A stretch of DNA of 64,000 nucleotides from a virus. Within the stretch, counting starts at the first letter, position 1; the number at the start of each line of letters is the position of its first letter. The stretch is taken from positions 1-64,000 of the IMG/VR virus record IMGVR_UViG_3300028584_000094; one strand, written 5' to 3'. Position numbers and translations under genes: made by a program. This document shows positions 1-64,000 of the stretch, piece after piece. The notes beneath the pieces were generated by a model. It was not told where the DNA came from. It saw only the letters and a program-made list of their open reading frames with translations, and searched no databases.

Positions 1-18
1 ATTGACCGATGGGGTCAA

Positions 19-1755
19 ATGGATGCTGAAGAGTACAGCAGTGTTTACTACTACCCGCCCGAAGCATTCAACTACATGTTGGATCACGGTGGAAAACTAA
101 AAGGGTACGACGGTGATGTGGCTTCGGTGTATCTACATTGGGATGTGGACAACGGATCTCTTGAAGAATCTCTTCGAGTGACGCGTGAAATCTATCGACG
201 ACTTGTTGTTGATCAAAATGCTCCAAAGGGAAACATAAAAGTGTTTTCATCCGGGGCAAAAGGTTTCCACATTATCTACCTATCAAAAGGCGTGAATGAT
301 CGTGGGATGTATAAACGACTTCCGTATGTAGTTCGAACGGTGTGTGAGAAAATTGCACAAGGACTCGGAATTGATAACTCGGTTTACAATCGTGGTCGAA
401 TATTCAGAACCATTAACAGTTGGCACATGTCAACGGGTCAGTTCAAAGTAGACGTAACGGACATTTTGGTTTCTAATCTGTCACCGGAAGAAACACTGTC
501 ACAAATTGAAGTGCGTGGGTCAGCACCATATCAAACAGTTTGGTCGAATGTTCAAAATGTGGAATCACCACTTATCATGAACATGTTGGTCGAAGCTGAA
601 GACGAAGCTGAAGCGAACAAAGTAATGTCATCGGCACCAAGTATCAAAGAACAAGACATTCTGAAAATGATTACTCACGGGACAACGGAAGGGTCTCGAA
701 ACGAAGCACTCACTCGACTAGCCGGTAGATACCATGCGAAAGGAATTTCAGACAGTGAGGTGTCAGCTATTCTACACATGGTCAACCGACAATCACAAAA
801 TCCATTACCCGAATCGGAGGTTGACACTGTTGCGAAATCTGTTTGTAGTTACGCCGTTTCATTCGGCGAAGTTAAAACGGTTTCGATAAACAATGTTCAC
901 ACCATCAGAACTGCGGGAAAATCTTGGTATGATCTGTTCGCGCTGACAGGTTTCGTTTCGTTCGGACCGAAGTACACCCACTTCACCCGTGAAATGGAAG
1001 TAAGTGTTCCCGGTGACGTGATCGGAATAGTAGCAAATTCTGGTGTTGGTAAAACACAGTTGGCAATAGATCTCGTCAATGAAATGGCTATCGCTATGAA
1101 CGGTCGGTTCTTGATGATCACGATTGAGATGAACATCCAAGGGATCTTCTTCCGTGCGGCGATCACCGAGTCGTGGGACATTGTTGATGAGAAAGGTAAC
1201 GTACCTGCGAAAGCTGTTGCGAGAAACCTACACGATCCAGACACAGGACTGATGGAACGTGTCTATCAACGATACGAGCGACTTCTCATGGTTGACGAAG
1301 CGACGGGTGTTGGTCAGATCAGAGACTACGCGTTGATGGTCAAACAGGAGTTAGACAAATACAAAATCCCTCTCGTCGGTGTCGTTATTGACTACGGTCA
1401 AATGATCGATGGAACGGATGAGAACGGGAAACAAGCCGCAGTTGCCCGTGGCATAAAAACAATTGCGAAAACATTAAAGGTTCGCGTGTTCTTGTTGCTC
1501 CAACTAAACAAGACACTCGTGAAGAAATTTGAAGAGCCTAACCGATCACATATCGAAGGAACAGGTGCTTGGTTCCAATCGATGGATTACATGTTCATGA
1601 CGTGGTTGTGTAAAGAATCGACAGGTATTCTACTCGCCAAGTGTGAGAAAAACCGTTTCGGGTTGGTTGGATCACGTTTCGCTCTTGAGAAAACCGGAAT
1701 GGATTTACAGTCAATCGATTGGATACCGGATCCAGTACAGAGAAATGGCGAGTAA
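19..1755 (+). CDS. bifunctional primase-helicase (AEP-type primase N-domain, PriCT-like middle, DnaB/SF4-like helicase C-domain)
   Basis: 578-aa ORF. AEP primase motifs LHWDVD and SSGAKGFHIIY; PriCT-like GTTEGSRNEALTRLAGRYHAKG; Walker A GIVANSGVGKTQ and Walker B-like VGVVIDYGQM. The frame is open back to base 1, so the true start may lie upstream of the window. Confidence 0.75.
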   Translation: MDAEEYSSVYYYPPEAFNYMLDHGGKLKGYDGDVASVYLHWDVDNGSLEESLRVTREIYRRLVVDQNAPKGNIKVFSSGAKGFHIIYLSKGVNDRGMYKRLPYVVRTVCEKIAQGLGIDNSVYNRGRIFRTINSWHMSTGQFKVDVTDILVSNLSPEETLSQIEVRGSAPYQTVWSNVQNVESPLIMNMLVEAEDEAEANKVMSSAPSIKEQDILKMITHGTTEGSRNEALTRLAGRYHAKGISDSEVSAILHMVNRQSQNPLPESEVDTVAKSVCSYAVSFGEVKTVSINNVHTIRTAGKSWYDLFALTGFVSFGPKYTHFTREMEVSVPGDVIGIVANSGVGKTQLAIDLVNEMAIAMNGRFLMITIEMNIQGIFFRAAITESWDIVDEKGNVPAKAVARNLHDPDTGLMERVYQRYERLLMVDEATGVGQIRDYALMVKQELDKYKIPLVGVVIDYGQMIDGTDENGKQAAVARGIKTIAKTLKVRVFLLLQLNKTLVKKFEEPNRSHIEGTGAWFQSMDYMFMTWLCKESTGILLAKCEKNRFGLVGSRFALEKTGMDLQSIDWIPDPVQRNGE

Positions 1756-1766
1756 AAGGAGGAAAA

Positions 1767-2051
1767 ATGCAAGCGACGTTACGAAACAACTTGAAGAACA
1801 ATTTCACCATCGTCGCGAACGAGGTGTGTGAAGACACTTTGATTTCGATGAAAGCTCTTGGTCTTTACGTGTACATCGCTTCTAAGCCGGATGGGTGGGT
1901 GTTCTACTTGGAACAGCTCGCTCACCGATTTGGATGTGGTAAGGATGCGATACGTTCTGCACTTGGTGAACTTGAAAAAGCTAAACGGGTCGAACGGTTT
2001 AAGGAACGAAATAAACAAGGTCAATTTGTGTATTTTTATTCGATAGGATAA
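1767..2051 (+). CDS. winged-helix DNA-binding protein, DnaD/replisome-organizer N-domain-like
   Basis: 94 aa from the ATG at 1767, with SD AAAGGAGG just upstream. The track's 1719 start overlaps the upstream gene. Has the ISMKALGLYVYI...GKDAIRSALGELEKAKRV wHTH pattern. Confidence 0.55.
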   Translation: MQATLRNNLKNNFTIVANEVCEDTLISMKALGLYVYIASKPDGWVFYLEQLAHRFGCGKDAIRSALGELEKAKRVERFKERNKQGQFVYFYSIG

Positions 2052-2060
2052 TAACACTCA

Positions 2061-2081
2061 GTTCACCATTGTGTATATTAA
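2061..2081 (+). promoter_or_regulatory. operator/promoter-like motif GTTCAC-CATT-GTGTAT overlapping TATATTAA
   Basis: One of four related intergenic sites that precede + strand transcription units (also 43635, 44849, 55977). Confidence 0.4.
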
Positions 2082-2149
2082 ACATGTCGAAGTTACGCTC
2101 GACTTGAAAATCATGGCTCTTTGAGGGAACATCTCACGATGTTGCGTAA

Positions 2150-2176
2150 CCCCTCTTAGGGCTTTTTTATTTTGGT
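2150..2176 (+). terminator. weak intrinsic terminator/attenuator in the leader of the 2184 gene
   Basis: Short stem CCCT-CTT-AGGG followed by CTTTTTTATTTT. A competing helix GAGGG (2123-2127)/CCCTC (2151-2155) encloses hairpin AACATC-TCAC-GATGTT (2128-2143). Confidence 0.3.
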
Positions 2177-2183
2177 GGTTATT

Positions 2184-3086
2184 ATGACTCCACTCGAAAA
2201 ACTAGACAGACCAATTGCATTCCATCGATCATTCGTCCCGTTCGCAGGAATAACCGGTGCACTGTTACTTTCTCAGTTTATTTATTGGCAAAACAGAACA
2301 ACCTCCCCAGATGGATTCTTTTATAAAAGTGCTAGAGAGTGTGAGGAAGAAACGGGTCTAACCACTCGTGAACAGGAAACAGCTCGTAGAAGATTGCGTG
2401 ATATAGGTATTCTTGAAGAAACAAAAAGAGGGATACCATGCACGTGCCATTTTAGAATAAATGAACAGGTGTTACAGTCATCTTTAAACAGTTCTGATGG
2501 TGTTAAAAAGAGAATGTCAGTTTCCACAAATAGCGAAAACAAGTTTCAACAAATCGTCGAAACTAATTCAGAGACTACATCAGAGACTACAGTTATTAAA
2601 GAAAAATATGAAAAAGAAAGTTTGGACACTGTCAAAATTGGGAATGACCCGTTCGCAAAACTTGGCGATGTTTTAAAACAAAAAGAAAATATAACTGTCT
2701 CAAAAAACAAGCAAAAAGTTGTCACCGGTAAATCACCATTCGTAAAACCTGTTGACCCGGATGACATCACGTTTGAAGAGTTTTGGAAGATGTATGGCTC
2801 ATACCCAAGAAAACAAGACTGTCTAAAACTGTTTAGCAAGATGTCCACTGAAAACAGAAAACTGATTAAGAAACATTTATCCGAATACATTCGAATCAAA
2901 ACAAATCCAGATGGCACTCCATCTCAGTACAGGCTACGTCCGTACAACTATCTTTCTCGTGAAGGATGGTTCGAACCACTGAGAGAACAACAACTGACCA
3001 AATTCGACATTCATCGGATGACATTGAATACAAACATTGACCCAACTAAATATGACCATCTGATGGTCCCAATTAACATCGAGTGA
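2184..3086 (+). CDS. phage replication protein with N-terminal wHTH (DnaD/replication-organizer-like)
   Basis: ATG at 2184 (track start 2172 is TTG). N-terminal FAGITGALLLSQFIYWQNR...FFYKSARECEEETGLTTREQETARRRLRDIGILE is typical of phage replication-initiation wHTH domains. Confidence 0.55.
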   Translation: MTPLEKLDRPIAFHRSFVPFAGITGALLLSQFIYWQNRTTSPDGFFYKSARECEEETGLTTREQETARRRLRDIGILEETKRGIPCTCHFRINEQVLQSSLNSSDGVKKRMSVSTNSENKFQQIVETNSETTSETTVIKEKYEKESLDTVKIGNDPFAKLGDVLKQKENITVSKNKQKVVTGKSPFVKPVDPDDITFEEFWKMYGSYPRKQDCLKLFSKMSTENRKLIKKHLSEYIRIKTNPDGTPSQYRLRPYNYLSREGWFEPLREQQLTKFDIHRMTLNTNIDPTKYDHLMVPINIE

Positions 3087-3093
3087 GGAACTG

Positions 3094-3840
3094 ATGGAAA
3101 AAACAATCTTTGACGTGTCGATAGGATCGCCGGAACCGACGGTGTTTGGTGGTACGAGATGCGTTCATTGCGGAAGAGAATTCACGGAACGAATGGTACA
3201 TGGATCACCAATGTTTCAATATGATCTTCTCGATGGTACTGGGTGCTGTTCTGAAAACTGTAAAAACAGCGAACTCGCAAAACGGGCATCAGAAGCCACG
3301 GAAAAACACAAAGAGGTAGTTAGGCACTCCTTGGTGGATCTTCTTCGATCCTCGAACATCCCAGAGGGCTTCCTTAACGCGTCGTTCGATAATTTGAAAG
3401 CTAAAATTGCGTTCGTTGAGAATAGTGTCTATATAACGGGTAAAGATTCGGGCGTTGGTAAAACACACCTCGCAGTAGCCCTGTTAAGAAAACACATCGA
3501 AAATGGTCGCCATGGTAGATTCGAAACTGCTGGTATGCTGATTGAGGCATTGTTTCAAACGCGAAACAAAAATGATGAAGAAAGTTGGAGAATGAAGGAT
3601 TACGTTTCAATCGGTGTTCTCGTGGTGGATGATCTTGGAACAGAAGCACGAAACGAGACAAACACTTCCGCATTGTTCACGTTGCTCAATGAACGTATGA
3701 ACAAAATGCGACCAACTATTGTAACAACAAATCTCACACCGTTTGAATTGACGAACGTGTATGGCGACAGATTAACATCACGAATCACGTGTGGTAATTT
3801 CTTCTCAATGACAGGTAAAGATCAGAGAGGTTTCAGATGA
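3094..3840 (+). CDS. DnaC/IstB-like AAA+ helicase loader
   Basis: Walker A ITGKDSGVGKTHLAVAL, Walker B VLVVDDLGTE, sensor-like TIVTTNL; N-terminal Cys cluster CVHCG...CCSENC. Confidence 0.75.
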   Translation: MEKTIFDVSIGSPEPTVFGGTRCVHCGREFTERMVHGSPMFQYDLLDGTGCCSENCKNSELAKRASEATEKHKEVVRHSLVDLLRSSNIPEGFLNASFDNLKAKIAFVENSVYITGKDSGVGKTHLAVALLRKHIENGRHGRFETAGMLIEALFQTRNKNDEESWRMKDYVSIGVLVVDDLGTEARNETNTSALFTLLNERMNKMRPTIVTTNLTPFELTNVYGDRLTSRITCGNFFSMTGKDQRGFR

Positions 3841-4592
3841 ACGTAGAACCGATAAAAAAAGATGCACTGATTGCAGAGTTTGTTCTCGATGGTTCCCGTT
3901 GGAAAAAACGATTTGACGGCGCAGATACCCCAAACAAAAAACAAGACATGGTGTCAGAACTGATTCGACTCATGCTTGTATCGTTTGCTTCTATCAATGA
4001 TAATTCCGATGGAAGAGATAAACCGGACACCATGAGAGCGACGCTTGCGATGCTTGATAAGATCGGGCGATCTGTTGTCATGGCGAGCGATGGTATTATC
4101 CATGGATATTCGTTACATCCATTATGGGTTCCGATCTTGTTCGCTCAGTCAAATTTACAAGCGGCACTGGAACTCGATATGGCTCATTGTGTGGATGAAC
4201 ATTTCAATCGTATGCGTGACACCATTTATCGATTGTATGATGCTTATGGGTGGGATTCCGACCTATGTATAAACCCGACACACAACAGGCTAAACACGAT
4301 TCATATCGTCAACGTGAAAACAACGATGTCGGCGGATTTCGGGGAAACTTGTATCGAGATAAAAGTTATTCTAACACCATCTGTAACGAACAAATACCCG
4401 ATGGGGTCGATGTGGGAATCAACAGCCGGGAAAATATACGAGTGTTCCGGTGAGGAAAACGGTCACGTGATTATGGTTGGTGAGAACATGGTGAAGCAGG
4501 GGAGAAAATCTGAAAAATGGTATCACCCGACACTCATGATGACACAGTATCAACTAAAACGGTGGACACGCAGGAAGGACATTGAAATATGA
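3837..4592 (+). CDS. hypothetical protein
   Basis: 251-aa ORF. The ATGA overlap with the upstream stop suggests translational coupling. Confidence 0.6.
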   Translation: MNVEPIKKDALIAEFVLDGSRWKKRFDGADTPNKKQDMVSELIRLMLVSFASINDNSDGRDKPDTMRATLAMLDKIGRSVVMASDGIIHGYSLHPLWVPILFAQSNLQAALELDMAHCVDEHFNRMRDTIYRLYDAYGWDSDLCINPTHNRLNTIHIVNVKTTMSADFGETCIEIKVILTPSVTNKYPMGSMWESTAGKIYECSGEENGHVIMVGENMVKQGRKSEKWYHPTLMMTQYQLKRWTRRKDIEI

Positions 4593-4897
4593 AATCAGTC
4601 GTAAATTTAGACACCCCGACGAAGATGTTCTTTAAATTCAAATTCAATGCGTCAACTGCGGATGAAATAATCCAAGCTATCATAAAAGGTCGGCGTGTTG
4701 AACAGTATCTTGACATGACCATCATGAAGATCAGAACGACATATCTTTTAGATAAAGAAGCGTCTCACCGCTTTTTCACGGTGGTATATTCGGAAGATGG
4801 TGTTGCGAGTTCTATCCATGAATCGTATGAAACCATTCGAGCAAGTAAAACGTATGAGGGAAGGAAACCATTTTGGACACAACCAAAAATAAAATAA
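4589..4897 (+). CDS. hypothetical protein
   Basis: 102-aa ORF with an ATGA overlap with the upstream gene. Confidence 0.55.
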   Translation: MKSVVNLDTPTKMFFKFKFNASTADEIIQAIIKGRRVEQYLDMTIMKIRTTYLLDKEASHRFFTVVYSEDGVASSIHESYETIRASKTYEGRKPFWTQPKIK

Positions 4898-5073
4898 TCA
4901 GTAAAACCGTTGGAAGACTTGAAAACTTCGTAGGTCTCGCGAATGACATTGCTTCTCAAATCGAACATGATTTCACGGACGACACTGAATCGATATGGTT
5001 CGTTGACTTTTTGAACGATTTTCAAACAGATGTTAAAACAGAAATCTCTCGTCTAAAAAAGAGTGTATCATGA
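4873..5073 (+). CDS. hypothetical protein
   Basis: 66-aa ORF. Only a TTG start is available and it overlaps the upstream gene by 25 nt. Acidic, protein-like sequence. Confidence 0.4.
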   Translation: MDTTKNKIISKTVGRLENFVGLANDIASQIEHDFTDDTESIWFVDFLNDFQTDVKTEISRLKKSVS

Positions 5074-5633
5074 AAATTACGGTAACGAAATTAACGGGTA
5101 GAGACGTGGTAAAACGTGCGATGCTAACCACGCAAGGGAAACATGCTATAACACCCGATATGTCGGATGAGACCTTAACGGTTCAGCTTCTTGGGTTGCA
5201 TTCGACACTTGAGGTTTATATTTGGGAAGTTCTCATTGAAGGTTGTCCAGAACGAGAACACACCCATATTGTTCGACACGAAGAGATCGGAAAGTTTGTT
5301 TCAACCTCTCGACCCGATTGGTCTGACGAATCAACGCACGGGTCACGTATGATCAGACTTTTTATTCCAACAAATAGATTGGTTGAGATTTGTGAAGATC
5401 GTTTATGTGGGGCGGCGTGGAAAGGAACACGCGCAATCTTTTCACAGATAAAAAAGAAGGTAAGTGAAATAGATCCTCTCGTCAGTTGGTTTTTGACGCC
5501 ACCGTGTAGCAAGCGAGGATATTGCACCGAGGTTAGATCTTACTGTGGGTACTTGACGACTCAGAAGTGCACTGACGAACGAAAGTTTATCATCGATGTT
5601 TCTGCGGAGTTGGTAAAGAAGTTTAGTAAATAA
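5070..5633 (+). CDS. ThyX-like (flavin-dependent thymidylate synthase fold) protein with degenerate signature
   Basis: HSTLEVYIWEVLIEGCPEREHTHIVRHEEIGKFVSTSR aligns by eye with the ThyX block H-x-T-x-x-E-H-x-x-F-x-F...RHRxxSxxxxSxR, but it reads RHE...G...S-R. Confidence 0.35.
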   Translation: MKITVTKLTGRDVVKRAMLTTQGKHAITPDMSDETLTVQLLGLHSTLEVYIWEVLIEGCPEREHTHIVRHEEIGKFVSTSRPDWSDESTHGSRMIRLFIPTNRLVEICEDRLCGAAWKGTRAIFSQIKKKVSEIDPLVSWFLTPPCSKRGYCTEVRSYCGYLTTQKCTDERKFIIDVSAELVKKFSK

Positions 5634-5663
5634 TTCCCCATTACGTGGTGGAAAGAAGGAAGT

Positions 5664-5864
5664 ATGAAAAAGTTTGAGCTTTGGATAGAAGATGGTGACA
5701 GAAGGATTAACGATTTTGATGAGTGTTCTGAGTCAGAGTTCGTAGGGTGGCTTCTTGAAACGATTTCTAAACATGTACTTTCAAGTGGAGAACTGTCTGG
5801 AAATATCTATGATCTTGGTGGAAACAAGACAGGTAAATATTATCAAGTTGAAGATTTAGGATAA
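5664..5864 (+). CDS. hypothetical protein
   Basis: 66-aa ORF with SD GAAGGAAG upstream. It is followed by hairpin GGTGCGG (5871-5877)/CCGCACC (5894-5900). Confidence 0.55.
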   Translation: MKKFELWIEDGDRRINDFDECSESEFVGWLLETISKHVLSSGELSGNIYDLGGNKTGKYYQVEDLG

Positions 5865-5936
5865 CGGTGAGGTGCGGTGACTGAAATACAGCCCCGCACC
5901 CGCCGTGGTTATGTAACAACATAGAGAGGATAGAGA

Positions 5937-6566
5937 ATGGCGAAGATACTTGTAGCTTGTGAAGAATCTCAAGCGGTTACGAAAGAGTTGAGAGCATTGG
6001 GACACGAAGCGTATTCGTGTGACATTCTGCCGTCAAGTGGTGGTCATCCAGAATGGCACTTACAACAGGATGTGACGAAATTACTTGAACAGGAATGGGA
6101 CGGAATTATCGCTTTTCCCCCGTGTACTTATCTGACAGTAACTGGCAATCGTTGGTTTAACATTGAAAGATATGGCGAACAAGCACTAAAACGGCACGAA
6201 GATAGGAAAGACGCTATTTGGTTTTTTAAACTTTTTGCAAATGCTAAATGCGATAAAGTTGCAATTGAAAACCCTGTTGGTATTATGAGCAGTGAGTGGA
6301 GAAAACCCGACCAAATTATAAACCCGTTTCAGTTCGGTGATGCTTTTGAGAAGAAAACCTGTTTGTGGTTAAAAGGTTTGCCTAATTTGACACCGACAAA
6401 TATAGTTGAACCACCTGCGAGAACTCAATTTGATAGCGGGAAAAGTATGCCTTCTTGGTATGCTGATGCTTGGAAGTTACCAAAAGAAGAGCGTGCGAAG
6501 TTGCGCTCCAAAACATTCCAAGGAATAGCAAAAGCAATGGCTGAACAGTGGTTCGGTCGTGTGTAA
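5937..6566 (+). CDS. short C5 cytosine DNA methyltransferase-like protein
   Basis: ILVACEESQAVTKELRALGHEAYSCD N-terminus, FPPCTYL (PC motif IV-like) and IENPVG (ENV motif VI-like). Resembles the about 200-aa phage family usually annotated as DNA cytosine methyltransferase. Confidence 0.5.
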   Translation: MAKILVACEESQAVTKELRALGHEAYSCDILPSSGGHPEWHLQQDVTKLLEQEWDGIIAFPPCTYLTVTGNRWFNIERYGEQALKRHEDRKDAIWFFKLFANAKCDKVAIENPVGIMSSEWRKPDQIINPFQFGDAFEKKTCLWLKGLPNLTPTNIVEPPARTQFDSGKSMPSWYADAWKLPKEERAKLRSKTFQGIAKAMAEQWFGRV

Positions 6567-6617
6567 ATCGTTGGGTGCTCAAACAGGTAAGAGTTTCTAA
6601 AAGAAAAGGGTTGAGGA

Positions 6618-6872
6618 ATGACAGATCGTAGAAACGCTTCTCTCGCGGAGAAGTCAGAACGTAGAAGACAGCGGTATGAAGCCCGCTCCAAGTTGGAAGA
6701 AAAACTTGGTCGTAAGTTGAAACCGGGTGAGGAAGCGGATCACGTTTCTCCTCGCCACGGGAAAAAGTCGTATAACAATTCTGAAAGCAACCTACAGGTG
6801 AAAAAGGAAATCGAACACAAAAAGAAATCTAAAACAGATGGGGGAACTGGTGGCAGACCGCGAAAAAAGTAA
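6618..6872 (+). CDS. small HNH-family endonuclease-like protein
   Basis: EADHVSP...ESNLQVKKEIEHKKK matches the D-H...N...N-L...H HNH pattern. Very basic 84 aa. Confidence 0.5.
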   Translation: MTDRRNASLAEKSERRRQRYEARSKLEEKLGRKLKPGEEADHVSPRHGKKSYNNSESNLQVKKEIEHKKKSKTDGGTGGRPRKK

Positions 6873-6873
6873 C

Positions 6874-7038
6874 ATGCAGAAAATAACCGACTATGTTCGA
6901 TCGGCAACCAAACGACAACTTGAGCGTGATGCTTCTGGACTAATAGTGTATCGGACATACGTTGAAAATATGGGTGTTCGTGATCGCATCAGATTTCTTT
7001 TCACTGGAAACGTTTTTCCGAAAGCTAAAAAGAAATGA
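6874..7038 (+). CDS. hypothetical protein
   Basis: ATG at 6874 lies right after the upstream stop. The track's 6838 start overlaps the HNH gene. Confidence 0.45.
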   Translation: MQKITDYVRSATKRQLERDASGLIVYRTYVENMGVRDRIRFLFTGNVFPKAKKK

Positions 7039-7631
7039 CCGACGAGGGAAAACTAATCTACGACTCCGACGAGGAAGAATGGTTTAGTTGGTGGGTTCAA
7101 GAGTTGGTAAATATTGGTGTGATTGTTTCGCACCAATACCACCCATCCTCATTCCCACTGACAACGAAGCATGTGATACCATACACCAAACGAACGCAAA
7201 TGAAAACCAAGTTAAAGGAGGAAACAAAAGACATGATCGTTCTGAACCCAATGGTCTATACTCCCGATTGGAGGATCAAGTTCAGCCCAATGTTCATGCT
7301 GAAAGGTTTTGCTAGCGGTCTCATCGCTGACATTGGAACGAAAACTGTTATCGGGAATGAGCCACTGATCGTGACCACCAACGGATGGTGGACTGTCGAT
7401 GTTAAAGGTGTTGCCACCAAATACGATGATGGTCGATACTTTACTGCGATGCAAAAGATCACCTACGACAAACATGGTATTTATGTACAGAGACTTGAAC
7501 TCTCTAACAAACTGTCTTCGATATTCGCACGCACATTCACACCACGGCTATTCTTGAAAACTCCAACAAAAAAGGTGCGTACCCTAAAGTACACACCTAT
7601 ATCGGCAGAAACGTGGGTCGGTCTTATTTGA
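7035..7631 (+). CDS. PD-(D/E)XK nuclease, T7 endonuclease I-like (candidate Holliday-junction resolvase)
   Basis: VYTPDWRI ... WWTVDVKG ... YDDGRYF parallels the YTPDF ... E-x-KG ... DDRK core of T7 gene 3 endonuclease. Confidence 0.45.
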   Translation: MTDEGKLIYDSDEEEWFSWWVQELVNIGVIVSHQYHPSSFPLTTKHVIPYTKRTQMKTKLKEETKDMIVLNPMVYTPDWRIKFSPMFMLKGFASGLIADIGTKTVIGNEPLIVTTNGWWTVDVKGVATKYDDGRYFTAMQKITYDKHGIYVQRLELSNKLSSIFARTFTPRLFLKTPTKKVRTLKYTPISAETWVGLI

Positions 7632-7636
7632 CCGAC
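7617..7636. terminator. hairpin at the convergent junction (candidate bidirectional terminator)
   Basis: GTCGGTC (7617-7623) - TTATTT - GACCGAC (7630-7636). Both stop codons of the convergent genes (TGA 7629-7631 on +, TAA 7624-7626 on -) lie inside it. Confidence 0.4.
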
Positions 7637-10600
7637 TTTACGTCTTCGTTTGCAAATCCAACCAACTCGATGATCCCTTGTATTGGAACCCCCGACACCA
7701 TGAACGCTCCTTCACCGATATTAGCGGCAATCTTTCTAAGTTCACCAACCGCTCCATCACCTTTCTGTTCGGCAGACGCGGATATTAAACCGATCGCGTC
7801 AAGCATTCCCATTGTTGCTTTCTCGGCTGAGACCACGATGTTCTTGCCGTATCCCGCAACGTCGTAGATTGGCGACGATGGTTTATAACCACTGTGTGCC
7901 CAGTCGATAATCATGTGCAATCCAACAACTGTTCCCAATGCTTCCGCAATGTATCGACGATGATCTCCAAGGATCTCGCCAAACTCTTTCGCATTGTCAT
8001 GACCTGCTTCACGTTTTAACATCTGTTTTAATTCGTCCGCGAGACCAAGCATCAAAGACACACCAATGGTTGACATCAACATCGCGGCAGTTGCTCTCGC
8101 AATTTTCTTCGAGTCTTTCGATTCGATCGCTTCTTTCAACTTCTTACCGTTTCGCATAATCTGAGCATACGTAGCAGATCGAGCACTGAAGAACATGGTG
8201 AACGGTTTTACGAACCCATGTTGCATTGCAAACGAGCGATCCTTAACATCGGATGTAGGCTGTGTCTGTCTCGTGATCCGTTCTGTCTTTTCAACAACGT
8301 AATCCCAGAACTCTTTCGACCCTTCCGTGAATTTCTTCGACGCTTCTCGTTTTGACGCTTCCCACACAGCCGTGATCGTAGCTGTGTCAGTCTGGGTGAT
8401 GAATGACATTGCAGACTCGATGAATGGCGTCTTTTGTCCACGCATAGCAAGTTCATTCACCGCCACGTCAATGTTCCCACGGAAACGAGACGCGAGGGTG
8501 TCACTATGTTGAGACACTTCATCGATCTTAGCCTGTAGACTTTTCGGGATATTTCCCCGAACGCCGTTGACAAGTATTCCCGGGAATTGTTTTGTCACCG
8601 ATGCAAACATTTTGAAGAACTCAATACCCATGTCCTCAAACTCTGGGGCAACAAGTGGGAGTGCCGCTAACTGTTTCATAGCTGTGAACACACGGTAACC
8701 AAGAACACTTGTCGCGAACTTGCCGTACATCTTGTTGAAACTGCGTTCCAATTTCGTGACCTTGTTTTCACCGGCTACCGATTTCTTCATCATGTTGAGA
8801 TTTTCATACAACGCCATGTTCCCATCTTTTGATGCGACCTCTTTGATTTTTATGAGAACCTGTTCAGCGTTCATATTAGCTTCGGCGAATCCCGCGTAAT
8901 GGGCAACCTTACGAGAGTGTCTCAACATCAGATCAAACGAATCCTCAAGGAGAATCGCTCGCTTGTTGTCTGTTCTCTCTTTTGTCATCCCCGGAGTGCC
9001 GTGGCGGTTTATCAACGCGTTTTGGAAATCGTTTAATCCAACCTGTTCATCGTAAATATCCCAAAGTGCAACATCGTTCGCAACGAGTGTATACGGAACG
9101 TAATTCTTTTCTTGTTTTAGTTCCTCGTCGTTGACAGTTTTAAATGTCTTCGATGTTTCATCCCACAACGCGCCATTGAACAATTTCAACATCTCATCGC
9201 GAATGGTCTTTTCGTCCGGTGTCAAACTCGCTTCGAGAATATCAAGTTGTGCGTCTGTCATTTTCACCGGCTGGACTTCTGGATCCAACGTGAAACCATC
9301 GCCCGTTAGTTTGTCCCTCGAGTGTTGATTCTTCGCATACGCTGACAGTGCCGCACGTTCAGATGGAACGAGTGATAACTTGGTAACTGTCCCATCTTGG
9401 TTCGTTACCTCTGTCGCGAACCGTGGCGCAATTCTGTTTTTCTTTTTGAACGCACGATCGAGTTGCCCAATTGTTTCAGACACTGGACCAGACAATTTAC
9501 TCGCGATCCCTTCGATATGTTTCATCGACTCATTCATGATTCTGTGTTCTGTGTCTTGACCTTTGCGGTAACCTTCCACGAACACGTCATAGATCAGATC
9601 GCCTTTCTTGAATCCATACCATTCAAGCATTGCTTCCGCGTTCATCGCCATAGCGGTTAAGAAATCACCCACTGCTTTCTTAACTGTTCCAAACGCGGTC
9701 TTGTTGAGTTTACCAGTGGCAACACCGTCGATGATTTCTTCCTTGAACGAACTCACGCGTGTTCTTTCTCGCCAGTTTTTTTCTACTTCGTTTTTTATTG
9801 ATCGTCCAGACAATTCACCGCGAAGAAATTTACCATCGTCACTCTTTTCTTTTTTCTCTGGTTTCACTGTCGTGGTGTCGTCATCCATCGAAACAAGTTT
9901 GAACTGTTTGTCGATCGGTTTCGGGTCAAACCCAGATTTAAACATCGCCGAAAATACTCGATCGGCAAGATGTGTCCGTTCAGCAGTGTCATTATACGTG
10001 ACACCTTTGAACTTGGCGATTAGTTTGTAGATCGCGTTCTTGATCTTGTTGTAAACACGTACAACCAATGAGTTCGCGTTTGCTCCTTTAAAATTACGGT
10101 TGATACTTCCATCGGTGTTGAATATCGGGGATTTCTCGATCAAGTGGGAAACCCACTCGTTGAACATTCTGTCCGCAGAAATATCACCATATTCTTTTCT
10201 GATCTGCTTGATCAATTTGTTATCGGTTTTCAAATCCTGCTCAAACATCGTTAAAAGATCCGCACCAATTGAAGGATACAAATCCATCAGTGTCGGTAGG
10301 AAAGCATGTCCGAGTTCGTGAGCGAGTGTAACGAGTGCTTCTGCATCATTGAGACGACTATTCAGACCGATCTCATAGGTCTTTGATGTGTCATCGAATG
10401 ATGTGTACCCATGAACGGATCCACCAAAATCACCAACATTCAAACGCACCGCGTTTCCAGTGAAGTTCAGAATAGACGCAATCGCTTTTTTCGGAACATT
10501 ACCAAGAACTGAACCACTCGATACTATCGGGGTGTCAATCTTGAACTGAATTATCGTGTAACCATTTTTCGCTCGGTTGAACCTATACTCAAGTTCCTTG

Positions 10601-13600
10601 GCTGGGTTCTTATCTGGACCAAACTTTGCGTCGAGATATGTAGCAACCGCGTTGAATTTATTACCACGTGATCTATCGAGAAGTTCCTGTATCCCATCCT
10701 TACTCATGAATCGTTTTGGAAGTTCAACAACACCAGTTTCGTCGAGGTTGTTTTTCACGTTTGACACAAAAGGCATGAGTGCTTTTTCAGAACCAACGAA
10801 AAGTTCTCCCGGTAACGCATCACCAACTTTAAACTTATTCGCTTTTATCAATTGAATTATTTCGGTCGGTACATGTTTAACAGGTGATAGTTCAGTGTCG
10901 TTGTCAAATGACGCATCGTCAATATCCTGTTCGAGTTCCATCGCAATGGCATCAATGTCTTCCGGCGCACCCGTTGAGCGTGATTCATCACCCGTGTCTA
11001 TGGTATCATCGCTGTCAACAACGTCAACTTCTCCGAACGTGGTTTCGATGTTGTCGTTTCTAAGTGACGCTTCGTTCATTAACTGTTCACCGGCGTTACC
11101 ACCATCGTCGGACCGGTAATCGAACGAATCGGTTTTTGTCATAACATCGTTAAGTCTGCTCATCTGCCATAGAGTCGTGTTTCGTAACTTATACCCTTTA
11201 TCGGTCAATTCCATGTACGACGTTGGTGATGGTACTTTCGTCGAGATTTTCTTTTCTCCTTGTGGGAGAGACTTGTTGTACTCTTTCGTGTCTTCAACAA
11301 ATTCAGTATTAAACGCTTCGAGTTCAGCTTCTGACATTGTAAAGTTAGCACCTGCCGAACTTGACGACGATGCTTCTTGTAAAAGTTTTCCCTTGTAGCT
11401 TTTCGGGTCAATACCAGTATCTCGAACGCCTTTAAAGGCGTTGACACCTTTCGACACTTCAGCGGGGATTACAACGTCGTTTGCCCCTGTTGATGTTATC
11501 GAATCGATGATTTTCTGCATTGAGCCAATATGGGTTCTCATGATGTCAGAATACCCGTTCTCCTCGACCATGTCTATTTTGGCGAGGAGATATGACACAA
11601 GTGCGTCAACGGTTTCTTTTCCTGTTTCAACCGTTTCAACGGACAGTGAGTCGATAATGGCATCCATGTTCACGGCGACATTGTGAACACCTGCTCCTAT
11701 CTTATTTTTGAGTGCATGTTCGGAAACTGTTGATTTCAGAGATTCCCACTCATCGTCGATAGGAAGAGAACCACTTGATGCGAGTTTCCGCATTCGAAAT
11801 TTTGCGGCAACTCTGCGAGCTAACTCATTACTCGCTTCTCGTTTTGCTCGTTCTTCCGCAGTCTCCGTTTCAACAGGTGGTAGATCTGTTTGTGATTTAG
11901 TTTCATCATTGACCTGCCTACCGTCAGATTGTTGTTCTTGGGTGTCGGTGGGTGGTTTCTTCTTTGGCGTGGTTGCAGTAGAGACCACTTGGTTTTCATC
12001 ACCTGTGTTGCTTTGAGATCGTCTCAGTTCTCGATAGTCAACGCCAGCATCAACCGTGACAGGGATCGTTACCCCAAAAGAGTCAAACAGGTCGGCAAGT
12101 TCCGTTATTTTTTCTCCATGACCGGTTCTACTTGTTTGTGGAGCATCATCTTTGATCTCGTTAATGAACATTACATGATGTAGAAGTTCGTGTGAGATCG
12201 CCGGGATAACCCCGTGGACCGTTGGAAACATATCTGGGTGAACGGAAATAAAAGATGGTGCTCCTATTTTACTCAAATACATCGCACCCCCATACCTCAA
12301 AACGGTTTCTCCTTCGGTGAGTCCTATTCCTACCTCCCCGACATCTGGTTCAACATCTGGAAACATCTTATCGAATGAAAACGATCCAGCCACTTTAGCT
12401 TTTATCGGTTTCAACCCTATTTGATACAACACGTAGTTCATCACCGAGACGATGTAGTTCGTCGCAAGTTCGAAGTTTTTGTAATCTATTTCTGAGTCTT
12501 CTGGGAGATCCGGTATCAATAGTAGTAAGCGTTCTATTTCTCTCACATAATCAGTGTCTATTTCCAACGGGTCAATATCGACCATTGCCCCTTCTATCGT
12601 GGCGTTGATCGTTTCTTCCATATCCAGCAACGTCGATTCGGTGAACTCTATTTGGGTGGGAGTTGTGTTTGCAACATCATAGCGTGTTCCAGTTTCTTCT
12701 TCGTTTCCGGGTTTTTTGTTTTCTTTCGCAGGACCGTCATTAGTGCCAGTTTTTCTTCGGTGTTCATTTGTTTGATTGGTTTCATTTTTAGTCTCTTCTT
12801 TTTTGGTTTTATGTTGACCGTTTTTGTCGATCGTTTCTGTTTTTACAGGTTCGACTTTAGTATCAGTTTTCGCAACTGGTTCTTTTACCGTTTTTGTTTT
12901 CACCTGCTCTTCGTTGAGTTTGTCGAACGCGGTAAGATCAATCTCTGGGATACCCATTTTTTTACGAACGAGATTTTCCCGGGAAAATTTAAGATCGCGA
13001 AGTTTTGCTTTCGCGGAATCATCCTGTGTCAGTTTCGACACGTTCGCGATGTCCTTATCAGCTTTTGCAATCATCTCATCGACATTTCCCGTTGGAACAT
13101 CGGTGATGACACCTTCCGTTTTGATCGCCGGATCGGTTGCTTTTTTGTATGACCGTTTGAACCCCATCTCTTTCAGATACATATCAACCAATCTGCGAGT
13201 ATCAGTTTTTGATGCTGATCGATCCTGCATCCGCTGAAGACCTTCATTCGCTTTTTTGATCACTTCACTATCTTCGGAAATTTTCTGATCGAAGAATTTA
13301 ATCTTATCCTGGTCCTCGGATTTAGATTTCATGTCTTTGTTGTCGATGATGCGTTGTTTCGCTTCATCGATGTTCTTATTCAACTGTGATTGAACTTTTC
13401 CCTTGCGACCTTCATACGTGTCGAGGTTATCCTTGCGCGTCTGGAGTTCAAGAGTGCGAGCTTCTTTCGCTTCTGCGTCTGTCAGTCGCGACATTTGACG
13501 TTTAGCGCGTTGATACGTGATCGCGTTCTTTTTAGCAACGAGAGAATCAATGTGTTCTTCCATTGCTAGTTTAGAATCATCATTCATCAGTTCTAACGAT

Positions 13601-16362
13601 TCAGCCTGTTCAATTTCAGCGTCGAGACCAATTTCAATCTGATTTAGTTTTGACTCCGGGAAACCATCATACGCATTTATCGTGGTTCTGTTTCCGTTCT
13701 TAAAAACAGGTTTAGGATTCCCACGGAGAGTTGCGAGTTCGTCATATCGAGTTTGTACTTTATTCAACTGACCATTGCGAATTAGTTCTGGAATTTCCTG
13801 CTCAATCGTGGCTATTCGTTCCTTCGCCTTATTCATCGATTCTACTTGTTTCTTCTCGTCTTCCGTAAGAGTGAACCCGATGTTGTACTGATCGGCTATT
13901 TCGAGCTTCAGATCATCGTCAAGACGCAACACAGGTTGTTCATCATTGTCAACTACGAACGCAGGTTCAACACCAAGATCTTTCAATGCTTTTGAAAGCG
14001 TTTTAATCGTCGTGTCTATTTGTGCCGAGTCAAACTTATCACCCTGTTTTTTGTTCTCCTCTTTCATCGTGCGGAGTGCTTGTAAATCATTGTCCAAAGT
14101 GATCGCAGTGTTCACCACTGACGATTCATTAATTTTATTGGCAACAGCGAACGCAGACGCTTTTTCCATCACCGAAACTTTTCGTTCTGCGATAAGTTCA
14201 TTACCAACAAACCGAGATAGTTGGTCGACGTACTTCTGTTTCTTATCGACATTTGTTCTGAGATCCTCGAACGTGATGTCGTCAACACCGGCAGTCTTCA
14301 TCGCGTTGATCGCTTTTACAGCTGTATCAACTTCGGTACGAGCACGGGTAAGATTGTCATTACGGTTAAAGGAGGAATCTAAGCCACGTTCCTGCCCCCA
14401 CTTTAAGAATGACTTCTCTTCTGGTGTAACTTCATCTTCGAGGATACCCATGACATCCTCACCACGTTTCATCGCGGGATTTACAACACCTGCTCGATAC
14501 GCGATGTCTTCAAACTTAGCTCGCATTGCTGAAGCTGTTGGTACTTCATCACCGAAAAGATTTGGGAACTCTGTTTTTGCTCCAAGAGCGATAGCGTCAT
14601 TCTGCATTGCCGTCGTTGATTCTGGTGTAGGTGTTTTTCCGCGCTCTTCGCCCGGTGTAGTTGGTGATTTCCCACGGGAAAGACCATGGACAACACCGAA
14701 ACCACCACCAACGATACCACCAAGAGTACCACCGATAAGCATTTCCTGTGCTACTTCTTCCGCAGTTTTCGTGTAATGTTTTTGTTCTGGATCGTAATGA
14801 GTTGACATCAAATGCGACACGAGAGGGATTGTTGCTTCTTCCGCAAATTCTCCAGTTGCCGATGCAACGCCGGAACGAACCATTTGGTTTCTGAAGGCTT
14901 TCCCCATAACTTTATCGATCATCTGACCACCAGACATTTCATCGGCGAGCAAAAGAGACATTGCACCAGAGACTAATCCAACAACCCCCGCTTGTTTCTG
15001 AGCTTGGTCATGGGTGAAACCATTTTTGATGGCTTCGTCGTAGGCACTCGAACCTTCCATGGCTCCAGATGTCACTCCGACCATTCCCATCTGAGACGCT
15101 TTCGTCCCAAGTGCAATAAGACGTGCAGTTGTTTCAGCTGACATTGCATACGCTTTCGCAGATCCTTGGATACCACGTGTGATCAATGGATTTACAACAC
15201 CTCCGGTAACCGCCGAAGCCCCGAACATTGCGGCTAATTGTGGAACCTGTTCGATCACCATTTGTCCGAGAAGTGAAGCATTGTCGAGACTCGTTGGTAA
15301 TAGTGCGAGAACCCCATCATCCTGCAATTTTTTGGATAAATTGTCGTCTATGGCTATTTCTTCTTGCGCTCTTCCGAGTCGTTGCGAAAGATTATACGCA
15401 GGAGTACTTAAAACTCCCCCGGGATTATCGATAGCACGTACAAGATCGGGAGCCATTTTCGCAACACCCATAACACCACGTTCGAGTGCTCTGACAGCAC
15501 CCGTTCCAAATGATTTGTCTCGTTGGTTGATGTCACGTTTCGATGGAGTGGCAATATCAAGATTCGACGATTCCATTTCACCGGTGTTACCACCAAGTGA
15601 CGCGTATTTTTCACGTGTTTTATTAACATGTTTTTTTATCTCATCTGCTTTTTTCTGTGCGATCTCAGCATCGGTTCCTTTAACACCTTCACCACGCAAA
15701 TTTGCGATTAGATTTTTATTCATTGATACTGCTTCGGTAAGATAGTTTTCCCAACTACCCCCCGATTTCTTCGCCCGTTCGATCGCTTTGTCAATAACGT
15801 AATCACCTGCGTTATAAGATGCCGCCGCTTTTGCACGGTCACCACCATATTTCGAATCAGCGTGTTTTGCCCACCGCTCGTAAGCAATGCGAGCAGATTC
15901 TGGATTGAGAATGACTTGGTCGATCTTTTCCTTTTCCATGGCTTGACCGCCGGGATACCACTGTTTGATGAAATCACGTTCCATTTGGTATTGACCTTTA
16001 ACACCCGTTGGTGAAACCGCTGAGTTGTCACCGCCGGATTCAACACCCACTATCGTTTTTCTGAAATTAACATCACGGAATAATGGAACTGGTTTCATTT
16101 CACTTGGAGCAGGTTTCGCGATTTCTTGTGTTGGGTCTACGGGAGAAATAGCAGTTGGTCGTTTCATACGCTGTTCGAACGATTCTTGTTCTTCATCAAC
16201 GGGGGCGACCGCTTTTGGTTTTGATGCGACACTTTTTTGAGAAGCAGAAGAAGCCGGTTTTTTGCCGACTTCTTGGGTGTTACCCGCTCCTTTTATCTGT
16301 TCAGTGAACAAGTTTTTTAAATCCTGTTTTTTCTGTTCTTCTTTTGGAAGCGGGTAGATCAT
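7624..16362 (-). CDS. giant virion internal/ejection polyvalent protein (N-terminal lytic transglycosylase, two HExxH zincin motifs, hydrophobic segments)
   Basis: Uninterrupted 2912 codons. SLT-like VGVESGGDNSAVSPTGVKGQYQM...AASYNAGDY (about 15770-16050). HELLHH at 12175-12192 and AHELGHAF (HELGH at 10306-10320). Gly/Ala-rich hydrophobic stretches and a long coiled-coil-like K/E-rich centre. It is the last gene of the virion operon. Confidence 0.8.
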   Translation of the reverse strand: MIYPLPKEEQKKQDLKNLFTEQIKGAGNTQEVGKKPASSASQKSVASKPKAVAPVDEEQESFEQRMKRPTAISPVDPTQEIAKPAPSEMKPVPLFRDVNFRKTIVGVESGGDNSAVSPTGVKGQYQMERDFIKQWYPGGQAMEKEKIDQVILNPESARIAYERWAKHADSKYGGDRAKAAASYNAGDYVIDKAIERAKKSGGSWENYLTEAVSMNKNLIANLRGEGVKGTDAEIAQKKADEIKKHVNKTREKYASLGGNTGEMESSNLDIATPSKRDINQRDKSFGTGAVRALERGVMGVAKMAPDLVRAIDNPGGVLSTPAYNLSQRLGRAQEEIAIDDNLSKKLQDDGVLALLPTSLDNASLLGQMVIEQVPQLAAMFGASAVTGGVVNPLITRGIQGSAKAYAMSAETTARLIALGTKASQMGMVGVTSGAMEGSSAYDEAIKNGFTHDQAQKQAGVVGLVSGAMSLLLADEMSGGQMIDKVMGKAFRNQMVRSGVASATGEFAEEATIPLVSHLMSTHYDPEQKHYTKTAEEVAQEMLIGGTLGGIVGGGFGVVHGLSRGKSPTTPGEERGKTPTPESTTAMQNDAIALGAKTEFPNLFGDEVPTASAMRAKFEDIAYRAGVVNPAMKRGEDVMGILEDEVTPEEKSFLKWGQERGLDSSFNRNDNLTRARTEVDTAVKAINAMKTAGVDDITFEDLRTNVDKKQKYVDQLSRFVGNELIAERKVSVMEKASAFAVANKINESSVVNTAITLDNDLQALRTMKEENKKQGDKFDSAQIDTTIKTLSKALKDLGVEPAFVVDNDEQPVLRLDDDLKLEIADQYNIGFTLTEDEKKQVESMNKAKERIATIEQEIPELIRNGQLNKVQTRYDELATLRGNPKPVFKNGNRTTINAYDGFPESKLNQIEIGLDAEIEQAESLELMNDDSKLAMEEHIDSLVAKKNAITYQRAKRQMSRLTDAEAKEARTLELQTRKDNLDTYEGRKGKVQSQLNKNIDEAKQRIIDNKDMKSKSEDQDKIKFFDQKISEDSEVIKKANEGLQRMQDRSASKTDTRRLVDMYLKEMGFKRSYKKATDPAIKTEGVITDVPTGNVDEMIAKADKDIANVSKLTQDDSAKAKLRDLKFSRENLVRKKMGIPEIDLTAFDKLNEEQVKTKTVKEPVAKTDTKVEPVKTETIDKNGQHKTKKEETKNETNQTNEHRRKTGTNDGPAKENKKPGNEEETGTRYDVANTTPTQIEFTESTLLDMEETINATIEGAMVDIDPLEIDTDYVREIERLLLLIPDLPEDSEIDYKNFELATNYIVSVMNYVLYQIGLKPIKAKVAGSFSFDKMFPDVEPDVGEVGIGLTEGETVLRYGGAMYLSKIGAPSFISVHPDMFPTVHGVIPAISHELLHHVMFINEIKDDAPQTSRTGHGEKITELADLFDSFGVTIPVTVDAGVDYRELRRSQSNTGDENQVVSTATTPKKKPPTDTQEQQSDGRQVNDETKSQTDLPPVETETAEERAKREASNELARRVAAKFRMRKLASSGSLPIDDEWESLKSTVSEHALKNKIGAGVHNVAVNMDAIIDSLSVETVETGKETVDALVSYLLAKIDMVEENGYSDIMRTHIGSMQKIIDSITSTGANDVVIPAEVSKGVNAFKGVRDTGIDPKSYKGKLLQEASSSSSAGANFTMSEAELEAFNTEFVEDTKEYNKSLPQGEKKISTKVPSPTSYMELTDKGYKLRNTTLWQMSRLNDVMTKTDSFDYRSDDGGNAGEQLMNEASLRNDNIETTFGEVDVVDSDDTIDTGDESRSTGAPEDIDAIAMELEQDIDDASFDNDTELSPVKHVPTEIIQLIKANKFKVGDALPGELFVGSEKALMPFVSNVKNNLDETGVVELPKRFMSKDGIQELLDRSRGNKFNAVATYLDAKFGPDKNPAKELEYRFNRAKNGYTIIQFKIDTPIVSSGSVLGNVPKKAIASILNFTGNAVRLNVGDFGGSVHGYTSFDDTSKTYEIGLNSRLNDAEALVTLAHELGHAFLPTLMDLYPSIGADLLTMFEQDLKTDNKLIKQIRKEYGDISADRMFNEWVSHLIEKSPIFNTDGSINRNFKGANANSLVVRVYNKIKNAIYKLIAKFKGVTYNDTAERTHLADRVFSAMFKSGFDPKPIDKQFKLVSMDDDTTTVKPEKKEKSDDGKFLRGELSGRSIKNEVEKNWRERTRVSSFKEEIIDGVATGKLNKTAFGTVKKAVGDFLTAMAMNAEAMLEWYGFKKGDLIYDVFVEGYRKGQDTEHRIMNESMKHIEGIASKLSGPVSETIGQLDRAFKKKNRIAPRFATEVTNQDGTVTKLSLVPSERAALSAYAKNQHSRDKLTGDGFTLDPEVQPVKMTDAQLDILEASLTPDEKTIRDEMLKLFNGALWDETSKTFKTVNDEELKQEKNYVPYTLVANDVALWDIYDEQVGLNDFQNALINRHGTPGMTKERTDNKRAILLEDSFDLMLRHSRKVAHYAGFAEANMNAEQVLIKIKEVASKDGNMALYENLNMMKKSVAGENKVTKLERSFNKMYGKFATSVLGYRVFTAMKQLAALPLVAPEFEDMGIEFFKMFASVTKQFPGILVNGVRGNIPKSLQAKIDEVSQHSDTLASRFRGNIDVAVNELAMRGQKTPFIESAMSFITQTDTATITAVWEASKREASKKFTEGSKEFWDYVVEKTERITRQTQPTSDVKDRSFAMQHGFVKPFTMFFSARSATYAQIMRNGKKLKEAIESKDSKKIARATAAMLMSTIGVSLMLGLADELKQMLKREAGHDNAKEFGEILGDHRRYIAEALGTVVGLHMIIDWAHSGYKPSSPIYDVAGYGKNIVVSAEKATMGMLDAIGLISASAEQKGDGAVGELRKIAANIGEGAFMVSGVPIQGIIELVGFANEDVKSVK

Positions 16363-16370
16363 AATTTTCT

Positions 16371-18803
16371 CTATTCGTTATAATTAAATTGTCTCGACGG
16401 CGTTGCTTTATCTGCTCCGGTGTATTGGGACGCATCATACGCAGGTCTATCATTTAACGATTTGAACTTATCAAACGCCCCTGTGTTGTCGAACACCTGT
16501 GGGTATTTGTGTCTAAGTTCGTTACCTGTCGTCGTGTCATAACCCTTCGAAGTCAAATATATGTTATATAGTTTCGTTAAGTCAGTTGACCCGTCCGGTT
16601 TCTTATACAACTGATATTCAGCATTTGAGGCGTTCTCTTTCAAGAACGAATCAAAACCTTCCGCAAGACGACTCGCATCCTGTTTCTCGACATCAGTAGT
16701 CTTTCTACTTTTCTCAAGTTCTTCGGAAGTCATCTGTTTTCCGACATTGTTGAATGCTCTCGACCCCGGAGTATTCGACCCTGCTTCACGCTTGAGGTCG
16801 GCGGGTGCTGACTCTGGTGATTTGAAGGAATACGTCAGAGGAACTCCCTGTGTATTAGTAAGTGGTAAACCGTCTGGACCCATCTTGACCGCGACACCTG
16901 CTTCTCGACCACCCATTGGAGCATACCAAACCATTGTACTACCAGTTTCAGAACCAAGTGCGGACAATGCTCGATCTGGATCTTTCGCGAATGTGGTCTG
17001 CAACGTGTTCTTCATGGTGTCGGAAAGACCAAGAGAAATCTCTCTCTGTTGGCTATCTTCTGCCGCTTCACTCTGACCATAGCTAATCGTTTCATCAGAA
17101 GGCGCAATCCCTCTATTCACCATCGCAACTCGTTCGGTGAAAAGAGATTTCGACATCTGTTGTCTAAGAACACCTTCCATTTTGACCTGTTCCTCAAGCA
17201 GTTTGTTTTCAGCTTGTATCGACGCGACGGTCATCCCTTCTGGAAGAGGTACCTTCTCTTTCCCGGTTGCCGATTTTAATAGGTCGGTATTTCTTGATAT
17301 TTTATCCGTCAATCTTTTGATAGTTGCGTCGCTATCTTCCTGCAAAATGTTGTAGGTCTCTTTGTATTTGTCGCTACCACCACTTCCACCGGAGCCTCCA
17401 TCTGGAGCGTAATTAACAGGGCGATACAGTGCAATGGTTGTCTCAACCGCTGTCTTGAAATCGTCTTTGATGGTGTCCATCACCTGTTTGCGTTCCGTCT
17501 CTGGGATCTGTGATAAATACGGCTCCATCAATGTTTGGACTTGAGAGGGCACACCAGATTTTTCCATGAGAGCGTGTTGTAGTTCATCCGCAACCGTTGT
17601 GTTTAGATACCCACCGACGAACATGCCATCTTGGATCGCATACTTCGTTAGGTATTCTCTAGCAAACGCGGTGGATAGATCAACGGCTACTTCCATAGTC
17701 TTCTGTTTAACTGCGCCAGTGTACTTTTGGCTAACTTCTGCTTGAGTAGCAACGACTCTACGATCACCGTCTATTTTGTCGGTAGTCGCCATTGTGTTCA
17801 TCTCAAGTGGCGACATACCAAGTTCGAAGGTTGGGGTCATGAGGTACACAGAATTTCTACCCTTGATCTCAACGGGCTTAACGGACTGTTTCACCTTTTT
17901 CGTGAACTCGTCAACTTTTTGAGTTGAATAGTATTCCTTTTTCAACTGATCAACACCTTCGAATTTATACTTCTCATGAAATTGACCATCATCATAATTG
18001 ATATTTGCGTCAGATACCAAGTATAAAAACTGAGCATTCTTTTCAATGAGATTTCCGTTTACGTCTTTCAGCACGGGTTCAAACAGTGATTGCATTGCTT
18101 GACCATACTCGTTGAAGAAATCTTCGCCGCTTCGAGCGGATCTTACCTTTTGGCTCGCTTTTTCTTTTCCAAGATCTGGAGCGGACGCATTACTCATGAT
18201 GATCTCATCGCCGGGGATAGCGTCTGGATTAACGGACGTTATCTTATTCGTGTACACAACTTTGCCGTCGGGTGTTCGTTCGAACATACCATCGGCAATA
18301 CCTTTTTCGATTTGTTCGTTTATCACCGTTGGTTTTTTTGCTATTTCCACGGCAACATCGTCAATGCTTCTTCCTCTACGATCGCGCGAATCGAGTTTAG
18401 GCAAATACGATTCCATGTATTTCTGGGCGACCTGTGTTTTTAGATTGTCTTTCCCAGTTTCTGGGTCAACACCAAAATCATTAACATCCTTCCCAACGAG
18501 ACCGTAATGTTTCGCGGCATCGAGGAGTTTTTTGTCACCATCGAGATCATCCCCCCAAATAGTGTGTTTTTTCAAAAACTCGTCGCGGAAACCTTTGTCT
18601 CGGTTGATACGTTCGAAATACTTCTTCGACTCTTCAACGAGTTTCTCGGAAGACCCGTGAGTGTTTTTCGCTTGGCGAACCTGTTGAACATAGTCACCAA
18701 CGAGAGAAACTGCCGCACCTGCTTTTTCAGCCGCGTCAGCGAAGAAATCGTAATCCGGTTTATAGTCTGCTGGGTTATACCCGTAGAATCCACTTCCACT
18801 CAT
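16371..18803 (-). CDS. internal virion protein (hypothetical)
   Basis: 810-aa ORF between the small internal proteins and the giant protein, with a GGSGGSGGS linker. The function is inferred from position only. Confidence 0.6.
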   Translation of the reverse strand: MSGSGFYGYNPADYKPDYDFFADAAEKAGAAVSLVGDYVQQVRQAKNTHGSSEKLVEESKKYFERINRDKGFRDEFLKKHTIWGDDLDGDKKLLDAAKHYGLVGKDVNDFGVDPETGKDNLKTQVAQKYMESYLPKLDSRDRRGRSIDDVAVEIAKKPTVINEQIEKGIADGMFERTPDGKVVYTNKITSVNPDAIPGDEIIMSNASAPDLGKEKASQKVRSARSGEDFFNEYGQAMQSLFEPVLKDVNGNLIEKNAQFLYLVSDANINYDDGQFHEKYKFEGVDQLKKEYYSTQKVDEFTKKVKQSVKPVEIKGRNSVYLMTPTFELGMSPLEMNTMATTDKIDGDRRVVATQAEVSQKYTGAVKQKTMEVAVDLSTAFAREYLTKYAIQDGMFVGGYLNTTVADELQHALMEKSGVPSQVQTLMEPYLSQIPETERKQVMDTIKDDFKTAVETTIALYRPVNYAPDGGSGGSGGSDKYKETYNILQEDSDATIKRLTDKISRNTDLLKSATGKEKVPLPEGMTVASIQAENKLLEEQVKMEGVLRQQMSKSLFTERVAMVNRGIAPSDETISYGQSEAAEDSQQREISLGLSDTMKNTLQTTFAKDPDRALSALGSETGSTMVWYAPMGGREAGVAVKMGPDGLPLTNTQGVPLTYSFKSPESAPADLKREAGSNTPGSRAFNNVGKQMTSEELEKSRKTTDVEKQDASRLAEGFDSFLKENASNAEYQLYKKPDGSTDLTKLYNIYLTSKGYDTTTGNELRHKYPQVFDNTGAFDKFKSLNDRPAYDASQYTGADKATPSRQFNYNE

Positions 18804-19180
18804 TGTCTCAACCTTTCGATGGATTTAACATTGCGAGCAAGCGACCCACTGAGTCCCTTGATCTGCGAGTCCTGTGCGTTATTCATTACCGATCTGTTCG
18901 TATCATCGAGAGCAGTTTTCATATCAACCTGTCTTCCCTGTTCTTCGATATTGTCCTCTTCGCGTTTCATTTCAAGACCACGAATAGCAGTTCTCTGATT
19001 TTTGATCTCCTGCCCCTGCTTGAGAAGATCCGAATTTCTGACATCACCACGTTTGATCTGTGCCAGTTCAGCACCTTCCTCACGCGCTTTTTTGTTTCCA
19101 CCCGCCCCCACAATACCCGTCGCGAGTTGACCAGTGACACTCACAACTCCTGTGATCGCCGCAATCGTTGTTGCTACCAT
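18800..19180 (-). CDS. small virion/internal protein with N-terminal Gly/Ala-rich hydrophobic segment
   Basis: MVATTIAAITGVVSVTGQLATGIVGAGGNKKAREEG...; paralogous in layout to the upstream 177-aa gene; ATGA overlap with the downstream gene. Confidence 0.55.
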   Translation of the reverse strand: MVATTIAAITGVVSVTGQLATGIVGAGGNKKAREEGAELAQIKRGDVRNSDLLKQGQEIKNQRTAIRGLEMKREEDNIEEQGRQVDMKTALDDTNRSVMNNAQDSQIKGLSGSLARNVKSIERLRQ

Positions 19181-19713
19181 TACTGACTCCCTTCCTGTTT
19201 CTTACTTCCAAGGAGAGACAGCATGATGTCTTTCATCCCTTGGCTCTGATTTGCCATTTCGCCGATTCTTTGTATCGACTCGTTTGTCTGATCATACTTT
19301 TTCTGACGATTCTTCAGCTCACGCAGAAACGAATCAAACTTCAATACGTTTTTACGGGCAAGATGATCGATGTCTTGACCTTCGCGCTGAATACCGACTT
19401 TTCGAGTATTTAACGTGTCCCACTCTTTTTCGGAGCGAAGTTCATCACCGCGTACTTGATCGGCGAGTTTTCTCGCTTCTTCGCGGTCTCTACGGTTACC
19501 CGCAAGACCTGCAATACCAATTCCAATATCAGCCGCCGCACCAACCGCTTCAGCACCCGCGGCAACCATCATCGACGTGTCGGTTCCAACGCGAGACGAA
19601 CTATCCCATGGACTCGTCTCATTCACTTTGGGTGTGGCTGTCGGGGTCATCATCCCTGTTCTGGTCGTTCCCCTGTTTGTGGGGATGCTTCCCCGAGTAT
19701 TTTGAGTATTCAT
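19180..19713 (-). CDS. small virion/internal protein with Gly/Ala-rich hydrophobic segment
   Basis: MMVAAGAEAVGAAADIGIGIAGLAGNRRDREEARKLADQVRGD mirrors GAGGNKKAREEGAELAQIKRGD in the 126-aa neighbour. Confidence 0.55.
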   Translation of the reverse strand: MNTQNTRGSIPTNRGTTRTGMMTPTATPKVNETSPWDSSSRVGTDTSMMVAAGAEAVGAAADIGIGIAGLAGNRRDREEARKLADQVRGDELRSEKEWDTLNTRKVGIQREGQDIDHLARKNVLKFDSFLRELKNRQKKYDQTNESIQRIGEMANQSQGMKDIMLSLLGSKKQEGSQ

Positions 19714-19723
19714 CTAATTCTCC

Positions 19724-22345
19724 TTATGACCAAGTGTTCTGCCCAGCATTGTATACATACTTTTCACCCGTTACAACATCAACAAACGTATATGAATACG
19801 CCCATGGTTTACCACCAGATTTAACAGTGTCAACGCACCGTAGAAGATCACCGGATGAGTCTTTAAACGTCGATCCTTTTCCAATCCCTTTAAGCCCAAT
19901 CGGGTAATCCTCACGATCACCAGTTCTCGTATCGGTGTTTCTTTCGTAGTTTGTTGCCGGTATACTTTCAAGCAACTGACCTCTAACCGACGCATTCATT
20001 GTTTTCCATGTGGTGTCGTCGAGGAACGTCGGAGATTCTTTCACTTTATCCTTCAACGTGGAAATTGCACCTGCATCGGTCAAGTTCAACTGAGGAGTTG
20101 CGAGTAATTTGTTCCAACCTGCGCCATCAAGTGTGGTGTAATCGATCGCAGTTTTTTTACCCGCCGCATCAACTGTGTATGGTTTACCATCGTAAACGAA
20201 GAAGTCTCCTTCTCCTTTTCCTTTTGGTGTTCCATTGGATGCTTCGTAATCGGCTTTTGCTTCTGCGAACCCTTTGAAGTTTTCGGGTTTATTAAATTTC
20301 GCACGAGCGATTCCTTCACCCGATGATGCTATGTCGTCAGTGGATAGATTGTTCTTGAATGCTTGACTCGCGGAAATTTCTGCTCCGGTTGCTTTATCAT
20401 AGAACACAGTTGACCACCCACCATCTTCATTGACTTTGAACCCTACATTGTAAATAGGAGTTTCGTCAGGTCTCGATGGCGTATACTTACTAGTGAACAT
20501 TGACCCGAGCGTGGTTGCTTTCGCGACATCGTCACCCGTTACAGCGTCGGATACAGTGTCAGCAATATAAACACCATCTTTATTCGTCACCTTAACCGAT
20601 GTGCCATCACCGTTTGAAACAACAATCTGTCCCGTTCCCGTCGTACCCGTGGTGTTTGTTGTTCCAGTGGATTTACCACTAGGATCATAAACGACATTCC
20701 CTTGACCATCTTTAAGCACGATATTATCACCAACGATCACAGCGGTTACACCACCCGTAATTCCATAGGTCTGCAACATGTTCAACGCTTTTTCAGCGGT
20801 GTTGAAATCGGCTTGAGAAATCTTACCATCACCAAGTTGACGATACAGTTCATTCATCGAGTCGTTGTATGAAACTTCGTTCGCGGTCATGACAAATTCT
20901 TTTGCTTTCCCGTTCACGTATCCTTTCATGCTTTCGGTGATGCTCGCGTCAACTGTTCCATTTTGCCATGCGTTGATGAACTCAGCTTGGTCTTTATATT
21001 GACCAACTTCACCACCGTTAGCATACCAGTATGCAGACAGTGCGTTCAGTTCCATCCCTTTATCCTTGAACTCGAGACCACCGTTTTTAGTTGCTTCACC
21101 CTGTTTGAAGAAATTGAGTTCTTTCCCGCCAGTTGATTTGTCATCCATGAACTGATCAGCACCAAACGCGGAAATGTATTCACCCATGTTCGCAAGTGAA
21201 TCATCGCGTTTTGAATCAAACTCCATCAGACGAAGATCGGTGAAGTCAAGAGATTTCCACCACGTTTCAAGTTCTGCTTTCGACGCCTCGTCGGTTCCAA
21301 AACCATTGATCCCCGCGAATAGTTCTTGCGCCTTGGTGACACCCTCTTCTGATGTGAGATCAAGATATTTAAGAGACTCCGTGAAATTCTCCATGTTCTG
21401 CGCCACGGTAACGCTTCTGCGTTGGGCGATTTGGGAATCAATGTCTTTCATTTGTGCTTCGAGTTGTTCCTTGCTGAGATCGTGCTGTGCGAGGAATTGT
21501 TCATCCTGCAACATGAGTTTCGCCCAGTTAAGATCTTGATCAGACTTCCCGAACTCTTCAGTCAGCATCCGGTCGATAACCTCAAGACCGAACCCACGTT
21601 GTTGAAGTTCGAGTGCGCGTTCTTTATAAGCGGCATCGATGTTCATACCCTGCTGTTCGAGAAGTTTGGCTTTCTCAAACCACTTGTCCTCAAGTTGCAT
21701 CTTCTCTTCAGCCTGTTCCATCGAGCGACCAGATAACGCCATCGATGCGAGATCCTTTGTCGCCACTGCCTGACGCTCCGCACGCTGAACAGCCAATTGA
21801 CCAAGGAGATCGGTTTGAGCCGCTTCCTGTGTTCTGTTCGCCATTTGTTGTTGCATGAGTATCTGACTCTTTGACATTCCAAGCTGTGCCGCTTGTTGCA
21901 TCATCGCCTGTTTGTCTGCTCCTTGGGTGGCTTTCTGGTCCATTGATGCAGTGCGGGAAATTTGATCCATCGCCTTATCAGTTCCATGAGCCGCAGAACC
22001 CTGTAGATTGAGTGCATCAAAGAAAGCAGATTTGGTCTGAGATCCCTGTTTCGTTGGATCGTACCGATCAAAGTTATTCATGGCATCTGCACGACCGAAA
22101 TCACCCGGTTTAACATTGTTCGACGGATTTGATTGACCCCAAACAGTTTCTAGTTTTTTGTTAATAGGGTCGAGGTTCATCCCCGATTGTGTGTATTTGC
22201 CAGATGTGTAACCTGCGTAGTCAAACCCTGCGACATTATTGTCTTTTTTATTCGTATCTGTTCCATCTGGGAGCACTGGTGTTGTTGCTCCCCCTGTCTG
22301 CGTTCCCGGCTTCCACGGATTCACGCCCGGATTGTAAATTGCCAT
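19724..22345 (-). CDS. virion structural/internal protein (hypothetical)
   Basis: 873-aa ORF with a Q-rich coiled-coil-like N-terminal third and a T/G-rich linker TGTTNTTGTTGTG. Confidence 0.6.
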   Translation of the reverse strand: MAIYNPGVNPWKPGTQTGGATTPVLPDGTDTNKKDNNVAGFDYAGYTSGKYTQSGMNLDPINKKLETVWGQSNPSNNVKPGDFGRADAMNNFDRYDPTKQGSQTKSAFFDALNLQGSAAHGTDKAMDQISRTASMDQKATQGADKQAMMQQAAQLGMSKSQILMQQQMANRTQEAAQTDLLGQLAVQRAERQAVATKDLASMALSGRSMEQAEEKMQLEDKWFEKAKLLEQQGMNIDAAYKERALELQQRGFGLEVIDRMLTEEFGKSDQDLNWAKLMLQDEQFLAQHDLSKEQLEAQMKDIDSQIAQRRSVTVAQNMENFTESLKYLDLTSEEGVTKAQELFAGINGFGTDEASKAELETWWKSLDFTDLRLMEFDSKRDDSLANMGEYISAFGADQFMDDKSTGGKELNFFKQGEATKNGGLEFKDKGMELNALSAYWYANGGEVGQYKDQAEFINAWQNGTVDASITESMKGYVNGKAKEFVMTANEVSYNDSMNELYRQLGDGKISQADFNTAEKALNMLQTYGITGGVTAVIVGDNIVLKDGQGNVVYDPSGKSTGTTNTTGTTGTGQIVVSNGDGTSVKVTNKDGVYIADTVSDAVTGDDVAKATTLGSMFTSKYTPSRPDETPIYNVGFKVNEDGGWSTVFYDKATGAEISASQAFKNNLSTDDIASSGEGIARAKFNKPENFKGFAEAKADYEASNGTPKGKGEGDFFVYDGKPYTVDAAGKKTAIDYTTLDGAGWNKLLATPQLNLTDAGAISTLKDKVKESPTFLDDTTWKTMNASVRGQLLESIPATNYERNTDTRTGDREDYPIGLKGIGKGSTFKDSSGDLLRCVDTVKSGGKPWAYSYTFVDVVTGEKYVYNAGQNTWS

Positions 22346-22347
22346 TA

Positions 22348-22530
22348 TTATCTCCGAACCGAACGCTCAACGCGTTTCATTAAGTTTTGCATTTGCAGAG
22401 AAATGTTCGAAACCTCTTCATCAAGTCTACGACTCAGCCGAGCATTCTCGTTTTTTCTCGCAGTGTTTTCAGACTCAAGATAGTTTATTTTTGTCTCAAG
22501 TCGTGCTATTCTATCACCCATTTCACTCAT
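22348..22530 (-). CDS. hypothetical coiled-coil protein
   Basis: 60-aa ORF with heptad-like IARLETKINYLESENTARKNENARLSRRLDEE, tightly packed between its neighbours. Confidence 0.45.
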   Translation of the reverse strand: MSEMGDRIARLETKINYLESENTARKNENARLSRRLDEEVSNISLQMQNLMKRVERSVRR

Positions 22531-23804
22531 TCGATATACCCCGGTAGAAATTTTTCACCTCTGTTAAGGAACACATCATGAATATAATTCTCGAAATGTT
22601 TTTCGTTTGTCACTGTCGACATAAAACATCGAAGATCAAACACGATAAATCCAACTGGTAATGTCACCACCGACACAGATGTAATATCAACCAAATGAAG
22701 ATCCCAATTGGTCGTTGTAATGTTTCCAACGAACGGATCCGGTAGAGCAGTTAAAACCCCATCAAGAAGAATATTACTATCAACGTCGTGTTTTCTCCAC
22801 AACACCATCAACGTGTCGTCGGCGGTGTCGATGTCGAGTGGTGTTGAAAGGAGGAAAGCAGAATTTTCATACAGATCTGCGCCGTTCGTTGATGAACCAG
22901 TGATCAGCAATGTGTCCCCGGTTGATCTATTTGAATCATATCCGGGACGAGTAAACCACTTTGTTGCGGTTGACATGTACAACTGGAACGATCGATCCTC
23001 AACGATAACATCATTTGCGTATCGTGCGGTGTCGGACACTTTACAAGTTGTTTCGATCCCTTCAACTCTAAAACCAGAATGACTAAACTCGAGACCGATT
23101 TGGAAGAAGTCATACATCGCCTTATGCGAGAACAGTACTTCTGAGTCTTGGTTTATATCTGCGATCCGTTCCGTTTGAACCGGTCTACCTTCATTGATTA
23201 AATGAGCATCAACACTGATTCGGTCCGTTGGCTGGTAATCACCGTCGATCAATCGAATGTCAGAATAAGTCTCTTCATGTTTTATTTTGAATTTACGGGA
23301 AGACCCACGCATTTCCGGTGTTATGATCAATGCTCGAATTGGGTAACCATCCGGATCGTCCGGGTGACCAACCATGTCTCGGTAAAGATCATGATCAACA
23401 CCAAACGATTTCTTCTGATTCATTACGAATGGTAAGCCAGTGTCGAAGTCGAAACATATCTTAATACGATCATCACCAACATTAAGAACCGGCATCGCGG
23501 CTCTCGTCTCTGGAAACAACCAATTATCACCAGAAAATTCCACCCATCCCGAACCAGTTGTGTCGCTGTTACCATAAATAAGACATTGACGATCACGATT
23601 AACACCGTAGCTAAACAGTGTTTCCGCAAAACCAAACACGTTGATGTAATCTGTTTTGGTCACTTGTCGCGTGTTGCCAAACTCATCCCACACCTTCAGA
23701 GTGACATCATAAAACCCAGGTCTTCTGTAGATGTGGAAAGGGGACGGTAAAGCAGATTCTTCACCGTCCCCAAAATCCCACAGCCACCGTACTATTGACG
23801 GCAT
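22527..23804 (-). CDS. PKD-domain virion protein
   Basis: N-terminal WLWDFGDGEESALPSPFHIYRRPGFYDVTLKVWDEFGN is a textbook PKD signature (WDFGDG...Y...G.Y.V.L.V.D). Confidence 0.65.
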   Translation of the reverse strand: MPSIVRWLWDFGDGEESALPSPFHIYRRPGFYDVTLKVWDEFGNTRQVTKTDYINVFGFAETLFSYGVNRDRQCLIYGNSDTTGSGWVEFSGDNWLFPETRAAMPVLNVGDDRIKICFDFDTGLPFVMNQKKSFGVDHDLYRDMVGHPDDPDGYPIRALIITPEMRGSSRKFKIKHEETYSDIRLIDGDYQPTDRISVDAHLINEGRPVQTERIADINQDSEVLFSHKAMYDFFQIGLEFSHSGFRVEGIETTCKVSDTARYANDVIVEDRSFQLYMSTATKWFTRPGYDSNRSTGDTLLITGSSTNGADLYENSAFLLSTPLDIDTADDTLMVLWRKHDVDSNILLDGVLTALPDPFVGNITTTNWDLHLVDITSVSVVTLPVGFIVFDLRCFMSTVTNEKHFENYIHDVFLNRGEKFLPGYIE

Positions 23805-23815
23805 ACTGTCTCCTT

Positions 23816-24034
23816 TTATTTGTCTTCTTTGATAGACACAGAACTTGATTCAAGTTCAGCGATACGAACATTCGCGGCGGCAAGTTCGGCACGAAGTGAT
23901 ACGTTTTCTGCTGAAATTTTTTCAATGTATTCGTTCCCTTTTTTGATCTCACCGTCAAGATGAACGATAGTTGATTTCATACCAACGATAGTTTCAACTG
24001 TTTCGGCAACCGAGTCATTTAATGACTTTCCCAT
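23816..24034 (-). CDS. hypothetical coiled-coil protein
   Basis: 72-aa ORF with SD GGAGAG upstream of the ATG at 24034. Confidence 0.5.
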   Translation of the reverse strand: MGKSLNDSVAETVETIVGMKSTIVHLDGEIKKGNEYIEKISAENVSLRAELAAANVRIAELESSSVSIKEDK

Positions 24035-24103
24035 AGCACTCTCCTTCGAGTTTGTTTATAATTGTCCAAATAAAATACAATAAAAACTTTCGAAATGTTA
24101 CCT

Positions 24104-24904
24104 TTAGTAAATTTCCGTGTATCTTTTTTCCACATATTTCTTGAAAGACTCAAAACTTACATACATATCACCATACTCCATAAACATAGCCGAGATCGCC
24201 AAGTCTCTCGCAGACACCACTTCGAAGAAATAATTCGAGATCCCGCTTAATGTGTTCGATGATTCTCCCATGGCAAATTCTGACACGTAAGTCGAGTGAG
24301 CAATGGTAAACACCCACTCCTGTTTAATGTAGTTACTCGTCAACGTCATCAAATAAATAGACCGTTCGAACACGTCTTCACGAAACGCATCGCTTTTCTC
24401 CTGTATTATCCGTGGGGTGTCTCCTTTTGATGGTAGTGGAAGGAATGAATTTTTGAACACGAGCCTAACCATCTCATGCCCAGCTACTTCGCCAATACCA
24501 CGTTCGATAAGAAGTTTGTACAACGCCTGTTTTTCTTCCACGTTGTCTTCTTTGTTCGGGTAATACTTTTCACAGAACGAATTAAAAGATTTTACGTAAC
24601 GTGCTGTGAGAGATGTAAGTAACCGTGTCTTTCGTTCCTTCGCAATGTCGCGCAGGGACTTAAACTCGTCATGGATGCGAGACTCTAGTTTGTCGGCTCT
24701 TAGCTCGAGTCTGAGACTTTCAATCTCTTTTTTGATAAACTCCATGTTTGCATCGGTTTTTTTACGCCACGCAAACTTCCCAATTGTAAAAGAGTTTCCA
24801 AACGACACTACGATTGTGAGACCGATGAGGAAAACAATCGAGAGTAAAATCAGATCAACCGTTGTGATACCATCTTTTCCAAACAAGAAGTTTATATTGT
24901 CCAC
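24104..24904 (-). CDS. membrane-anchored protein of unknown function (insulated, lower-GC cassette)
   Basis: 266 aa, GTG start, one N-terminal TM helix (VDLILLSIVFLIGLTIVVSF). An intrinsic terminator lies directly upstream and an AT-rich spacer downstream. Confidence 0.5.
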   Translation of the reverse strand: MDNINFLFGKDGITTVDLILLSIVFLIGLTIVVSFGNSFTIGKFAWRKKTDANMEFIKKEIESLRLELRADKLESRIHDEFKSLRDIAKERKTRLLTSLTARYVKSFNSFCEKYYPNKEDNVEEKQALYKLLIERGIGEVAGHEMVRLVFKNSFLPLPSKGDTPRIIQEKSDAFREDVFERSIYLMTLTSNYIKQEWVFTIAHSTYVSEFAMGESSNTLSGISNYFFEVVSARDLAISAMFMEYGDMYVSFESFKKYVEKRYTEIY

Positions 24905-24920
24905 AACATCTCACATTTCT

Positions 24921-24955
24921 GATAAAAATTAAGCCCGTCAACCAACGAGCTTAAT
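24921..24955 (-). terminator. intrinsic terminator after the lysin genes
   Basis: On the - strand: AUUAAGC - 14-nt loop - GCUUAAU followed by UUUUAUC. Confidence 0.5.
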
Positions 24956-24965
24956 ATACAACGTG

Positions 24966-25490
24966 TTAATTGTCTTCCGACGCATGCCTTAGATTTTCAG
25001 CAACCCGACGCATCCATCCTTTACCGTGCAACTGAAACGTGCTAACCGTTGTGAATAATCTGATTCGTTCAGCTAAGAACAGCATCAAAAGATCACTAAC
25101 ATCGCGTTTCATCACCGCTTCCAGTGTTTTAGGACCAATCACGCCATCATCGACAACATCAACCGCTCTCTGAAGTAGTTTAACCGTTGGAAAGAAACCA
25201 TGGTTAAGCGCGGAATCGAACACTTGGAACGAAAGAGATTTTCCAAACCGACCCATTGAGAACTTGTCCCACCAGTCTCGTTTGTAAATTTCTTTCGCCT
25301 GTGTTACCGTTAAATTGGCGATGTCAAGATTTGGATATGTCATTGCTGAGATACCAAACTTGGTTCCTTTCAACACGCCATGACCAACACGCCCACTTGT
25401 CCAGTTTCCGCGATCTGTCGGATCAGCTGTGAACCCGCCTTCGTTACCGATGACACGTTCAAACGATTTTTCGAAACTATTCATAAACAA
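24966..25490 (-). CDS. endolysin, GH108 lysozyme-like N-domain plus PG_binding_3-like C-domain
   Basis: FERVIGNEGGFTADPTDRGNWTSG...KGTKFGIS...AKEIYKRDWWD (GH108 pattern) and a C-terminal DGVIGPKTLEAV peptidoglycan-binding pattern. Confidence 0.75.
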   Translation of the reverse strand: MFMNSFEKSFERVIGNEGGFTADPTDRGNWTSGRVGHGVLKGTKFGISAMTYPNLDIANLTVTQAKEIYKRDWWDKFSMGRFGKSLSFQVFDSALNHGFFPTVKLLQRAVDVVDDGVIGPKTLEAVMKRDVSDLLMLFLAERIRLFTTVSTFQLHGKGWMRRVAENLRHASEDN

Positions 25491-25998
25491 CCTCGATTGA
25501 ATCTTTCAGACTTTTGATATCGTTGAAGATGTCGTTCGGTGAAAACATTGAACGAGATATTGTCGGATATGCCCCGACATATCGAAGAACGTAAACAACG
25601 TATTCCGAACAGTAGAATTTTTCTGGACAATCTGTTTTACCGGTTATGAACCCCATAACCCCGCGCCAGTCGTACTCAATCTGTTTGCGTCGATCAAGTG
25701 CTATCCGCTGTTGAAGACGTTCAATTTTATCATCGGTCATGCGACCAAGTCGCCAAATTGAGTGTATCGTTTTTCGTTTTGATTTCCGATACGACTCAAG
25801 CGACGACACCACAAGACCATCGTTCAACATTTCCGCGATTAGTTTCTGTCCGTAAAAATCTATCACGATTCCTATATGGGACGGATACCCATGATTTGAC
25901 CCGCTTGTTATGCGTTGGATAACACGCGCCACTAAAGAAGATCCCGTGGTGAACACGAGATCTCCCGCTTTAAGGGTTTCATATTTCAGCGGTGTCAT
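25477..25998 (-). CDS. permuted papain-fold (YiiX/C92-like, NlpC/P60 clan) peptidase, second lysin candidate
   Basis: GDLVFTTGSSLVARVIQRIT...YPSHIGIVID...CSEYVVYVL matches the YiiX-like H...C arrangement. Confidence 0.5.
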   Translation of the reverse strand: MTPLKYETLKAGDLVFTTGSSLVARVIQRITSGSNHGYPSHIGIVIDFYGQKLIAEMLNDGLVVSSLESYRKSKRKTIHSIWRLGRMTDDKIERLQQRIALDRRKQIEYDWRGVMGFITGKTDCPEKFYCSEYVVYVLRYVGAYPTISRSMFSPNDIFNDIKSLKDSIEVVYE

Positions 25999-26300
25999 TG
26001 GTTCACCACCGTATGCCAGTTATCCGCTATTGTTGCGTGGAATGTATATGCTTGTTGCATCTGTTCAACAGTAACAATACCTCTTTGAATGGCCTCTTGA
26101 ACTGATAGCGTTTCTAACATTCCATCATACCATTTACCACTCTTTTCATGCAGTGATAACCATAGAATATCCATCTTCCAATCCCCTTGCGGGGAAGCAA
26201 TATCCATTGGTTGTAAGCGGATCTCTTTGATTCTCATTAGTTCGTCATATTGATTAAGTCTCATCTTAAAACTCCTTTTATTAAATTGTTTATTGTACAC
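25995..26300 (-). CDS. hypothetical protein (possible tail-fiber accessory protein, by position)
   Basis: 101-aa ORF that overlaps the 3' end of the tail-fiber gene. The start may be the internal Met at 26262. Confidence 0.45.
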   Translation of the reverse strand: MYNKQFNKRSFKMRLNQYDELMRIKEIRLQPMDIASPQGDWKMDILWLSLHEKSGKWYDGMLETLSVQEAIQRGIVTVEQMQQAYTFHATIADNWHTVVNQ

Positions 26301-29300
26301 GCTGAATATGTAATTTGGAGTTAGTATAAGAGCCTACATCTATGATAACTTGCGTAGGCATCACTCCAGCACCTTGTTTTTTGTCTCCCCAGAAACGGTC
26401 AGAAACTCGACCGGTAGAATTAATGCCAGTAACAGTACCTTGAACTTGGATCATATTATTATTAGTGTTATACGTTATTGATATATCAACAAAGTATTGA
26501 CCTGATTCACAATTCAAATTATTACTTGTCCAGTCTTGAGAACCAGTAGTAACTAACGGTGTTGACGGGGTACTAATTGAGAATGACTCTGTTATCTTAG
26601 CAAAATAAATTGAATTATTGAAAGATAATAGGTTAGTATCCGCTAACAGTGACAATCTTCCAAAAATTCTATATGTAAACCCATTAGTGAATGTAAGTGT
26701 GCTGGTTCCTGTTGTTAATATAGTTGGATTATAAAGACCTAAACTGTTTAAATCATTAAAGTTTGTTAACGTTGTCTCAAAGCCACTAGTCGCTAATTTA
26801 GTTTCAGTTGAAACAGTATCTCTAATACTACCATCTCTTCTGAAATACAATTTAGGAGCAGTTGAGGAATCTAACCCAGAACCAGCAATACCAGTTCCAT
26901 ACATATACATAATTGCACCATTATTGGCATCAGTTAACGGCATTGTCAAGTCTGTAGCATAGCCTGCACTTGCTCTTACATTCCAAATAGACCCATTTTT
27001 AGCATGGTTGCTTGTAAGAATGGTAGCACCAACACCATTAAATATTGTGGAAGTAGTATTACCTTGTAATGCTTTAATTGTTGTTGAAATATCGACTATA
27101 TCAAACCATGAACTGAAGTTGGTCAAGTCAGTTGCAAGTGGTTGGTAACGAATATCACCTATGGATTTAACATCACCAAAGTTAGCCAATATTGCATTAT
27201 CGGCAAGAGCTGTTTTTGCTGCAGTTGACATTACATCGAGTAATGCCCCTGCTGGAGTAATAGTCAATGCTGTTATATCACCTGCCGCCTCAGTGTTATG
27301 AGTTATAACCCTTAGACCAATCTGATTCCCGAATGAAGTGGTAAACGCTTCTACTCTCGATCTTCGATTCACTGTCATTGTATTATTAGCCCAAAAGTTA
27401 ATTCCTCCCAACGGAAGATTTGAACCTACCGCCACATCTGGGCGGATGTTTAGAGCGCGATCCCCAAGTGAGTCTGTATACTGCCACACCGACATTTTTG
27501 AAAAAGTTTTCACACCAGCAACAGATTGATCGGTTGTCAAATTCACTGCGTTTGTATCAATCCCACTTCTTGATAAACTTGTTAGCTTAGTAGCTCCGCC
27601 ACCAATAACTACATTACCACTTGTGAGGGCAGTATCAATATAACCACCAGTTGTTATGACATTGGTAGTTGTTGCACCTGTATCAGTTACCAATTGTAAG
27701 TCAGGTGTTGTACCTGGTACAGTGGTAGATAAATTCTGCTGTCTATTTCCTATAATTTCTTGAACACTTACTAATTGAGCTTTACCAATTTGAGTATTAC
27801 TTGATTTTACAAAATATGTTAATTTCAAGAATGTATTAACTTCCTGGAGATTTAATTTCTTGAAAACAGGACAGTCATTACCCACTAGAGCACTTATAGC
27901 ATTAGATAGAGCTAGAGTATCACTAGCATTTGGTTTATTCCATTGTTGATATCCAGATGCTAAGAAATAACGATAAGATTCATCTAAGAAAGTTCCTGCT
28001 AACAAATACATATTGAAATATGTTCCGTTTATGACAGGAATGATCTCAGCAATTCCTCCACCAACAGTTGTTACTTGTTTTGTTGGATATGTAGTTCCAA
28101 CATTATACCCATGAGCATTGGTACTCACAAACGCAATATCGCCTACGGCATCAACTTGTATCTGCGAAAGTGTTTGGATTTCAGTTTTAGTTCTTGTATT
28201 CATGCTGATATCTTCATCTTGAACAACTACAGAGCTAAGCGAATAGCTATTAGATGCATCAGTAGTACCATTTAAAGTAAATCCAGCAATTATTGGTTTA
28301 GTTCTTAGAATAGTTCCTTCTGAATAATGAGCCGCATTTGTTGCCGCGGCATTTCTATAATGTCTATGACGTTCATCAAATGCTTTACTAATTCCGCCAT
28401 TTTTATGAACAATAATTGCAATAGGAGAAACGATTAGCTGATTCCAAGTAGTAGTTGAACCACTTATACCACCAGCTGAGTTCATTGAGACGAAATATAT
28501 TCCACTAGCTAATCCTGTTGTGTCAAACATCGGAGTAGTTGGAATAGTGTATTTAACCCCTGTTTGGTCATATATAGTTGTTGGTGCACTGAAATATAAC
28601 TCACCAGTAACTTCATCATAAATCAGATCAGATTCGTAGTTAGTTCCATCGTGATATACACCATGATAAGGTTGCTTATTGTTTGTTATATTGGTGGTCT
28701 CGGTTTTAGAATAAACGTCAATAACAGTACGAGCCTGTGTTGCCGTAAGATCTTCTGGGTCACCTGTTCCCGCTGTAGTTCTACCCTTAATTGTTGCAGT
28801 AGCCATGTTTGCAAGTTTTGCATTCGATACAACATCATTAGCAATAGTTAAAGCAGTTGCACCAGTAACATCACCTGTATGGGTGGCATTAGTTGTAACA
28901 TCCCCAACATACAATATATCACCGTCAGTAACCGCAGTATTGAACTGAGCTTTAGTTCCTGTAATCCCAACAATTGAAGTCTGATCACCACTGTTAGTTC
29001 CTGTAAGATTCAACATGGTTTTAACTGTAGAAACAGACAAATCTTCTACATTCCCTGTTCCTGCGGTGTTTCTACCTTTTATAGTAGTAGTGGCAACTTG
29101 GGAGAGTTTTGAGTTATCAACCGCGTTGGTTGCAATTGTTGTTGCGAAAGAACCTGTCCCAGACCCTGTAACATTTCCCGTAAGGGTAATGGTTTGATCT
29201 CCACTATTAGTTCCTGTTAAACCTAAATCAGTTTTAAGAGTTGCTAATGTTTGAACTTCGGGATCACCTGTTGATGCGGTTTTACGATAGAATACTGTTG

Positions 29301-30636
29301 ATGTTGCAACATCAGCCATCTTAGCAAGTGTAACAACATTGTTTGCTATCGTCAGAGCTGTTGCTCCTGTAACATCACCTGTGTGGGTCGCATTTGTGAC
29401 TTTCGCAGTGTTCGCAAGCACCGATGCGTTATTCGTTATCGTGGTTTGAATATCGCTAATAGTAGAAGACAACTGTGTTCCGGTGTGGTTAGCACGGTCA
29501 CGATCAGTTGTGGAAGCACTCGTGACATCGCTCAATCGAGCGGCGTGAGCTGGGAGCGTTGGAGCAAGCGGTAACAACGCAGACACCATGACAGTATCAT
29601 TACCCTGCTTACCGAGATACACATCATCGCCAAGGTCACCAACATAAGTATCGCCTGTGAGATTTCCAATGTAAGTATTCCCACCAGCTGTTTTAAAGTA
29701 AGCATCCAGCGAAGTAATTGCACCAACACCGCCGTCGGTAATCGCGTACCACCCACTGTTCATCCATCCGGTTGCACTATCGCTTACATTTATAGATCCG
29801 AGAGCACCAGTTGATCCGGCGGATGTAGATGACACAATCGGTCTAAGTGGATCGGTGTTGTCAACCGTTACACCAGTTCCAGCAACGACTTCAGCAATCC
29901 CAACGGTTGACGTGAGTTGGCGCATTGTGATGTATGAATCAAGGTCCGCTTCATCTATTGCTTCAGTGGCAACAAGTTTTCCCTTGACGCCAAACTTGGT
30001 TGATCTAATCCCAGCTTCTTCTCGGAATAAGAAACCCGCTTTATCACTGTTCGTCCATTCGTTCGTAAGAATCTTAATGTTTCTCACAGAAGTTGATGAA
30101 GAACCAAGTTTCGACGAAACGGTCATACCGTCACCAGTCAGAGCAACTGATCGACTGTCACGCCCACCCGTTGATGATTGCATACCAAACCCGATACCCT
30201 CATACCGGTAACCAGACATGATAGGTACGTATTTAAAGTCAAACGCTTGAGATTTTGTCCCGATTGTATTCATAACGATTGATGTTGAATAATCATTGAA
30301 GATGAATCTCGCCCCGAGAGTCGTTTCGTCGGATGCGCTTGTTTTCAAGCGACCGAACAATTGAGAACCATCGTCGGTATCCATACCAACACCAAGTTTT
30401 TTACCGTTGGTGTTCGACACGAACGTGGTGCTACCAAACTCGTTCGAGTGGTATGTTTTCGCACCGCTGACATCATCAACAGATGCTTGAATTGCAGTCT
30501 TGTCCCACGCACCATCGACACGTCTAACCCAGAAATCATTCGCCGCATCGATGTCGAATCCGACCTCATACCTCATACCAAACTCTCTCAACCTCGCAAG
30601 AGTATCATTGATCATAATACCGTGTAGTTGTTTCAT
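26290..30636 (-). CDS. tail fiber/tailspike protein with internal repeats
   Basis: 1448 aa, T/S/G/N-rich. Three copies of a module ending (T)AGTG(D/N)(P/V)EDL...L(N/G)LTGTNSGDQT. The position after tail-tube-like genes fits a fiber. Confidence 0.7.
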   Translation of the reverse strand: MKQLHGIMINDTLARLREFGMRYEVGFDIDAANDFWVRRVDGAWDKTAIQASVDDVSGAKTYHSNEFGSTTFVSNTNGKKLGVGMDTDDGSQLFGRLKTSASDETTLGARFIFNDYSTSIVMNTIGTKSQAFDFKYVPIMSGYRYEGIGFGMQSSTGGRDSRSVALTGDGMTVSSKLGSSSTSVRNIKILTNEWTNSDKAGFLFREEAGIRSTKFGVKGKLVATEAIDEADLDSYITMRQLTSTVGIAEVVAGTGVTVDNTDPLRPIVSSTSAGSTGALGSINVSDSATGWMNSGWYAITDGGVGAITSLDAYFKTAGGNTYIGNLTGDTYVGDLGDDVYLGKQGNDTVMVSALLPLAPTLPAHAARLSDVTSASTTDRDRANHTGTQLSSTISDIQTTITNNASVLANTAKVTNATHTGDVTGATALTIANNVVTLAKMADVATSTVFYRKTASTGDPEVQTLATLKTDLGLTGTNSGDQTITLTGNVTGSGTGSFATTIATNAVDNSKLSQVATTTIKGRNTAGTGNVEDLSVSTVKTMLNLTGTNSGDQTSIVGITGTKAQFNTAVTDGDILYVGDVTTNATHTGDVTGATALTIANDVVSNAKLANMATATIKGRTTAGTGDPEDLTATQARTVIDVYSKTETTNITNNKQPYHGVYHDGTNYESDLIYDEVTGELYFSAPTTIYDQTGVKYTIPTTPMFDTTGLASGIYFVSMNSAGGISGSTTTWNQLIVSPIAIIVHKNGGISKAFDERHRHYRNAAATNAAHYSEGTILRTKPIIAGFTLNGTTDASNSYSLSSVVVQDEDISMNTRTKTEIQTLSQIQVDAVGDIAFVSTNAHGYNVGTTYPTKQVTTVGGGIAEIIPVINGTYFNMYLLAGTFLDESYRYFLASGYQQWNKPNASDTLALSNAISALVGNDCPVFKKLNLQEVNTFLKLTYFVKSSNTQIGKAQLVSVQEIIGNRQQNLSTTVPGTTPDLQLVTDTGATTTNVITTGGYIDTALTSGNVVIGGGATKLTSLSRSGIDTNAVNLTTDQSVAGVKTFSKMSVWQYTDSLGDRALNIRPDVAVGSNLPLGGINFWANNTMTVNRRSRVEAFTTSFGNQIGLRVITHNTEAAGDITALTITPAGALLDVMSTAAKTALADNAILANFGDVKSIGDIRYQPLATDLTNFSSWFDIVDISTTIKALQGNTTSTIFNGVGATILTSNHAKNGSIWNVRASAGYATDLTMPLTDANNGAIMYMYGTGIAGSGLDSSTAPKLYFRRDGSIRDTVSTETKLATSGFETTLTNFNDLNSLGLYNPTILTTGTSTLTFTNGFTYRIFGRLSLLADTNLLSFNNSIYFAKITESFSISTPSTPLVTTGSQDWTSNNLNCESGQYFVDISITYNTNNNMIQVQGTVTGINSTGRVSDRFWGDKKQGAGVMPTQVIIDVGSYTNSKLHIQRVQ
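28715..29400 (-). repeat. three tandem about 70-90-aa protein repeats inside the tail-fiber gene
   Basis: NATHTGDVTGATALTIAN(N/D)VV...AK(M/L)A...AT(S/A)T occurs twice almost verbatim (starts near 29397 and 28893), with a more divergent copy between them. Confidence 0.7.
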
Positions 30637-30887
30637 TAGTAGTCCTTCACAATAAATTGTATATCATCGTCAAAAGTTGTTTCACCATCGTCGAGGAAAA
30701 ACACAGCACCTATATCGGGAGCCGTTGAATTATCGACAAATTGCACCTGTATAACCTCAACCCCAGTTCTATATTCAACTGTGTCAGTTATCGTTGAAAA
30801 GTCACTCACAAACGGAGTTTCCGGCTCAACCACGAACTGAATGGTTTCAAAATTGTTGGTCGTTGCCGGATCGTACCAATCACTCAT
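30636..30887 (-). CDS. hypothetical acidic protein
   Basis: 83-aa ORF whose start and stop overlap its neighbours. Confidence 0.5.
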   Translation of the reverse strand: MSDWYDPATTNNFETIQFVVEPETPFVSDFSTITDTVEYRTGVEVIQVQFVDNSTAPDIGAVFFLDDGETTFDDDIQFIVKDY

Positions 30888-33496
30888 ACGCCACCCCCCC
30901 TATTGTATCCCCACAGCATAACCCCAATATCACCATCATAATCTATAACAAGGGTCGGGTAAAATGGGACGATAAAGGTGTCTCGAACTCTGTCTGCTGA
31001 AATGTCTTTTCCGTATTTTTCACCGTCGTAAATTCTTATAGCAGGTTCGTTGGTATAAACAAGTTCGACACCATCACCCGTGGAAACCACGTGGGAAACA
31101 GCGTTTACCCCAATTTGATCGGTCACTATCGTTGGGTCCGGGAACGTGAAGAACGATTCGTTGAACTTTGGGTCTCCTGCGTTATACGCCTGTTCTGTTC
31201 GCAACACGAAAGTCTTCTGATTCGTCTTGATGCTAACAGAAGATTTATTCCATGTTATCGATTGAATACCATCAACAATCGTATCATTACTTTGTCCAGA
31301 TCTATGATGATACCCGATCAATGATGGCAAATAAGTCGAACAATAATTAAACTCTCCGAAACCACGATCCGCTGTAAGAACGAAACCGGGAATAACACAC
31401 CCAATCGATGAGTCCGGCATTCTATCGAAGAACCGTGTCGTCAATGGGAAACTCTTGAATCGAGACTCCAACGTGAAATCCGACACGGTGTCGTTGAAAC
31501 TTCTTCCGTTTGGATTTAACGAACACGCTTGATCCGCTTTTACCTGTCTACCGAGAACTCTGGCAACACCAGAAACAACATCGACTATCAATGTTGACGA
31601 CCCATCGGACCAAAATAGAGTTTTACCAATATCACTTCCAGAGAACGTATACCCACCAACAACCCCATTGATGTCAACACTTCCAAGGAAAACGGTATCA
31701 GAACCTATAACGAGTGGTACCTTGTTGTACGTAGAACCAACCGATTGAGCATTAGATAGCACGTAATGCGGTTTTCCTGCGTCATACCCAATGTCGAGAA
31801 TTTCGTATTCTTCCCACGTGGTTTCTCGCAAAAACCCAACCATAGACCCAATGTCGTAAACATTCATAGCATACGAATCAATGAATAATTTTCCACCGGA
31901 AATATATCCAAGTAACGGTTTCACCATTGGAATATCCGCAACCCACGTGAATCTATTTCTATCATTCACCACGCGAGAAGCCGAAAGAGCACCACTAACA
32001 TCTTCTGCCGAAGAAACATCAAGTGTTCTGTACACGGTATAGTGAGTGAACGTGTCCGAAATCTGATCGCCATCTTTCGTGATGGACAATCCATTCACCA
32101 CGTTTCTGCGGTTATTTGTGAATGTTACCTGCTCCGGGGTGTCAAACCCAAATTCGGCATACACAGTGTTCGAATAAAGAGGATCACCATCAGCATCGGT
32201 AGGTATGACAGCGTCGTCACACTTTGTTATGAGTATCGACGACAACTCTGAATCATCCGATGAGAAGAAGAAAAAACGGACGTTATCATCACCATCAGAA
32301 GTAACACCAAACCGAAGATCCGAATTTTTCTGGTTTAACGCTGTTTGGGTAACGGTTATCACATCGTCAAATGTTTGACAGTATGTGTAGTCCACGAAAA
32401 TCGCGATACGCTTTGCAGAACCCGATGACGAAGTGGTCACGAGTGAGAATGCGTTCTTTCCGTAAACAGTTACCCAAAGTTCTGCCCCGGTTGTTTTCTC
32501 CGATTTAGAAGAACCGATGAACACACCAGCCCCCGTGGGGGGGATCATACCGTACACGATGGAGTAATCTTTGTCATACATGGTGTTTACAACCACAGGG
32601 CAAGTTTCCTGTTCAACGACAACACCAAGATCAGCCATGGTTCTATCACCAAAAACGGAACCGGTTAGTTTTGAAAATGTGACAATGTATCGGAAACCGT
32701 ATTCCCACATATTTGATCTGTTCACGTCAGTTATCATGTGTTCGGTCATTGGTGTTACATTATTCGTTTTCCAGAAATACATCGCACCGGGGACTTGGTT
32801 CGTGTTGATGCGAAATAGTCCGCCGGGATTGTTCAGAAGCAATACGTCACCGGATTTATCGAAAGTCGAAAAAGCGTCAACTGGCATGTCTCGACCAGTG
32901 CGGTACACTTCAAACCAATCGCTCATCACAGCGGTTCCACCACCAGTGTAATACACCGACGACACAAAAAGTTTTCGACCGATAAGGAGGAAAACATGTA
33001 TCTCAACACCACTGGTTTTTGTTGTTACGTGTGATGTGAATGACGCGTTTATTCTTCCTCGAATGCCTATTGTTTTATCTGTGAAATCTGGGATCGTATT
33101 TTCGATTTCAATAACTGCGTAAAGTCCAGTCAGTGGATCTAACGACGCAACATCAACACCCACAATACGAGCAGACTTGTTCACACCATCATCCCAATCA
33201 CAAAGAATGTAACCGATCTCCTGCTTGGTGATACCACCTGTAAGCGTCACGAGTGGACCAACTTTAGTTGCGTTCATTGAGAACTCAACGGGGAGTCGTC
33301 TATCTGAGAATAACTTCGATCCTTTTCGACCTTTTAAACAGTCGGTGTGAGCAGTTACGTTTTCAAGGTGAAACATACCACTCTCGGGGATTTCATTTGA
33401 GTCTCTAAACATACCCCCGCTAAACCGCTCACGAGAAAAACCGATTAAACGATCTTTCTCCTGCCGACCACGTGGGTTAAACACTTTTTGAGACAT
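30884..33496 (-). CDS. large tail protein (tail tubular B/nozzle-like, by size and position)
   Basis: 870 aa, directly after a 194-aa gene and before the fiber. This mirrors T7 gp11 (196 aa)/gp12 (794 aa). No sequence motif was recognised. Confidence 0.35.
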   Translation of the reverse strand: MSQKVFNPRGRQEKDRLIGFSRERFSGGMFRDSNEIPESGMFHLENVTAHTDCLKGRKGSKLFSDRRLPVEFSMNATKVGPLVTLTGGITKQEIGYILCDWDDGVNKSARIVGVDVASLDPLTGLYAVIEIENTIPDFTDKTIGIRGRINASFTSHVTTKTSGVEIHVFLLIGRKLFVSSVYYTGGGTAVMSDWFEVYRTGRDMPVDAFSTFDKSGDVLLLNNPGGLFRINTNQVPGAMYFWKTNNVTPMTEHMITDVNRSNMWEYGFRYIVTFSKLTGSVFGDRTMADLGVVVEQETCPVVVNTMYDKDYSIVYGMIPPTGAGVFIGSSKSEKTTGAELWVTVYGKNAFSLVTTSSSGSAKRIAIFVDYTYCQTFDDVITVTQTALNQKNSDLRFGVTSDGDDNVRFFFFSSDDSELSSILITKCDDAVIPTDADGDPLYSNTVYAEFGFDTPEQVTFTNNRRNVVNGLSITKDGDQISDTFTHYTVYRTLDVSSAEDVSGALSASRVVNDRNRFTWVADIPMVKPLLGYISGGKLFIDSYAMNVYDIGSMVGFLRETTWEEYEILDIGYDAGKPHYVLSNAQSVGSTYNKVPLVIGSDTVFLGSVDINGVVGGYTFSGSDIGKTLFWSDGSSTLIVDVVSGVARVLGRQVKADQACSLNPNGRSFNDTVSDFTLESRFKSFPLTTRFFDRMPDSSIGCVIPGFVLTADRGFGEFNYCSTYLPSLIGYHHRSGQSNDTIVDGIQSITWNKSSVSIKTNQKTFVLRTEQAYNAGDPKFNESFFTFPDPTIVTDQIGVNAVSHVVSTGDGVELVYTNEPAIRIYDGEKYGKDISADRVRDTFIVPFYPTLVIDYDGDIGVMLWGYNRGGGV

Positions 33497-33498
33497 TG

Positions 33499-34083
33499 TT
33501 ATCTCCCATGGTAATATGGTTTAGCTTCACCAGATAATGCTTTTGGTTTGAAGTTCTCATGTTCCCAAAATTTTGGGAGAAGAGTTCTTTCAAATTTTTC
33601 AAGAAGTTCTGATCGTCCGTATTCAGCTTGTTCCAAATACCCCTGCACTCCAACGAGAACCGTTGAAAAGTGGAATGATTCTGGGATTTCCATTTCGACC
33701 GATGGACTTTTTATTTCACGAGGTGCTTTATACGCTCGTATTGACAATGACCCACTTACCGTTGGAGGGATCATGATCTTAGCTTTTTCAGACGAACTAC
33801 CCTCAACGAATTGAGCTTCGTAAGTCACATCGTCACCGTACACCAAATCAGCCATGATAGCGTCTTCCGGGAAACCTTCGAGAACACTGAGGGTATAAAC
33901 GAAAACCCCATCCTGCGTTTGCAGGACAGGGTGTTTACCCGTCAACGGGTCAAAGATTTCTCGAGAACGCAACGGACGCGAGAGCATCCGACGCTGGACT
34001 TCATTTAGGTACATTAAAACGGTTGGAACTTGCCATTCTGAATGTTCCCGGCAAATATGGGAAACCAGTTCTAATGTTTTCAT
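33499..34083 (-). CDS. tail adaptor (tail tubular A-like, by size and position)
   Basis: 194 aa. Positional inference only. Confidence 0.3.
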   Translation of the reverse strand: MKTLELVSHICREHSEWQVPTVLMYLNEVQRRMLSRPLRSREIFDPLTGKHPVLQTQDGVFVYTLSVLEGFPEDAIMADLVYGDDVTYEAQFVEGSSSEKAKIMIPPTVSGSLSIRAYKAPREIKSPSVEMEIPESFHFSTVLVGVQGYLEQAEYGRSELLEKFERTLLPKFWEHENFKPKALSGEAKPYYHGR

Positions 34084-34097
34084 GGAACCCTCTCTAT

Positions 34098-34790
34098 TTA
34101 TTTACTTCTAGCTCTCCCAGTTTTTGGGGCGAATGCGTCAGCACCGGCACCAATGGGATCGCTAGATGGATCACTTTCTATTTCATTTTGCGTCACCGGC
34201 AATGGAGCGAAAACTTTTTTATCTTCAGCACCTAATTTTGCAAGAGCTGTTGACTGTTCAAGTCGTTCAGCACGTTCAACCGCTTCTGCGGCAATACGAC
34301 GAGCTTCGACGAGTTCGTTTTCAAGTTTCGTTGTTTTATCAAGAGCTTTTTTCTCACGATCTGACACAACGATACTTTCGTGCATTGCAACTCCCGGTTC
34401 AGTTCTCCAACCATTTCGAATCGCGATATTTTTAATCTTATCAATATACGATTTCGAACGAACAACGAACACCCCAGATGCAAGTGCTTCAGCGAGTCGA
34501 ACAAGATTGTTTTCAGTGGCGATAACGTATCCCCAACGAACCTTGTTTTCATCAGCGTAAAAATATGTAACGCCATCTTCAAACGACACCATCTCAGTAA
34601 TATCTTCGGTGACGATGTTTGAGTTCTGACGGTTTCTAACAACGACTGGAACTTCGAGACCTGTGAGTTCTGCATTCGCATACCCAGTTTGTCTCCATGC
34701 AAGTTTTATCACGTCAAGGTCTGCCAACTGAGCCATTTCATAAATACGCTCAACGTAAGCAGTACCACCAACAAGTTTTTCGATAATCAT
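34098..34790 (-). CDS. hypothetical head/neck protein
   Basis: 230-aa ORF immediately downstream of the capsid gene, with a helical A/E/R-rich C-terminus. Confidence 0.5.
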   Translation of the reverse strand: MIIEKLVGGTAYVERIYEMAQLADLDVIKLAWRQTGYANAELTGLEVPVVVRNRQNSNIVTEDITEMVSFEDGVTYFYADENKVRWGYVIATENNLVRLAEALASGVFVVRSKSYIDKIKNIAIRNGWRTEPGVAMHESIVVSDREKKALDKTTKLENELVEARRIAAEAVERAERLEQSTALAKLGAEDKKVFAPLPVTQNEIESDPSSDPIGAGADAFAPKTGRARSK

Positions 34791-34820
34791 ATAACCCTCT
34801 TTTAATCAAGATTTTTAAAT

Positions 34821-34840
34821 GGGGGCTGTTTCCAACCCCC
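34821..34840 (-). terminator. G-rich stem/GAAA-tetraloop hairpin downstream of the capsid gene
   Basis: - strand RNA GGGGGUUG-GAAA-CAGCCCCC followed by AUUUAAAAAU. Analogous in position to the terminator after the T7 capsid gene. Confidence 0.4.
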
Positions 34841-34855
34841 GTTTCACATCAGTTC

Positions 34856-36202
34856 TTACAGGATTGCAAGAGTGGAAGTGTTGGTGAAGAACAACGCGAT
34901 AGAACCGTTGTTTTCGATGTACGCTGGCATCTTCGATGTTGCGTCCTGTGTATCAGTGCGAGCAAACGCAAGCTGAACACCCCGTTCGGTAAACGCAGAG
35001 ATACCCGCGTATTTACCATACGATTTAACGTGTTTTTCGAAGTGGAGATCGCGAACTTTCCAGTCAAGGAAAGCCTGTGCACCAAGGAGCATACCAACAG
35101 ACCAACGCTTGTTGGTTGTTGCATCGTACACGCGACGGTTACGGTTATCTTCGTTACCTGGTTCAACGTAGTCAACAGTGTACGTCGCCGCACCCGTAAC
35201 TGTGAATACTGGATAGCGAGCGTCAGATACAAAGAGAAGTTCTTTATAACGACCGATAACACCCGGGAACTCCATCTCATCTTTGGTGAGAGAAGTTACA
35301 GAACTCCAAAGAGTTCCAAGGGTGCTCGTAAGTGAAGTGAGTTTCGCCATCTGGTTAGATGGGAGAACGATCACATACGAATCTTTACCACCGATAGAAA
35401 GTGGTACGATACGGAGAGTTGTCTGAGCATGGTCAATAAGAGCATCAAGGTATGGAACCGAGATGTTCGCATTAACACCGTTTGTACCAGTGTCAGCCGC
35501 ATCCATAGCCGAGATAAGCGCAGTCGCCATCGTGGTTTTGTTGTTGCTGTACGCAGGTTGTGAGAACGGATCAGTGTTCGCAACAAACAGGTTCGGGTTA
35601 AGGTGTTTTACGATACCGTTTACGTTGTCTTGAACAAGTTCACGGTTAAACACTTCGAGACCTGCTTCACGGAACTGACGACCAGTTACTTCATGGAAGA
35701 ATTTACCGAGTTGTGGAGTTGCTTCTTTGTACAGTCCGTAGAGACCATCCATGTTGTTGAAATCCACACCCCAAGAAGAAACGGTTACACCATGTGAGTA
35801 TTCGTTGTAAAACGCTTTGATGTTACGAATGCGCTGTCCAACTTCATACCCGTCCTGTTCCTGCAAACGACCTGCACGAGGCTGACCACGAACAGGGTCG
35901 AGGATTGTCATATTAAGAGTATTCGCACCAGCCACATGACTCATATTCATAGTGATTGCGTCTGGGAGAGTAAACTCGTCAGAGTTAGAGTTTTTGACAA
36001 CGTCACCCATAGATGCAACGTACACGTCAGAGAGAGTAGCTCTCAACTGAAGTTTTGTTTCAAGAGCGTCAAGTCTGTTTGACGCGATGTCCATCTGTGT
36101 ATCGGTATACGGACGAGCCGTTGTACCATCAACACCAACCATACCCGGAAAGTTAAATCCAGATGTAATAGTACTCGTACCCGGAGCTGTAATAGTAGAC
36201 AT
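34856..36202 (-). CDS. major capsid protein (positional call)
   Basis: 448 aa, follows portal and scaffold, and is followed by a stable hairpin. SD GGAATAATAAATG context. No homology search was possible. Confidence 0.55.
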   Translation of the reverse strand: MSTITAPGTSTITSGFNFPGMVGVDGTTARPYTDTQMDIASNRLDALETKLQLRATLSDVYVASMGDVVKNSNSDEFTLPDAITMNMSHVAGANTLNMTILDPVRGQPRAGRLQEQDGYEVGQRIRNIKAFYNEYSHGVTVSSWGVDFNNMDGLYGLYKEATPQLGKFFHEVTGRQFREAGLEVFNRELVQDNVNGIVKHLNPNLFVANTDPFSQPAYSNNKTTMATALISAMDAADTGTNGVNANISVPYLDALIDHAQTTLRIVPLSIGGKDSYVIVLPSNQMAKLTSLTSTLGTLWSSVTSLTKDEMEFPGVIGRYKELLFVSDARYPVFTVTGAATYTVDYVEPGNEDNRNRRVYDATTNKRWSVGMLLGAQAFLDWKVRDLHFEKHVKSYGKYAGISAFTERGVQLAFARTDTQDATSKMPAYIENNGSIALFFTNTSTLAIL

Positions 36203-36217
36203 TTATTATTCCTTTTT

Positions 36218-37411
36218 TTATACCCCTGCCTTGCGATACGCCGCTTCAAGACGCGCTTTGGCTTCGGGGTCAGTTGTATACTTTCGTGGGTTTGCACGAG
36301 CATCCGCGAAAATCTGCGACATCACAGCAGGAGACAATGCCTCTTCTGCTCCAATTGGCGCTAGTCTTTCGACTGGAATACCCTGCGATCTATTCTCAAT
36401 ATTCCCACGTTTTTCAGTGAGCTTGAGAATGTCTTCTCTACGCTGATCTGCAAGTAGTCGCTGTTTGTTCATCACGAAATACGCGGTTTCCAAATCTGCG
36501 AGTTTCTGCACCTCACCGTTGAGAGTTCGAACCGGTACATACTCACCCGTCGCAGGATTCAGCTTGTAGCCATCCATGTAATTAAACACGCGAATAGTTT
36601 CGTTCACAGCATCGAAATCATCCATAATTTTAACACCACTTGTTTCAAGTGATTTACGAACGGTTTCCGCTGTTGCCGGATCTGCCAAACGAGCAATAGT
36701 TCGGTTCACGCCTTTATCATCAAGCTGTAGCGAGTCCGCTATCTCCTTTTTGAACCGGGCGAGATCTTCTGATACTTCTTCGTAACCACGTGTTGGTTTC
36801 ACTTCTGGGTGGCGATCCCAAAAGCTAGTCATAGCATTTTTTAGTTCTGCTTCTTTACGAGTTCGAATGCGTTCATTTTCGATTTGCTGACGTTGAACAT
36901 CAGCTTCCTCCGCATATTTGATCGCTTTTTCAATGCGGGGATCTGTACCACCTTGGCTCAGACTTTTAATAATTTCAGAATGAAGACGCGCCTGTTCCTT
37001 CATATAATCATATTCGGAATCAAAATCATCAATCGAAAGTTTCTCAAGGGCTTCGACAAAGTCGTTCCCCGGATTAACGGTCGCCGGTGTAATTTTCCCG
37101 ATTTCTTCACGAAGGGTTCTTTCGTCTTCAAGCTGTTTAGCAAGTTCCTCATTTGCTTTTTTCAACGCTCGAATTTCTTCGAGAGACATATCACGTTCCT
37201 CTTCGATGATCTTGTCAATTGGTCTGACATCTTCACCAACAACAGGAATTGCACCCTGCTGAAACGCGATAGAGTCATCCTCTTCCAAGTTCATTTCGGA
37301 CGGATCAATAAATCCATAATCAGCGGCGCGGGAAATGATGTCCATTTCCTCTGCACCAATTTTAACGGCACTCTTAGCTCGTGCATACTCTTCAAGAGTT
37401 ACTCTGCTCAT
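36218..37411 (-). CDS. scaffolding protein (positional/compositional call)
   Basis: 397 aa, strongly acidic and helical (E/K/R/A-rich), between the portal and capsid genes. Confidence 0.5.
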   Translation of the reverse strand: MSRVTLEEYARAKSAVKIGAEEMDIISRAADYGFIDPSEMNLEEDDSIAFQQGAIPVVGEDVRPIDKIIEEERDMSLEEIRALKKANEELAKQLEDERTLREEIGKITPATVNPGNDFVEALEKLSIDDFDSEYDYMKEQARLHSEIIKSLSQGGTDPRIEKAIKYAEEADVQRQQIENERIRTRKEAELKNAMTSFWDRHPEVKPTRGYEEVSEDLARFKKEIADSLQLDDKGVNRTIARLADPATAETVRKSLETSGVKIMDDFDAVNETIRVFNYMDGYKLNPATGEYVPVRTLNGEVQKLADLETAYFVMNKQRLLADQRREDILKLTEKRGNIENRSQGIPVERLAPIGAEEALSPAVMSQIFADARANPRKYTTDPEAKARLEAAYRKAGV

Positions 37412-37433
37412 ACATTCTCCTCTGACTTAAACG

Positions 37434-39599
37434 TCATTCTGTAAATTGATCCGGTGTTCTAACCGCCATCTGTTCTTGACCGGGGCTACCACCTTCCGGT
37501 GGGATCGGTCCTTCCGGCATCGGTTCCTGCGTGGGTTGCTCACCTTGAGGTTGACCCTCTTGAGGTGCTCCTTCCTGCGGAGCTGGCGGTTGCTGTGATT
37601 GTTGGATCACCTGCATTGCCTGTGCTTTTGTAGCTTCATTGTTCGCAATCTGTGTTTCCATCTGAGATTGAATAAGTGCTTTCTCAATTTCCATGGTTTC
37701 CATGAACCCATCAAGATCTTTTCTACTGTAGTTGTCAAGACCTTTGATAATCCGCTCGGTTAGTTTCATCGACGTAAGTTTCATTTCCTGTGGTAGGATG
37801 CGGATCAGTTCGAGTGAACTGATCCGATCACTTATTCGTTGTGTCATCCCGGAAGGAGAAGAAGCGATCACGATTTCCTGTCTCGGAATCATCGAAATAT
37901 CGTTAATGATGTATGACATTCCTTCTGGAGTGTATTCCATCCGGTTAATCTCAAATTCTTTACCAGTTGAATCAGTGAACCGTCGATACACGTCACCATA
38001 CAGAGACATTGCGATAGAAAGCCATATTTCACCAATGTCTTTGTTGAGTTTCGCAAGATTCCCGACAACGGTTTCCATGGTGACTTCGCCTTGGTTTCTT
38101 TTTTCCATGAAAAGACGACCGGTCTCTTTCGATGACTCGTTCAATCCTTCCATAGCAAGATTCTGAGGTGTCAACTGGTTTATCATATCGAACATCTGAT
38201 TCGAGTTCTGAATCACTTGTTGTTGAGTTGAACCACTATTATTAGGAATATCAGCGAACACTCTACCACCGGATTCTATGTAGCCTGGTTCTGCCGCCAT
38301 TCTAAATCCGGGACGAGAAGATTTCTTTTCATACTCATCCATCTTCGCCGGATCATTACCAAACGCATTTGGTTCATATAGTTGCCCATCTTTGGACGCA
38401 CGAGCAATCATCTCCATGACGAGACTCATGTTCTTATTGAACGTGGTCTGCGGGTCAGCCAAAACGTCAATAAGACCGATGTATCTACCACCATGTCTTT
38501 CGTATGAGAACTGTGAAATAGGAAGTCTACCACACTGAATCACAGCTAAGTTGTCATCGAATGGAAACTCTGAATCGAGCATCGAACACGTGGTCGTGAT
38601 ATAGTACCGAGACACGACATGTTTCCGAGAGAAAACGGTTTTAGGGTCCACATGGTTTATTTCATACCATGCTTTCATCCATGACTTCAACTGGTCTGAC
38701 GTTTTTAGATTTTTCGGCGGTTCTGGAACATCGACGTAAGTTCCGTCGGGAGTCAACCCAATCATCTGAACAATTTCCTCGTCGATCATGTGATGATATT
38801 CAATGAACCGATATTTTTGTTCGTAGATTGGATTCAAATCATATTCGGAAAATGCTCTACCATCACGTTGTTCGTAAGTTGTCGTGTTGTCGTATATGCG
38901 ACGAACAGCGTCATCGATTCTTCCAGATTTATGTGGGAACATTTTCTTCGCAGTGTACGCATCCATGTACGAAACAGATACATAATGCGAACAATCTTTT
39001 ATATCATCAGAGTCCCACTCTGGACTTGTTAGTAACGTGCCCGGTTTCACATTCTTTATTTCAATGTTCCCAAGTTCGTGATGTTTTGTTGTTACGTTAA
39101 AACGGATAAACCCATTATAGATTATTCCGTTTTTAATAGTTTCTCTAAGTTGATTTTCCCAGTTGTTCAATTCGCGATCTTTATTCATCAAGTGTTTACA
39201 CAGGAGTGACCCATCGACGAAATCTGGTGACTGAGAAACAAACTCAACGTCCTGTGGGTTTTTCATGAGAGTCCCAACAAACCCCGTCACTTTTTTCATG
39301 AGGAAATTGTATTGTGACAGATCGATATTTAGTTCACCGGTTGAAACTTTTTTCAGAATCTCTGGAGACCACTGCGCTCTGTCGAGAGCCGTATAGTATC
39401 GATGATTTCTATCTTCTCTGATTCTATCGTTTCTGTGGAAATCAACGGTTCTTTCAAACTCATCTTCAATCCACGAGACGATCGACCTATTGATCTTCTT
39501 AAAAAACGGACTTGGTGTTTTCGTTGTGTCCAATAGCGGGTGTGTTTCCGCTCTCTCCAAGACGCTAGGGTTCGCACCAGTGTTATCGATTTTTATCAT
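37434..39599 (-). CDS. portal protein
   Basis: 721 aa directly downstream of the large terminase (one small ORF between). Has a low-complexity Q/P/E C-terminal tail QQPPAPQEGAPQEGQPQGEQPTQEP. Confidence 0.6.
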   Translation of the reverse strand: MIKIDNTGANPSVLERAETHPLLDTTKTPSPFFKKINRSIVSWIEDEFERTVDFHRNDRIREDRNHRYYTALDRAQWSPEILKKVSTGELNIDLSQYNFLMKKVTGFVGTLMKNPQDVEFVSQSPDFVDGSLLCKHLMNKDRELNNWENQLRETIKNGIIYNGFIRFNVTTKHHELGNIEIKNVKPGTLLTSPEWDSDDIKDCSHYVSVSYMDAYTAKKMFPHKSGRIDDAVRRIYDNTTTYEQRDGRAFSEYDLNPIYEQKYRFIEYHHMIDEEIVQMIGLTPDGTYVDVPEPPKNLKTSDQLKSWMKAWYEINHVDPKTVFSRKHVVSRYYITTTCSMLDSEFPFDDNLAVIQCGRLPISQFSYERHGGRYIGLIDVLADPQTTFNKNMSLVMEMIARASKDGQLYEPNAFGNDPAKMDEYEKKSSRPGFRMAAEPGYIESGGRVFADIPNNSGSTQQQVIQNSNQMFDMINQLTPQNLAMEGLNESSKETGRLFMEKRNQGEVTMETVVGNLAKLNKDIGEIWLSIAMSLYGDVYRRFTDSTGKEFEINRMEYTPEGMSYIINDISMIPRQEIVIASSPSGMTQRISDRISSLELIRILPQEMKLTSMKLTERIIKGLDNYSRKDLDGFMETMEIEKALIQSQMETQIANNEATKAQAMQVIQQSQQPPAPQEGAPQEGQPQGEQPTQEPMPEGPIPPEGGSPGQEQMAVRTPDQFTE

Positions 39600-39915
39600 G
39601 CGTCAAAACCTTCGGTGTATTTTTTGTCTCTATACGCTTGGAGTCGCGCTTATTTATTAAGTTTAGTTCGATGAAATCTCCTCTAACTATGGCACTTGTA
39701 ACATTACCACAGGAAGGGCATGGAGGGAATGTAACGCGTGCGTTTCCGGGAGTTTCGATAAATGCCAATATGCGATTACACGTGTGGAATTCTACAACGG
39801 TTTTATCCGTTGTCTTTCGATAATTTCTTCGACCCGCACACTTAATAATCTCCAATGGCACCTCCTCGTACACGTAATTTACAATAAAACACAACACAAT
39901 TGCAATTTTTACCAT
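39583..39915 (-). CDS. hypothetical Cys-containing protein with hydrophobic N-terminus
   Basis: 110 aa, overlapping the terminase stop and the portal start. KC...HTC...CPSC could be a zinc ribbon. Confidence 0.4.
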   Translation of the reverse strand: MVKIAIVLCFIVNYVYEEVPLEIIKCAGRRNYRKTTDKTVVEFHTCNRILAFIETPGNARVTFPPCPSCGNVTSAIVRGDFIELNLINKRDSKRIETKNTPKVLTHDKNR

Positions 39916-41957
39916 TCTTCTGATGGATTATATCGAACCGGGTTTATTAGAGACTTCTGATTTTTATACCCAGACCCCGGCTGTTTTATCTTCGGAGCCG
40001 GTCGTTCTATTTTTTCCCGAAGGAATGACATCAGATTAACCATGGCATAACATAGCCCGTAATTAACCTCAATCACTGCTCTGGATTCCCGAACATTCCA
40101 CTTTTCCAACTGATTTATAAGAGCACCACATTTGCTATCGATGATCACTCGTTTGTCTGAGATCATTTGATTCAGCAATTGTGTGCCACCCAATTCATCA
40201 TATCGTCTATTTTTCTGAACTCGAACCCCTAATTTCCGATATTGGGTGACCAAGTCAGATCCGAGATCACCAAACATTCGGTCATTCCCGATACAGATAG
40301 AACTCGTTGAAACGGATCGAACATGGTTTATCAGAGAACCAACAGAGAAGATATTGTCATCACCGGCGTAATCTGTGTGAACCGTTAATCTGAACCCGTC
40401 CCACGTAGCGTGAACAAGTGACGCATACATATCACGTGAATACCATGTTGACACAAATGTTTCCGAATACGCATCGATAGACACATTGTTTTTAACGGTG
40501 TTACTATCGAGTTTATCGAAATCCTTCAGTGTTGTTCGTTCTGGTTTTTTCTGAGCGAAACATAACACGAGTGAGTCTGCTAAGTCGGGAGATGCTTTAA
40601 ACTCCTTCTTGTAAACAGATTTCGACTCGATCATAATTCTTCCGCCGGGGAGTTTGAATCGACGCGTTGATAATTCTGCGGCGAGGAAACGTGATTCTGG
40701 TAATTGAATTTTGTCGATGTTGTCTCTTACAAAACCCCACATTTCGGAAGCTGAATCGTGATACAAATCTTTCTGGTCAGCCGCGCCACCAAAGTTACAA
40801 GGAACGACGTTTATGTTGTTCTCTCTATCCAAGTTAAGGTAATCTGTACATCCTCCTCCAACACCAGTGTCGTCCACTTTTACGTCGATTATTCCCTGGT
40901 AATCTGTTTTATTTCGAATCGTTTTCACGAGAGCGAGTGTCATATCTACAACATCATTCACCCCAGTTTTTGATGCTGTTACCTGTGGGTGAACATACCA
41001 TCCTTCTCGCCACGTCAACACAGTTAAGTCAGCTCCGTAGCGAGCAACGTCAACGCCGATCTGAATTGGAACTCCACGATCAACGTCTCGCATCATACAT
41101 GCTTCAACATCAGACAGAGAAATGAGCGAGTCGCTATTTCCTTTCGGGAACAGCCCTCTTACAGATACACGGATAACGTCATGTTCCCAACCATACCGTT
41201 CGATAAGTTCAGCCGTTTTTTTCTTGTCTACGAACGGAGAATCGATCGATGAGAATTGCAGAGTCTTGTAATGCTTCGCGTCTTGGTTGTGTGAGTCGTA
41301 GAACAGTCCGTCGGTTTTTGTTCCATTACCCATCAAAAGGAGGATATTTACACCTTTAGATGGATCACCGGTTCGAGTCGTGTCGAGAGCATCAATAATT
41401 TCATCGGGGACACCAGATGCTTCGTCAATGAGGAAAAGCATATTGTCCTCGTGAAGACCCTGCATGTTTTCTTTGCGTGTTGATGTTCGAGGTTCAGCCC
41501 ACCAGTTTGATTTATACGCATCATCTTTCAGATACATTCTTTCCGATGTTATTTCAAACAGTGGGGAAACTAGAGATTGTTTCATCCATTTTGAAACCTC
41601 TGTCCACAGAGCTGATTTCAACTGTGGAAATGATGGAGCAGTGGCTACAACTTTCGGCAAATGGAACACTGAGACGAACCAACACATGAGCAACGCTTCA
41701 ATAGCCGTTTTTCCCAAGCCTTTTCCTGCAACGATGGATATCTTGGTCTCTCCACCATCTACAGCGTCCGCAACGGCTTGTAAGATGGCTTCCTGTTGAT
41801 CTGATAGGTATAGATCCCCACCATCATATACGGAATTTTCATGAAACATGATTTCGTAGATAAACGCCGATGGATTTCTTTGGTAAAACGCTAACGTCTC
41901 TTCATCAAAGAAATCACTAAAATTTACTTTTTCTTCCGGCGTTTTTATTCGACCCAT
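39909..41957 (-). CDS. terL: terminase large subunit
   Basis: 682 aa. Walker A ISIVAGKGLGKTAIEA and Walker B MLFLIDEASGVPDE. The C-terminal half has acidic nuclease-like motifs (IGVDVARYG, VKVDDTGVGGG). Confidence 0.8.
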   Translation of the reverse strand: MGRIKTPEEKVNFSDFFDEETLAFYQRNPSAFIYEIMFHENSVYDGGDLYLSDQQEAILQAVADAVDGGETKISIVAGKGLGKTAIEALLMCWFVSVFHLPKVVATAPSFPQLKSALWTEVSKWMKQSLVSPLFEITSERMYLKDDAYKSNWWAEPRTSTRKENMQGLHEDNMLFLIDEASGVPDEIIDALDTTRTGDPSKGVNILLLMGNGTKTDGLFYDSHNQDAKHYKTLQFSSIDSPFVDKKKTAELIERYGWEHDVIRVSVRGLFPKGNSDSLISLSDVEACMMRDVDRGVPIQIGVDVARYGADLTVLTWREGWYVHPQVTASKTGVNDVVDMTLALVKTIRNKTDYQGIIDVKVDDTGVGGGCTDYLNLDRENNINVVPCNFGGAADQKDLYHDSASEMWGFVRDNIDKIQLPESRFLAAELSTRRFKLPGGRIMIESKSVYKKEFKASPDLADSLVLCFAQKKPERTTLKDFDKLDSNTVKNNVSIDAYSETFVSTWYSRDMYASLVHATWDGFRLTVHTDYAGDDNIFSVGSLINHVRSVSTSSICIGNDRMFGDLGSDLVTQYRKLGVRVQKNRRYDELGGTQLLNQMISDKRVIIDSKCGALINQLEKWNVRESRAVIEVNYGLCYAMVNLMSFLREKIERPAPKIKQPGSGYKNQKSLINPVRYNPSEEW

Positions 41958-42508
41958 TATTCAGTCCCGTTTCGTTTCTTCATTTGGATAATCTCGAGTG
42001 GCTTCATTGTCTCGCGTTGTTTTCTACCGGCTTCACGACCACGAGCATACGCCGCTTTTGCGAGCTTCGCTGGGTCTGTTCCTGTGTCGACTTTCTTGAT
42101 GTCGTCGAACATACCGAGAACTTTTGCCATAGAATCATTTATTGCCTTGGCTGTCTTTAAATCGGTTTCGTCACCTTGGGTTGTCATCTCGTATAGTTGC
42201 TTGTAGTTTTTCAGAACATCCAATCGGTCGAACACAAATGCACCATCTCGATCTTTCACGATTTGGTCGATTCGTTTTTTGACATGTTTATTCGAGAATA
42301 CCTCATTCACGACTTTCGCCATCTCAGCATCCGGTGTTGCTCCCGACAACATTGCTGAGTAATTTGCGCGAAGAAGCGTTTTTACCTTATCACCTTTACA
42401 CCATTCATCAGTGGTGTACAGAAAACATATCATCTCTTCCTTCGAGGTGAGATGTGTTTCCGGGTCTTTTGACAGTTTACTGTTCAGCGAGTGGTGCGAT
42501 ATGTTCAT
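41957..42508 (-). CDS. terS: terminase small subunit
   Basis: Start chosen at ATG 42508 (AGGA 9 nt upstream). LTSKEEMICFLYT...ANYSAMLSGATPDAEMAKVVNEVFSNKHVKKRIDQI fits the small-terminase HTH pattern. TAATG coupling to terL. Confidence 0.6.
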   Translation of the reverse strand: MNISHHSLNSKLSKDPETHLTSKEEMICFLYTTDEWCKGDKVKTLLRANYSAMLSGATPDAEMAKVVNEVFSNKHVKKRIDQIVKDRDGAFVFDRLDVLKNYKQLYEMTTQGDETDLKTAKAINDSMAKVLGMFDDIKKVDTGTDPAKLAKAAYARGREAGRKQRETMKPLEIIQMKKRNGTE

Positions 42509-42656
42509 TTGGTTTTTCCTTTTTTCCGAAAATTTTATCCCAATGGTTTTGATCAACTGCGAACGGTCTTGAATGAACATCACCAAGTCCTCTCATGGAA
42601 CTCGCGAGACCTCTACCATATCTGACACCTTTTTCTTTTCTTATCTCAACGCTCAT
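42477..42656 (-). CDS. hypothetical protein (59 aa)
   Basis: ATG 42656 with strong SD GGAGA 6 nt upstream. The 3' end overlaps the terS start in another frame. The track lists a longer 42692 start. Confidence 0.45.
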   Translation of the reverse strand: MSVEIRKEKGVRYGRGLASSMRGLGDVHSRPFAVDQNHWDKIFGKKEKPNEHIAPLAEQ

Positions 42657-42912
42657 CAGTTTTCTCCTTTGGGAAACCATTTGTGATAACATACTTGATT
42701 ACTTGATTAAACAGTACATCATGCACTGCACCCAAAATACGTTGTTCGTCTTCTGGTTCGAAGTTTGGAATCACTTGTTTTTTTCTCATACCGCGTATGA
42801 ACTCTTTTTTCTGTTCTTCTGTTTTGAACACTTCCAAAAGAAGAGACACTTGTGTTTCTACCGACACGCTAAACAGCTTTGACTTAATTTTTTTAAACAG
42901 TGATGTCATCAT
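42646..42912 (-). CDS. hypothetical protein, first gene of the virion operon
   Basis: 88-aa ORF directly downstream of the 42913-43041 regulatory spacer. Confidence 0.55.
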   Translation of the reverse strand: MMTSLFKKIKSKLFSVSVETQVSLLLEVFKTEEQKKEFIRGMRKKQVIPNFEPEDEQRILGAVHDVLFNQVIKYVITNGFPKEKTDER

Positions 42913-42993
42913 GTCCTCAAAACTTTTCTTTTAATATTTTCTTTTAACTCTAATAAGTCTTAATGTAATAAGTATTACTTAGGGTCGGATTAG

Positions 42994-43038
42994 CCATATA
43001 TGGATAACCCATATATGGAAAACCCGTATGTGGTGGAC
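42994..43038. repeat. three tandem 15-bp repeats CC(A/G)TAT(A/G)TGG + 5 bp
   Basis: CCATATATGGATAAC / CCATATATGGAAAAC / CCGTATGTGGTGGAC at 42994, 43009 and 43024. The first two cores are 10-bp palindromes. They lie upstream of the virion operon. Confidence 0.7.
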
Positions 43039-43041
43039 CAC

Positions 43042-43311
43042 TTAACACACTTCAAACACATCACTTGATAATTCAATTTTACCATTATGTCTAAAAATGA
43101 CACCACCAGAAATCAGTGACTTAACACCATTGAACCAATTGGTTCTACACACGCTTATTTCGTGTGCTTCGCTCCAAGCAGAATCAATAAAAAGACTGTT
43201 GTTTCTACTCGCCTCGTCCATCATAATGAAGAGAACATGTGTCACTATTCTCTTCCGTCGAACGGTCGAAATAACAAGAGGTAAGTTTTTAATCTTTATC
43301 ATAGAACCCAC
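43042..43311 (-). CDS. small putative DNA-binding protein (hypothetical)
   Basis: 89 aa (GTG 43311, or ATG 43302). NWFNGVKSLISGGVIFRHNGKIEL resembles a wHTH wing. It sits between two regulatory spacers. Confidence 0.45.
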   Translation of the reverse strand: MGSMIKIKNLPLVISTVRRKRIVTHVLFIMMDEASRNNSLFIDSAWSEAHEISVCRTNWFNGVKSLISGGVIFRHNGKIELSSDVFEVC

Positions 43312-43498
43312 TATTCACGAGCGATCGGTGAATTGATGGAGCAACAAATTGAGGGGTAATGGTAATTGGTATTCTAGTTATTTTTTCCAATAACTGACCA
43401 TTGTGTGGATTTATCATGTTCGTTTGTTCGCGAAATGGAACAAAAGTAAACATTGTTTGAACGGCGGTTGCCGCATACGAAAAGATTTTGTTGGACAT
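43289..43498 (-). CDS. hypothetical protein (69 aa)
   Basis: ATG 43498 preceded by AAGGAGA at 6-nt spacing. The track's 43552 start lacks an SD. Confidence 0.5.
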   Translation of the reverse strand: MSNKIFSYAATAVQTMFTFVPFREQTNMINPHNGQLLEKITRIPITITPQFVAPSIHRSLVNSGFYDKD

Positions 43499-43581
43499 AC
43501 ACGGTCTCCTTGATGTTATATTTACCGTGTCTGCTTGGCATCCTGTAGGCAATTAAGTCGGTGTTACTCCCGCCGCACAAA

Positions 43582-43618
43582 CCTCGAACGCCTAATTCGT
43601 TCGGGGTTTTTTCGTTTT
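43582..43618 (+). terminator. strong intrinsic terminator on the + strand, with no + strand gene upstream
   Basis: CCTCGAACG - CCTAATT - CGTTCGGGG (9 bp including one G.U) followed by TTTTTTCGTTTT. Confidence 0.6.
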
Positions 43619-43634
43619 AAAAATTCTATGATAA

Positions 43635-43659
43635 TATATATTAGTTCACAGTGGTGAAC
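43635..43659. promoter_or_regulatory. divergent promoter region with perfect operator-like palindrome GTTCAC-AGTG-GTGAAC
   Basis: TATATATTA (43635-43643) abuts GTTCAC (43644-43649) AGTG GTGAAC (43654-43659). An extra half-site GTTCAC lies at 43704-43709. Confidence 0.5.
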
Positions 43660-43741
43660 TGGTGTCCTCCAAAAGACGGTTAATTCTGATTAAAACCAAA
43701 TCGGTTCACCACCATTTTTAAAACAATTAACGGGAGTTTCT

Positions 43742-44026
43742 ATGAAAATCGACACCGACAAAGAACTTGAATGGGACGGCGAGCAGTTTATTTTATTCAT
43801 CATTACTGAGACAAAAGATCAGAACGGAAATCCATCTGGAAAATTTTCACGAAAAAAATCATATCACTCAACACTTGATCAAGTTGCTCGAAAAATTTCC
43901 GATCTGGCGGTTGGTAAATTTATTCAATCTCAGTGCAGAGACGAGATCAAACCGTTCACACACGCTGTGCAGGAAGCATTGATGCCTGTGTGCATGCGTC
44001 TGAAAATGGCTAGGATGGTAAAATGA
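43742..44026 (+). CDS. hypothetical protein
   Basis: 94-aa ORF with SD GGGAG upstream. Confidence 0.6.
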   Translation: MKIDTDKELEWDGEQFILFIITETKDQNGNPSGKFSRKKSYHSTLDQVARKISDLAVGKFIQSQCRDEIKPFTHAVQEALMPVCMRLKMARMVK

Positions 44027-44211
44027 ATGCACGATCGAATTTCCTATGGTTATTATTCTTAATATCCGGCGACATTCGTTCGTTTTTAACCGAACTTTTC
44101 TGTGGGTTTCGCGGTCACTGTTGGGTAAAAGACGAAGTGTTTATTTCATCAATGGATGATTATTCACTCGTAAAAAAATGTAGAAATTGTGGTAAGGAGA
44201 CATTGATATGA
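44023..44211 (+). CDS. hypothetical small membrane/Cys protein
   Basis: 62 aa, ATGA coupling, hydrophobic FLWLLFLISG, and CRNCG near the C-terminus. Confidence 0.5.
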   Translation: MNARSNFLWLLFLISGDIRSFLTELFCGFRGHCWVKDEVFISSMDDYSLVKKCRNCGKETLI

Positions 44212-44456
44212 AAGTTGTTAGCGAGATAACAAATCTTGAATACAACGGGTTCCATGTTAATCATTGCGACCGAGAATCAGATATGATAATTCTCGATAAT
44301 GGCGAAGCAGTTCCTGTGTCAACCGCTTCGATGATTTTTAATCACGTGATAACGCCGGGAGATATTTATCTTAGAAGCGTTGCCACGCCGACGATAAATC
44401 TTCTCGTTGCTCGTGATGACATGGATAAATACAAATTCAAACAGGTAGGTGTATGA
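44208..44456 (+). CDS. hypothetical protein
   Basis: 82 aa, ATGA coupling. Confidence 0.55.
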   Translation: MKVVSEITNLEYNGFHVNHCDRESDMIILDNGEAVPVSTASMIFNHVITPGDIYLRSVATPTINLLVARDDMDKYKFKQVGV

Positions 44457-44720
44457 ATGGCAAAAACAAAAGTTGCCGAAGCTCCAGTTGTAGAAGAACT
44501 CGAACCGGTTGTTGAAGAAATTCCTGCGGGGTTCCCAGTTGTAACCAATGGTGACACGTATGTCAAATTGGTGGAAGTTCTCAATGAAGTTGTTGAGTTT
44601 AAAACTCGCAACCCGGAAGTTCAAGGTGTTGATAGCGTGATCACTCGTTTGACAGACGCAGTCCGCATGACAGAAACAATTAACGGTCGTAATGAACACG
44701 ATGAAAAGGATGTTATCTAA
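44457..44720 (+). CDS. hypothetical acidic protein
   Basis: 87 aa. The start abuts the upstream stop. Confidence 0.55.
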   Translation: MAKTKVAEAPVVEELEPVVEEIPAGFPVVTNGDTYVKLVEVLNEVVEFKTRNPEVQGVDSVITRLTDAVRMTETINGRNEHDEKDVI

Positions 44721-44848
44721 TGGCTAAAGGTAAAATGCCCGAAGAAATGATGGCGAAATTCGCTAAAAAAGGTGCCAAAGTTGGCGCAAAAGCAGGTGCG
44801 AAAATGGCGGCTAAAAAAGGCGCAAAAGCATCTGGAAAAAAATGCTGA
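44720..44848 (+). CDS. 42-aa Lys/Ala-rich basic micro-protein (below the track cutoff)
   Basis: TAATG coupling to the upstream gene. Reads MAKGKMPEEMMAKFAKKGAKVGAKAGAKMAAKKGAKASGKKC (13 Lys). It ends just before the terminator. Confidence 0.5.
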   Translation: MAKGKMPEEMMAKFAKKGAKVGAKAGAKMAAKKGAKASGKKC

Positions 44849-44877
44849 GTTCATAATCGTGAACTGTTGTATATTAA
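44849..44877 (+). promoter_or_regulatory. operator/promoter-like motif GTTCAT-AATC-GTGAAC + TGTTG + TATATTAA
   Basis: Same architecture as the sites at 2061, 43635 and 55977. Confidence 0.4.
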
Positions 44878-44908
44878 GCATCAAGGAAACTTGGTGCTTT
44901 TTTTATTT
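44877..44908 (+). terminator. intrinsic terminator
   Basis: AGCAUCAAG-GAAA-CUUGGUGCU (9 bp, one G.U) followed by UUUUUUUAUUU. Confidence 0.65.
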
Positions 44909-44917
44909 GGAGAACCG

Positions 44918-45226
44918 ATGGTTGTTTACAAAGAAGATTTTATAGTTGTCACCGCGTTACTAGTGGAACACAATAAAGAAATGTTAGATCATTCAACTCT
45001 GATGGATCCAGTGCCGGAAGGACTAAATGAATACGCGAAAGAGTGGAATAGATTGGGTGATGGGATGGTTCACGATCACGTGTATGGGACAGTTGCGCTT
45101 CGTAAAGATGACATTTTGGATATTTGTGATTACTATCCCGGACACTGCACAATAAAAACAAGTCGCAGTACATTCACGGTCAAGGGAACGACCATTGATA
45201 TTCTTGAACAGATGTGTGAAAAATGA
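44918..45226 (+). CDS. hypothetical protein
   Basis: ATG 44918 with SD GGAGA. The track's TTG 44867 start would lie inside the terminator and promoter. Confidence 0.55.
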   Translation: MVVYKEDFIVVTALLVEHNKEMLDHSTLMDPVPEGLNEYAKEWNRLGDGMVHDHVYGTVALRKDDILDICDYYPGHCTIKTSRSTFTVKGTTIDILEQMCEK

Positions 45227-45423
45227 ATTTCGATAACCTGCGTAAATATGTGAATACGCCACGGCCACATGATGGTCCGTTTCGAATGATGTCACAGGTC
45301 GCGTGGGATCTTGTGAAAGAGGAGTATGAGGGGCACGCATGGTTTGAACCTGCGTCTCCAGAGTTATTTCCTCTTGTTGGGAAAATGAAAGGTATCAGAA
45401 TTTTTATAGATCAAAAGATGTAG
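45223..45423 (+). CDS. hypothetical protein
   Basis: 66 aa, ATGA coupling. Confidence 0.5.
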   Translation: MNFDNLRKYVNTPRPHDGPFRMMSQVAWDLVKEEYEGHAWFEPASPELFPLVGKMKGIRIFIDQKM

Positions 45424-45432
45424 GAGTACACC

Positions 45433-45999
45433 ATGGTGCAAAGATTAAGACACGACCCACTTCGGGAAAAAATAAAACAGATCGAACACGAGAGAGACAT
45501 TGCCAATGGGCGTATTTCCACATTGGACGAACTCATCAAAAAAAGTAACGATGAACTTAATACAATGTGTGATGAATTATTCGAAGTCACAAAAAACACC
45601 GCAGAGCTGAAAATTAAAATGTCGAACACTAACCATGAGCATTCGACATCCTATCTATCACGTAGAGTTTCAGAACTTGGGACAGAATTAGATCTATCAA
45701 AAGAGAGACGCAGAAAACTCTCTGAAAAGATCGAAAAAGACAAAACGGTTTTCGAAGAACGTGAATCAGAATTGATATGTAAAATCCTCGGTCTTGAGGA
45801 ACAGCTTAGTGAAGCGAGCACAGTGTCAAACCGCCCAACTGGATGCTTCAACTGTGAATACAAAGATGCGGCGGCTGAATTGATTAACGTGAAACACGAC
45901 AACCACATGTTGAAATCAAGATATGCTGAAGTGTTAAAAGAAGTTGTCAAATTCAACGACTCACCGTGGTGGTCTAAACTGCGTGGAATTATATTGTGA
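45433..45999 (+). CDS. hypothetical coiled-coil protein
   Basis: 188 aa with long heptad-like K/E/L-rich helices. SD TAGGAG upstream. Confidence 0.6.
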   Translation: MVQRLRHDPLREKIKQIEHERDIANGRISTLDELIKKSNDELNTMCDELFEVTKNTAELKIKMSNTNHEHSTSYLSRRVSELGTELDLSKERRRKLSEKIEKDKTVFEERESELICKILGLEEQLSEASTVSNRPTGCFNCEYKDAAAELINVKHDNHMLKSRYAEVLKEVVKFNDSPWWSKLRGIIL

Positions 46000-46041
46000 A
46001 TAACTGACATTAGTTGGTTACACGGAGAACCCGACGGACAT

Positions 46042-46070
46042 AACCCAAGTTCGTTGGGTTTTTTATTTTT
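46042..46070 (+). terminator. intrinsic terminator
   Basis: AACCCAA-GUUCG-UUGGGUU followed by UUUUAUUUUU. Confidence 0.7.
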
Positions 46071-46419
46071 ATCGACACGTGAAAGATTCTCGATTATATT
46101 ACAGGTGTTCCCGCAACGGGGACCAATCAACACAGGTGTGAAAAGCCCTTGGCTCGCAAGAGACCTAAAACGAAGAGGTGGTGGTGTGATGATCACAATA
46201 ACTCTACAGTTCGAGCGTCCGTGTTCGATCGGTTGTTGATAAACCGAACGGTGGTATAAAACGGGGTATACGGCGAACTGGCAGAATGAAAACGATACAC
46301 GTGGATCTCCCGAATAGTCGAAAGACAGGGATTAGGAAAACCGGTTGTTCGTTCTGTTAAAAATCAACAGTCTCCACAGGGGAAAAAGCAACTCGCTATC
46401 CCCGTGATCCGTCCAAAAC

Positions 46420-46840
46420 GTAAACACGGTCGATACACATATACCCACACCATGACACGCTAAACACGTGAAACCATTTAACGCTTTAACGCGACACACG
46501 CATTACACGAAATCACCATTTAAAACATGTTCACGCAATAATCCATTTTATGTCCGACACATTAACAAGACGACCCAATTATCAAAACCGGTACGCGACT
46601 TTCGTGGAGGTTACCCCACCGCCAAACCGTTACACGCGCACACCCCCCTAGGGGAAAACCCCCCACCCCACACGTAAGTGCGCGGGTGATATACACATAC
46701 GCACGCGTTACGACGCGCAGTTGGGCGCATAATGCCTAGCGCACATCATATCCTAGCGCGCACACAACTCAACGTATATCTATGATTATCAACGACTTAC
46801 CACTCAAATTCCCTTTACATGTACGCACGCACGTACAATA
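46420..46840. other. strand-asymmetric C/A-rich non-coding tract (candidate genome terminus/terminal-repeat region)
   Basis: The top strand is rich in CAC/ACG words and poor in G. Holds palindrome CCCCTAGGGG (46645-46654) followed by AAAACCCCCCACCCCACACG. There is no credible ORF. Confidence 0.35.
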
Positions 46841-46962
46841 TAGCGACAAACGCTATTCCGTTTCCCGTCTTGTATAGTTGTCGGAACGGTAACGCTTCGA
46901 CAGTGATCATTGATACTTTTAGCGTTTACATTATTGCCCGTGGTTTTGCCATGCGTATTTTG

Positions 46963-46992
46963 TTGACAGTCTTATTACCTGTGTCGTTTAAT
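46963..46992 (+). promoter_or_regulatory. sigma70-like promoter candidate
   Basis: TTGACA (46963-46968), 18-nt spacer, TTTAAT (46987-46992). It points towards the early operon. Confidence 0.3.
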
Positions 46993-47317
46993 CGCCATAC
47001 GTAATTTGACGCGCCATGACAGGAACTTCCGTGGGTGATACCATAGGAACTGCAAAACATGAGTATTCGTGATTTTGATCTTTGACATTTCGAGTGAGTT
47101 AATCGGTTTATGTTTGCGACAAAAGCAAGTTGCATATCCGATACTACACAATGAAATATGCCGTTCCTTTATGCCTACACAATGGGCTTATTGGTGATCA
47201 TGATAGCAAATGATAGGCGTTTGTGTGATTTACATAATCACAGGTTTTAGCCGTTTCGAAAGAGGTAAACGGCGACCATTATTTGTTTTGGTCGGAATAA
47301 ACAAAGCTCTATTTTGT

Positions 47318-47439
47318 GGAGTGAGTAACAAAAAATCTATCTGTTGGATTGAGTAAACAGAAAGCTAATTACGGCTTGAATTGTAAAGGTTTTAACTGAT
47401 TGAACCGTTCTAATCAGTAATCTAATTGGGGATTGAGTA
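47318..47439 (+). repeat. three copies of GGA(G/T)TGAGTA with 28-bp register
   Basis: GGAGTGAGTA at 47318, GGATTGAGTA at 47346 (+28) and GGATTGAGTA at 47430 (+84). A degenerate GAGTGAGTTA lies at 47092. Confidence 0.55.
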
Positions 47440-47475
47440 CCAATACCGTGAATTGTCGGTGAATAACATGGTAAA

Positions 47476-47499
47476 GTATTGGCACAATTGTGCCAATAC
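47476..47499. promoter_or_regulatory. 24-bp perfect palindrome (operator candidate) about 110 nt upstream of the first early gene
   Basis: GTATTGGCACAA|TTGTGCCAATAC. The flanking decamer CCAATACCGT is repeated at 47441 and 47492. Confidence 0.5.
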
Positions 47500-47607
47500 C
47501 GTTGAAACACGGCGGATAATTTGTTTCATATTAGCTGATTCTTTTGAGTCAGCAATATACGGCACAAATAGTGACCGATTTAAAAACAATACCAAAAGGG
47601 GTATATT

Positions 47608-48099
47608 ATGACTAAACCAAAGGCAACTGCCACCACTAAAACTGCTACCAAAAAAATCCGCATCGTTAGGGCGGATAAACTGACTATGAAAAACATCAAT
47701 GATAATTTGCAGGACGTAAAGATCAGCACAAAATCCGGCTTCCGTGATAAGGACAATGACGTCACTATGACGGTCACTTCATCTGACGAAACGCAAGCTC
47801 TACGTGAAAAGAAAGCCGAAACCGATGCCGTTATTAAATCGGTAAAAATTCTCACTGATTACAAAACAACCGTTGATCATATCAAACGGTCTGTTCTCAT
47901 TGATCTCGTGAATGAATCACCGATGAGTGACGACGGTAAGAAAAAGTGGGTTGATGTTGTCAATGGGGCGTTCACTACAACAGGCAAAAAACGGTCGGAG
48001 TTCCTTGCTCAAGTGAACCGATGCCTATGTTCAGCATATAAAGTTGCCATTGAAGACGTGGTAGCAAAACGTGTCAAAGATGCGAAAAAGGCGGCGTAA
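47608..48099 (+). CDS. hypothetical protein, first early gene
   Basis: 163 aa, SD AAAAGGGG, basic T/K-rich N-terminus. Confidence 0.6.
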   Translation: MTKPKATATTKTATKKIRIVRADKLTMKNINDNLQDVKISTKSGFRDKDNDVTMTVTSSDETQALREKKAETDAVIKSVKILTDYKTTVDHIKRSVLIDLVNESPMSDDGKKKWVDVVNGAFTTTGKKRSEFLAQVNRCLCSAYKVAIEDVVAKRVKDAKKAA

Positions 48100-48100
48100 C

Positions 48101-48262
48101 ATGACATCGTTAAGAAAAGCGTGGTCGGGCTTCGGCGTGGTGGAGTATATGAATTGTTCGTGTCGCACCGTTGTTACCGATGACAACGGCGACGGGGTGC
48201 AATTGAATGGAGAAAACGATTGGGTATTCTTACTCAATCAATCACTCAGATACGGCGAATAA
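48101..48262 (+). CDS. hypothetical protein (53 aa)
   Basis: ATG 48101 lies 1 nt after the upstream stop. The track's GTG 48071 start overlaps the upstream gene. Confidence 0.4.
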   Translation: MTSLRKAWSGFGVVEYMNCSCRTVVTDDNGDGVQLNGENDWVFLLNQSLRYGE

Positions 48263-48328
48263 CTATCTATTCAGCCCGTCATTGTGGCGGGCGACTATAA
48301 ATAGTTACAATTTTTAAGCGAGGTTATT

Positions 48329-48550
48329 ATGATCAGAGAGTATAGCGTTGACGTTGACACGTTCGAAAATGTTTTGATAAACGATGTTCAAATCAATCTC
48401 GCATCGACACGGTGGATTTTTGGGGATGGTGATATAGCCATCTACACAAACGATGAAAACGTGGCTAATAAGGTACGTAATATGTTGATTGGTCGTCATT
48501 ATGACGCTTATGTCTACAATGTTTGCGGTTCGTTCCGAATCAGTAACTAA
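48329..48550 (+). CDS. hypothetical protein
   Basis: 73 aa, SD GAGG upstream. Confidence 0.55.
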   Translation: MIREYSVDVDTFENVLINDVQINLASTRWIFGDGDIAIYTNDENVANKVRNMLIGRHYDAYVYNVCGSFRISN

Positions 48551-48664
48551 ACCATTTTCCCAAAAGGGGGATAGTATGCTAATGATTAGCGCACCCGAGT
48601 AAGTGCCTAAACTGCTCAACAAGAAACTCCGAAGGAAAAGCGCAAGACGGAATTGCGCTATATC

Positions 48665-48746
48665 TAAATTATCCGTGAGCCGAAACGACCCTCGGGTCGT
48701 ATACGTGGTGGTGATTCCACACGTACTGATGAGGCAAATCAATTTA
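48665..48746 (+). ncRNA. type II hammerhead ribozyme candidate
   Basis: CUGAUGA 48726-48732; GAA 48682-48684; stem III ACGACC/GGUCGU closed by CUCG; GUA cleavage triplet ending at A48701; stem I UACGUG(G)UGG/CCACACGUA closed by UGAUU; open stem II GCC/GGC plus UAAAUU/AAUUUA. Loop I UGAUU is complementary to AAUCA at 48737-48741. Confidence 0.7.
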
Positions 48747-48773
48747 AAGCCCGTAATGGGCAAGGGGTTTATT

Positions 48774-49082
48774 ATGAAAACTACAGCAGAACTCCCAGCA
48801 ATTATTACCATCGATCTCATCAATGAGATCAAGGCGAGCGGGCAAATAACGCTTGCTATGACAGCGAACACCCGTTATGTCAGACAGCTCAACAGGGCTA
48901 AACAGGAAAGAGCGGGTAGATTCTCAGATCTTGAAAAAGCAATGTTTATAAACACCCGTGATTGGGTGTTTCGTGGGGATGAAATGGTAGACCGCTCTTG
49001 CACGGTATACCCGTGTATCGAGGACAAAATATCCATTGTATTCGAAGGAGTCACTTTTGTGACAATGGTTGATGCCATCTAA
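48774..49082 (+). CDS. hypothetical protein flanked by the hammerhead and hammerhead-like elements
   Basis: ATG 48774 with SD AAGGGG (102 aa). The track's 48603 start would translate through the structured RNA. Confidence 0.55.
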   Translation: MKTTAELPAIITIDLINEIKASGQITLAMTANTRYVRQLNRAKQERAGRFSDLEKAMFINTRDWVFRGDEMVDRSCTVYPCIEDKISIVFEGVTFVTMVDAI

Positions 49083-49206
49083 GTGTGTGATCGATTAACC
49101 GCCGTAAGCGGTATACACTACGCCATGACAATGCCGTCACGGTGATACGATAGCGGGATAGTGTACTGATGAGTACCCGCGTAACTTTATAGACTAGGAG
49201 TCTATT

Positions 49207-49341
49207 ATGATCAAACGTATTATCGCAGGTATCCTTATTTCAGCGGGATTGGTTTCAGCTACAACTCTCACACCGATTCACCGCTCAACGATAGTTGTTG
49301 ACGGTGCTGTTTTTAATGGTCAGATATGGGTGCAACAATGA
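49207..49341 (+). CDS. 44-aa protein with signal-peptide/TM-like N-terminus (below the track cutoff)
   Basis: SD AGGAG; reads MIKRIIAGILISAGLVSATTLTP... Confidence 0.45.
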   Translation: MIKRIIAGILISAGLVSATTLTPIHRSTIVVDGAVFNGQIWVQQ

Positions 49342-49415
49342 TTACGAAGGCGATACTTTATGTATCGCTTTTCATCGTAGTATCAGAAGTTTTTTACAAA
49401 TGTTTAGGGGTATAA
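49338..49415 (+). CDS. 25-aa hydrophobic peptide (below the track cutoff)
   Basis: ATGA coupling; reads MITKAILYVSLFIVVSEVFYKCLGV. Confidence 0.35.
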   Translation: MITKAILYVSLFIVVSEVFYKCLGV

Positions 49416-49416
49416 A

Positions 49417-49740
49417 ATGAAAATTGCAAAAGAACTAAACGGGTATTCACCTGTCAAAATCTCAACAGGTGAAGAGTCTATGAACACCACTGATGGTGCC
49501 TCAACCGATCAGTCGATCATTGCCATGTTAATTCTCGCATATAATGCGGGAAAAAATAAAGAACAACTGATCGTGGATGTAACACCACATGAGAAACCAA
49601 CTCACGAAGGTGAGTGTTCATGTGGAAACCACATGACATTGGACGACAAGTGGACTCCACGTGACGTTCGTGTGCAGTGTTATATATGCTTCAAACAGGT
49701 AAATATGAAATACCTGTTGGACGGTCAATCAGAGGAGTAA
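49417..49740 (+). CDS. hypothetical protein
   Basis: 107 aa with a C-terminal Cys pairs CSCGNH...CYIC. Confidence 0.55.
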   Translation: MKIAKELNGYSPVKISTGEESMNTTDGASTDQSIIAMLILAYNAGKNKEQLIVDVTPHEKPTHEGECSCGNHMTLDDKWTPRDVRVQCYICFKQVNMKYLLDGQSEE

Positions 49741-49742
49741 CA

Positions 49743-49916
49743 ATGGCTACCATAATAAACTTTCCAGAAAGAAAATTCCCACCACCACCAAAAGTGGGTA
49801 AGTTTGGCGTGGCGTATTGTGACGATTATCCGTCACCTGCACCACATTGTATGAACAATAAGTTGCAGAGATGCCCAATGGCACTCGCGTGTCCTGTTGT
49901 TCGAGATAGTCAGTAG
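49743..49916 (+). CDS. hypothetical Cys/Pro-rich protein (57 aa)
   Basis: ATG 49743 with SD GGAG. The track's 49677 start overlaps the upstream gene. Confidence 0.45.
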   Translation: MATIINFPERKFPPPPKVGKFGVAYCDDYPSPAPHCMNNKLQRCPMALACPVVRDSQ

Positions 49917-49919
49917 ATC

Positions 49920-49951
49920 AGCGCGGTACAATGAGACCGCGCTTTACTTTT
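49920..49951 (+). terminator. intrinsic terminator
   Basis: AGCGCGGU - 8-nt loop - ACCGCGCU followed by UUACUUUU. Confidence 0.55.
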
Positions 49952-49967
49952 CCCAAAAGGGGGATAA

Positions 49968-50069
49968 ATGGAAACGATAATCCAACTGTCATCATCGATA
50001 CCTTACATCATGATAATAGGCGGGATACTCGGTCTCGCTTCCTCATTCATTCAGCACATGTCAAAATAA
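49968..50069 (+). CDS. 33-aa single-TM peptide (below the track cutoff)
   Basis: Preceded by the conserved box CCCAAAAGGGGGATA; reads METIIQLSSSIPYIMIIGGILGLASSFIQHMSK. Confidence 0.45.
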   Translation: METIIQLSSSIPYIMIIGGILGLASSFIQHMSK

Positions 50070-50089
50070 CAACTCAAAAGGGAGTAAAA

Positions 50090-50257
50090 ATGAGAGCAAT
50101 TACTGTTATCGCAGGGAAAGAATTTACCTGTGAGGTAATCAGAGTAGAATGTGGAGTAGCTACGTTGAGCGTGGCAGGTCGCAAAGTTAACGTGCCGAGC
50201 GAAAAGTGTTCATTCATTCAGTCACGTGAAAACGCGTGGCTTTCGATGGGAGTGTGA
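50090..50257 (+). CDS. hypothetical protein (55 aa)
   Basis: ATG 50090 with SD AAAGGGAG. The track's 49931 start spans the terminator and the small TM ORF. Confidence 0.5.
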   Translation: MRAITVIAGKEFTCEVIRVECGVATLSVAGRKVNVPSEKCSFIQSRENAWLSMGV

Positions 50258-50258
50258 G

Positions 50259-50753
50259 ATGAAGAATCCTAACTACTCAGCCTCGGTTAAAAAAGTTCCA
50301 TTCGGTAGTAGAAAATCCGATGGCGTCATGATCTATTTGACGATGCCGAAATGGGATTGCGACTGGTATTGGTCGTTCGGTTATCTCGGAAACAAAGATG
50401 AACACTACCATCTCGACAATTATCAAGATAAGCAAATTGTCTTCACCGACGAAAACGATAAATTCAGCGTCGTAACCCAGCGGAGAAACAATAACATGCA
50501 CGATCTTCTTCTCGAAGATTATGATCTAGCCGATAATATCAAATCTACCCTGTGGGTATTCTGTGAGATGGTGTTAACAGTCTACGCTCTAAAAGAGACA
50601 GCAGAAGTTCTTGGTCGTGGTGGTTCACACATGACGACAAATCCATGTAAAAACATAATCATCAACACCGATGAAGTGACTCGAATCAACAATGTGGTTT
50701 TGCCATCACTGTTTGAAGCACTCGAAAATCTGCTCGGTGTCAAAGGAGGATAG
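50259..50753 (+). CDS. hypothetical protein
   Basis: ATG 50259 lies 1 nt after the upstream stop; 164 aa; Trp-rich motif WDCDWYWSFGY. Confidence 0.55.
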   Translation: MKNPNYSASVKKVPFGSRKSDGVMIYLTMPKWDCDWYWSFGYLGNKDEHYHLDNYQDKQIVFTDENDKFSVVTQRRNNNMHDLLLEDYDLADNIKSTLWVFCEMVLTVYALKETAEVLGRGGSHMTTNPCKNIIINTDEVTRINNVVLPSLFEALENLLGVKGG

Positions 50754-50754
50754 T

Positions 50755-51249
50755 ATGACTGACATAACGCGTAAGATCAAAACAATTGCGTTGAATGTAA
50801 CTGATGGCGAAACTGTGGAACATGAATTGTTCCGTGGAGATTCTCAGTTCCACGAATCTATCGACGAGGACAGACTGATTCAGTTGATCGACCATGCAGT
50901 TGATAACAAATACTATATCACGATCCACCCGACCCCATTGGGAGAAATGATACGTGACGAAGGAAGCATCGACACCATCGACGCACCATACGATCACTAT
51001 GCTTGCACGTCGAAAGTGATTGAAAGCGTGGCTGATGATCTGAGAACAGGCATTGAGAAAGCAACCAAGTTGAGTAAACAGGACGACAAACTGTATGACC
51101 TAAACTCAGTATCGTTACCGATCATCAAGTCGCAGATGCACGCACTACTGTTTTCAGAGTTGGTCAATAACTTCTGTGTTGAACACGGTCTTCAGTGTGA
51201 AAACGGATATTATGAAACAGATATTAACACTGTCATAGGAGATCAATGA
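50755..51249 (+). CDS. hypothetical acidic protein
   Basis: ATG 50755 with SD AAAGGAGGA; 164 aa, D/E-rich. Confidence 0.6.
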   Translation: MTDITRKIKTIALNVTDGETVEHELFRGDSQFHESIDEDRLIQLIDHAVDNKYYITIHPTPLGEMIRDEGSIDTIDAPYDHYACTSKVIESVADDLRTGIEKATKLSKQDDKLYDLNSVSLPIIKSQMHALLFSELVNNFCVEHGLQCENGYYETDINTVIGDQ

Positions 51250-51500
51250 TGACACCAAAACAAAAAGCTACACTCGTTGGTCTCAGAGCATTCTTCTGTG
51301 ACATTGACGAGGATCAAGACATTGTAGAATCGTTCGATGTAAACCCGATGAAGTACACACAGGAAATGATAAACGCAGGTCTCGTGTGGGAAACATTGGA
51401 AGACACTGACCCAGATATTATCGTTGAATGTGTTAGAGCAATCGAGTACGACATCATGACGTTTGTATTGGGATTTGAACCCGAAGAATTTGAGGAGTAA
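51246..51500 (+). CDS. hypothetical highly acidic protein
   Basis: 84 aa. By hand count, 21 D/E versus 5 K/R. Confidence 0.55.
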   Translation: MMTPKQKATLVGLRAFFCDIDEDQDIVESFDVNPMKYTQEMINAGLVWETLEDTDPDIIVECVRAIEYDIMTFVLGFEPEEFEE

Positions 51501-51502
51501 TC

Positions 51503-51679
51503 ATGGTTATCAGAGTAAAAGCCACTCGTCAGATTATGACAGTGGCTCCAATCAGATGCACTACGCAGTGTCAAATGAGAAACTCTGCTATTCAACCGCC
51601 GACGGTGTGGGAATATCGTGACCTTGACACTGGTCGAGTCGTTGTGTATAGTGACCGTGAAATTGAAATAGTAAATTAA
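51503..51679 (+). CDS. hypothetical protein (58 aa, below the track cutoff)
   Basis: SD GAGGAG 5 nt upstream; reads MVIRVKATRQIMTVAPIRCTTQC... Confidence 0.5.
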   Translation: MVIRVKATRQIMTVAPIRCTTQCQMRNSAIQPPTVWEYRDLDTGRVVVYSDREIEIVN

Positions 51680-51694
51680 CAAAGGCAAATAACA

Positions 51695-52207
51695 ATGTCA
51701 AAACTCAAAGACTTAATCACCAAGACGAACATGAAACGTGACGGTCTTGGTCGATGGATAACATCTTCGGACACGAGGGATATTTTCTATACTGATGGGT
51801 TTCATCTTATCCGTGTCGATTGTGTTCCAACTGATGATCCGATGTATCACCCCGTGAAATCCATGACTCGTGAGTGGGCATATTATTTCGGGGAAGTGCA
51901 TGGATATGTTCGGTTCACAGGTGTAACAGTAAAAGGATTCCACGTGGTAGCATTCATGAACCCAGACGGTTCCGTGTCAAAGGCACTCGTCGAAGTCAAA
52001 GAACTAGAAGCGGTGTTAGGCAAGAAGTTCGAACATAACACAAAAATAACCGTGTGGAGAAAAGGAACAGAAAAAACATTCGCATTGTTTGATATGTCGC
52101 AGGGCGTTGGGTTGTTCGTATCCGAACTAACCATTTATAAAAAGGCAAATGATATGATACACGCGGTGACAATGGTTGCGAATTTAGATACGTGGCTGAA
52201 TCAATAA
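51695..52207 (+). CDS. hypothetical protein
   Basis: 170-aa ORF. Confidence 0.6.
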   Translation: MSKLKDLITKTNMKRDGLGRWITSSDTRDIFYTDGFHLIRVDCVPTDDPMYHPVKSMTREWAYYFGEVHGYVRFTGVTVKGFHVVAFMNPDGSVSKALVEVKELEAVLGKKFEHNTKITVWRKGTEKTFALFDMSQGVGLFVSELTIYKKANDMIHAVTMVANLDTWLNQ

Positions 52208-52225
52208 TCCCAAAAGGGGGATAGT

Positions 52226-52363
52226 ATGAAACAGGTCAGAATGATGATGATGCACAGAAAGCATCTCGAAAATCTTTACGGTAGACCAGTGACCGAGCTT
52301 GAAGCGGCTGAACATTGGTGTCGATTCTGCGCGGTTGTTTACCGCGCTTACTACCACAACTAA
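52226..52363 (+). CDS. hypothetical protein (45 aa, below the track cutoff)
   Basis: Preceded by the exact box CCCAAAAGGGGGATAGTATG; reads MKQVRMMMMHRKHLENLYGRPVTELEAAEHWCRFCAVVYRAYYHN. Confidence 0.45.
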   Translation: MKQVRMMMMHRKHLENLYGRPVTELEAAEHWCRFCAVVYRAYYHN

Positions 52364-52376
52364 AAGGAGTTGTAAC

Positions 52377-52589
52377 ATGAATATTCAAATCCCGAAATCA
52401 ATCAAAAAGATCTCGTCAACAGTTGCGGCACATGTACGTGCTCACTACCCAAACATCGTTTGTGTTGAAGATTTCCCCGTGAATATGCAGTTGGCTATGG
52501 AAGATACTTGCAAACACGAAATGTGGTATCAAGACTGCAATCGGTTCATAGGTGACGTGTATCAACAACGATCAATGGAAAGTCGGTAA
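52377..52589 (+). CDS. hypothetical protein (70 aa)
   Basis: ATG 52377 with SD AAAAGGAG. The track's 52299 start overlaps the 45-aa ORF. Confidence 0.5.
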   Translation: MNIQIPKSIKKISSTVAAHVRAHYPNIVCVEDFPVNMQLAMEDTCKHEMWYQDCNRFIGDVYQQRSMESR

Positions 52590-52593
52590 TATC

Positions 52594-52794
52594 ATGAAAA
52601 TCGTAATCGATATTCAAACAGGTGGCGATGCGTTCGTCGATGACCGATCAGTAGAACTCGAACGACTGATTCGGAAAACGATTGACACAGCTTCCAATTC
52701 CCTTGACGCATTGACATCATCGGGTGTTATTCGTGATTACAATGGGAACCGATGTGGAACGTGGATATTGAACAATTCCCCGGAGGAGATATGA
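52594..52794 (+). CDS. hypothetical protein (66 aa)
   Basis: ATG 52594 follows the upstream stop. Confidence 0.45.
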   Translation: MKIVIDIQTGGDAFVDDRSVELERLIRKTIDTASNSLDALTSSGVIRDYNGNRCGTWILNNSPEEI

Positions 52795-53147
52795 AATATC
52801 TAGTAAAACAGTGGAATTTTAGTTCAATTCGGTTGGATGATGGGAGCCACACGATCAACCCCGTTAGAAACTTTGAACGGGAACTCGTCAATAACATTGC
52901 GAGACTTTCTAAAACATTGTATCCGAAATGGACACATGACTCTGCGATAGAGATCAATGGGCTACCAATGCTCGTGTGTCATCGCCAGTATAAAGTTGTT
53001 GTCGTGTTTGGTTTTGACGCTGATAATCAAATGACGATCGCATTGTATCGAAGTGAAGAAGTGGTGAATCTGCTCTTGAGTAAGGTCAAGGAAGCAATCG
53101 ATAAAACAGTAAGAAACTATAAGTTATTGGAGGATCAAAATGATTAA
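52791..53147 (+). CDS. hypothetical protein (118 aa)
   Basis: ATG 52791 with SD GGAGGAG; ATGA coupling. Confidence 0.55.
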   Translation: MKYLVKQWNFSSIRLDDGSHTINPVRNFERELVNNIARLSKTLYPKWTHDSAIEINGLPMLVCHRQYKVVVVFGFDADNQMTIALYRSEEVVNLLLSKVKEAIDKTVRNYKLLEDQND

Positions 53148-53856
53148 AAAATATTCAAACTCTGACATATTCGATGTGATTCAGAATCAAAACGACCCTC
53201 AAGAGGCGTGGGTTCTTGAGCGAGTAGAGAGCACGAACAACTTTTTCAATGTTAGTTCTCGAAAGATAAAAATGAACGAAATAAATATCGACGGGTGTGA
53301 CGTGTCGGTTGTGTATAAGGACGGTCATGGAACACGTCGATTCGCAGGGTTAAAATCTGTTCACAAAACAAAGGAATCACTCATTGAGGAAATTGTAGGT
53401 GAACGTCTTGAAGAGGACGCGATCCAATTGGACGACTGTTGGCAGTGTATGTTGTGGGATCTGGTCACTCTCGTGACAGGTGACGAACCTTCAAACCTGG
53501 GTGATTGGCAGAACGCTATTGAGTGTGCTGTCCGTGTCGCCAAGGAAAAGGCTATCGAAGATGATCGATCACACGAGATTGCGAATGTGTTGTATGATAA
53601 CTTCATCAACGGCGACACATCTGGACTGTCTCTCTGTCATAAACTAGAACGGGTCAACGATTATCTCCGAGACAATAACGAGGAACAAGTAACACGCGTC
53701 CCGAAAAAGGGGGAACAATGGGACATCCTCGGTGAGCCATGTGTCATCGCTGACATCGGCGGATTGAAAGCAGTGTGTCGCAACACGGGTGAGTTCTGGG
53801 ATTGCGATGACGAGATGTTCATGGAGCATGGGATATTCATTGCAGGTGATGAATAA
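53140..53856 (+). CDS. hypothetical protein
   Basis: 238-aa ORF. Confidence 0.6.
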   Translation: MIKKYSNSDIFDVIQNQNDPQEAWVLERVESTNNFFNVSSRKIKMNEINIDGCDVSVVYKDGHGTRRFAGLKSVHKTKESLIEEIVGERLEEDAIQLDDCWQCMLWDLVTLVTGDEPSNLGDWQNAIECAVRVAKEKAIEDDRSHEIANVLYDNFINGDTSGLSLCHKLERVNDYLRDNNEEQVTRVPKKGEQWDILGEPCVIADIGGLKAVCRNTGEFWDCDDEMFMEHGIFIAGDE

Positions 53857-53869
53857 CAATGGGGGGCGT

Positions 53870-54049
53870 ATGAATATCATAAATTCAAAATGCCCCAACT
53901 GTAATTACAATCATGAACTTGACGACAAAGAAGAGTTCATAGAATGCGAGCAGTGTGGGTTCACGTTTATCATCTGTCAGAACTGCGATCAGTTGAGATG
54001 CGATGATTGTGATTGTGGGAATCGGTTTAGATACCCAAGAGACGAATAA
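53870..54049 (+). CDS. small zinc-ribbon protein (59 aa)
   Basis: ATG 53870 after a GGGGGG SD. Has CPNC...CEQCG...CQNC...CDDCDC Cys pairs. Confidence 0.5.
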   Translation: MNIINSKCPNCNYNHELDDKEEFIECEQCGFTFIICQNCDQLRCDDCDCGNRFRYPRDE

Positions 54050-54246
54050 CTTGACCGTTGTGTGCTGACGAGGCACGAGGCGGTCATCACAAACGGAGAT
54101 GGTTATGGCATTCCGCATCATAACAACGGACGGTTACAATATCGTGACCGATCCGTCAAAAGCGAGAGAGTTGATCAGTGTGTTTCGCGACTGTGGTATC
54201 TATCGCGGAATGCAGTTTCTTCCGTACTATCGAGGAGGTGATTGTC

Positions 54247-54402
54247 ATGGATGAGGCGTATGAGATGTCACGTGCTGAGTATGCTGAGTTTATTCTCAGT
54301 CACCCAGATTTCACGATCGAGGAACATCAACCAACATTCACACAAGAATGGTACAACAAACAGTTCAGAGCAATGTTTGAGTTTTTACTTGAGTTGAATT
54401 AG
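54247..54402 (+). CDS. hypothetical protein (51 aa)
   Basis: ATG 54247 with strong SD GAGGAGG. The track's 54178 start lacks an SD. Confidence 0.5.
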   Translation: MDEAYEMSRAEYAEFILSHPDFTIEEHQPTFTQEWYNKQFRAMFEFLLELN

Positions 54403-54421
54403 TAACCAAAAGGGGTTAAAC

Positions 54422-54658
54422 ATGTGGGTGTTGAAATATCCAAAAAAAGTGTCGTATGGTTGGATGCCAAAAACAATTGAAGCACCAGCAGGGACTGAGT
54501 GTGTTCCTGCGTCAAACATTGCCGCCGCCAATATCGTCGGTTTTGGATTTTGGATTGAACCTTTCGAAGGTCTCGAAGACAACCAAGAGGCGATGGCGTG
54601 GTGTGAGGTGTATGGTTTCCACGCTAATGATGATGAAGTGGAGGAGATCAATGAGTAA
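54422..54658 (+). CDS. hypothetical protein
   Basis: 78 aa, SD AAAAGGGG. Confidence 0.55.
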   Translation: MWVLKYPKKVSYGWMPKTIEAPAGTECVPASNIAAANIVGFGFWIEPFEGLEDNQEAMAWCEVYGFHANDDEVEEINE

Positions 54659-54875
54659 GATGACATCACTTGAGACAGCGGTTGAAGTTGTGTCGACAGC
54701 AGATAAATTCATGTCGGATTCACGACCAATGCACAACGCATGGTACGTGTTTTTCGTTGGTAGACACATGCAAGATGTTTCGTTTAAAGAAGTGTCTCTC
54801 GTGTCGAATAAAGAATGGCAGGAAGCAAAGATGATCGTTTACGGTGATCGCTTTGACTTCAGAACAATGTCCTAA
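54651..54875 (+). CDS. hypothetical protein (74 aa)
   Basis: ATG 54651 with SD GGAGGAG. The upstream part of the track's 54456 ORF overlaps the previous gene out of frame. Confidence 0.5.
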   Translation: MSKMTSLETAVEVVSTADKFMSDSRPMHNAWYVFFVGRHMQDVSFKEVSLVSNKEWQEAKMIVYGDRFDFRTMS

Positions 54876-54886
54876 AAGGAGGAACG

Positions 54887-55660
54887 ATGAACAAGGAACA
54901 GTTTGAAACTGTTAAGCGACTATGTGTTGATTACATGTCAACACTCACCGTCGAAATCGTTCGGGAGTATATCTTCCGAAACGGGTTACTAACTACCAAT
55001 GGAAAACTTTCGAAAGGGGACAACAAGAACTTCGGACTTGAGTTGTTACCATCTACCCTCGGAGGTGTGAACGTATGTCCACGTGCAGGTCTATGTAAAC
55101 TGACATGTATCGCGTTTTCTGGTGTTGGAAATATCCTCAAGTCGAAAGTCGTACTCGGAGGAGACGGTCTTTCGAATCCACTGAAAGCAAAAGCAATCAG
55201 AACTTTCGCTTTGATACATGATCGAGAGTTTTTCGATTCCTATCTGATCGAAGAGATCAGACACAAACACAACCTACACACGTCGTATGGGAGAAAAACT
55301 AGATTCCGATTGAACACTACATCCGATGTTGATTGGCGATACGTCACTGATAAATTGTCTCACGTTCAGTTCTACGACTATACGAAAGTGTGGGAACGGG
55401 AGTCAACGCCCAATTATCTTCTGACGTTCTCGGCTAGTGAGTCCACGACAGTTCCGATGATCAGAGACAAGTTATCCAAACTTGAAAACGTGGCTATCGT
55501 GTTCTACAAGGTGCCGCAACAATTCGAAGGAATGCTCGTTCGAGATGGCGATGAAACGGATGATCGCTATGATGACATTCGCGGGTCTATTATTGGTCTC
55601 AAATACAAAGCCACAATCGGTGGTAAACACGATACTAGCTTCGTGTTTGGGGAACGGTAG
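54887..55660 (+). CDS. hypothetical protein with CPRAGLCKLTC motif (possibly GP88-like family)
   Basis: 257 aa, SD AAAGGAGG. The Cys cluster plus RFRLNTTSDVDW...FYDYTK resembles my recollection of the phage GP88 domain. Not verified. Confidence 0.55.
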   Translation: MNKEQFETVKRLCVDYMSTLTVEIVREYIFRNGLLTTNGKLSKGDNKNFGLELLPSTLGGVNVCPRAGLCKLTCIAFSGVGNILKSKVVLGGDGLSNPLKAKAIRTFALIHDREFFDSYLIEEIRHKHNLHTSYGRKTRFRLNTTSDVDWRYVTDKLSHVQFYDYTKVWERESTPNYLLTFSASESTTVPMIRDKLSKLENVAIVFYKVPQQFEGMLVRDGDETDDRYDDIRGSIIGLKYKATIGGKHDTSFVFGER

Positions 55661-55666
55661 GTAACC

Positions 55667-55801
55667 ATGGAACTACTAGCCCTTATCTGTGTTGTGTTCT
55701 TTCTCAGTAAACTAAACGACGCGGGGATAGTAGCAACCGCTGTACTATTTTCCGCAATAATCCTCGGGTATTTGTTCATTGTCAAGGATAGTAAAAAATG
55801 A
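55667..55801 (+). CDS. 44-aa two-TM peptide (holin-like topology; below the track cutoff)
   Basis: Reads MELLALICVVFFLSKLNDAGIVATAVLFSAIILGYLFIVKDSKK: two hydrophobic helices and a charged C-terminus. Confidence 0.4.
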   Translation: MELLALICVVFFLSKLNDAGIVATAVLFSAIILGYLFIVKDSKK

Positions 55802-55971
55802 CAAGTACTCAAATAAAAGTAATGAAACGTGATGAGAATGGCAAGCCCGTCAAATTAGAGCCGGGTACGTACAACGTGAGAGTAACCATTGATGAGAAAG
55901 GAACCGTATCAAACGCAGATCACGCATTATTCGTGGTATTATCGGTGATAGAATCTGTAGATTTTGATTAG
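55798..55971 (+). CDS. hypothetical protein (57 aa, below the track cutoff)
   Basis: ATGA coupling; reads MTSTQIKVMKRDENGKPVKLEPGTYNVRVTIDEKG... Confidence 0.45.
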   Translation: MTSTQIKVMKRDENGKPVKLEPGTYNVRVTIDEKGTVSNADHALFVVLSVIESVDFD

Positions 55972-55976
55972 CAATA

Positions 55977-56000
55977 GTACAACATTGTGAACTATATTAA
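55977..56000 (+). promoter_or_regulatory. operator/promoter-like motif GTACAA-CATT-GTGAAC + TATATTAA
   Basis: Fourth member of the motif family, 39 nt upstream of the annealase gene. Confidence 0.4.
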
Positions 56001-56038
56001 CAAAATGTTTCTTTTTAATCCTATTTAGGGAGTGACCT

Positions 56039-57103
56039 ATGAGTGATTTATCAGTAGTAAGACAAACATCTGCAATGGTGTTCCAACCAACAAGTATCGC
56101 GGAAGCTCTTTCGCTTGCCGAGACACTTTCAAAATCAATCCTTGTCCCTCAGAATTTCCGTGGAAAACCCGATGACGTGTTCGCCGCTATGATGCTGTCT
56201 GCTGAACTTGGTATCAGCCCAATGCAGGGGATTCAGAACATCGCAGTGATCAACGGTCGTGCAACTGTTTGGGGAGATATGGCTATCGCTCTCGTGAAAT
56301 CGTCGCCACTGTGTGAAGGTGTCGAAGAGTCTATGGATCTTTCAAACCCACAGAATCCTATTGCAACGTGTGTCGCCCGTCGTAAAAATATGCCGGATGT
56401 GGTGTCTACGTTCTCATGGGGTGAAGCTGTGGCGGCTGGACTAACAACCAAAGGCGTCTGGCTTACCTATCCTAAACGTATGCTTCAGATGCGAGCACGT
56501 GGTTTTGCTCTTCGCGACCAGTTCGCCGACCTCATGAAAGGTCTTATCACTTCTGAGGAAGCACAGGACTATCCGGTTCGCGACAGTGTAACCAATGACG
56601 TGCTCACACCTGTTGGTGAACCTACTCCACTACCGGAAGCGACGACATCATCTGAAGTTGTCGGTGGTTTCATTCAGCCGGAAGCTAAGAAACGCGCGTC
56701 ACGTACGAAGAAAAAGGAGGAACCAACCGAAGCAGAATTGGTGACCGAATTTGTCGAAGAATCTATCGACGTAACCAAGAGTTTTGAACAAGCAGAAGAC
56801 ACAGGGTTTGGAACTTTGACACCTGTAACAGAACATGTTTCTCAAGCGGTTCAGCCGGTAGCACAAGTTGCGACACCTGTTCAGCAAGCAACGCCAAGTC
56901 CATTTGGTAACCTGTCTCAACCAACAACGTCTACTCTTTCACCGGATTTCCAGAAAATCGTGGATAAGTTTGGTTCGATCGACAATGCTCAGACGTGGTT
57001 GGTTGCTAATGGTATCCTTGAAGCGGGTCAGAAACTTGCAGAGATGGAAGAAGTTCACATCAAATTGTTTGTGAATGAATACCTTCCGAATATCAATCTC
57101 TAA
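56039..57103 (+). CDS. RecT/Red-beta (Bet) superfamily single-strand annealing protein
   Basis: AELGISPMQGIQNIAVINGRATVWGD and WLTYPKRMLQMRARGFALRDQFAD parallel lambda Bet YGLNPW...VVGVDGW and WQSHPKRMLRHKAMIQCARLAFG. Confidence 0.7.
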   Translation: MSDLSVVRQTSAMVFQPTSIAEALSLAETLSKSILVPQNFRGKPDDVFAAMMLSAELGISPMQGIQNIAVINGRATVWGDMAIALVKSSPLCEGVEESMDLSNPQNPIATCVARRKNMPDVVSTFSWGEAVAAGLTTKGVWLTYPKRMLQMRARGFALRDQFADLMKGLITSEEAQDYPVRDSVTNDVLTPVGEPTPLPEATTSSEVVGGFIQPEAKKRASRTKKKEEPTEAELVTEFVEESIDVTKSFEQAEDTGFGTLTPVTEHVSQAVQPVAQVATPVQQATPSPFGNLSQPTTSTLSPDFQKIVDKFGSIDNAQTWLVANGILEAGQKLAEMEEVHIKLFVNEYLPNINL

Positions 57104-57109
57104 TTAACA

Positions 57110-57127
57110 GGGGGTGGAAACGCCCCC
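57110..57127 (+). terminator. G-rich stem/GAAA-tetraloop hairpin
   Basis: GGGGGUG-GAAA-CGCCCCC directly after the annealase stop, with no U-tract. Confidence 0.35.
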
Positions 57128-57159
57128 ACAATAATCCCTCAACCGAACAGGGTTTGGTT

Positions 57160-58299
57160 ATGTCTACAGAAAAACAACACCATAAGTGGTCGCCATCTAA
57201 ATGGTCGGCTTTCGTAAACTGTCTTGCTTACAAATCATCCGATAAATCTTCTGACGCGGCGTATCGCGGAACTCTACAACATTCTTACCTTGAAGCGATT
57301 GGAACCAACAACACGGACGAGAAACTTCGTCTTGAAATGTTGCTCACCGGAACTGAGATTGAGAATGTTATGTTCGTATATGGTCGTGTTCGCGAAGCTG
57401 TGGTCGCTCTTGGTGATGGCGTTGAAGTGCTTTGGGAACAGTCATTCGTTTCCATGGGAAAACACTTCACACCTATTCCCGGGCACGCAGACATCGCCAT
57501 CGTGAAAAACGATGAGATCTGGATCATCGATGCTAAGTTTGGGGCGGTTAAAGATTACGACCCACAGTTGATCGTTTACAGTCTCGGAGCCATGCAGAAG
57601 TTCAACAAACCGTCTGCTCGGTATTGGATCTTATACGGACAAGAAAAGAAAAGCGAAGCAGGGACTGTCACTCGTGAGGAGGCTACAACTTTCTTCAACG
57701 ACATGGTCGCGAAACTTATCGAAGCCGAAAAGAACCCAGCAACTGTTAAGCGGTCAACGTGTACTTGGTGTCAGTATTGTGAAAATCGAAACACTTGTGG
57801 GGAATTTATGAAAGAAATCGGAAATACGGTTGCACTTGCCGGTGTAACAGAACAGGTTGTCCCAACCGCTATCGACCTTGAAACGTGTGACATTGATCAG
57901 CTTGGTAAGTTGGTTGAAGCATTGTCGCAGGTTGAAAAGTTCCAAGATAGTGCGAAGGATGCGTTGAAACGCAGAATCAAAAATGGTGAAGCGTCTTCGG
58001 TGTATAAGATCCAATCGAAAAGCGGGTCATTGGCAATCACTGACATCCATGGTGTCGCGGGAACTCTGGTTCAGTTGTCCGGGAAAAGCCATTACGATGT
58101 TAATGAAGCACTGTTGGATGCCGGTAAGTTCAGCCTATCCGGTGTAAGAAGTTTCCTGTACGGTTCTCGCTCTGAAGAGAAAGCCGTTAAGGACGAATTT
58201 GAATTGAAATTCGCGGACCATCTCTCACGTGGGAATGCCACTGAGAGTCTTGTTAAACTGTCGGCTAAAGAAAAAGCCGCATTGCTTAAAGGAGAATGA
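57160..58299 (+). CDS. PD-(D/E)XK exonuclease, Cas4/RecB-like with Cys cluster
   Basis: GHADIAIV...IWIIDAKFG (D...D-x-K), QLIVYSL (QxxxY), N-terminal Cys (VNCLAY) plus C-terminal CTWCQYCENRNTC, as in Cas4/AddB Fe-S nucleases. Confidence 0.7.
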   Translation: MSTEKQHHKWSPSKWSAFVNCLAYKSSDKSSDAAYRGTLQHSYLEAIGTNNTDEKLRLEMLLTGTEIENVMFVYGRVREAVVALGDGVEVLWEQSFVSMGKHFTPIPGHADIAIVKNDEIWIIDAKFGAVKDYDPQLIVYSLGAMQKFNKPSARYWILYGQEKKSEAGTVTREEATTFFNDMVAKLIEAEKNPATVKRSTCTWCQYCENRNTCGEFMKEIGNTVALAGVTEQVVPTAIDLETCDIDQLGKLVEALSQVEKFQDSAKDALKRRIKNGEASSVYKIQSKSGSLAITDIHGVAGTLVQLSGKSHYDVNEALLDAGKFSLSGVRSFLYGSRSEEKAVKDEFELKFADHLSRGNATESLVKLSAKEKAALLKGE

Positions 58300-59135
58300 T
58301 TATGTCATTAGTTACGTTTAACCACGAAGATGCGATGGGTGCTGATAACGGTGGTGGTGGAATGACAAAAGGCGGTGTCTACGGTGGAACCATCAAGACC
58401 TGCAAGGTAATCAAAACCGATTACGATTCACGTGTCAACCTTGAGTTCTGCATCGAAAACACTGTTCGATTTGATGGTAATGGTTGGGTGAAAGAGGCTT
58501 CAACCAATAACAAAATGCGTATCCAGATTGTCACAAAAGAGGGCAAGTCTATGTACGGTGCAGACAAAATCAAAGCTCTCCTTGGTATGAACAGTTTGCA
58601 GGGCACACAGGAACAGCAGATGCAGGATTCCGAGGGTAAGGTGTTCACTTACGTGGTTAATCTTCACGGTGTTAAAGTTGCGTACTCGTGTTTCCGTAAG
58701 GATCGTTGGTATGAAGACAAGTTGAACGGGCGACCAACAGGTCAGATGAAACTTGCGTACGACTTCGATCACCTGCACTTCTTCGATCCTGCCACATTGA
58801 AGACGTATTCCGAAACAGTCAACAAGTCTGAACCGAAAGCGATTCTTCGCCCGATCCAAGACGAGTTACTCGACCCAACGAAACCACCCGTTGCTCCATC
58901 TACTCTCGCTCCTCAGCAGGGTGGTGGATTCCCCGGTGGAGGGTTTGGTGGAGCATCTGCCGCTCCCGTCGGTGGAAATCCTTTCGGTGGAACAACTGTG
59001 GCTCCAAATACGACAGGTGCGTTTGGTGGTCAACCATCAATGACTCAACAGCAGGTTGCACATGGTGATGCGATGAACTATGCGTTCATCACGGGTATGC
59101 AGAATGCTACCGCTCCCGGTGGCGTATTCGGTTAA
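58296..59135 (+). CDS. possible ssDNA-binding protein with Gly-rich C-terminal low-complexity tail
   Basis: 279 aa. The position after the annealase and exonuclease, and the tail PQQGGGFPGGGFGGASAAPVGGNPFGGTT. There is no acidic SSB tip, so the call is weak. Confidence 0.3.
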   Translation: MIMSLVTFNHEDAMGADNGGGGMTKGGVYGGTIKTCKVIKTDYDSRVNLEFCIENTVRFDGNGWVKEASTNNKMRIQIVTKEGKSMYGADKIKALLGMNSLQGTQEQQMQDSEGKVFTYVVNLHGVKVAYSCFRKDRWYEDKLNGRPTGQMKLAYDFDHLHFFDPATLKTYSETVNKSEPKAILRPIQDELLDPTKPPVAPSTLAPQQGGGFPGGGFGGASAAPVGGNPFGGTTVAPNTTGAFGGQPSMTQQQVAHGDAMNYAFITGMQNATAPGGVFG

Positions 59136-59144
59136 TCGTTAATC

Positions 59145-59166
59145 GGTGGGGGTGAAAGCTCCCACC
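59145..59166 (+). terminator. G-rich stem/GAAA-tetraloop hairpin
   Basis: GGUGGGGGU-GAAA-GCUCCCACC (9 bp with two G.U), with no U-tract. Confidence 0.35.
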
Positions 59167-59182
59167 ATCAAAAGGAGGAACA

Positions 59183-59938
59183 ATGAGCAAAGACAAAATC
59201 ACCAAGGGAAAAGTCAAGTATCACGGCGTTGTTGACATTCCCGCATTGATCGAACCAGTCGCAGAACTCAGACGAGTTGTCCATGAAGTGTTGAAAAAGT
59301 ATGAAGGGTACAACATGACGTTTGACGGTATCGAAGCACCCGATTTCAAAGATGCTATTCAACGCCATCTGAACCAAATGGAATACCCGTTTGCAATCGA
59401 CGAAGAAACAGGGTGTCCACATATTTGGTCGATTATGTTCAACGCTATGGTTCTTGAAATCAAACGCAGAACGATATGTGATCGGGGAATTGAAAAGCCG
59501 TATCAACCAATCGACACACCGAAACCAGTGAAGAAAGTCATTGAACCCAAGCGGGTAATAAGAGTTCCGTTCGAGCAACCGCTAAAAACTGACAACTTCG
59601 ACGACTTTAAACAAATTACCACCGATGTTATCAATCTCGACAATCCACTGTTTGTTGCGATGGGTCTTGGTGTTGATTTGTCTTCTATCTATTTCGACCC
59701 AAATACTTCAGATAAAGAAAAATCGGACATCGTTGCGGGTGTTTGGTTTGGTCGAACTTATGGAAATCCATCCGAGATGTCATGTGATCACCTAGTATCT
59801 CTCGTGATGGAACATGTAGATGTCGATCTTCAATCGAAGGTTCTAATCGGTGCAAACAAAAAACGAAAAATACCGTACACGAATGTGATGCTTGACGATT
59901 CAATCGATCTAATCTTATCACAAAAACAAAAAGGATAA
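59183..59938 (+). CDS. hypothetical protein
   Basis: 251 aa, SD AAAGGAGGA. Confidence 0.6.
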   Translation: MSKDKITKGKVKYHGVVDIPALIEPVAELRRVVHEVLKKYEGYNMTFDGIEAPDFKDAIQRHLNQMEYPFAIDEETGCPHIWSIMFNAMVLEIKRRTICDRGIEKPYQPIDTPKPVKKVIEPKRVIRVPFEQPLKTDNFDDFKQITTDVINLDNPLFVAMGLGVDLSSIYFDPNTSDKEKSDIVAGVWFGRTYGNPSEMSCDHLVSLVMEHVDVDLQSKVLIGANKKRKIPYTNVMLDDSIDLILSQKQKG

Positions 59939-59942
59939 TAAA

Positions 59943-62900
59943 ATGGACGCGATTCAAGAAATGTTATCGGCACGGGCTGTTTACTTCGACATTGAAACAC
60001 ATGTGAAAGGAGACCGACCAAGTACAAACGATGAACCCGTTTTTGTTGGATTCAGATCTCCCGGAGGTGAACGGATCATGTATCACATTTCTGAACGCGA
60101 TCAGATCCAAGCGGTGCTTGATTATGCCCGTGTTTTTATCGGGCATAATATCCGCGACTACGACTTCCCGATCATGGAGCAAGCGGGATTCATCATGACG
60201 AGTCCGGGTAAGAACGGGAAGACCTACAGCAAGGTAATCATCGACACTCTACAAATCATGGCGATCAGAGCGAAACCTATGCTCTATTTAGATTTGTCAC
60301 TTGCACACCTTGGTCTTCGGTCTCTTTGCGAACGGTTCAACCTTGAACATCAAAAAGGTGACATCGATTATGATATTTTCAAACAGGTGTCATGGACACA
60401 GGAAGAACTCGCCGAGATAAAAACATACCTGTTCGGCGACCTTGACTCTGGTTGGGGATTGTTTGTTTACCTGTACGAGTTTTTCTACGGGTTCCGTCAG
60501 TATGTTGACGAAAAATCACAGAGACTTTTTCACTGGCTCCGTTCTTCAGCAGGAGCTATCACATACAAGATCATCTGCAACATCGCTGGTATTCCAGAAG
60601 AGTACGACGAATCAATCGACGACACTCTTAAAAATGGAGTGCTGTACGAGGGTGCGTATGTTGCTCTCCCATTCATTGATCGTATCCAAGGAAATTTGTA
60701 TGTTGTAGACTGGGCTTCGTTGTACCCACACATGTACATGCTCGGTAATCTGTATTCACAGGTTGCTCCGGGTACTCCGGGGGCGTGGCATGGTGGTGAA
60801 ATATTCAAACCGATTGAAGCAGGTGACGAAGACGGTATCCAAGGATGGTACACACGAACACCCGGCAAAATTGAAATCGCTCAACGAAGAATTTACACTG
60901 ACCGTGTTCACCATAAAAACCTTCGAGACACGTTCGAAAAAGGAACGCCCGATTACATCAGAGAGGACGCTGTTCAGTTGGCGACTAAGATCGTGTCTAA
61001 TACGTGTTTCTCGGTTGATACAGAAATTCTTACCGTTGAAGGTATAAAACTTGTCTCCGATGTGAAAGAAGGAGACATGGTTTATTCGATCAACAAAATA
61101 ACGAACAGTGTTGAAATCAAGAAAGTAACGGGGACTATATCATTCGAGTATCATGGTGATATGATTCGTTTCAAATCGGATCAGTATGACCTACTTGTTA
61201 CACCGGATCATGATATGGTAATAACATCGCGATCCAATCAGAAAATACAAACCATTAAAGCATGGGGAATATCTAAATCTGGATTCAAGTTCCCACCACA
61301 TCGAGGTGTTATCGGAACTCCAGTTGACTATGAATCAATTGAATATTCCGAATGGTATCTTCGAGGCATGTACTTGGCTGATGGGCATGCTCGAAACGTG
61401 ATACGAAATGGTGTATCGAACGGTTTTGAGGTTTCGTTTTCAAAGTATAAAGATGTTTATCCGATTGTGTGGGGAAAAATCGAACAACACCTTATCAATA
61501 TAGGGTCTAGGTTTAGCTACGACTCCAACAGAAAAGGATTCCATGTATACTCGAAGGAGTATTATAATGACATCGTTGACTCGTGTGGAAGAACCGCAGA
61601 AAAACGAATCATAGAGTTCCCAACAACTCATACGTCGAGACAAGCACTTTTCGATGGGTTGTATGACGGAGACGGATCCAAAGGAACTGTAAGACAGTTT
61701 AGCACTAAATTGATCGGTTTGCGGGATGATTTCATTCGGTTGGCGACAGAACTTGGTATTAAGTGGCAATATCGGTTTGATAGTGGGATCCATCGTGTTG
61801 GTCTTAGATCTGAATTTGGAACTCAGACATGGTTGAAATCGCGAAACATGTCAGTCGAACAATACGATGGGATTGTTACTTGCTGTGAAGTGGAAGACAA
61901 CCACACCGTTCTCGTTGGGAGAAATGGTAAGTTTGAATGGAGCGGGCAGTGTTACGGAATCAGTGGTAGCCCACGATTCAAGAACGTGTTCAATGTGATA
62001 ACTGCTTCCGACTGCACAGCGATGGCGAGGATGTCAATTAAGCACGCAAGAAAACGAATTCGCGATTTTGGGTACATCCCATTATACACCGATTCAGTTC
62101 TTGGTGATTCGGTTATCGTGGTTCGATTGGATGACATCATTCACTCGATCCGTTTTGACGAGTTTGAACATTGGTTGAAAATGCATGAAGTTGTTTACAC
62201 CGTTGAAAAAGATTTCGCAAAAACGCGTTATGAAATTGACGATGACTTGTTCACCCCAAGCATGAACGCTAATCGAGAAGAGGAGTGGAAACGTATAACA
62301 CAGTTAATCGTTCACCCAACGATGAAAAAGTGTTACACTGTTAATCATATTCGAGGATCAGTATCAACAACAGGCGATCATTCGTTGATAGACTTCAATA
62401 GAATTTCCGGTGAAAACTATAAGATGGTTGAAGTTAAGCCACTGGACGCAACACGCGTCATTTACAGTGGCAGTGACCATATGCCATCGGTTGACTCCGG
62501 TGACGAGTTCACCACATTGCTTATGGAATTTCTTGGGTTCTACGTTTTCCGTGGGAAAAAGGAGGATAACAAAGTCTACATTCGTACGGGTAAAACAAAT
62601 CGAGAAAAAAATCTGATTATGGAAAAATTGATCTATCCGATCATTGGTTACTTTGATGGTCGTATCGACACGATGGAAACACGTGAGACTTCTAACATGG
62701 TGTGTTTCAGATCGGTTAAACTCGCCGCGTTAATCCATTCGATGATGGGCGATGAGAAACATATTCCAGAATCTCTTATGAATGTTGACTCGTGGAAATT
62801 TCTTGCTTTCCTTCGCGGTGTCTTCACTGCGATAGGCATCAAAAACAAAGTGTCTCCGATGTTCCAGTGTTCATCCGAACGTAAGTTGAATGATCTTGCT

Positions 62901-64000
62901 CGTGTGATGCGCAGACATTGCATGTTGCCGAGCGTCGGTGTCATGGCTGATGGTGTAGTAACTCTATCTGTCGCATCGTGGCATTCGAATTGGTTCATTC
63001 ATAACGTGGGATGTATTGATGCTGAGAAGCTCGTTCCTCTTCGAGGTAAACGATTGAAGAAATATGGTCAAGGTAAAGTGACATCGGTTGTTGAACTACC
63101 AATCGAAATGCGCAAAGTGTACGACATCGAGGTTGAAGACAATCACACGTTCTTTGCGAACGGCGTGTTGGTTCACAACACTGACTCGGTTTACCTTCAT
63201 GACCCGTATAACGACCCGAAACGACTAGCTGAAGTATGTCAACTGATCTCAAAAGAACAGCAGGAAGACGCAAATATTTATATCGACTCGCATGACTTAG
63301 AAATAGAAACTGCGATCAGTCAGATGTATTTCTTCCGCAACGATAAAGGTCAATATGTTAAAAAATTCTATGCTTATGTTAAGCCCGGGAAGAAAGGACC
63401 GGAAGTCGTTCTGAAAGGAATCAAACTAGTCAAAGGAGACTGTTCAAAACTTGCACTTGAAGTTTACGACAGATACATAAAACAAGATCTACTCGACTAT
63501 GAGCTGTGTCAGTATTCTCCCGAACAAGTGTTTTCGTGGGTTAAACAACTCTTCTTGGAACAACCAGATCTCTTACAGAAACGGTATAGACCGAAGAACC
63601 CAGCGTCGTACAAACGAGGTAAGAATGGTGAAGAGTCAACAGCTCTCATTCATTCGATCGCTAAACGGTATGGAGCAGGTGAACTCATGTTGATCCCGAA
63701 CGTGGCTATTGGTTGCGGGAAAGATAAACACTATGCGAAACAAGAAGAACTGATTGAAGAGTTTGGAGACAATTGGGTAGATTATGTTCTCGTGTACCCA
63801 ATTGTAGAAGAGTTGAAAGTATTCATCCCGTGGAATCAACGCGGGATGATCAAGAAACTCCAACCGAAACCAGAACTTAAAATGTACCACGATGGTTCCA
63901 GAATGATAGAAACTCGAAACCCTGTTGTGAAACGCAGATGTCAATCAAACGGGTTCAGAGAATTGCAACGGAAAGAATTTCTCACTCAACGTAAAAACGG
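59943..64000 (+). CDS. family-B DNA polymerase precursor with two inteins (3' end outside the window)
   Basis: No stop from ATG 59943 to the window end (1352 codons), and not in the track. ExoI YFDIET, ExoII GHNIRDYDFPIM, motif A VVDWASLYPHM, motif B KIVSNT|CYGISG, motif C PLYTD|TDSVYLH, then VKKFYAY and LKGIKLVKGD. Confidence 0.85.
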   Translation, partial: MDAIQEMLSARAVYFDIETHVKGDRPSTNDEPVFVGFRSPGGERIMYHISERDQIQAVLDYARVFIGHNIRDYDFPIMEQAGFIMTSPGKNGKTYSKVIIDTLQIMAIRAKPMLYLDLSLAHLGLRSLCERFNLEHQKGDIDYDIFKQVSWTQEELAEIKTYLFGDLDSGWGLFVYLYEFFYGFRQYVDEKSQRLFHWLRSSAGAITYKIICNIAGIPEEYDESIDDTLKNGVLYEGAYVALPFIDRIQGNLYVVDWASLYPHMYMLGNLYSQVAPGTPGAWHGGEIFKPIEAGDEDGIQGWYTRTPGKIEIAQRRIYTDRVHHKNLRDTFEKGTPDYIREDAVQLATKIVSNTCFSVDTEILTVEGIKLVSDVKEGDMVYSINKITNSVEIKKVTGTISFEYHGDMIRFKSDQYDLLVTPDHDMVITSRSNQKIQTIKAWGISKSGFKFPPHRGVIGTPVDYESIEYSEWYLRGMYLADGHARNVIRNGVSNGFEVSFSKYKDVYPIVWGKIEQHLINIGSRFSYDSNRKGFHVYSKEYYNDIVDSCGRTAEKRIIEFPTTHTSRQALFDGLYDGDGSKGTVRQFSTKLIGLRDDFIRLATELGIKWQYRFDSGIHRVGLRSEFGTQTWLKSRNMSVEQYDGIVTCCEVEDNHTVLVGRNGKFEWSGQCYGISGSPRFKNVFNVITASDCTAMARMSIKHARKRIRDFGYIPLYTDSVLGDSVIVVRLDDIIHSIRFDEFEHWLKMHEVVYTVEKDFAKTRYEIDDDLFTPSMNANREEEWKRITQLIVHPTMKKCYTVNHIRGSVSTTGDHSLIDFNRISGENYKMVEVKPLDATRVIYSGSDHMPSVDSGDEFTTLLMEFLGFYVFRGKKEDNKVYIRTGKTNREKNLIMEKLIYPIIGYFDGRIDTMETRETSNMVCFRSVKLAALIHSMMGDEKHIPESLMNVDSWKFLAFLRGVFTAIGIKNKVSPMFQCSSERKLNDLARVMRRHCMLPSVGVMADGVVTLSVASWHSNWFIHNVGCIDAEKLVPLRGKRLKKYGQGKVTSVVELPIEMRKVYDIEVEDNHTFFANGVLVHNTDSVYLHDPYNDPKRLAEVCQLISKEQQEDANIYIDSHDLEIETAISQMYFFRNDKGQYVKKFYAYVKPGKKGPEVVLKGIKLVKGDCSKLALEVYDRYIKQDLLDYELCQYSPEQVFSWVKQLFLEQPDLLQKRYRPKNPASYKRGKNGEESTALIHSIAKRYGAGELMLIPNVAIGCGKDKHYAKQEELIEEFGDNWVDYVLVYPIVEELKVFIPWNQRGMIKKLQPKPELKMYHDGSRMIETRNPVVKRRCQSNGFRELQRKEFLTQRKN
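61005..61949 (+). mobile_element. intein 1 (315 aa) with LAGLIDADG homing endonuclease, in polymerase motif B
   Basis: Starts CFSVDTEILTVEG; block B VTPDHDM; LAGLIDADG motifs GMYLADGHA and GLYDGDGSKG; block F CCEVEDNHTVLVGRNG. It ends ...FEWSGQ followed by Cys (CYG). Confidence 0.8.
62094..63179 (+). mobile_element. intein 2 (362 aa) in polymerase motif C, with degenerate LAGLIDADG-like core
   Basis: Starts SVLGDSVIVV (Ser1); block B TTGDHSL. It ends VYDIEVEDNHTFFANGVLVHN followed by Thr (TDS). The endonuclease-like motifs FLGFYVFRGK and FLRGVFTAIG lack the acidic residues. Confidence 0.8.

Follow-up and report, generated by a model that had tools for sequence, protein, structure and literature searches.

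The stretch of DNA analysed here (the window) comprises 64,000 nucleotides of an uncultured virus, positions 1 to 64,000 of IMG/VR record IMGVR_UViG_3300028584_000094. According to the ORF list of the window, its structural operon closes with a single giant ORF. The co-oriented run upstream of this ORF opens with genes resembling the small and large terminase subunits, followed by portal and major head protein genes, and convergent genes lie 3' of the giant ORF beyond a terminator-like hairpin. An 8.7 kb ORF at the end of the virion operon had been proposed in the preliminary description of this DNA and was borne out as one ATG-initiated frame of 2,912 aa with the hairpin 25 nt downstream. The giant protein is a real ORF product of an uncultured phage of the short-tailed type. 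The features discussed below are as follows.

16371-22345, minus strand: cysteine-poor genes that encode, in gene order, 873, 177, 126 and 810 aa; their products are candidate ejection partners
7624-16362, minus strand: giant ORF, 2,912 aa, single frame, ATG start, no cysteines
15763-16059, minus strand: SLT lytic transglycosylase domain, aa 102-200 (Pfam PF01464, motifs, phrog_342)
14668-15570, minus strand: conserved hydrophobic module rich in Gly and Ala, aa 265-565, in which three helices are moderately hydrophobic; candidate membrane-inserting part
12736-14667, minus strand: variable centre, aa 566-1209, rich in K and E, with a T/K/E/P low-complexity linker at its end
11983-12735, minus strand: orphan region, aa 1210-1460, flanked by low-complexity linkers; putative second zincin by signature
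10555-11982, minus strand: variable region, aa 1461-1936, with no domain recognisable by phmmer, Pfam or PHROG
9913-10554, minus strand: zincin-like metallopeptidase domain, aa 1937-2150 (M78 tile, phrog_87, conservation, AlphaFold, hhalign)
7627-9855, minus strand: C-terminal module, aa 2170-2912, conserved and family-defining, for the most part helical; hydrophobic helices lie close to its end
7573-7598, minus strand: terminator-like hairpin, an 11-bp stem followed by the T-run TTTTTGTTGG, 25 nt 3' of the stop codon

Judged by its sequence, the N-terminal domain is a lytic transglycosylase. PF01464 matched with 26 bits in the whole protein and 30.1 bits when the region was searched as a tile, against a curated Pfam cut-off of 21.3 bits. 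Lytic transglycosylases carry a catalytic Glu in an E-S motif, a G-x-x-Q motif and an A/S-Y-N-x-G motif. All three are present in the SLT domain (ES, GQYQ and SYNAG): VGVESGG at aa 105-111 with the codon of the catalytic Glu108 at 16039-16041, GQYQM at aa 123-127 (15982-15996, minus strand), and SYNAG at aa 182-186 within SYNAGDY (15799-15819, minus strand). The cut-off and the motifs together confirm the SLT-like domain and the Glu codon named earlier. In addition, phrog_342, annotated as 'internal virion protein with endolysin domain', matches aa 102-280 (E 3.4e-6).

Hydropathy analysis placed Gly/Ala-rich segments at aa 376-394, 458-476 and 540-559 and further hydrophobic segments at aa 2754-2778, 2842-2860 and 2885-2905, which confirms the Gly/Ala-rich stretches and C-terminal hydrophobic helices noticed earlier. 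With Kyte-Doolittle peaks of 1.4-1.7, these segments are borderline for transmembrane helices. The Gly/Ala-rich module is kept in the closest relatives P0002-P0004 (BLASTP 2e-53 to 4e-14, phmmer 3e-29 to 5e-13). The centre of the protein (aa 566-1209) has no family match in Pfam or PHROG and is conserved in P0002 alone, and there only up to aa 957. It had been called K/E-rich and coiled-coil-like; the first holds, with K and E together making up 18-30% of aa 700-1200, but a crude heptad test gave no clear coiled-coil segment.

Eleven representative proteins and 42 metagenome loci contain the C-terminal module, which is also matched by phrog_28077 (E 1e-10). Uncultured relatives of 1,300-2,500 aa share this module of ~700 aa, and the closest ones additionally share the Gly-rich hydrophobic module, while their N-terminal and central domains differ. 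Their N-terminal enzyme can be an SLT domain, a VgrG3-type lysozyme or another domain, P0007 carries a GGDEF domain, and P0006 and P0010 are stand-alone proteins of ~700 aa consisting of the C-terminal module. Neither this module nor the Gly-rich one corresponds to a Pfam family, and NCBIfam gave no match to the protein. When the whole ORF was searched against 50,697 phage records, megablast found no DNA match and tblastn a single weak one (MT837155, aa 2534-2772). With P0006 as query two more matches appeared, both in unannotated faecal contigs, which brings the total in about 50,000 deposited phage genomes to three weak partial matches. Word-indexed protein searches with the whole protein, aa 2151-2911 or alignment A1 returned the query itself or nothing. 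A pattern scan of IMG/VR yielded no loci with the single protein and two with the alignment, none of them a close relative, and no loci were found in ~185,000 prokaryotic GTDB genomes. Nothing significant came from searching PDB sequences with the whole protein, the tile around HELLH or the profiles A1, A3 and A4. As a separate observation, the genome of one relative carries anti-defence-like genes, namely Sequestin and a weak Tad2-like match.

An AlphaFold model of aa 1937-2912, built from 11 sequences, has a pLDDT of 70-93 across much of the C-terminal module and of 65 as a whole. A Foldseek search of BFVD with the C-terminal model gave 71 matches at E<=1e-3, with a best value of 5e-17. Among the best 50 of these 71, C-terminal pieces of polyvalent, internal-core or structural proteins predominate, and the annotations include PolyVal-ART, MuF-C, LPD, nuclease giants, 'internal (core)' and 'structural'. 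These modelled folds support a relationship of the giant protein to recognised polyvalent proteins through its C-terminus. Phage-type polyvalent proteins were described by Iyer, Burroughs, Anand, de Souza and Aravind (2017, J Bacteriol; PMC5512222), who report zincin-like metallopeptidases as their commonest domain as well as fusions of lysozymes or transglycosylases with metallopeptidases. The giant protein belongs to this already described class and is no new kind of system: it joins two activities (SLT and metallopeptidase) in one chain encoded within the structural operon, which is how a polyvalent protein is defined, and like the known members it is a giant late-gene chain of unrelated activities. 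It also differs from them. No LPD, MuF, ART or nuclease domain of Pfam was detectable in it, its Gly-rich and C-terminal modules lack a Pfam family, and its gene ends the tail/ejection cassette and is not portal-adjacent.

A credible zincin is marked by the HELGH motif (aa 2015-2019), whose position at 10306-10320 had been given exactly in the preliminary description; the longer string LAHELGHAFL spans 10297-10326, and a strand with HGYTSFDD lies at 10390-10413 (both minus strand). The motif is kept in P0001-P0004 and P0011, reads HELWGH in P0005 and has lost its first His in P0007. About 50 residues downstream, Glu2069 (in NEW; codon 10156-10158) occupies a column that is Glu in six of the seven rows of alignment A4 and aligns with the NEF of N4. 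In the AlphaFold model, which is of moderate confidence over this domain (pLDDT 62-82), a helix (22-31) and three strands (36-41, 49-54 and 59-65) precede the HExxH helix (70-83), and Glu2069 sits on a later helix (127-140). Profile comparison by hhalign to the metallopeptidase of N4 gp50 gave E 4e-4 over 31 columns with the single sequence and E 7e-4 over 113 columns with nine N4-like sequences, at probabilities of only 26-35%. Both families have in common the features G(Y/W)T.FDD, HEL.HA, NE(W/F) and VY..IK. Sequence and model together provide peptidase evidence of moderate strength, and the HELGH domain is credible as a zincin-like metallopeptidase similar in type to that of the N4 virion RNA polymerase.

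The motif had first been likened to ImmA/IrrE. What remains of this is a weak match to Peptidase_M78 (PF06114), with 21.0 bits in the whole protein and 24.2 bits as a tile around a curated cut-off of 22, but it covers only profile positions 22-55 of 123, that is the strand and the HExxH helix. The relatives score 17.9-18.9 bits against M78, and phrog_87 also matches the region. Foldseek against the PDB found local matches to CapP (7t5t) and SPRTN (6mdw) that are non-significant for the whole model. ImmA/IrrE and the CBASS protease CapP share the strand and HExxH helix with the HELGH domain, whereas its presumed third ligand lies ~50 residues downstream, after inserted helices, and a partner repressor or HTH context is absent here. 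The metallopeptidase of the N4 virion RNA polymerase, together with those of other polyvalent proteins, is a better relative of the domain than ImmA/IrrE.

The second motif, HELLH (aa 1391-1395, 12178-12192), was originally placed at 12175-12192. It does lie there, but the full ISHELLHHVMF spans 12166-12198 (minus strand) and that range is slightly short. Two HExxH strings were seen in the protein against 0.03 expected per residue shuffle. Both fit a stricter zincin signature, for which 0.0014 are expected per shuffle and none of 20,000 shuffles gave two. AISHELLHHV fits this extended, PROSITE-type signature. Further downstream follows GHGEKITELADLF at 12085-12123 (minus strand), and H1415, E1417 and E1421, 19-25 residues after HELLH, are candidate third ligands. 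Low-complexity linkers set off the ~250 aa around the motif as a discrete unit, and in a single-sequence AlphaFold model of aa 1210-1460, whose pLDDT of 33 is unusable as confidence, the motif falls in a helix after a non-helical stretch of ~60 aa and before another helix, which is the zincin order of elements. More than one metallopeptidase domain occurs in 8% of metallopeptidase-bearing polyvalent proteins (PMC5512222). Against these points stand the results of all homology searches: an exhaustive phmmer search of 1.84 billion representative proteins found no homologue of the region (aa 1290-1936 remained without match), Pfam, PHROG and PDB gave nothing even at E<=10, the closest relatives P0002-P0004 lack it, and hhalign to the HELGH family aligned only 21 columns around the motif (E 0.055). 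Of the two different zincin motifs announced at first, both strings are therefore real and fit the signature, but HELLH has no homologue, profile match or usable model, and we call this region a putative second zincin on the strength of its signature. The opposing view, that the protein has one peptidase only and that HELLH lies in a non-peptidase or inert lineage-specific insert rather than forming a 'double zincin', we hold to be only slightly short of an even chance. A SprT/Spartan-like reading of HELLH, prompted by the GHG behind it as in the motif of that family, was considered and rejected, as the SPRTN match is short and local and comes from the aa 1937-2912 model, and HELLH lies outside that range.

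A possible though rather unlikely function of the peptidase module or modules is that of injected effectors which cleave host defence or regulatory proteins and not the giant protein. The weak similarity to ImmA/IrrE-type (M78) and CapP-type proteases of regulators would agree with this, as would the anti-defence-like genes in the relative's genome mentioned above and the presence of the peptidase in part of the family only, as expected of an accessory weapon. Polyvalent proteins have also been proposed to deliver effectors (PMC5512222). The M78 similarity, however, is confined to the strand and HExxH helix, and the domain is fixed in place: in this clade it always lies directly N-terminal to the conserved C-terminal module, and the N4 gp50 domain is likewise placed. 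Encapsidation of N4 gp50 requires its C-terminal 1,400 aa, the peptidase domain included, and the protein is packaged without being processed (PMC5512222). The position before the C-terminal module speaks for a self-directed role (processing or packaging) no less than for an effector role. The peptidase is dispensable for the core function of the family, since only two of 23 full-length metagenomic relatives carry any HExxH string and P0007 has lost the first His of its motif.

The genetic neighbourhood of the giant ORF resembles that of known ejection proteins. Sizes and order of the upstream genes are reminiscent of N4 gp53-52-51 and T7 gp13-14-15: the succession of 177, 126, 810 and 2,912 aa here compares with 138, 196, 747 and 1,318 aa in T7, and N4 gp50 (3,500 aa) is the last gene of its structural operon after gp53 (885 aa), gp52 (150 aa) and gp51 (644 aa). 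The cassette recurs in relatives L046 and L047. In these closest relatives it consists of a PKD protein and proteins of ~800, ~145, ~130 and ~700 aa, and the giant gene closes the operon, except that a gene of 135 aa comes after it in L047. Oppositely oriented genes lie beyond and include a primase-helicase in L047. The giant protein lacks cysteine altogether (P ~1e-9 against the rest of the window), as do the three genes upstream of it. No homology of the neighbours to ejection proteins of T7 or N4 could be detected, so that gene sizes, gene order and composition carry the analogy; a 174-aa ORF that matches the N4 gp61 muramidase is the sole neighbour similar to N4 structural genes.

With T7 gp16 the giant protein shares the N-terminal lytic transglycosylase, predicted hydrophobic helices, the location after genes for small and ~750-aa internal proteins, and the lack of cysteine (gp15 and gp16). 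It is 2.2 times larger (2,912 against 1,318 aa), has one or two peptidase domains added and a different C-terminal module, and its gene ends the operon, whereas a tail fibre gene follows gp16 in T7. T7 gp16 had been described as less than half the size and devoid of peptidase motifs; the size is correct, but gp16 does contain a bare HERLH (aa 559), which is outside the zincin signature. For the body of gp16, phmmer gave only a non-significant match in the SLT region (E 0.019). With N4 gp50 the giant protein shares the operon-end position, the metallopeptidase and the lack of cysteine, but the RNA polymerase domain of gp50 is missing here and gp50 has no SLT domain. Similarity to gp50 was found nowhere beyond the peptidase domain, and the other structural proteins are also dissimilar; homology of the two C-termini was considered and rejected on the hhalign result. 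A further comparison, made by description, is with gp28 of cyanopodophage A4, a pre-ejectosome protein of ~1,058 aa, demonstrated structurally, with a lytic transglycosylase and a metallopeptidase in one chain; that peptidase is an M23 peptidoglycan hydrolase and not an HExxH zincin (PMC12002296). The match to phrog_342 and the T7/N4-like gene order support the earlier assignment of the giant protein as a probable internal virion protein of the gp16 type. Its description as a polyvalent injected protein likewise agrees with the fold matches to polyvalent and core proteins, the modular domains of the relatives and the absence of cysteine.

Taken together, the giant protein is most likely a virion component that enters the cell along with the DNA. 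We assign a probability of about 70% to the full reading, in which it is a virion-packaged polyvalent ejection protein, the counterpart of T7 gp16 and in position of N4 gp50, with a wall-cutting SLT domain and the HELGH zincin, acting in the following way. The C-terminal module, perhaps with the peptidase domain, would direct incorporation into the capsid core, in analogy to the C-terminal 1,400 aa of N4 gp50. At infection, the cysteine-free chain, partly unfolded, would pass out through the portal-tail channel, and the upstream proteins of 810, 126 and 177 aa would leave together with it. The SLT domain could then cut peptidoglycan locally, and the hydrophobic helices might enter membranes and help to form a DNA conduit. 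The HELGH peptidase would most likely act on the giant protein itself, in maturation or in release of variable cargo; alternatively, it might act on host proteins. The HELLH segment would be lineage-specific cargo, possibly with peptidase activity.

SLT or peptidase domains and Gly-rich hydrophobic stretches are frequent in the tape measure proteins of long-tailed phages, and the giant ORF, very long, largely helical and equipped with an SLT domain and Gly/Ala-rich hydrophobic segments, could be taken for such a protein, all the more as some BFVD matches are labelled Myoviridae or Siphoviridae sp. Such an assignment is nevertheless very improbable. The ORF closes its operon, and what comes next is a terminator and convergent genes instead of distal-tail or baseplate genes; no families of tail tube, sheath or chaperone proteins came to light, and 2,912 aa would imply a tail of ~430 nm. 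Moreover, the C-terminal module also occurs in the stand-alone P0006 and P0010, and the highest-ranking matches with an annotation belong to polyvalent or internal core proteins and not to tape measure proteins. That the giant protein is a diverged form of the N4 gp50 virion RNA polymerase is hardly credible despite its operon-end position, giant size, zero cysteines and homologous metallopeptidase domain, as phmmer finds no similarity to the gp50 polymerase region, no tile has a polymerase match in Pfam or PDB, and the centre is K/E-rich, of low complexity and not conserved among relatives.

As an ejected polyvalent protein, the giant protein and its family extend current concepts and do not change them. 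What is new to the field of ejection and polyvalent proteins is an uncultured family (11 cluster representatives and 42 metagenome loci) that would join the T7 gp16 type, with its N-terminal transglycosylase, to the N4 gp50 type, with its metallopeptidase before the C-terminal module. The family displays a constant delivery scaffold whose enzymatic heads and centres are exchanged, which makes it a place to seek new injected effectors. A bolder interpretation, which we regard as decidedly unlikely, would see here a lineage that is sister to the N4 virion RNA polymerase but has no polymerase. A common chassis, cysteine-free, ejected and with an N4-type metallopeptidase, would then carry cargo that differs between phages, the orphan 250-aa HELLH module would found a new zincin family and serve as an injected anti-host effector, and a complete lack of cysteine would allow proteins ejected through the tail channel to be predicted in general from sequence alone. 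Independently of this interpretation, zero cysteine may be a cheap flag that could help to find ejected proteins in unannotated phage genomes. It is common to T7 gp15 and gp16 and to N4 gp50, gp51 and gp52, and cysteine is likewise absent from 10 of the 11 relatives in the phmmer set and amounts to 0.04% over 59,816 residues in the metagenomic relatives.

The giant ORF at 7624-16362 (-) is one ATG-initiated reading frame of 2,912 codons, and it closes a long run of co-oriented genes that begins with terminase-like genes, the portal (phrog_156 match, E 1e-32) and the major head protein (phrog_334 match). As it is the last co-oriented gene and is followed, 25 nt past its stop codon, by a terminator-like hairpin and T-run (7598-7573), the claim in the preliminary description that it ends the virion operon is borne out. 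The convergent ORF at 7035-7631 (+), which encodes no cysteine, overlaps it by 8 nt at the stop codons and holds this hairpin inside its 3' end. Hydrophobic Gly/Ala-rich stretches (aa 376-394, 458-476, 540-559), a K/E-rich centre and C-terminal hydrophobic helices (aa 2754-2778, 2842-2860, 2885-2905) are all present in the protein as described, but a crude heptad test gave no support for a coiled-coil-like centre.

The N-terminal SLT domain was also recognized correctly. Pfam SLT matches aa 102-200 above its curated cut-off of 21.3 bits, scoring 26 bits with the full-length protein and 30.1 bits with a tile, and all three signature motifs of family-1 lytic transglycosylases (E108-S, GQYQ and SYNAG) are found, with VGVESGG at aa 105-111 and the predicted catalytic Glu108 encoded at 16039-16041. 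The same stretch matches phrog_342 'internal virion protein with endolysin domain', whose profile of 1,235 positions is about as long as T7 gp16 (1,318 aa).

Word-indexed protein searches recovered only the giant protein itself. With aa 1290-2489 as query, an exhaustive phmmer search of 1.84 billion cluster representatives yielded 11 relatives. The closest three (P0002-P0004, 2,469-2,509 aa) share three blocks with it.

Blocks of the giant protein common to its three closest relatives
aa 265-565: Gly-rich hydrophobic module
aa ~1940-2150: HELGH domain
aa ~2170-2837: C-terminal module

More distant relatives have the C-terminal module alone in common, and two of them (679 and 758 aa) contain little else. 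A degenerate-pattern scan based on a five-sequence alignment gave 42 metagenome loci and two IMG/VR loci, in ORFs of 1,293-2,315 aa with the module at the C-terminus, and 0 loci in 185,579 prokaryotic genomes. The enzyme at the N-terminus is exchanged between relatives: P0005 has an SLT domain, as the giant protein does, P0004 has a VgrG3-type lysozyme, and a further domain is common to P0002, P0003 and some loci. The family thus looks like a conserved scaffold on which heads and centres vary.

For the C-terminal module (aa 2170-2912) no PDB relative was found, either by sequence or by fold, and comparison with the C-terminal region of N4 gp50 gave no match. It does match phrog_28077 (1,524 positions, no assigned function; E 1e-10), and phrog_9880 (2,231 positions) gives two weak matches, which are collinear with the giant protein. 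An AlphaFold model of aa 1937-2912 (11 sequences, mean pLDDT 65), compared with BFVD by Foldseek, matched 71 entries at E<=1e-3 (best 5e-17, TM about 0.45), and most of the best 50 among these 71 represent the second or third chunk of phage proteins of very great length. Their annotations include 'PolyVal ADP-ribosyltransferase', 'Phage MuF C-terminal domain-containing', 'Large polyvalent protein-associated domain', 'Nuclease', 'Putative internal (Core) protein' (Pseudomonas phage Ab05) and 'Structural protein' (phages KPP25 and Gundel_1).

Two HExxH strings, HELLH (aa 1391-1395, 12178-12192) and HELGH (aa 2015-2019, 10306-10320), occur in the giant protein, against a mean of 0.03 per residue shuffle of the same protein. 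The ranges first given for them had the motif cores right and were slightly short for the longer strings quoted. Both strings also fit the longer PROSITE-type zincin signature, for which a shuffle gives 0.0014 matches on average; two such matches occurred together in 0 of 20,000 shuffles. The suggestion of two different zincin motifs stands for the strings only, as the region around HELLH has neither homologue nor profile match.

The HELGH domain (aa 1937-2150) had been called ImmA/IrrE-like. Peptidase_M78 reaches 21 bits in the whole protein, below its cut-off of 22 bits, and 24.2 bits in a 224-aa tile, above it; the label is nevertheless marginal, as this match and that of phrog_87 'metallo-protease' cover only the strand and the HExxH helix. 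An N4-type peptidase fits better. In profile comparison the domain aligns with the metallopeptidase in the C-terminal region of N4 gp50 (E 4e-4 against gp50 alone; with nine N4-like sequences, 113 columns align at E 7e-4), with G(Y/W)T.FDD, HEL.HA, NE(W/F) and VY..IK..I in common. We file the HELGH domain with the predicted zincin-like metallopeptidases of the polyvalent or N4 type. In its model (pLDDT 62-82) a helix and three strands precede the HExxH helix and more helices follow; a later helix bears Glu2069 (in NEW), which lies about 50 residues downstream of HELGH and is conserved in relatives. The whole model of aa 1937-2912 had no significant Foldseek match in the PDB; short local matches include the IrrE-like protease CapP (7t5t) as well as SPRTN (6mdw, probability 0.82). 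The motif reads HELGH in P0001 (the giant protein itself), P0002-P0004 and P0011, and HELWGH in P0005, the six-residue HExxxH being a described variant among polyvalent-protein metallopeptidases (PMC5512222). As no more than two among 23 distant relatives of full length contain an HExxH string, the peptidase would be an accessory and not the core of the machine. P0007 (2,332 aa) carries a GGDEF diguanylate-cyclase domain at aa 776-872 and, at about 1095, a degenerate EEVVGH, which suggests a peptidase fold kept after loss of activity.

The HELLH region (aa 1210-1460) is a putative second zincin, with evidence for and against. The string fits the strict signature, two T/K/E/P-rich linkers set the region off as a discrete unit, the motif is followed by candidate third ligands (His1415, Glu1417, Glu1421), and the predicted order of elements is a helix, a non-helical stretch of about 60 aa, the motif helix and another helix. 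That order, however, comes from a model with pLDDT 33, unusable as a structure. The region matched nothing in Pfam, PHROGs, NCBIfam or the PDB even at E<=10, it aligns with the HELGH family at the motif only (E 0.055), and it is absent from the nearest relatives. As aa 1290-1936 had no phmmer match in any relative, it is an orphan insert.

The surroundings of the gene are conserved. Contigs of P0002 and P0003 (42-68 kb) keep a cassette of a PKD protein, proteins of about 800, 145, 130 and 700 aa and the giant gene, after which the operon ends (in the P0003 contig, L047, after one more 135-aa gene) and oppositely oriented genes follow, among them in L047 a primase-helicase, as in the window. 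N4 has gp53 (885 aa), gp52 (150 aa), gp51 (644 aa) and gp50 (3,500 aa) at the same terminal position, and T7 gp13 to gp16 measure 138, 196, 747 and 1,318 aa. The giant protein has no cysteine (P about 1e-9, given 0.7% cysteine in the window's other proteins), and neither do the products of the three genes directly upstream, 10 of the 11 phmmer relatives or the five-gene cassettes of the relatives' contigs L046 (4439-17410) and L047 (4382-17530); in metagenomic relatives (59,816 residues) cysteine makes up 0.04%. The 873-aa protein further upstream, within 7624-22345 (-), has a single cysteine. T7 gp15 and gp16 and N4 gp50, gp51 and gp52 are likewise cysteine-free. Proteins that leave through the tail channel may have this absence as a general signature; we found no discussion of it in a review of ejection proteins (PMC8954989) or a literature search.

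From these likenesses, the match to phrog_342 and the 'core' and 'structural' entries matched in BFVD, we infer a packaged and ejected virion protein. Apart from the SLT and peptidase domains, it has no sequence homology to the ejection proteins of T7 or N4 in our searches, and the analogy is therefore positional and compositional. The protein would enter the capsid core via its C-terminal module, perhaps assisted by the peptidase domain next to it, and at infection would pass, partly unfolded, through the portal-tail channel. Its SLT domain would open peptidoglycan, and the Gly-rich and C-terminal hydrophobic helices would enter membranes along with the upstream proteins. In the reading we prefer, at roughly 50%, the HELGH peptidase would then process the giant protein itself. 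Alternatively, it could cleave host targets, which seems less likely.

Polyvalent proteins were defined by Iyer et al. 2017 (PMC5512222), who found the zincin-like metallopeptidase to be their commonest domain, with more than one copy in about 8% of metallopeptidase-bearing proteins, listed lysozyme-metallopeptidase fusions among them and identified the N4 gp50 metallopeptidase. Cyanophage A4 gp28, an ejection protein by structure, combines a transglycosylase with an M23 peptidase (PMC12002296). The giant protein is therefore a new, uncultured addition to a known type. It bridges the gp16-type head and the N4-type peptidase, and its further interest lies in the family-wide scaffold, the orphan HELLH insert and the cysteine-free signature.

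Overall, this phage lineage lies very far from catalogued phages. Four large proteins of the structural operon, of 1,448 aa (26290-30636 (-)), 870 aa (30884-33496 (-)), 873 aa (19724-22345 (-)) and 810 aa (16371-18803 (-)), had no match in Pfam, PHROGs or NCBIfam. The window contains no tRNA genes. As the primase-helicase (19-1755) is the sole ORF of at least 400 aa outside the structural operon, the 64 kb show no phage RNA or DNA polymerase of usual size. Within the structural operon, a 174-aa ORF (24966-25490 (-)) is similar to the N-acetylmuramidase gp61 of N4 (phmmer E 6e-6, 12-protein database). It is probably the endolysin and would then add another wall hydrolase to the SLT domain. The 425-aa protein at 22527-23804 (-), with an N-terminal PKD domain, has counterparts of 33-38% identity at the same position in the relatives' contigs and is likely a tail or receptor-binding component of the clade. 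In L047 (17532-19754), the small protein after the giant gene has a weak Peptidase_M15_3 match, and beyond it lie convergent genes with a Sequestin match and a weak Tad2-like match, possibly anti-defence genes. In the 248-kb Enterobacter phage SonariX (PQ898399.1, 235599-246470), a 'hypothetical protein' contains HEMLH, and its C-terminal region matches the metallopeptidase and C-terminal region of N4 gp50 (21% identity, E 1e-37), which places an N4-type delivery region outside Schitoviridae.

Follow-up and report, generated by a model that had tools for sequence, protein, structure and literature searches.

A probable type II hammerhead ribozyme in an intergenic spacer of an uncultured tailed phage

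Introduction

A spacer of 223 nt separates two small genes of an uncultured tailed phage, within its non-structural arm, and the question raised by this locus is whether the structured RNA encoded there is a self-cleaving ribozyme and, if so, what a cut at this place would do to the mRNA. Type II hammerheads with a pseudoknot between loop I and the tail have been shown to cleave, and processing of polycistronic phage transcripts was proposed for them (PMC3088659, 2011). In Desulfovibrio vulgaris, cleavage in vivo has been detected for three type II hammerheads that lie close to phage-like genes (PMC8782182), and what biological role hammerheads have in bacteria and phages is still unproven (PMC6765202). 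Taken overall, the findings below are probably best explained by a self-cleaving type II hammerhead in the 5'-untranslated spacer. The element is an ordinary, typical member, its class, its pseudoknot and its intergenic, polycistronic phage setting having been published in 2011 (PMC3088659).

Identification of the element

Rfam cmscan of the window (the whole stretch of 64,000 nt that was analysed, compared with all 4227 Rfam families) returned a match to Hammerhead_II (RF02276) at 48678-48743 of the + strand, with 38.9 bits against a gathering score of 37 and E=2.2e-4. The match is full-length (model positions 1-66 of 66), is the sole Rfam family at gathering threshold in the 64-kb window, was kept as the best model after Rfam clan competition, and appeared again at E=4.7e-5 in a 13.5-kb scan of 42500-56000. 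A search with the hammerhead models had been proposed beforehand in a preliminary description of the locus, and the significant match was to type II only: hammerhead types I and III, HH9, HH10 and other ribozyme families gave nothing at gathering score in the 64-kb window, and other ribozyme families gave nothing at E<=5 in 42500-56000. The element is single copy, with no further hammerhead or other ribozyme in the window. Weak Rfam matches to GcvB, RybB, Atu_C9 and Poribacteria-1 lay far below gathering score and were taken as chance. The parts of the element are as follows.

48678-48743, + strand: Hammerhead_II element (Rfam match)
48679-48681, + strand: stem II 5' strand GCC (G11.3 C11.2 C11.1), pairing with 48733-48735; the open helix of type II
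48682-48684, + strand: core G12 A13 A14 (GAA), invariant in 71/71 aligned hammerheads
48685-48700, + strand: stem III hairpin of 6 bp, ACGACC (48685-90), loop CUCG, GGUCGU (48695-700)
48701-48702, + strand: predicted cleavage site, H17 = A48701 in a GUA triplet, placed by core alignment
48702-48725, + strand: stem I hairpin, UACGUG (48702-07) with CACGUA (48720-25), bulged G48708, and UGG (48709-11) with CCA (48717-19)
48712-48716, + strand: loop I, UGAUU, 5' strand of the tertiary pseudoknot, perfect complement of 48737-41
48726-48732, + strand: core C3 U4 G5 A6 U7 G8 A9 (CUGAUGA), invariant in 71/71
48733-48735, + strand: stem II 3' strand GGC (G10.1 G10.2 C10.3), from sequence and family alignment
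48736-48741, + strand: linker A48736 and pseudoknot 3' strand AAUCA (48737-41), complement of loop I

All invariant core residues are in place and H17 is not G; the A15.1-U16.1 pair is A48685-U48700 and the G10.1-C11.1 pair is G48733-C48681. The order 5'-II-core-III(hairpin)-H17-I(hairpin)-core-II-3', with stems I and III looped and stem II open, is the type II circular permutation. Every core, stem, loop and tail coordinate given in the preliminary description agrees with the sequence, and its reading of the locus as a complete type II hammerhead is borne out by covariance match, exact coordinates, minimum free energy (MFE) fold, family covariation, coding test and context alike. Judged from its sequence, the 64-nt segment 48678-48741 (+) is almost certainly a real type II hammerhead and a genuine family member.

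One structural proposal did not survive. A distal helix of 6 bp, composed of A/U pairs only (UAAAUU/AAUUUA, 48665-70/48741-46), had been drawn as an extension of stem II; it is there in the sequence and is missing from the MFE fold. Distal helices of at least 6 bp occur in 4.9% of 161 family members versus 3.2% of swapped controls, which leaves the helix unsupported. The real extent of the element is about 48678-48741.

Folding in the transcript and a possible upstream gate

The three-helix junction is both the MFE and the centroid fold of the 82-nt segment, with a modest z-score in isolation (-1.71; 10 of 200 shuffles fold equally well). Stems III and I hold a pair probability of about 0.9 in every transcript context from 59 to 501 nt. 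In several of the longer contexts the 3-bp stem II is lost to upstream pairings (ddG 0 to 7.6 kcal/mol, probability 0.0-0.6), by nearest-neighbour folding that cannot take in the pseudoknot. The competing segments lie in the upstream part of the spacer:

48329-48550, + strand: upstream gene, a 73-aa ORFan (coding score +0.28)
48551-48677, + strand: upstream part of the 223-nt intergenic spacer, with the mini-ORF, hairpin GCGCAAgacggaaUUGCGC (48641-59) and stem II competitor segments (48604-08, 48614-18)
48576-48602, + strand: 8-codon mini-ORF, ATG to TAA, with a strong SD-like AAAGGGGGA upstream

These pairings raise the question of whether the ribozyme might be only conditionally active, with stem II gated by upstream sequence and cleavage tied to translation of the mini-ORF or to the 5' extent of the transcript. 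In 48603-48746 and longer contexts, UGCCU (48604-08) with AGGCA (48732-36) and GCUCA (48614-18) with UGAGC (48676-80) displace stem II at a ddG of up to 7.6 kcal/mol; the mini-ORF, with the SD-like sequence noted above, has its stop codon immediately ahead of the competitor segments, and the upstream spacer is unusually long, at 129 nt from the end of the upstream ORF to the ribozyme versus a family median of about 1 nt. The ddG varies strongly with the 5' end of the RNA, however, being 0.0 for 48551-48746 and 2.0 for 48576-48746, and the energy model leaves out the 5-bp pseudoknot, whose pairing would shift the balance towards the active fold. During transcription the local hairpins form first, no homologues were found in which conservation of the competitor segments could be seen, and the mini-ORF scores non-coding, on 7 codons only and in a mis-set frame. 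A gated ribozyme is thus considered unlikely, and its stricter form, a translation-sensing switch in which ribosomes terminating on the mini-ORF, or the choice of 5' end, decide whether the operon mRNA is cut, more unlikely still.

The pseudoknot between loop I and the tail

The hammerhead assignment has a second line of evidence in the pseudoknot, which is independent of the Rfam match because the covariance model does not score it. UGAUU at 48712-16 pairs with AAUCA at 48737-41 over 5 bp, with a 1-nt linker, and a perfect loop/tail complement of at least 5 bp arises by chance in 1.0-1.5% of random draws from the window. Pairing begins 1 nt past stem II here, as it does in 50/50 viral hammerheads having a pseudoknot of at least 4 bp in the first scan. 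The complementarity had been pointed out earlier from the sequence, and it stands as a perfect 5 bp in the family register, in columns that covary.

Comparison with other family members, in which the pseudoknot was not a selection criterion for the sample, shows the same pairing held through many sequences. Among 157 unique hammerheads, 70% have a pseudoknot of at least 4 bp versus 20% with swapped tails, and more than 35 different complementary pairs are used. In alignment A1, made of 71 type II hammerheads that are non-redundant and come from viral and metagenomic contigs, the pseudoknot columns (47-51/72-76) are 78% paired versus 16-47% when slid, with 79 double-change cells versus 27.6 in shuffles. 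When sequences were selected by the tail alone (GGC-AAAUCA), hammerheads had UGAUU, UGAUA or CGAUU in loop I, and the 4 non-hammerhead matches to the pattern did not. In the window element the whole 5-nt loop I would have to pair, and the innermost G48711-C48717 pair of stem I would probably have to open, as judged from the loops of 7-9 nt in family members; one relative, L129, shares the 5-nt loop I.

Family comparison

The core is without variation in 71/71 sequences of A1, the window row has no core gap, and all four helices, the pseudoknot included, covary in the columns of the window element. Overall, 92.5% of cells are paired versus 35-38% when slid, and 0/500 shuffles match the observed value. 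Stem II (columns 2-4/68-70) is 98% paired; stem III (columns 8-13/30-35) and stem I (columns 37-45/53-60) are covarying and 98% and 94.5% paired, percentages inflated by the use of these two stems as selection criteria of the parser. The details of the window element are common ones: GCC/GGC is the commonest stem II (119/161 family members), the linker is A in 115/161, and the 24-nt stem I region is a common family length. H17 is A in 52/161, a partly selection-biased count, and C is commoner.

The nearest relatives in form are those sharing the UGAUU/AAUCA pseudoknot pair (L129, L085, L123, L133, L141), which have the same GCC/GGC stem II and A linker, and SD and ATG 15-40 nt downstream; L129 also has the GG-UGAUU-CC architecture with its 5-nt loop. 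Their stems I and III are unrelated in sequence to those of the window element, so that this is family resemblance and not orthology. The relatives are mostly GUC whereas the window element is GUA, and many lie in arrays of 5-13 ribozymes per contig.

The collections searched yielded neither an orthologous phage nor an orthologous locus, and all covariation is at family level. Megablast of 47000-50500 against GenBank phages gave nothing, an exact 29-mer of the ribozyme had no match in IMG/VR, the downstream ORFan and TerL as protein anchors in IMG/VR and exact-protein contig look-ups (ORFan, portal, P0001) gave no relatives, and a tail-specific pattern had no match in 185,579 reference genomes. 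The metagenome collection that was scanned lacks the source contig (JGI, 65,795 bp). Of the covariation anticipated in the preliminary description, the family-level part is therefore seen in all four helices, and the part concerning homologous loci of this phage is not, none having been found.

Could the element be a chance look-alike or a decayed relic, matching the consensus without a useful rate of cleavage, its hairpins being ordinary intergenic structure? The score exceeds the gathering threshold by only 1.9 bits, the z-score of the fold is modest, no orthologue was found that could reveal purifying selection, and some consensus-like candidates were inactive in the study of Perreault et al. 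(PMC3088659). The low score, however, comes from the element being AU-richer than the Rfam consensus, and it falls inside the range of 25 relatives (37.5-54.4 bits); clear family members score equally, as L085, with the same pseudoknot, does at 38.6 bits. The invariant columns have no core deviation, while the published inactive cases mostly had core deviations or atypical contexts (PMC3088659). The E-value of 2.2e-4 is also to be multiplied by the independent chance of about 1% for the pseudoknot in its correct register, with the correct strand and an intergenic position besides. A look-alike or relic is accordingly judged improbable.

Genomic setting and coding status

Downstream of the hammerhead motif the spacer is short, and leads directly to a gene start:

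48751-48773, + strand: downstream 5'-UTR, with a small hairpin GCCCguaaUGGGC (48751-63) followed directly by the SD AAGGGG (48764-69)
48774-49082, + strand: downstream gene, a 102-aa ORFan with its true start at ATG 48774 (coding score, SD)

Hairpin GCCCguaaUGGGC appears in computed folds. The element is on the sense strand, + like all neighbour genes, 38 nt upstream of ATG 48774. Its placement between the mini-ORF and the SD of the ATG-48774 gene, as first described, holds: it is intergenic and just upstream of that SD. This is the usual arrangement, since 110/122 viral hammerheads have an SD and start downstream on the same strand, at a median distance of 30.5 nt, and the proteins encoded downstream are small (median 92 aa vs 102 aa here).

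An open frame from GTG 48603 runs through the element, and had already been called a spurious N-terminal extension hiding the ribozyme. The coding score per codon is -0.33 for the extension (48603-48773) versus +0.33 for 48774-49079, with neighbours at +0.28 to +0.40; there is no SD ahead of GTG 48603, while AAGGGG stands ahead of ATG 48774. The element is non-coding and the extension is spurious.

The hairpins might instead be protein-dependent elements. RNase III sites in T7 early mRNA are cut between cistrons by the host protein enzyme, and hairpins are classic there. By analogy, the tandem hairpins of the element could be cut by RNase III or RNase E, stabilise a 3' end or act as a weak terminator, with no ribozyme chemistry, and further hairpins do stand on either side, at 48641-59 and 48751-63. 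Such a role would leave unexplained the 13 invariant core nucleotides, the loop/tail complement and the covariance-model match; on the + strand there is no T-run after either hammerhead hairpin, and none in the terminator scan, while, for RNase III, 6-9 bp is a short stem length. This makes a purely protein-dependent element very improbable. That the 159-aa GTG-48603 ORF is real, with the hammerhead-like sequence inside a gene, is hardly credible: the frame is open from 48603 and a public database carries the 159-aa call, but the coding scores and SD just given speak against it, the extension overlaps the covariance-model match, and family ribozymes often sit in over-extended open frames.

The 102-aa ORFan is without Pfam or PHROG match, a search of 5.8 billion proteins found only the protein itself, called as 159 aa (P0001), and a single-sequence AlphaFold (AF2) model was unusable (pLDDT 40). 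Ten genes downstream of other hammerheads showed no functional theme, the one match among them being a weak Gp2.5-like one. In the + strand block, small ORFan genes come first and genes for recombination and replication after them; the structural arm lies opposite. The locus had been placed in an "early operon", of which the same-strand ORFan block with recombination and replication genes is observed and "early" is a presumption. No phage RNA polymerase was detected. An N4-like phage, suggested by the 2,912-aa ORF, was rejected, because an SLT lysozyme domain was found in that protein and no signal of an RNA polymerase. Identity of the portal to Klebsiella phages LASTA/ZX1 is just 22%, and that of the terminase to part of an Oscillospiraceae MAG is 35%; both similarities are too distant for a host to be named. 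An ORF-free stretch at 46.1-47.6 kb has no similarity to GenBank phages, and 46100-46400 shows no excess folding energy (z = -0.21).

Proposed function and comparison with known systems

From its sequence the element would very probably cleave in vitro. Its most likely function is co-transcriptional self-cleavage after A48701, by which the polycistronic mRNA of the non-structural arm would be divided. Host RNA polymerase would transcribe the operon, stems III and I folding first as local hairpins and the three-way junction then being closed by the 3-bp stem II. Loop I UGAUU would pair with AAUCA 1 nt past stem II and keep stems I and II in the parallel arrangement known from other type II hammerheads, and the 2'-OH of A48701 would attack its own 3' phosphate, with scission between A48701 and U48702. 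Of the two products, the upstream one would terminate at the stem III hairpin and bear a 2',3'-cyclic phosphate. The downstream one would have the stem I hairpin at its very 5' end, which would bear a 5'-OH, and its leader of 72 nt would contain hairpin, SD AAGGGG and ATG 48774. The mRNA of the 73-aa upstream cistron would thus be parted from that of the downstream cistron, the likely result being independent stability and translation of the two halves. Whether mRNA processing that sets differential stability or translation is the main role is evenly balanced.

Such a cut would be a self-contained counterpart of what RNase III does to the early mRNA of T7. RiboJ, an engineered synthetic ribozyme insulator, is a second functional analogue. 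The same proposed outcome is common to all, namely a cut between cistrons, hairpin-capped ends, and stability and translation uncoupled; the likeness is one of functional analogy only. T7 uses a host enzyme and RiboJ is engineered, whereas the window RNA would cut itself.

The closest known elements are the RF02276 type II hammerheads (Perreault et al. 2011, PMC3088659), which have the same core, capped stems I and III, a short open 3-bp stem II, a loop I/tail pseudoknot of at least 4 bp, and a sense-strand phage or prophage intergenic site upstream of a gene. Nothing categorical differs. The pseudoknot UGAUU/AAUCA replaces the consensus UGG(u)/(G)CCA by compensatory changes, and the window element departs from the usual pattern in having A and not C at H17, a bulged G and 5-nt loop in stem I, and a longer upstream spacer. 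HHphage, of haloviruses HF1/HF2 (Perreault et al. 2011), is comparable: it lies among the early genes of a lytic tailed virus, in a polycistronic transcript and a few nt before a start codon, and a 5' end mapped there suggests cleavage in vivo. It has an atypical core insertion, is salt-adapted and precedes a helicase gene, whereas the core of the window element is canonical and the gene after it an ORFan. The Desulfovibrio vulgaris hammerheads (cyPhyRNA-seq, PMC8782182) have the same type II topology and lie near hypothetical or phage-like genes; they are chromosomal or prophage elements of a cultured bacterium with cleavage detected, while the window element comes from an uncultured phage.

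Conclusions

In summary, one more well-formed type II hammerhead joins a class whose abundance between the genes of phages and prophages has been known since 2011. A gene call is corrected, in that the public 159-aa protein should be 102 aa from ATG 48774, and an ORFan operon that otherwise defies annotation gains a probable site of mRNA processing. As the phage is uncultured, no host can be named and no relatives were found, the question of hammerhead function is not opened to direct test here. The translation-sensing switch, if true, would be a natural hammerhead of that kind controlling a phage gene. The comparative set, with its pseudoknot covarying through more than 35 pairs and its median of about 30 nt before the starts of small phage genes, fits the proposal that phages may cut polycistronic mRNAs into single-gene units by means of hammerheads.

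Identity and structure of the element

The plus-strand element of the window is a true type II hammerhead ribozyme of canonical form, and its naming as such in the preliminary description, made from the sequence alone, is supported by Rfam, by folding, by a pseudoknot and by covariation across the family. When all 4227 Rfam families were searched at gathering thresholds, the sole match in the 64-kb window was Hammerhead_II (RF02276) at 48678-48743 (+), which scored 38.9 bits (gathering score 37; E=2.2e-4) with model positions 1-66/66 aligned, so that the covariance-model search proposed earlier returned a full-length match above the gathering score. Reading of the sequence, with a script check, found every motif position named beforehand to be correct, as follows.

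48679-81 / 48733-35, +: stem II, GCC/GGC
48682-84, +: core G12-A14, GAA
48685-90 / 48695-700, +: stem III, ACGACC/GGUCGU, with a CUCG loop
48701, +: H17, A
48702-07 / 48720-25, +: stem I, UACGUG/CACGUA, with bulged G48708 and then UGG/CCA
48712-16, +: loop I, UGAUU
48726-32, +: core CUGAUGA
48736, +: single-nucleotide linker A, then tail AAUCA at 48737-41, the perfect complement of loop I

For the 82-nt segment, the minimum free energy structure and the centroid are both exactly the three-helix junction. An outer helix (UAAAUU 48665-70/AAUUUA 48741-46), which had been drawn as part of the motif, is absent from that fold; it was rejected, as the family shows no excess of such helices over swapped controls, and the proper bounds of the element should be about 48678-48741. 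A second ribozyme was found neither by a more permissive Rfam scan of 42500-56000 nor by our own permissive parser.

The score exceeds its threshold by 1.9 bits only, a margin that is normal for the AU-richer subfamily of this element: 25 unmistakable relatives, many of them in arrays, score 37.5-54.4 bits, including 38.6 bits for a locus having the same pseudoknot (L085) and 42.0 bits for another (L129). Since the covariance model scores no pseudoknots, the perfect 5-nt complementarity of loop I (48712-16) with the tail (48737-41), previously pointed out and real, is independent evidence; random sampling of the window gives a 12-nt tail perfectly complementary to a 5-nt loop over at least 5 bp in 1.0-1.5% of draws.

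Relatives and covariation

No orthologous locus was found in the collections searched, and the element was therefore compared with its family. A first scan of IMG/VR with the pattern CCGAAAC..GUA..CUGAUGAGGC gave at least 118 loci, where a handful would be expected by chance. Among the matches listed, 50/50 having a pseudoknot of at least 4 bp start pairing 1 nt past stem II, as in the window, and the paired sequence varies by subfamily (GGCC/GGCC, UGACC/GGUCA, AGUC/GACU, GGCU/AGCC). Selection by the window tail GGC-AAAUCA alone, with loop I unconstrained, yielded 24 metagenomic loci and one viral locus. In the true hammerheads of this set, loop I is UGAUU, UGAUA or CGAUU, and four pattern matches without hammerhead stems have none of these. 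The second search pattern inflates the share of UGAUU/AAUCA. Among 157 unique elements recovered with a general parser, containing more than 35 distinct complementary pairs, a pseudoknot of at least 4 bp occurs in 70% (20% with swapped tails) and one of at least 5 bp in 39% (4.6% with swapped tails).

A MAFFT alignment (A1) of 71 non-redundant elements, for which the pseudoknot was not a selection criterion, has invariant core columns, and the window row fits without core gaps. Across its four helices, standard pairs fill 92.5% of cells versus 64% in column shuffles and 35-38% with slid partners, and there are 461 double-change cells versus 143 in shuffles (reached by 0/500). Within the pseudoknot taken by itself, pairing reaches 78% of cells versus 16-47% when slid, with 79 double-change cells versus 27.6 in shuffles (again 0/500); because stems I and III served as sampling criteria, this is the sole unbiased covariation result.

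Every state of the window element that was compared is common in the family: stem II GCC/GGC (119/161 members), U1.1-A2.1 (99/161), linker A (115/161), H17 as A (52/161), a 24-nt stem I region and a 16-nt stem III region. A Shine-Dalgarno (SD) sequence and start codon lie downstream on the same strand in 110/122 viral hammerheads, at a median of 30.5 nt versus 38 nt in the window, the upstream same-strand frame mostly terminates right at the ribozyme, and the proteins encoded downstream are small (median 92 aa). Less typical is the 129-nt upstream spacer, with its 8-codon mini-ORF and hairpin at 48641-59. The element adds to a well-described kind and is not a new one, the pseudoknot, topology and phage-intergenic setting being already published for the class.

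Groundwater 'Hain' and several Ga03073xx samples are among the sources of the subfamily with GGC in stem II and an AAAUCA tail, for which 24 metagenomic loci and 1 in IMG/VR were recovered. Its exact pattern matched none of 185,579 species-representative genomes of bacteria and archaea. The subfamily seems to be carried by uncultured phages rather than by prophages of sequenced species.

On some viral and metagenomic contigs, type II hammerheads were also seen packed into dense arrays on one strand. One contig (L141, Ga0307377_10001417) has 13 in about 8 kb, 7 of them confirmed by Rfam at the gathering score, and L006, L060, L093, L133, L135, L139, L123, L131 and L142 have 6-9 each; at a spacing of about 250-800 nt, almost all intergenic gaps have roughly one ribozyme each. 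Clustered hammerheads around single genes have been described, and triple arrangements tested (PMC3088659); arrays of the size seen on these contigs may be under-described.

The phage and the locus

The window makes up most of a JGI metagenome contig of 65.8 kb and belongs to a novel tailed phage, for which neither GenBank phages nor IMG/VR offered a close relative; being uncultured, the phage limits follow-up. Its gene blocks are as follows.

Minus strand: P22-type portal, large terminase, major head protein and 2,912-aa SLT-domain protein
43.7-56 kb, +: block of small ORFan genes
After the ORFan block, +: RecT, exonuclease and SSB
After these, +: O-like initiator, DnaC-like loader, primase-helicase and methyltransferase

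The best GenBank match of the portal is 22% (Klebsiella phages LASTA/ZX1). For the large terminase, the closest relative in a cellular genome (residues 17-474, 35% identity) comes from an uncultured Oscillospiraceae MAG of rabbit gut (L143, CANRFA010000001.1), a weak hint as to host or ecosystem. No phage RNA polymerase was detected, and host RNA polymerase therefore likely transcribes the phage genes. In the 2,912-aa ORF of the structural arm (7624-16362, -), the SLT lytic transglycosylase domain is N-terminal, and near residue 2000 a stretch resembling Peptidase_M78/IrrE stays below threshold. The ORF probably encodes an internal virion protein that is ejected; by the domain searches run, it is not a virion RNA polymerase of the N4 type.

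The ribozyme lies (+) in a 223-nt spacer, which follows a 73-aa gene (48329-48550) and precedes a 102-aa gene whose start is ATG 48774. Two plus-strand hairpins resembling terminators (46042-60, 49920-43) point to a transcription unit that contains about six small genes and has the ribozyme in its middle; the earlier placement in an 'early operon' is therefore plausible. In the ORF list, as in the public protein database, the downstream gene starts at GTG 48603 (159 aa, P0001), an extension rightly held to be spurious. By a codon-usage log-likelihood trained on 18 long window genes, the score per codon is -0.33 for 48603-48773, +0.33 for 48774-49079 and +0.28 to +0.40 for neighbours, and no SD precedes the GTG, with AAGGGG ahead of ATG 48774. 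P0001 (48603-49082) spans the ribozyme with its first 57 codons, whose score is non-coding, so the protein actually made is most likely the one of 102 aa.

Two further features lie upstream of the ribozyme.

48576-48602, +: 8-codon mini-ORF (MLMISAPE), 76 nt ahead of the ribozyme
48639-48659, -: intrinsic-terminator-like hairpin GCGCAA..UUGCGC, then TTTCCTT, just upstream of the ribozyme

The mini-ORF, which has a strong SD-like AAAGGGGGA 6 nt upstream and may be translated or serve as a leader, forms the last part of a 37-aa frame with a TTG start (48489-48602) that overlaps the end of the upstream gene. No minus-strand gene lies near the hairpin, which may be a bidirectional or antisense-blocking element, or chance.

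In the middle of the plus-strand small-gene block, 46100-47600 (1.5 kb) has no ORF above 69 aa on either strand. To its left are the strong terminator-like hairpin at 46042-60 with a T-run and a promoter-like site (46072-46100, 10/12); within it are unusual C-rich tracts (about 46640-46675), a palindrome that is perfect over 24 bp (47476-47499) and two flanking direct repeats of 30 nt each (47437-66, 47490-519). The stretch gave no Rfam match or GenBank phage similarity, and 46100-46400 no excess fold stability; it could be an origin, operator region or ncRNA locus.

Predicted cleavage and its consequences

In the hypothesis published by Perreault et al., processing turns long phage transcripts into single-gene or operon-length mRNAs, and the same authors showed type II and clustered hammerheads to cleave in vitro and in E. 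coli (PMC3088659). Three type II hammerheads adjoining phage-like genes of Desulfovibrio vulgaris cleave in vivo (PMC8782182); a 2019 review regarded the biological purpose of hammerheads as still undefined (PMC6765202).

Stems III and I are robust in every context folded (pair probability about 0.9). Nearest-neighbour folding of some longer contexts displaces the 3-bp stem II by pairing to 48604-08 and 48614-18, directly behind the mini-ORF stop, by which translation might gate the ribozyme. The displacement, with a ddG of 0 to 7.6 kcal/mol, depends on a 5' end that is chosen arbitrarily, and the folding model ignores the pseudoknot; such gating is highly improbable. Homologues for testing it were absent from the collections searched.

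For the canonical hammerhead itself, the chemistry is predictable because of the structure. The cut would fall after A48701, leaving an upstream RNA that ends in the stem III hairpin with a 2',3'-cyclic phosphate, and a downstream RNA with a 5'-OH on U48702, the stem I hairpin at its very start and a 72-nt leader containing a small hairpin (48751-63), the SD and ATG 48774. In bacterial mRNA decay, RNase E and RNase J enter poorly at a 5'-OH end or at a hairpin on the 5' terminus, and exonucleases are impeded by hairpins at the 3' end; cleavage would therefore probably uncouple the stability and translation of the two operon halves, an outcome analogous to that of RNase III processing of T7 early mRNA.

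Follow-up and report, generated by a model that had tools for sequence, protein, structure and literature searches.

At the end of the 64,000-nucleotide stretch of viral DNA analysed here (the window; IMG/VR record IMGVR_UViG_3300028584_000094), an open frame that starts at position 59943 leaves the sequence without a stop codon. A preliminary description had read it as a family-B DNA polymerase (PolB) split by two inteins, and the question raised by this locus is whether a replicase can be recognized in such an interrupted frame and how it would be restored. Taken as a whole, the best explanation is very probably that the frame specifies a small replicative polymerase of family B, made as a 1359-aa precursor that carries two inteins, as judged from the sequence comparisons reported below. 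All the features given with coordinates lie on the plus strand.

The open frame and its polymerase parts

When translated, the frame 59943-64000 gave 1352 codons without any stop, as had been announced. Since about 5% of random codons are stops, chance does not account for so long a frame without any. The closest in-frame stop on the 5' side is located at 59910, ATG 59943 is the first start codon thereafter and an AGGA sequence is found about 8 nt upstream of it. Furthermore, the N-termini of the homologues agree with this start. The full-length precursor (P0041, 1359 aa) is present in a public protein library and its portion covered by the window is identical, the last 7 residues and the stop being the part missing from the window (1352 of 1359 codons). 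The overrun of the window end is sufficient to account for the absence of the ORF from the ORF track. This replicase will be overlooked, or given a wrong size, by gene callers and window-based tracks.

The precursor matched the Pfam family DNA_pol_B (PF00136) with 30.1 bits for a cut-off of 23, and PHROG 262, a DNA polymerase family, at 2e-18. After in-silico splicing, Exo I-III, motifs A, B and C and the KKxY motif were all present, and they were invariant in an alignment (A1) of n=11 sequences, the window PolB and 10 homologues. With the full motif set and these two family matches, the assignment to family B was upheld. The N-extein (aa 1-354, 59943-61004), supported by the invariant columns of A1, contains Exo I (59985-60002), Exo II (60141-60176), Exo III (60426-60449), motif A (DWASLYPH, 60708-60737) and, at its end, the first half of motif B (KIVSNT, 60987-61004). 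The middle extein (48 aa, 61950-62093) runs from the +1 residue Cys670, which opens the second half of motif B (CYGISG), to YIPLYTD, the first half of motif C. The C-extein (63180-64000, truncated by the window end) begins at the +1 residue Thr1080 with the second half of motif C (TDSVYLH, 63180-63200) and includes the KKxY motif (63357-63377) and the thumb region. The true product would be a 682-aa polymerase and not a 1359-aa protein.

The phage source proposed for this DNA was borne out by a tailed-phage gene set including a P22-like portal, TerL, MCP, a primase-helicase and a DnaC-like loader. Replication and recombination genes located upstream (56039-59938) form an operon-like block with PolB. 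They encode a RecT-like annealing protein (56039-57103), a DUF2800/PD-(D/E)XK exonuclease (57154-58299), an ORF of unknown function (58296-59135) and an ORF with a dATP/dGTP diphosphohydrolase N-terminal domain (59183-59938). The same gene order recurs around the double-intein PolB of P0042 (L060).

Two inserts in motifs B and C

In A1, 8 homologues lack both inserts, and KIxINTxYGISG and LYTDTDSVY are uninterrupted in them at the exact insert points; P0001 and P0002 lack the first insert (intein 1) and possess the second (intein 2). Because the intein-less homologues are contiguous across both sites, the limits of both inserts are fixed exactly, and the coordinates first proposed, 61005-61949 and 62094-63179, could be retained as they stood. 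Cutting out these two segments yields KIVSNT+CYGISG and PLYTD+TDSVYLH. The Pfam search that had been suggested as a check was run: Intein_splicing (PF14890) scored 46.9 bits on the precursor, above the cut-off of 35.8, and 20.3 and 34.7 bits on isolated inteins 1 and 2, respectively, both below it. When the two intein families were compared by hhalign, a probability of 98.6% was obtained. The nucleophile pairs are Cys355/Cys670 for intein 1 and Ser718/Thr1080 for intein 2, and the TxxH of block B, TPDH in intein 1 and TGDH in intein 2, is invariant within each family. Pfam, A1, the profile matches to PDB entries and, for intein 2, Foldseek all point to inteins in motif B and motif C, as previously claimed. 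The data support the view that this gene is a two-intein case at the same two active-site motifs as in archaeal polymerases.

Intein 1 (315 aa, class-1-like, 61005-61949) is absent from all 10 homologues of A1 and was recognized by profile and hhalign matches. Block A with Cys1 is located at 61005-61034, block B (TPDH) at 61191-61220, the two LAGLIDADG motifs, YLRGMYLADGHA and LFDGLYDGDGSK, at 61356-61391 and 61647-61682, respectively, block F at 61863-61916 and the C-terminus GKFEWSGQ at 61926-61949. Full-length homology to annotated phage inteins, such as the P1201 thymidylate synthase intein, was observed, and the clade profile of intein 1 matched PI-PkoII (2cw7) over the endonuclease domain with an E value of 2.6e-17. 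With a pLDDT of 35 for the single-sequence structure model, the fold of intein 1 is taken from the profile alignments only. Its GC3 is 0.38, compared to 0.48 for the N-extein. The two-motif LAGLIDADG endonuclease, which had been described as apparently intact, indeed looks so: both motifs, MYLADGH and LYDGDGS, keep their acidic residues, which within the clade either do not vary or interchange conservatively between D and E, and which align to SEG/GDG of PI-PkoII. The Pfam LAGLIDADG score, 19.5 bits, lies under the threshold of 22.5.

The N- and C-terminal splicing blocks reported for the two inserts are present in both, but a textbook His-Asn end is not found in intein 1. This intein ends in Gly-Gln, the penultimate His being replaced by Gly and the Asn by Gln, and is followed by a +1 Cys; in block F, the Asp at F:4 is also missing and a Cys occupies its place. 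In HMM matches and in a neighbour-joining tree built without bootstrap values, intein 1 groups with Gln-terminated motif-B PolB inteins. It does not follow the N|(S/T) pattern of the pol-b site: its insertion, NT|C, is one codon downstream of the usual N|S/T, with the Cys at the variable x position as its own +1 residue. The N(T/A)|C insertion is also found in P0042, L018, L024, L036, L038 and L054, and N|S is the insertion in most clade members and in haloarchaeal genomes.

Intein 2 (362 aa, 62094-63179) occupies the same site in P0001, P0002 and P0042 and is supported by profile and fold matches. It comprises block A with Ser1 (62094-62123), block B (TGDH, 62361-62390), two degenerate LAGLIDADG motifs, FLGFYVFRGKK (62529-62561) and FLRGVFTAIGIK (62808-62843), block F (KVYDIEVEDNHTFFA, 63114-63158) and block G (NGVLVHN, 63159-63179). 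It starts with Ser1, ends in His-Asn and is followed by a +1 Thr (LYTD|S...HN|TDS), which places it at the YxD|TDS position of pol-c inteins; this site is YGD|TDS in archaea and Mimivirus (PMC549080). The family profile matched PI-PkoII and the Aes123 PolB1 intein with E values of 5.8e-27 and 7.4e-20, respectively. An AF2 model (pLDDT 82) retrieved TliVMA, PhoVMA, PI-PkoII, PI-PfuI, PI-SceI and I-DmoI by Foldseek (E 4e-16), and the TMt of about 0.72 with I-DmoI indicated that the LAGLIDADG fold is retained; the Hint fold is kept too.

In its LAGLIDADG motifs (GFYVFRG and GVFTAIG), however, Arg and Ile replace both catalytic Asp residues, and because of this double loss the endonuclease of intein 2 is almost certainly dead. 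The acids are also replaced in its closest relatives and are intact in more distant pol-c inteins. Both motifs carry an Asp in P0043, P0044 and P0051 (GFWIGDG and LFSxDG); in P0046 and P0048 the first motif bears an Asn (GYWIGNG) and the second an Asp. Intein 2 is an old, vertically inherited pol-c-site intein.

Proposed splicing and homing, and alternative readings

In the mechanism that we propose, the Hint domain of each intein would excise itself after translation. For intein 1, a thioester would form at Cys355 and the N-extein would be moved to Cys670; Gln669 would then cyclise instead of the usual Asn, joining T354 to C670 and restoring motif B as KIVSNTCYG. For intein 2, an ester would form at Ser718, the chain would be moved to Thr1080 and Asn1079 would cyclise with the help of His1078, so that D717 and T1080 are joined and motif C is restored as YTDTDS. 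As 315 and 362 residues split two catalytic motifs, both splicing events would presumably be needed for polymerase activity. That phage replication would depend on these two events, as the preliminary description held, is a sound inference.

A syntenic relative, P0042, has an open frame with both inteins at the same sites. Its identity to the window sequence is 50% for the extein, 58% for intein 1 and 31% for intein 2, and 54% and 25%, respectively, for the endonuclease parts of the two inteins. Constraint, and not a recent transfer, could be the reason why intein 1 is more conserved than the extein. No allele nearly identical to that of this phage but free of inteins was found.

The Gly-Gln terminus of intein 1 must, to judge from its conservation, be competent for splicing, since the Gln is kept in about 30 related inteins, including those in the PolBs of the cultured haloarchaea Natrarchaeobius versutus, Halorubellus salinus and Halapricum hydrolyticum. 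That splicing can proceed with Gln at the C-terminus has been demonstrated experimentally in other inteins (PMC4031507). Because the penultimate His and the F:4 Asp are missing, the chemistry of intein 1 may be slow or conditional. Loss of splicing in at least one intein, the likelier candidate being intein 1 because of the atypical residues in its blocks F and G, would make the gene a decaying pseudogene in a phage replicated by another polymerase; this reading is very unlikely. Gln-terminated inteins can be slow (PMC4031507) and the genome may extend beyond the window, but the conservation of Gly-Gln just described argues against such a decay, the 4-kb frame is intact with all the catalytic residues for polymerization and splicing, and P0042 retains both inteins and an open frame at 50% extein identity. 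In addition, no second polymerase was found among the ORFs scanned in the window.

The cysteines of intein 1 also bear on its function. Cys355, Cys670 and the block F pair Cys647-Cys648 lie at or adjoining the splicing centre, as would be expected if intein 1 were a redox-gated conditional splicing switch, and not a purely selfish element, whose disulfides block polymerase activity as long as the cytoplasm is not reducing. For the Pab PolII intein, which is Gln-terminated, disulfide switches are on record among the works cited in PMC4031507. We nevertheless consider this regulatory role very improbable: several clade members have Ser or Asn where intein 1 has the block F Cys and most have Ser at +1, so that these cysteines are not a conserved set, and selfish persistence accounts for the data without regulation. 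Finally, the reading of the inserts as in-frame accessory domains or intron-encoded endonuclease ORFs, for which the sole support is the sub-threshold Pfam scores of the isolated inserts, is effectively refuted by boundaries lying exactly at nucleophile residues within invariant catalytic motifs, by the presence of Hint blocks A, B, F and G, by profile and fold matches to solved inteins and by a frame free of stops or frame changes, which intron ORFs would not require.

Returning to two splicing-competent inteins as the preferred reading, the endonuclease of intein 1 would cut the intein-less polB of co-infecting relatives and the intein would be copied in, possibly with the help of the phage's own RecT/exonuclease pair. 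Its +1 Cys would have been acquired by co-conversion during homing. Intein 2 would persist only because its imprecise loss would destroy motif C. In this single gene, an invader that seems active and a fixed intein whose endonuclease is almost certainly dead illustrate two stages of the homing cycle next to each other.

More tentatively, and with somewhat less than even confidence, we suggest that a sub-lineage of Gln-terminated motif-B PolB inteins slid from N|S/T to N(T/A)|C, a shift of exactly one codon, importing its +1 Cys. This sub-lineage appears to have spread into the PolB family of this phage. P0005 and P0006 are intein-less and have Cys at the x of KxxxN(S/T)xYG; they could be footprints of precise intein loss. 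If the slide is true, it would make the intein independent of the host Ser/Thr, open Ala-bearing PolBs (L024, L036) to invasion and represent a natural case of site sliding by an intein that imports its nucleophile and whose active centre is also unusual, in that the penultimate His is gone, the F:4 Asp is a Cys and the terminal residue is Gln.

Comparison with known systems

Vent polymerase contains LAGLIDADG inteins in KxxxNSxYG (Region III, motif B) and YxDTDS (Region I, motif C), and the active enzyme requires that both be spliced out. These inteins of Thermococcus litoralis, Tli Pol-1 and Pol-2, which Perler et al. reportedly described in 1992, reside on an archaeal chromosome, both end in His-Asn and both have active endonucleases. 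The PolB described here is likewise a family-B enzyme with one intein in motif B and one in motif C. It differs in its phage-type genome, in the Gly-Gln end and one-residue shift of intein 1 and in the degenerate endonuclease of intein 2. Among solved structures, PI-PkoII (the Thermococcus kodakarensis Pol-2 intein, 2cw7) is the best match for both intein families, with block B, both LAGLIDADG helices and block F aligned. PI-PkoII has 537 aa with extra domains and a His-Asn end; its identity to intein 2 is about 15% on the structure alignment, and intein 1 is matched to it by profile only.

The PolB1 intein of the Aeromonas phage Aes123 is, like intein 2, a PolB intein with Ser1, but it is naturally split and endonuclease-free; it is also cysteine-less. 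This Ser1 intein lies near motif C and its splicing has been shown experimentally (9hth; PMC10189870, PMC11923092). In the crystallised construct the C-extein begins with SVYL, which suggests an insertion two residues downstream of the intein 2 site. The pol-c inteins of archaeal PolI and Mimivirus PolB (Ogata et al. 2005, PMC549080), compared by site, share Y-x-D|T-D-S with intein 2, which differs from them in being without the endonuclease catalytic residues.

For intein 1, the haloarchaeal polB-b allele (Soucy et al. 2014, PMC4071816) belongs to the same clade and has the same motif-B location. Both have a CF(S/T)xDTE start, TP(D/N)H in block B, two LAGLIDADG motifs and a C-terminal DNHTV(L)xGRNGKFxWxGQ. 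The haloarchaeal copies, of about 390-420 aa, are inserted at KV(I/V)MN|S with a +1 Ser, whereas intein 1, of 315 aa, is inserted at KIVSNT|C with a +1 Cys. The Pab PolII, Mma PolII and CIV RNR inteins, for which splicing with Gln in place of the C-terminal Asn was demonstrated (PMC4031507, Mills/Perler review), share this residue with intein 1 and belong to other host genes and intein families; intein 1 additionally lacks the penultimate His and the F:4 Asp.

The double-intein arrangement is not unique, as it also occurs in P0042, L019 and several metagenomic and haloarchaeal PolBs, and PolBs with motif-B and motif-C inteins, as well as phage PolB inteins, are already known. The occurrence of two classical archaeal PolB intein sites in a phage-type genome supports the view of viruses as cross-domain intein carriers. 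The Cys1/Cys+1 Gly-Gln intein 1 and the cysteine-independent Ser1/Thr+1 intein 2 could interest protein engineers. Neither intein is a new principle, and this two-intein PolB adds one more clear-cut case to a phenomenon that is well known.

The polB frame and its genomic setting

The frame opening at ATG 59943 (+) runs to base 64000 without a stop, as the preliminary description had it (1352 codons on translation). After the closest 5' in-frame stop, at 59910, no start codon precedes ATG 59943, and AGGA stands about 8 nt before this ATG. The complete protein, identical to the window part, was found in a public library of representative proteins (P0041, 1359 aa); thus, polB loses only seven residues (GVEAIEE) and its stop at the window edge. 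When searched uncut against Pfam, the protein matched both Intein_splicing (46.9 bits, cut-off 35.8), in line with the inteins proposed there, and DNA_pol_B (30.1 bits, cut-off 23). After in silico excision of 61005-61949 (intein 1, 315 aa) and 62094-63179 (intein 2, 362 aa), the remaining 675 aa, the extein, read ...KIVSNT/CYGISG... and ...YIPLYTD/TDSVYLH... at the junctions (slashes mark insertion sites), and matched PHROG DNA-polymerase families (top family phrog_262, 2e-18). Polymerase motifs B and C are thus regained on removal of the inserts, as had been claimed.

When 5.8 billion proteins were searched by word index, only 34 relatives of the extein came up, ten of which were aligned with the window protein. 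In eight of the ten (about 600-650 aa), KIxINTxYGISG and LYTDTDSVY are both uninterrupted; P0001 and P0002 carry an insert at the second site only. The intein-less form of the intein 1 site, in motif B, would be AAGATCGTGTCTAATACG joined to TGTTACGGAATCAGTGGT. Once the inserts are left out, the polymerase landmarks are invariant or nearly so: Exo I D16/E18, Exo II N69/D74, Exo III Y162/D166, motif A D256/S259, motif B K349/N353/Y671/G672, motif C D717/T1080/D1081 and KKxY. Since the intein-less homologues are contiguous and these landmarks conserved, the coordinates first assigned to the inserts are exact to the codon in this 11-sequence alignment. A scan of IMG/VR with the PolB alignment gave 16 relatives, without the window's own contig among them; 15 are apparently intein-less by match length, and one (L015) has a longer match of 2.8 kb.

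Judged by its sequence, the window is a tailed-phage genome. Its structural genes include a P22-like portal, a major head protein and the large terminase, TerL (39909-41957, minus strand, 682 aa), which is about 40% identical to TerL of Clostridioides, Enterococcus and Bacillus phages. The similarity to homologues is limited to residues ~36-478 of TerL, its C-terminal ~200 aa being without match; an intein in this long protein was ruled out, as residues 36-478 match contiguously and the intein HMMs match the PolB frame only. The structural region also contains giant ORFs without PHROG match (7624-16362, 2912 aa; 26290-30636, 1448 aa; both on the minus strand). Neither megablast of the polB gene and of 24 kb of window sequence against INPHARED (50,697 GenBank phages) nor tblastn of the extein gave a match, which indicates a phage without close sequenced relative.

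The window further encodes a primase/DnaB-type helicase fusion (19-1755, +) and a DnaC-like loader. Residues 450-520 of the fusion, within the helicase domain, gave a weak Pfam match to Fibritin_C (22.9 bits, cut-off 21) that is probably spurious. Directly 5' of polB lie genes for a RecT-like annealing protein and a DUF2800/PD-(D/E)XK exonuclease and, immediately before it, an ORF (59183-59938, +) with the PF18909 dATP/dGTP diphosphohydrolase N-terminal domain (34 bits, cut-off 27). Such MazZ-like domains occur in phage pathways for the nucleotide pool or for modified bases; Z-genome genes were sought for this reason, and a non-exhaustive scan gave no PurZ-like match among the ORFs scanned.

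P0042, a syntenic relative with both inteins, is encoded on a 67.7-kb contig (L060) in the order GP88, DUF2800 nuclease, PolB, small ORF, primase-helicase. The last gene (L060:12503-14350) thus stands one small ORF after polB, and the window begins with the same gene. This shared order suggests that the window holds almost all of a circularly permuted genome of about 65-68 kb, with polB running into the genes at the window start.

Intein 1, its clade and its insertion site

Both inserts carry splicing blocks at their two ends, as described earlier. In intein 1, these are CFSVDTEILT at the N-terminus and GRNGKFEWSGQ at the C-terminus, followed by Cys as first extein residue (+1), with TPDH as block B and ...IVTCCEVEDNHTVLV as block F. 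Over its full length, intein 1 is homologous to phage inteins (24-29% identity), for example the one that is annotated in thymidylate synthase from Corynebacterium phage P1201. Its nearest relatives are in P0042 (58%), P0044/L019 (42%) and P0035/L020 (39%), and the C-terminus GRNGKFxWxGQ is common to all. A profile of these four sequences matched PI-PkoII, the endonuclease of a PolB intein from T. kodakarensis (E 2.6e-17), over both LAGLIDADG helices with the acids kept (YLADG vs YVSEG, YDGDG vs FIGDG); on this alignment the endonuclease does appear intact, as had been proposed. Furthermore, profile-profile comparison of intein 1 with the intein 2 family (98.6% probability over 252 columns) indicated that both inserts share a Hint + LAGLIDADG architecture.

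As the required residues are there, both inteins would be spliced by the established class 1 pathway (PMC4031507). Intein 1 lacks the penultimate His, and its block F Asp is replaced by Cys (Cys-Cys in the window), which are points of uncertainty for its predicted splicing chemistry. A redox-gated variant of this splicing is conceivable but unsupported. A class 3 intein, considered for the block F Cys, was ruled out for intein 1, which retains Cys1 but lacks Trp at B:12 and Thr at G:5 from the WCT triplet.

Forty-two loci were recovered when metagenome contigs were scanned for the intein 1 clade. Of those with a readable C-terminal junction, about 30 terminate in Gly-Gln, almost all of them in PolB motif B. 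One Gly-Gln-terminated locus (L055) comes from Halapricum, and a follow-up genome scan found KV(I/V)MN/CF...GQ/S(L/Y)YGV in Natrarchaeobius versutus, Halorubellus salinus and Halapricum hydrolyticum. This haloarchaeal intein has been catalogued in Halobacteria as allele polB-b (PMC4071816). Since living haloarchaea possess a PolB with this intein, a Gly-Gln terminus must be compatible with splicing, consistent with the splicing shown experimentally for other Gln-terminated inteins (PMC4031507). A genome-contig scan with the intein 1 alignment, for which other peptide patterns were chosen, returned only distant inteins.

The Gln-terminated intein of L020 (P0035, residues 67-392) lies in a non-polymerase protein without assigned function (...GNEDYG/C...GQ/SWGASKW), and Asn-terminated relatives of this type were seen in other host genes (L021, L023, L051, L053). 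Very long PolB frames (1650-2173 aa) occur in L030 (contig JGI1684J13235_1000281) and L028. L030 holds a pol-c intein (motif C site) and a Gln-terminated intein elsewhere, at a motif A-like site (...VLDLA/C...GQ/SLYPMS), and is probably an archaeal PolB with at least three inteins.

Most members of the intein 1 clade occupy the site KxxxN/S, with Ser at +1. The site is shifted by one codon, to KxxxN(T/A)/C with Cys at +1, in the window, P0042, L018, L024, L036, L038 and L054; L034 is at NA/S, and L019/P0044, within the window's own PolB family, is at N/T. The one-codon difference is real and no alignment artefact, since the K-x3-N-x-x-Y-G spacing is intact after in silico splicing in every case. 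The N/S pol-b site (motif B) is taken here as the usual one, on the haloarchaeal and metagenomic sequences; a literature search for the residue-level Thermococcus pol-b site gave no usable statement.

Most intein-less relatives have Met, Ile, Ala or Leu as the variable residue x of KxxxN(S/T)xYG. P0005 (KILINSCYG) and P0006 (KILINTCYG), also intein-less, have a Cys, elsewhere found only in intein-bearing alleles, which may be the footprint of precise intein loss. In a rough neighbour-joining tree without support values, the window and P0042 join L019/L020, then L024/L036. We infer that co-conversion of flanking extein during homing carries both the shifted position and the Cys codon along with the intein.

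Intein 2 and a possible homing cycle

Intein 2 starts with SVLGDS and ends with VLVHN, followed by Thr; its block B is TGDH and its block F KVYDIEVEDNHTFFA. Its site, YTD/TDS, is identical to the pol-c site reported in PolI of archaea and in PolB of Mimivirus (PMC549080). An exhaustive HMMER search gave 107 relatives, led, after the window's own protein, by P0001, P0042 and P0002 of the same PolB family and then by PolBs such as P0043, P0044, P0046, P0048 and P0051. The family profile matched PI-PkoII (5.8e-27), the PolB1 intein of the Aeromonas phage Aes123 (7.4e-20), and PI-PfuI (3.2e-12). The confident AlphaFold model of intein 2 obtained from a nine-sequence alignment (pLDDT 82, pTM 0.78; that of intein 1 from single sequence unusable at pLDDT 35) was matched by Foldseek to the endonuclease-bearing inteins TliVMA, PhoVMA, PI-PkoII, PI-PfuI and PI-SceI, and its middle domain to the LAGLIDADG enzyme I-DmoI (TMt ~0.72).

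Distant relatives of intein 2 keep the catalytic Asp in motif two (LFSxDG), and P0043, P0044 and P0051 keep it in motif one too (GFWIGDG). In place of these Asp-bearing motifs, the window's intein 2 has GFYVFRG and VFTAIG; the LAGLIDADG motifs of P0001, P0002 and P0042 are likewise degenerate. As the fold is kept and the catalytic acids are gone, the endonuclease of intein 2 is very probably inactive.

Between the window and P0042, identity is 50% for the extein, 58% for intein 1 (endonuclease part 54%) and 31% for intein 2 (endonuclease part 25%); GC3 is lower in intein 1 (0.38) than in the N-extein (0.48) or intein 2 (0.46). Taken with the motif states, these values fit a homing-cycle picture, in which intein 1 would represent an active element, either under constraint or recently spread, and intein 2 a fixed, decaying one, perhaps retained solely because motif C would not survive an imprecise deletion. 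Constraint alone could also account for the identities.

Relation to known inteins

The Vent polymerase of T. litoralis is a PolB with inteins in motifs B and C. Inteins in both motifs are also known in haloarchaeal PolB (PMC4071816), as are viral pol-c inteins (PMC549080), Gln-terminated inteins (PMC4031507) and inteins in phage core genes, crAss-like phages included (PMC7886860); the Aes123 PolB1 intein has been characterised by experiment (PDB 9hth; PMC10189870, PMC11923092). Among the loci retrieved here, metagenomic PolBs with both inteins were L019, L028, L030, L046, L047, L054 and L055. Since double-intein PolBs, viral pol-c inteins and Gln-terminated inteins were already known, the phenomenon is not new, and the double-intein PolB of this phage is a further well-supported case of it. 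Only the one-codon shift with its imported +1 Cys and the two endonuclease states within one gene are mildly unusual.
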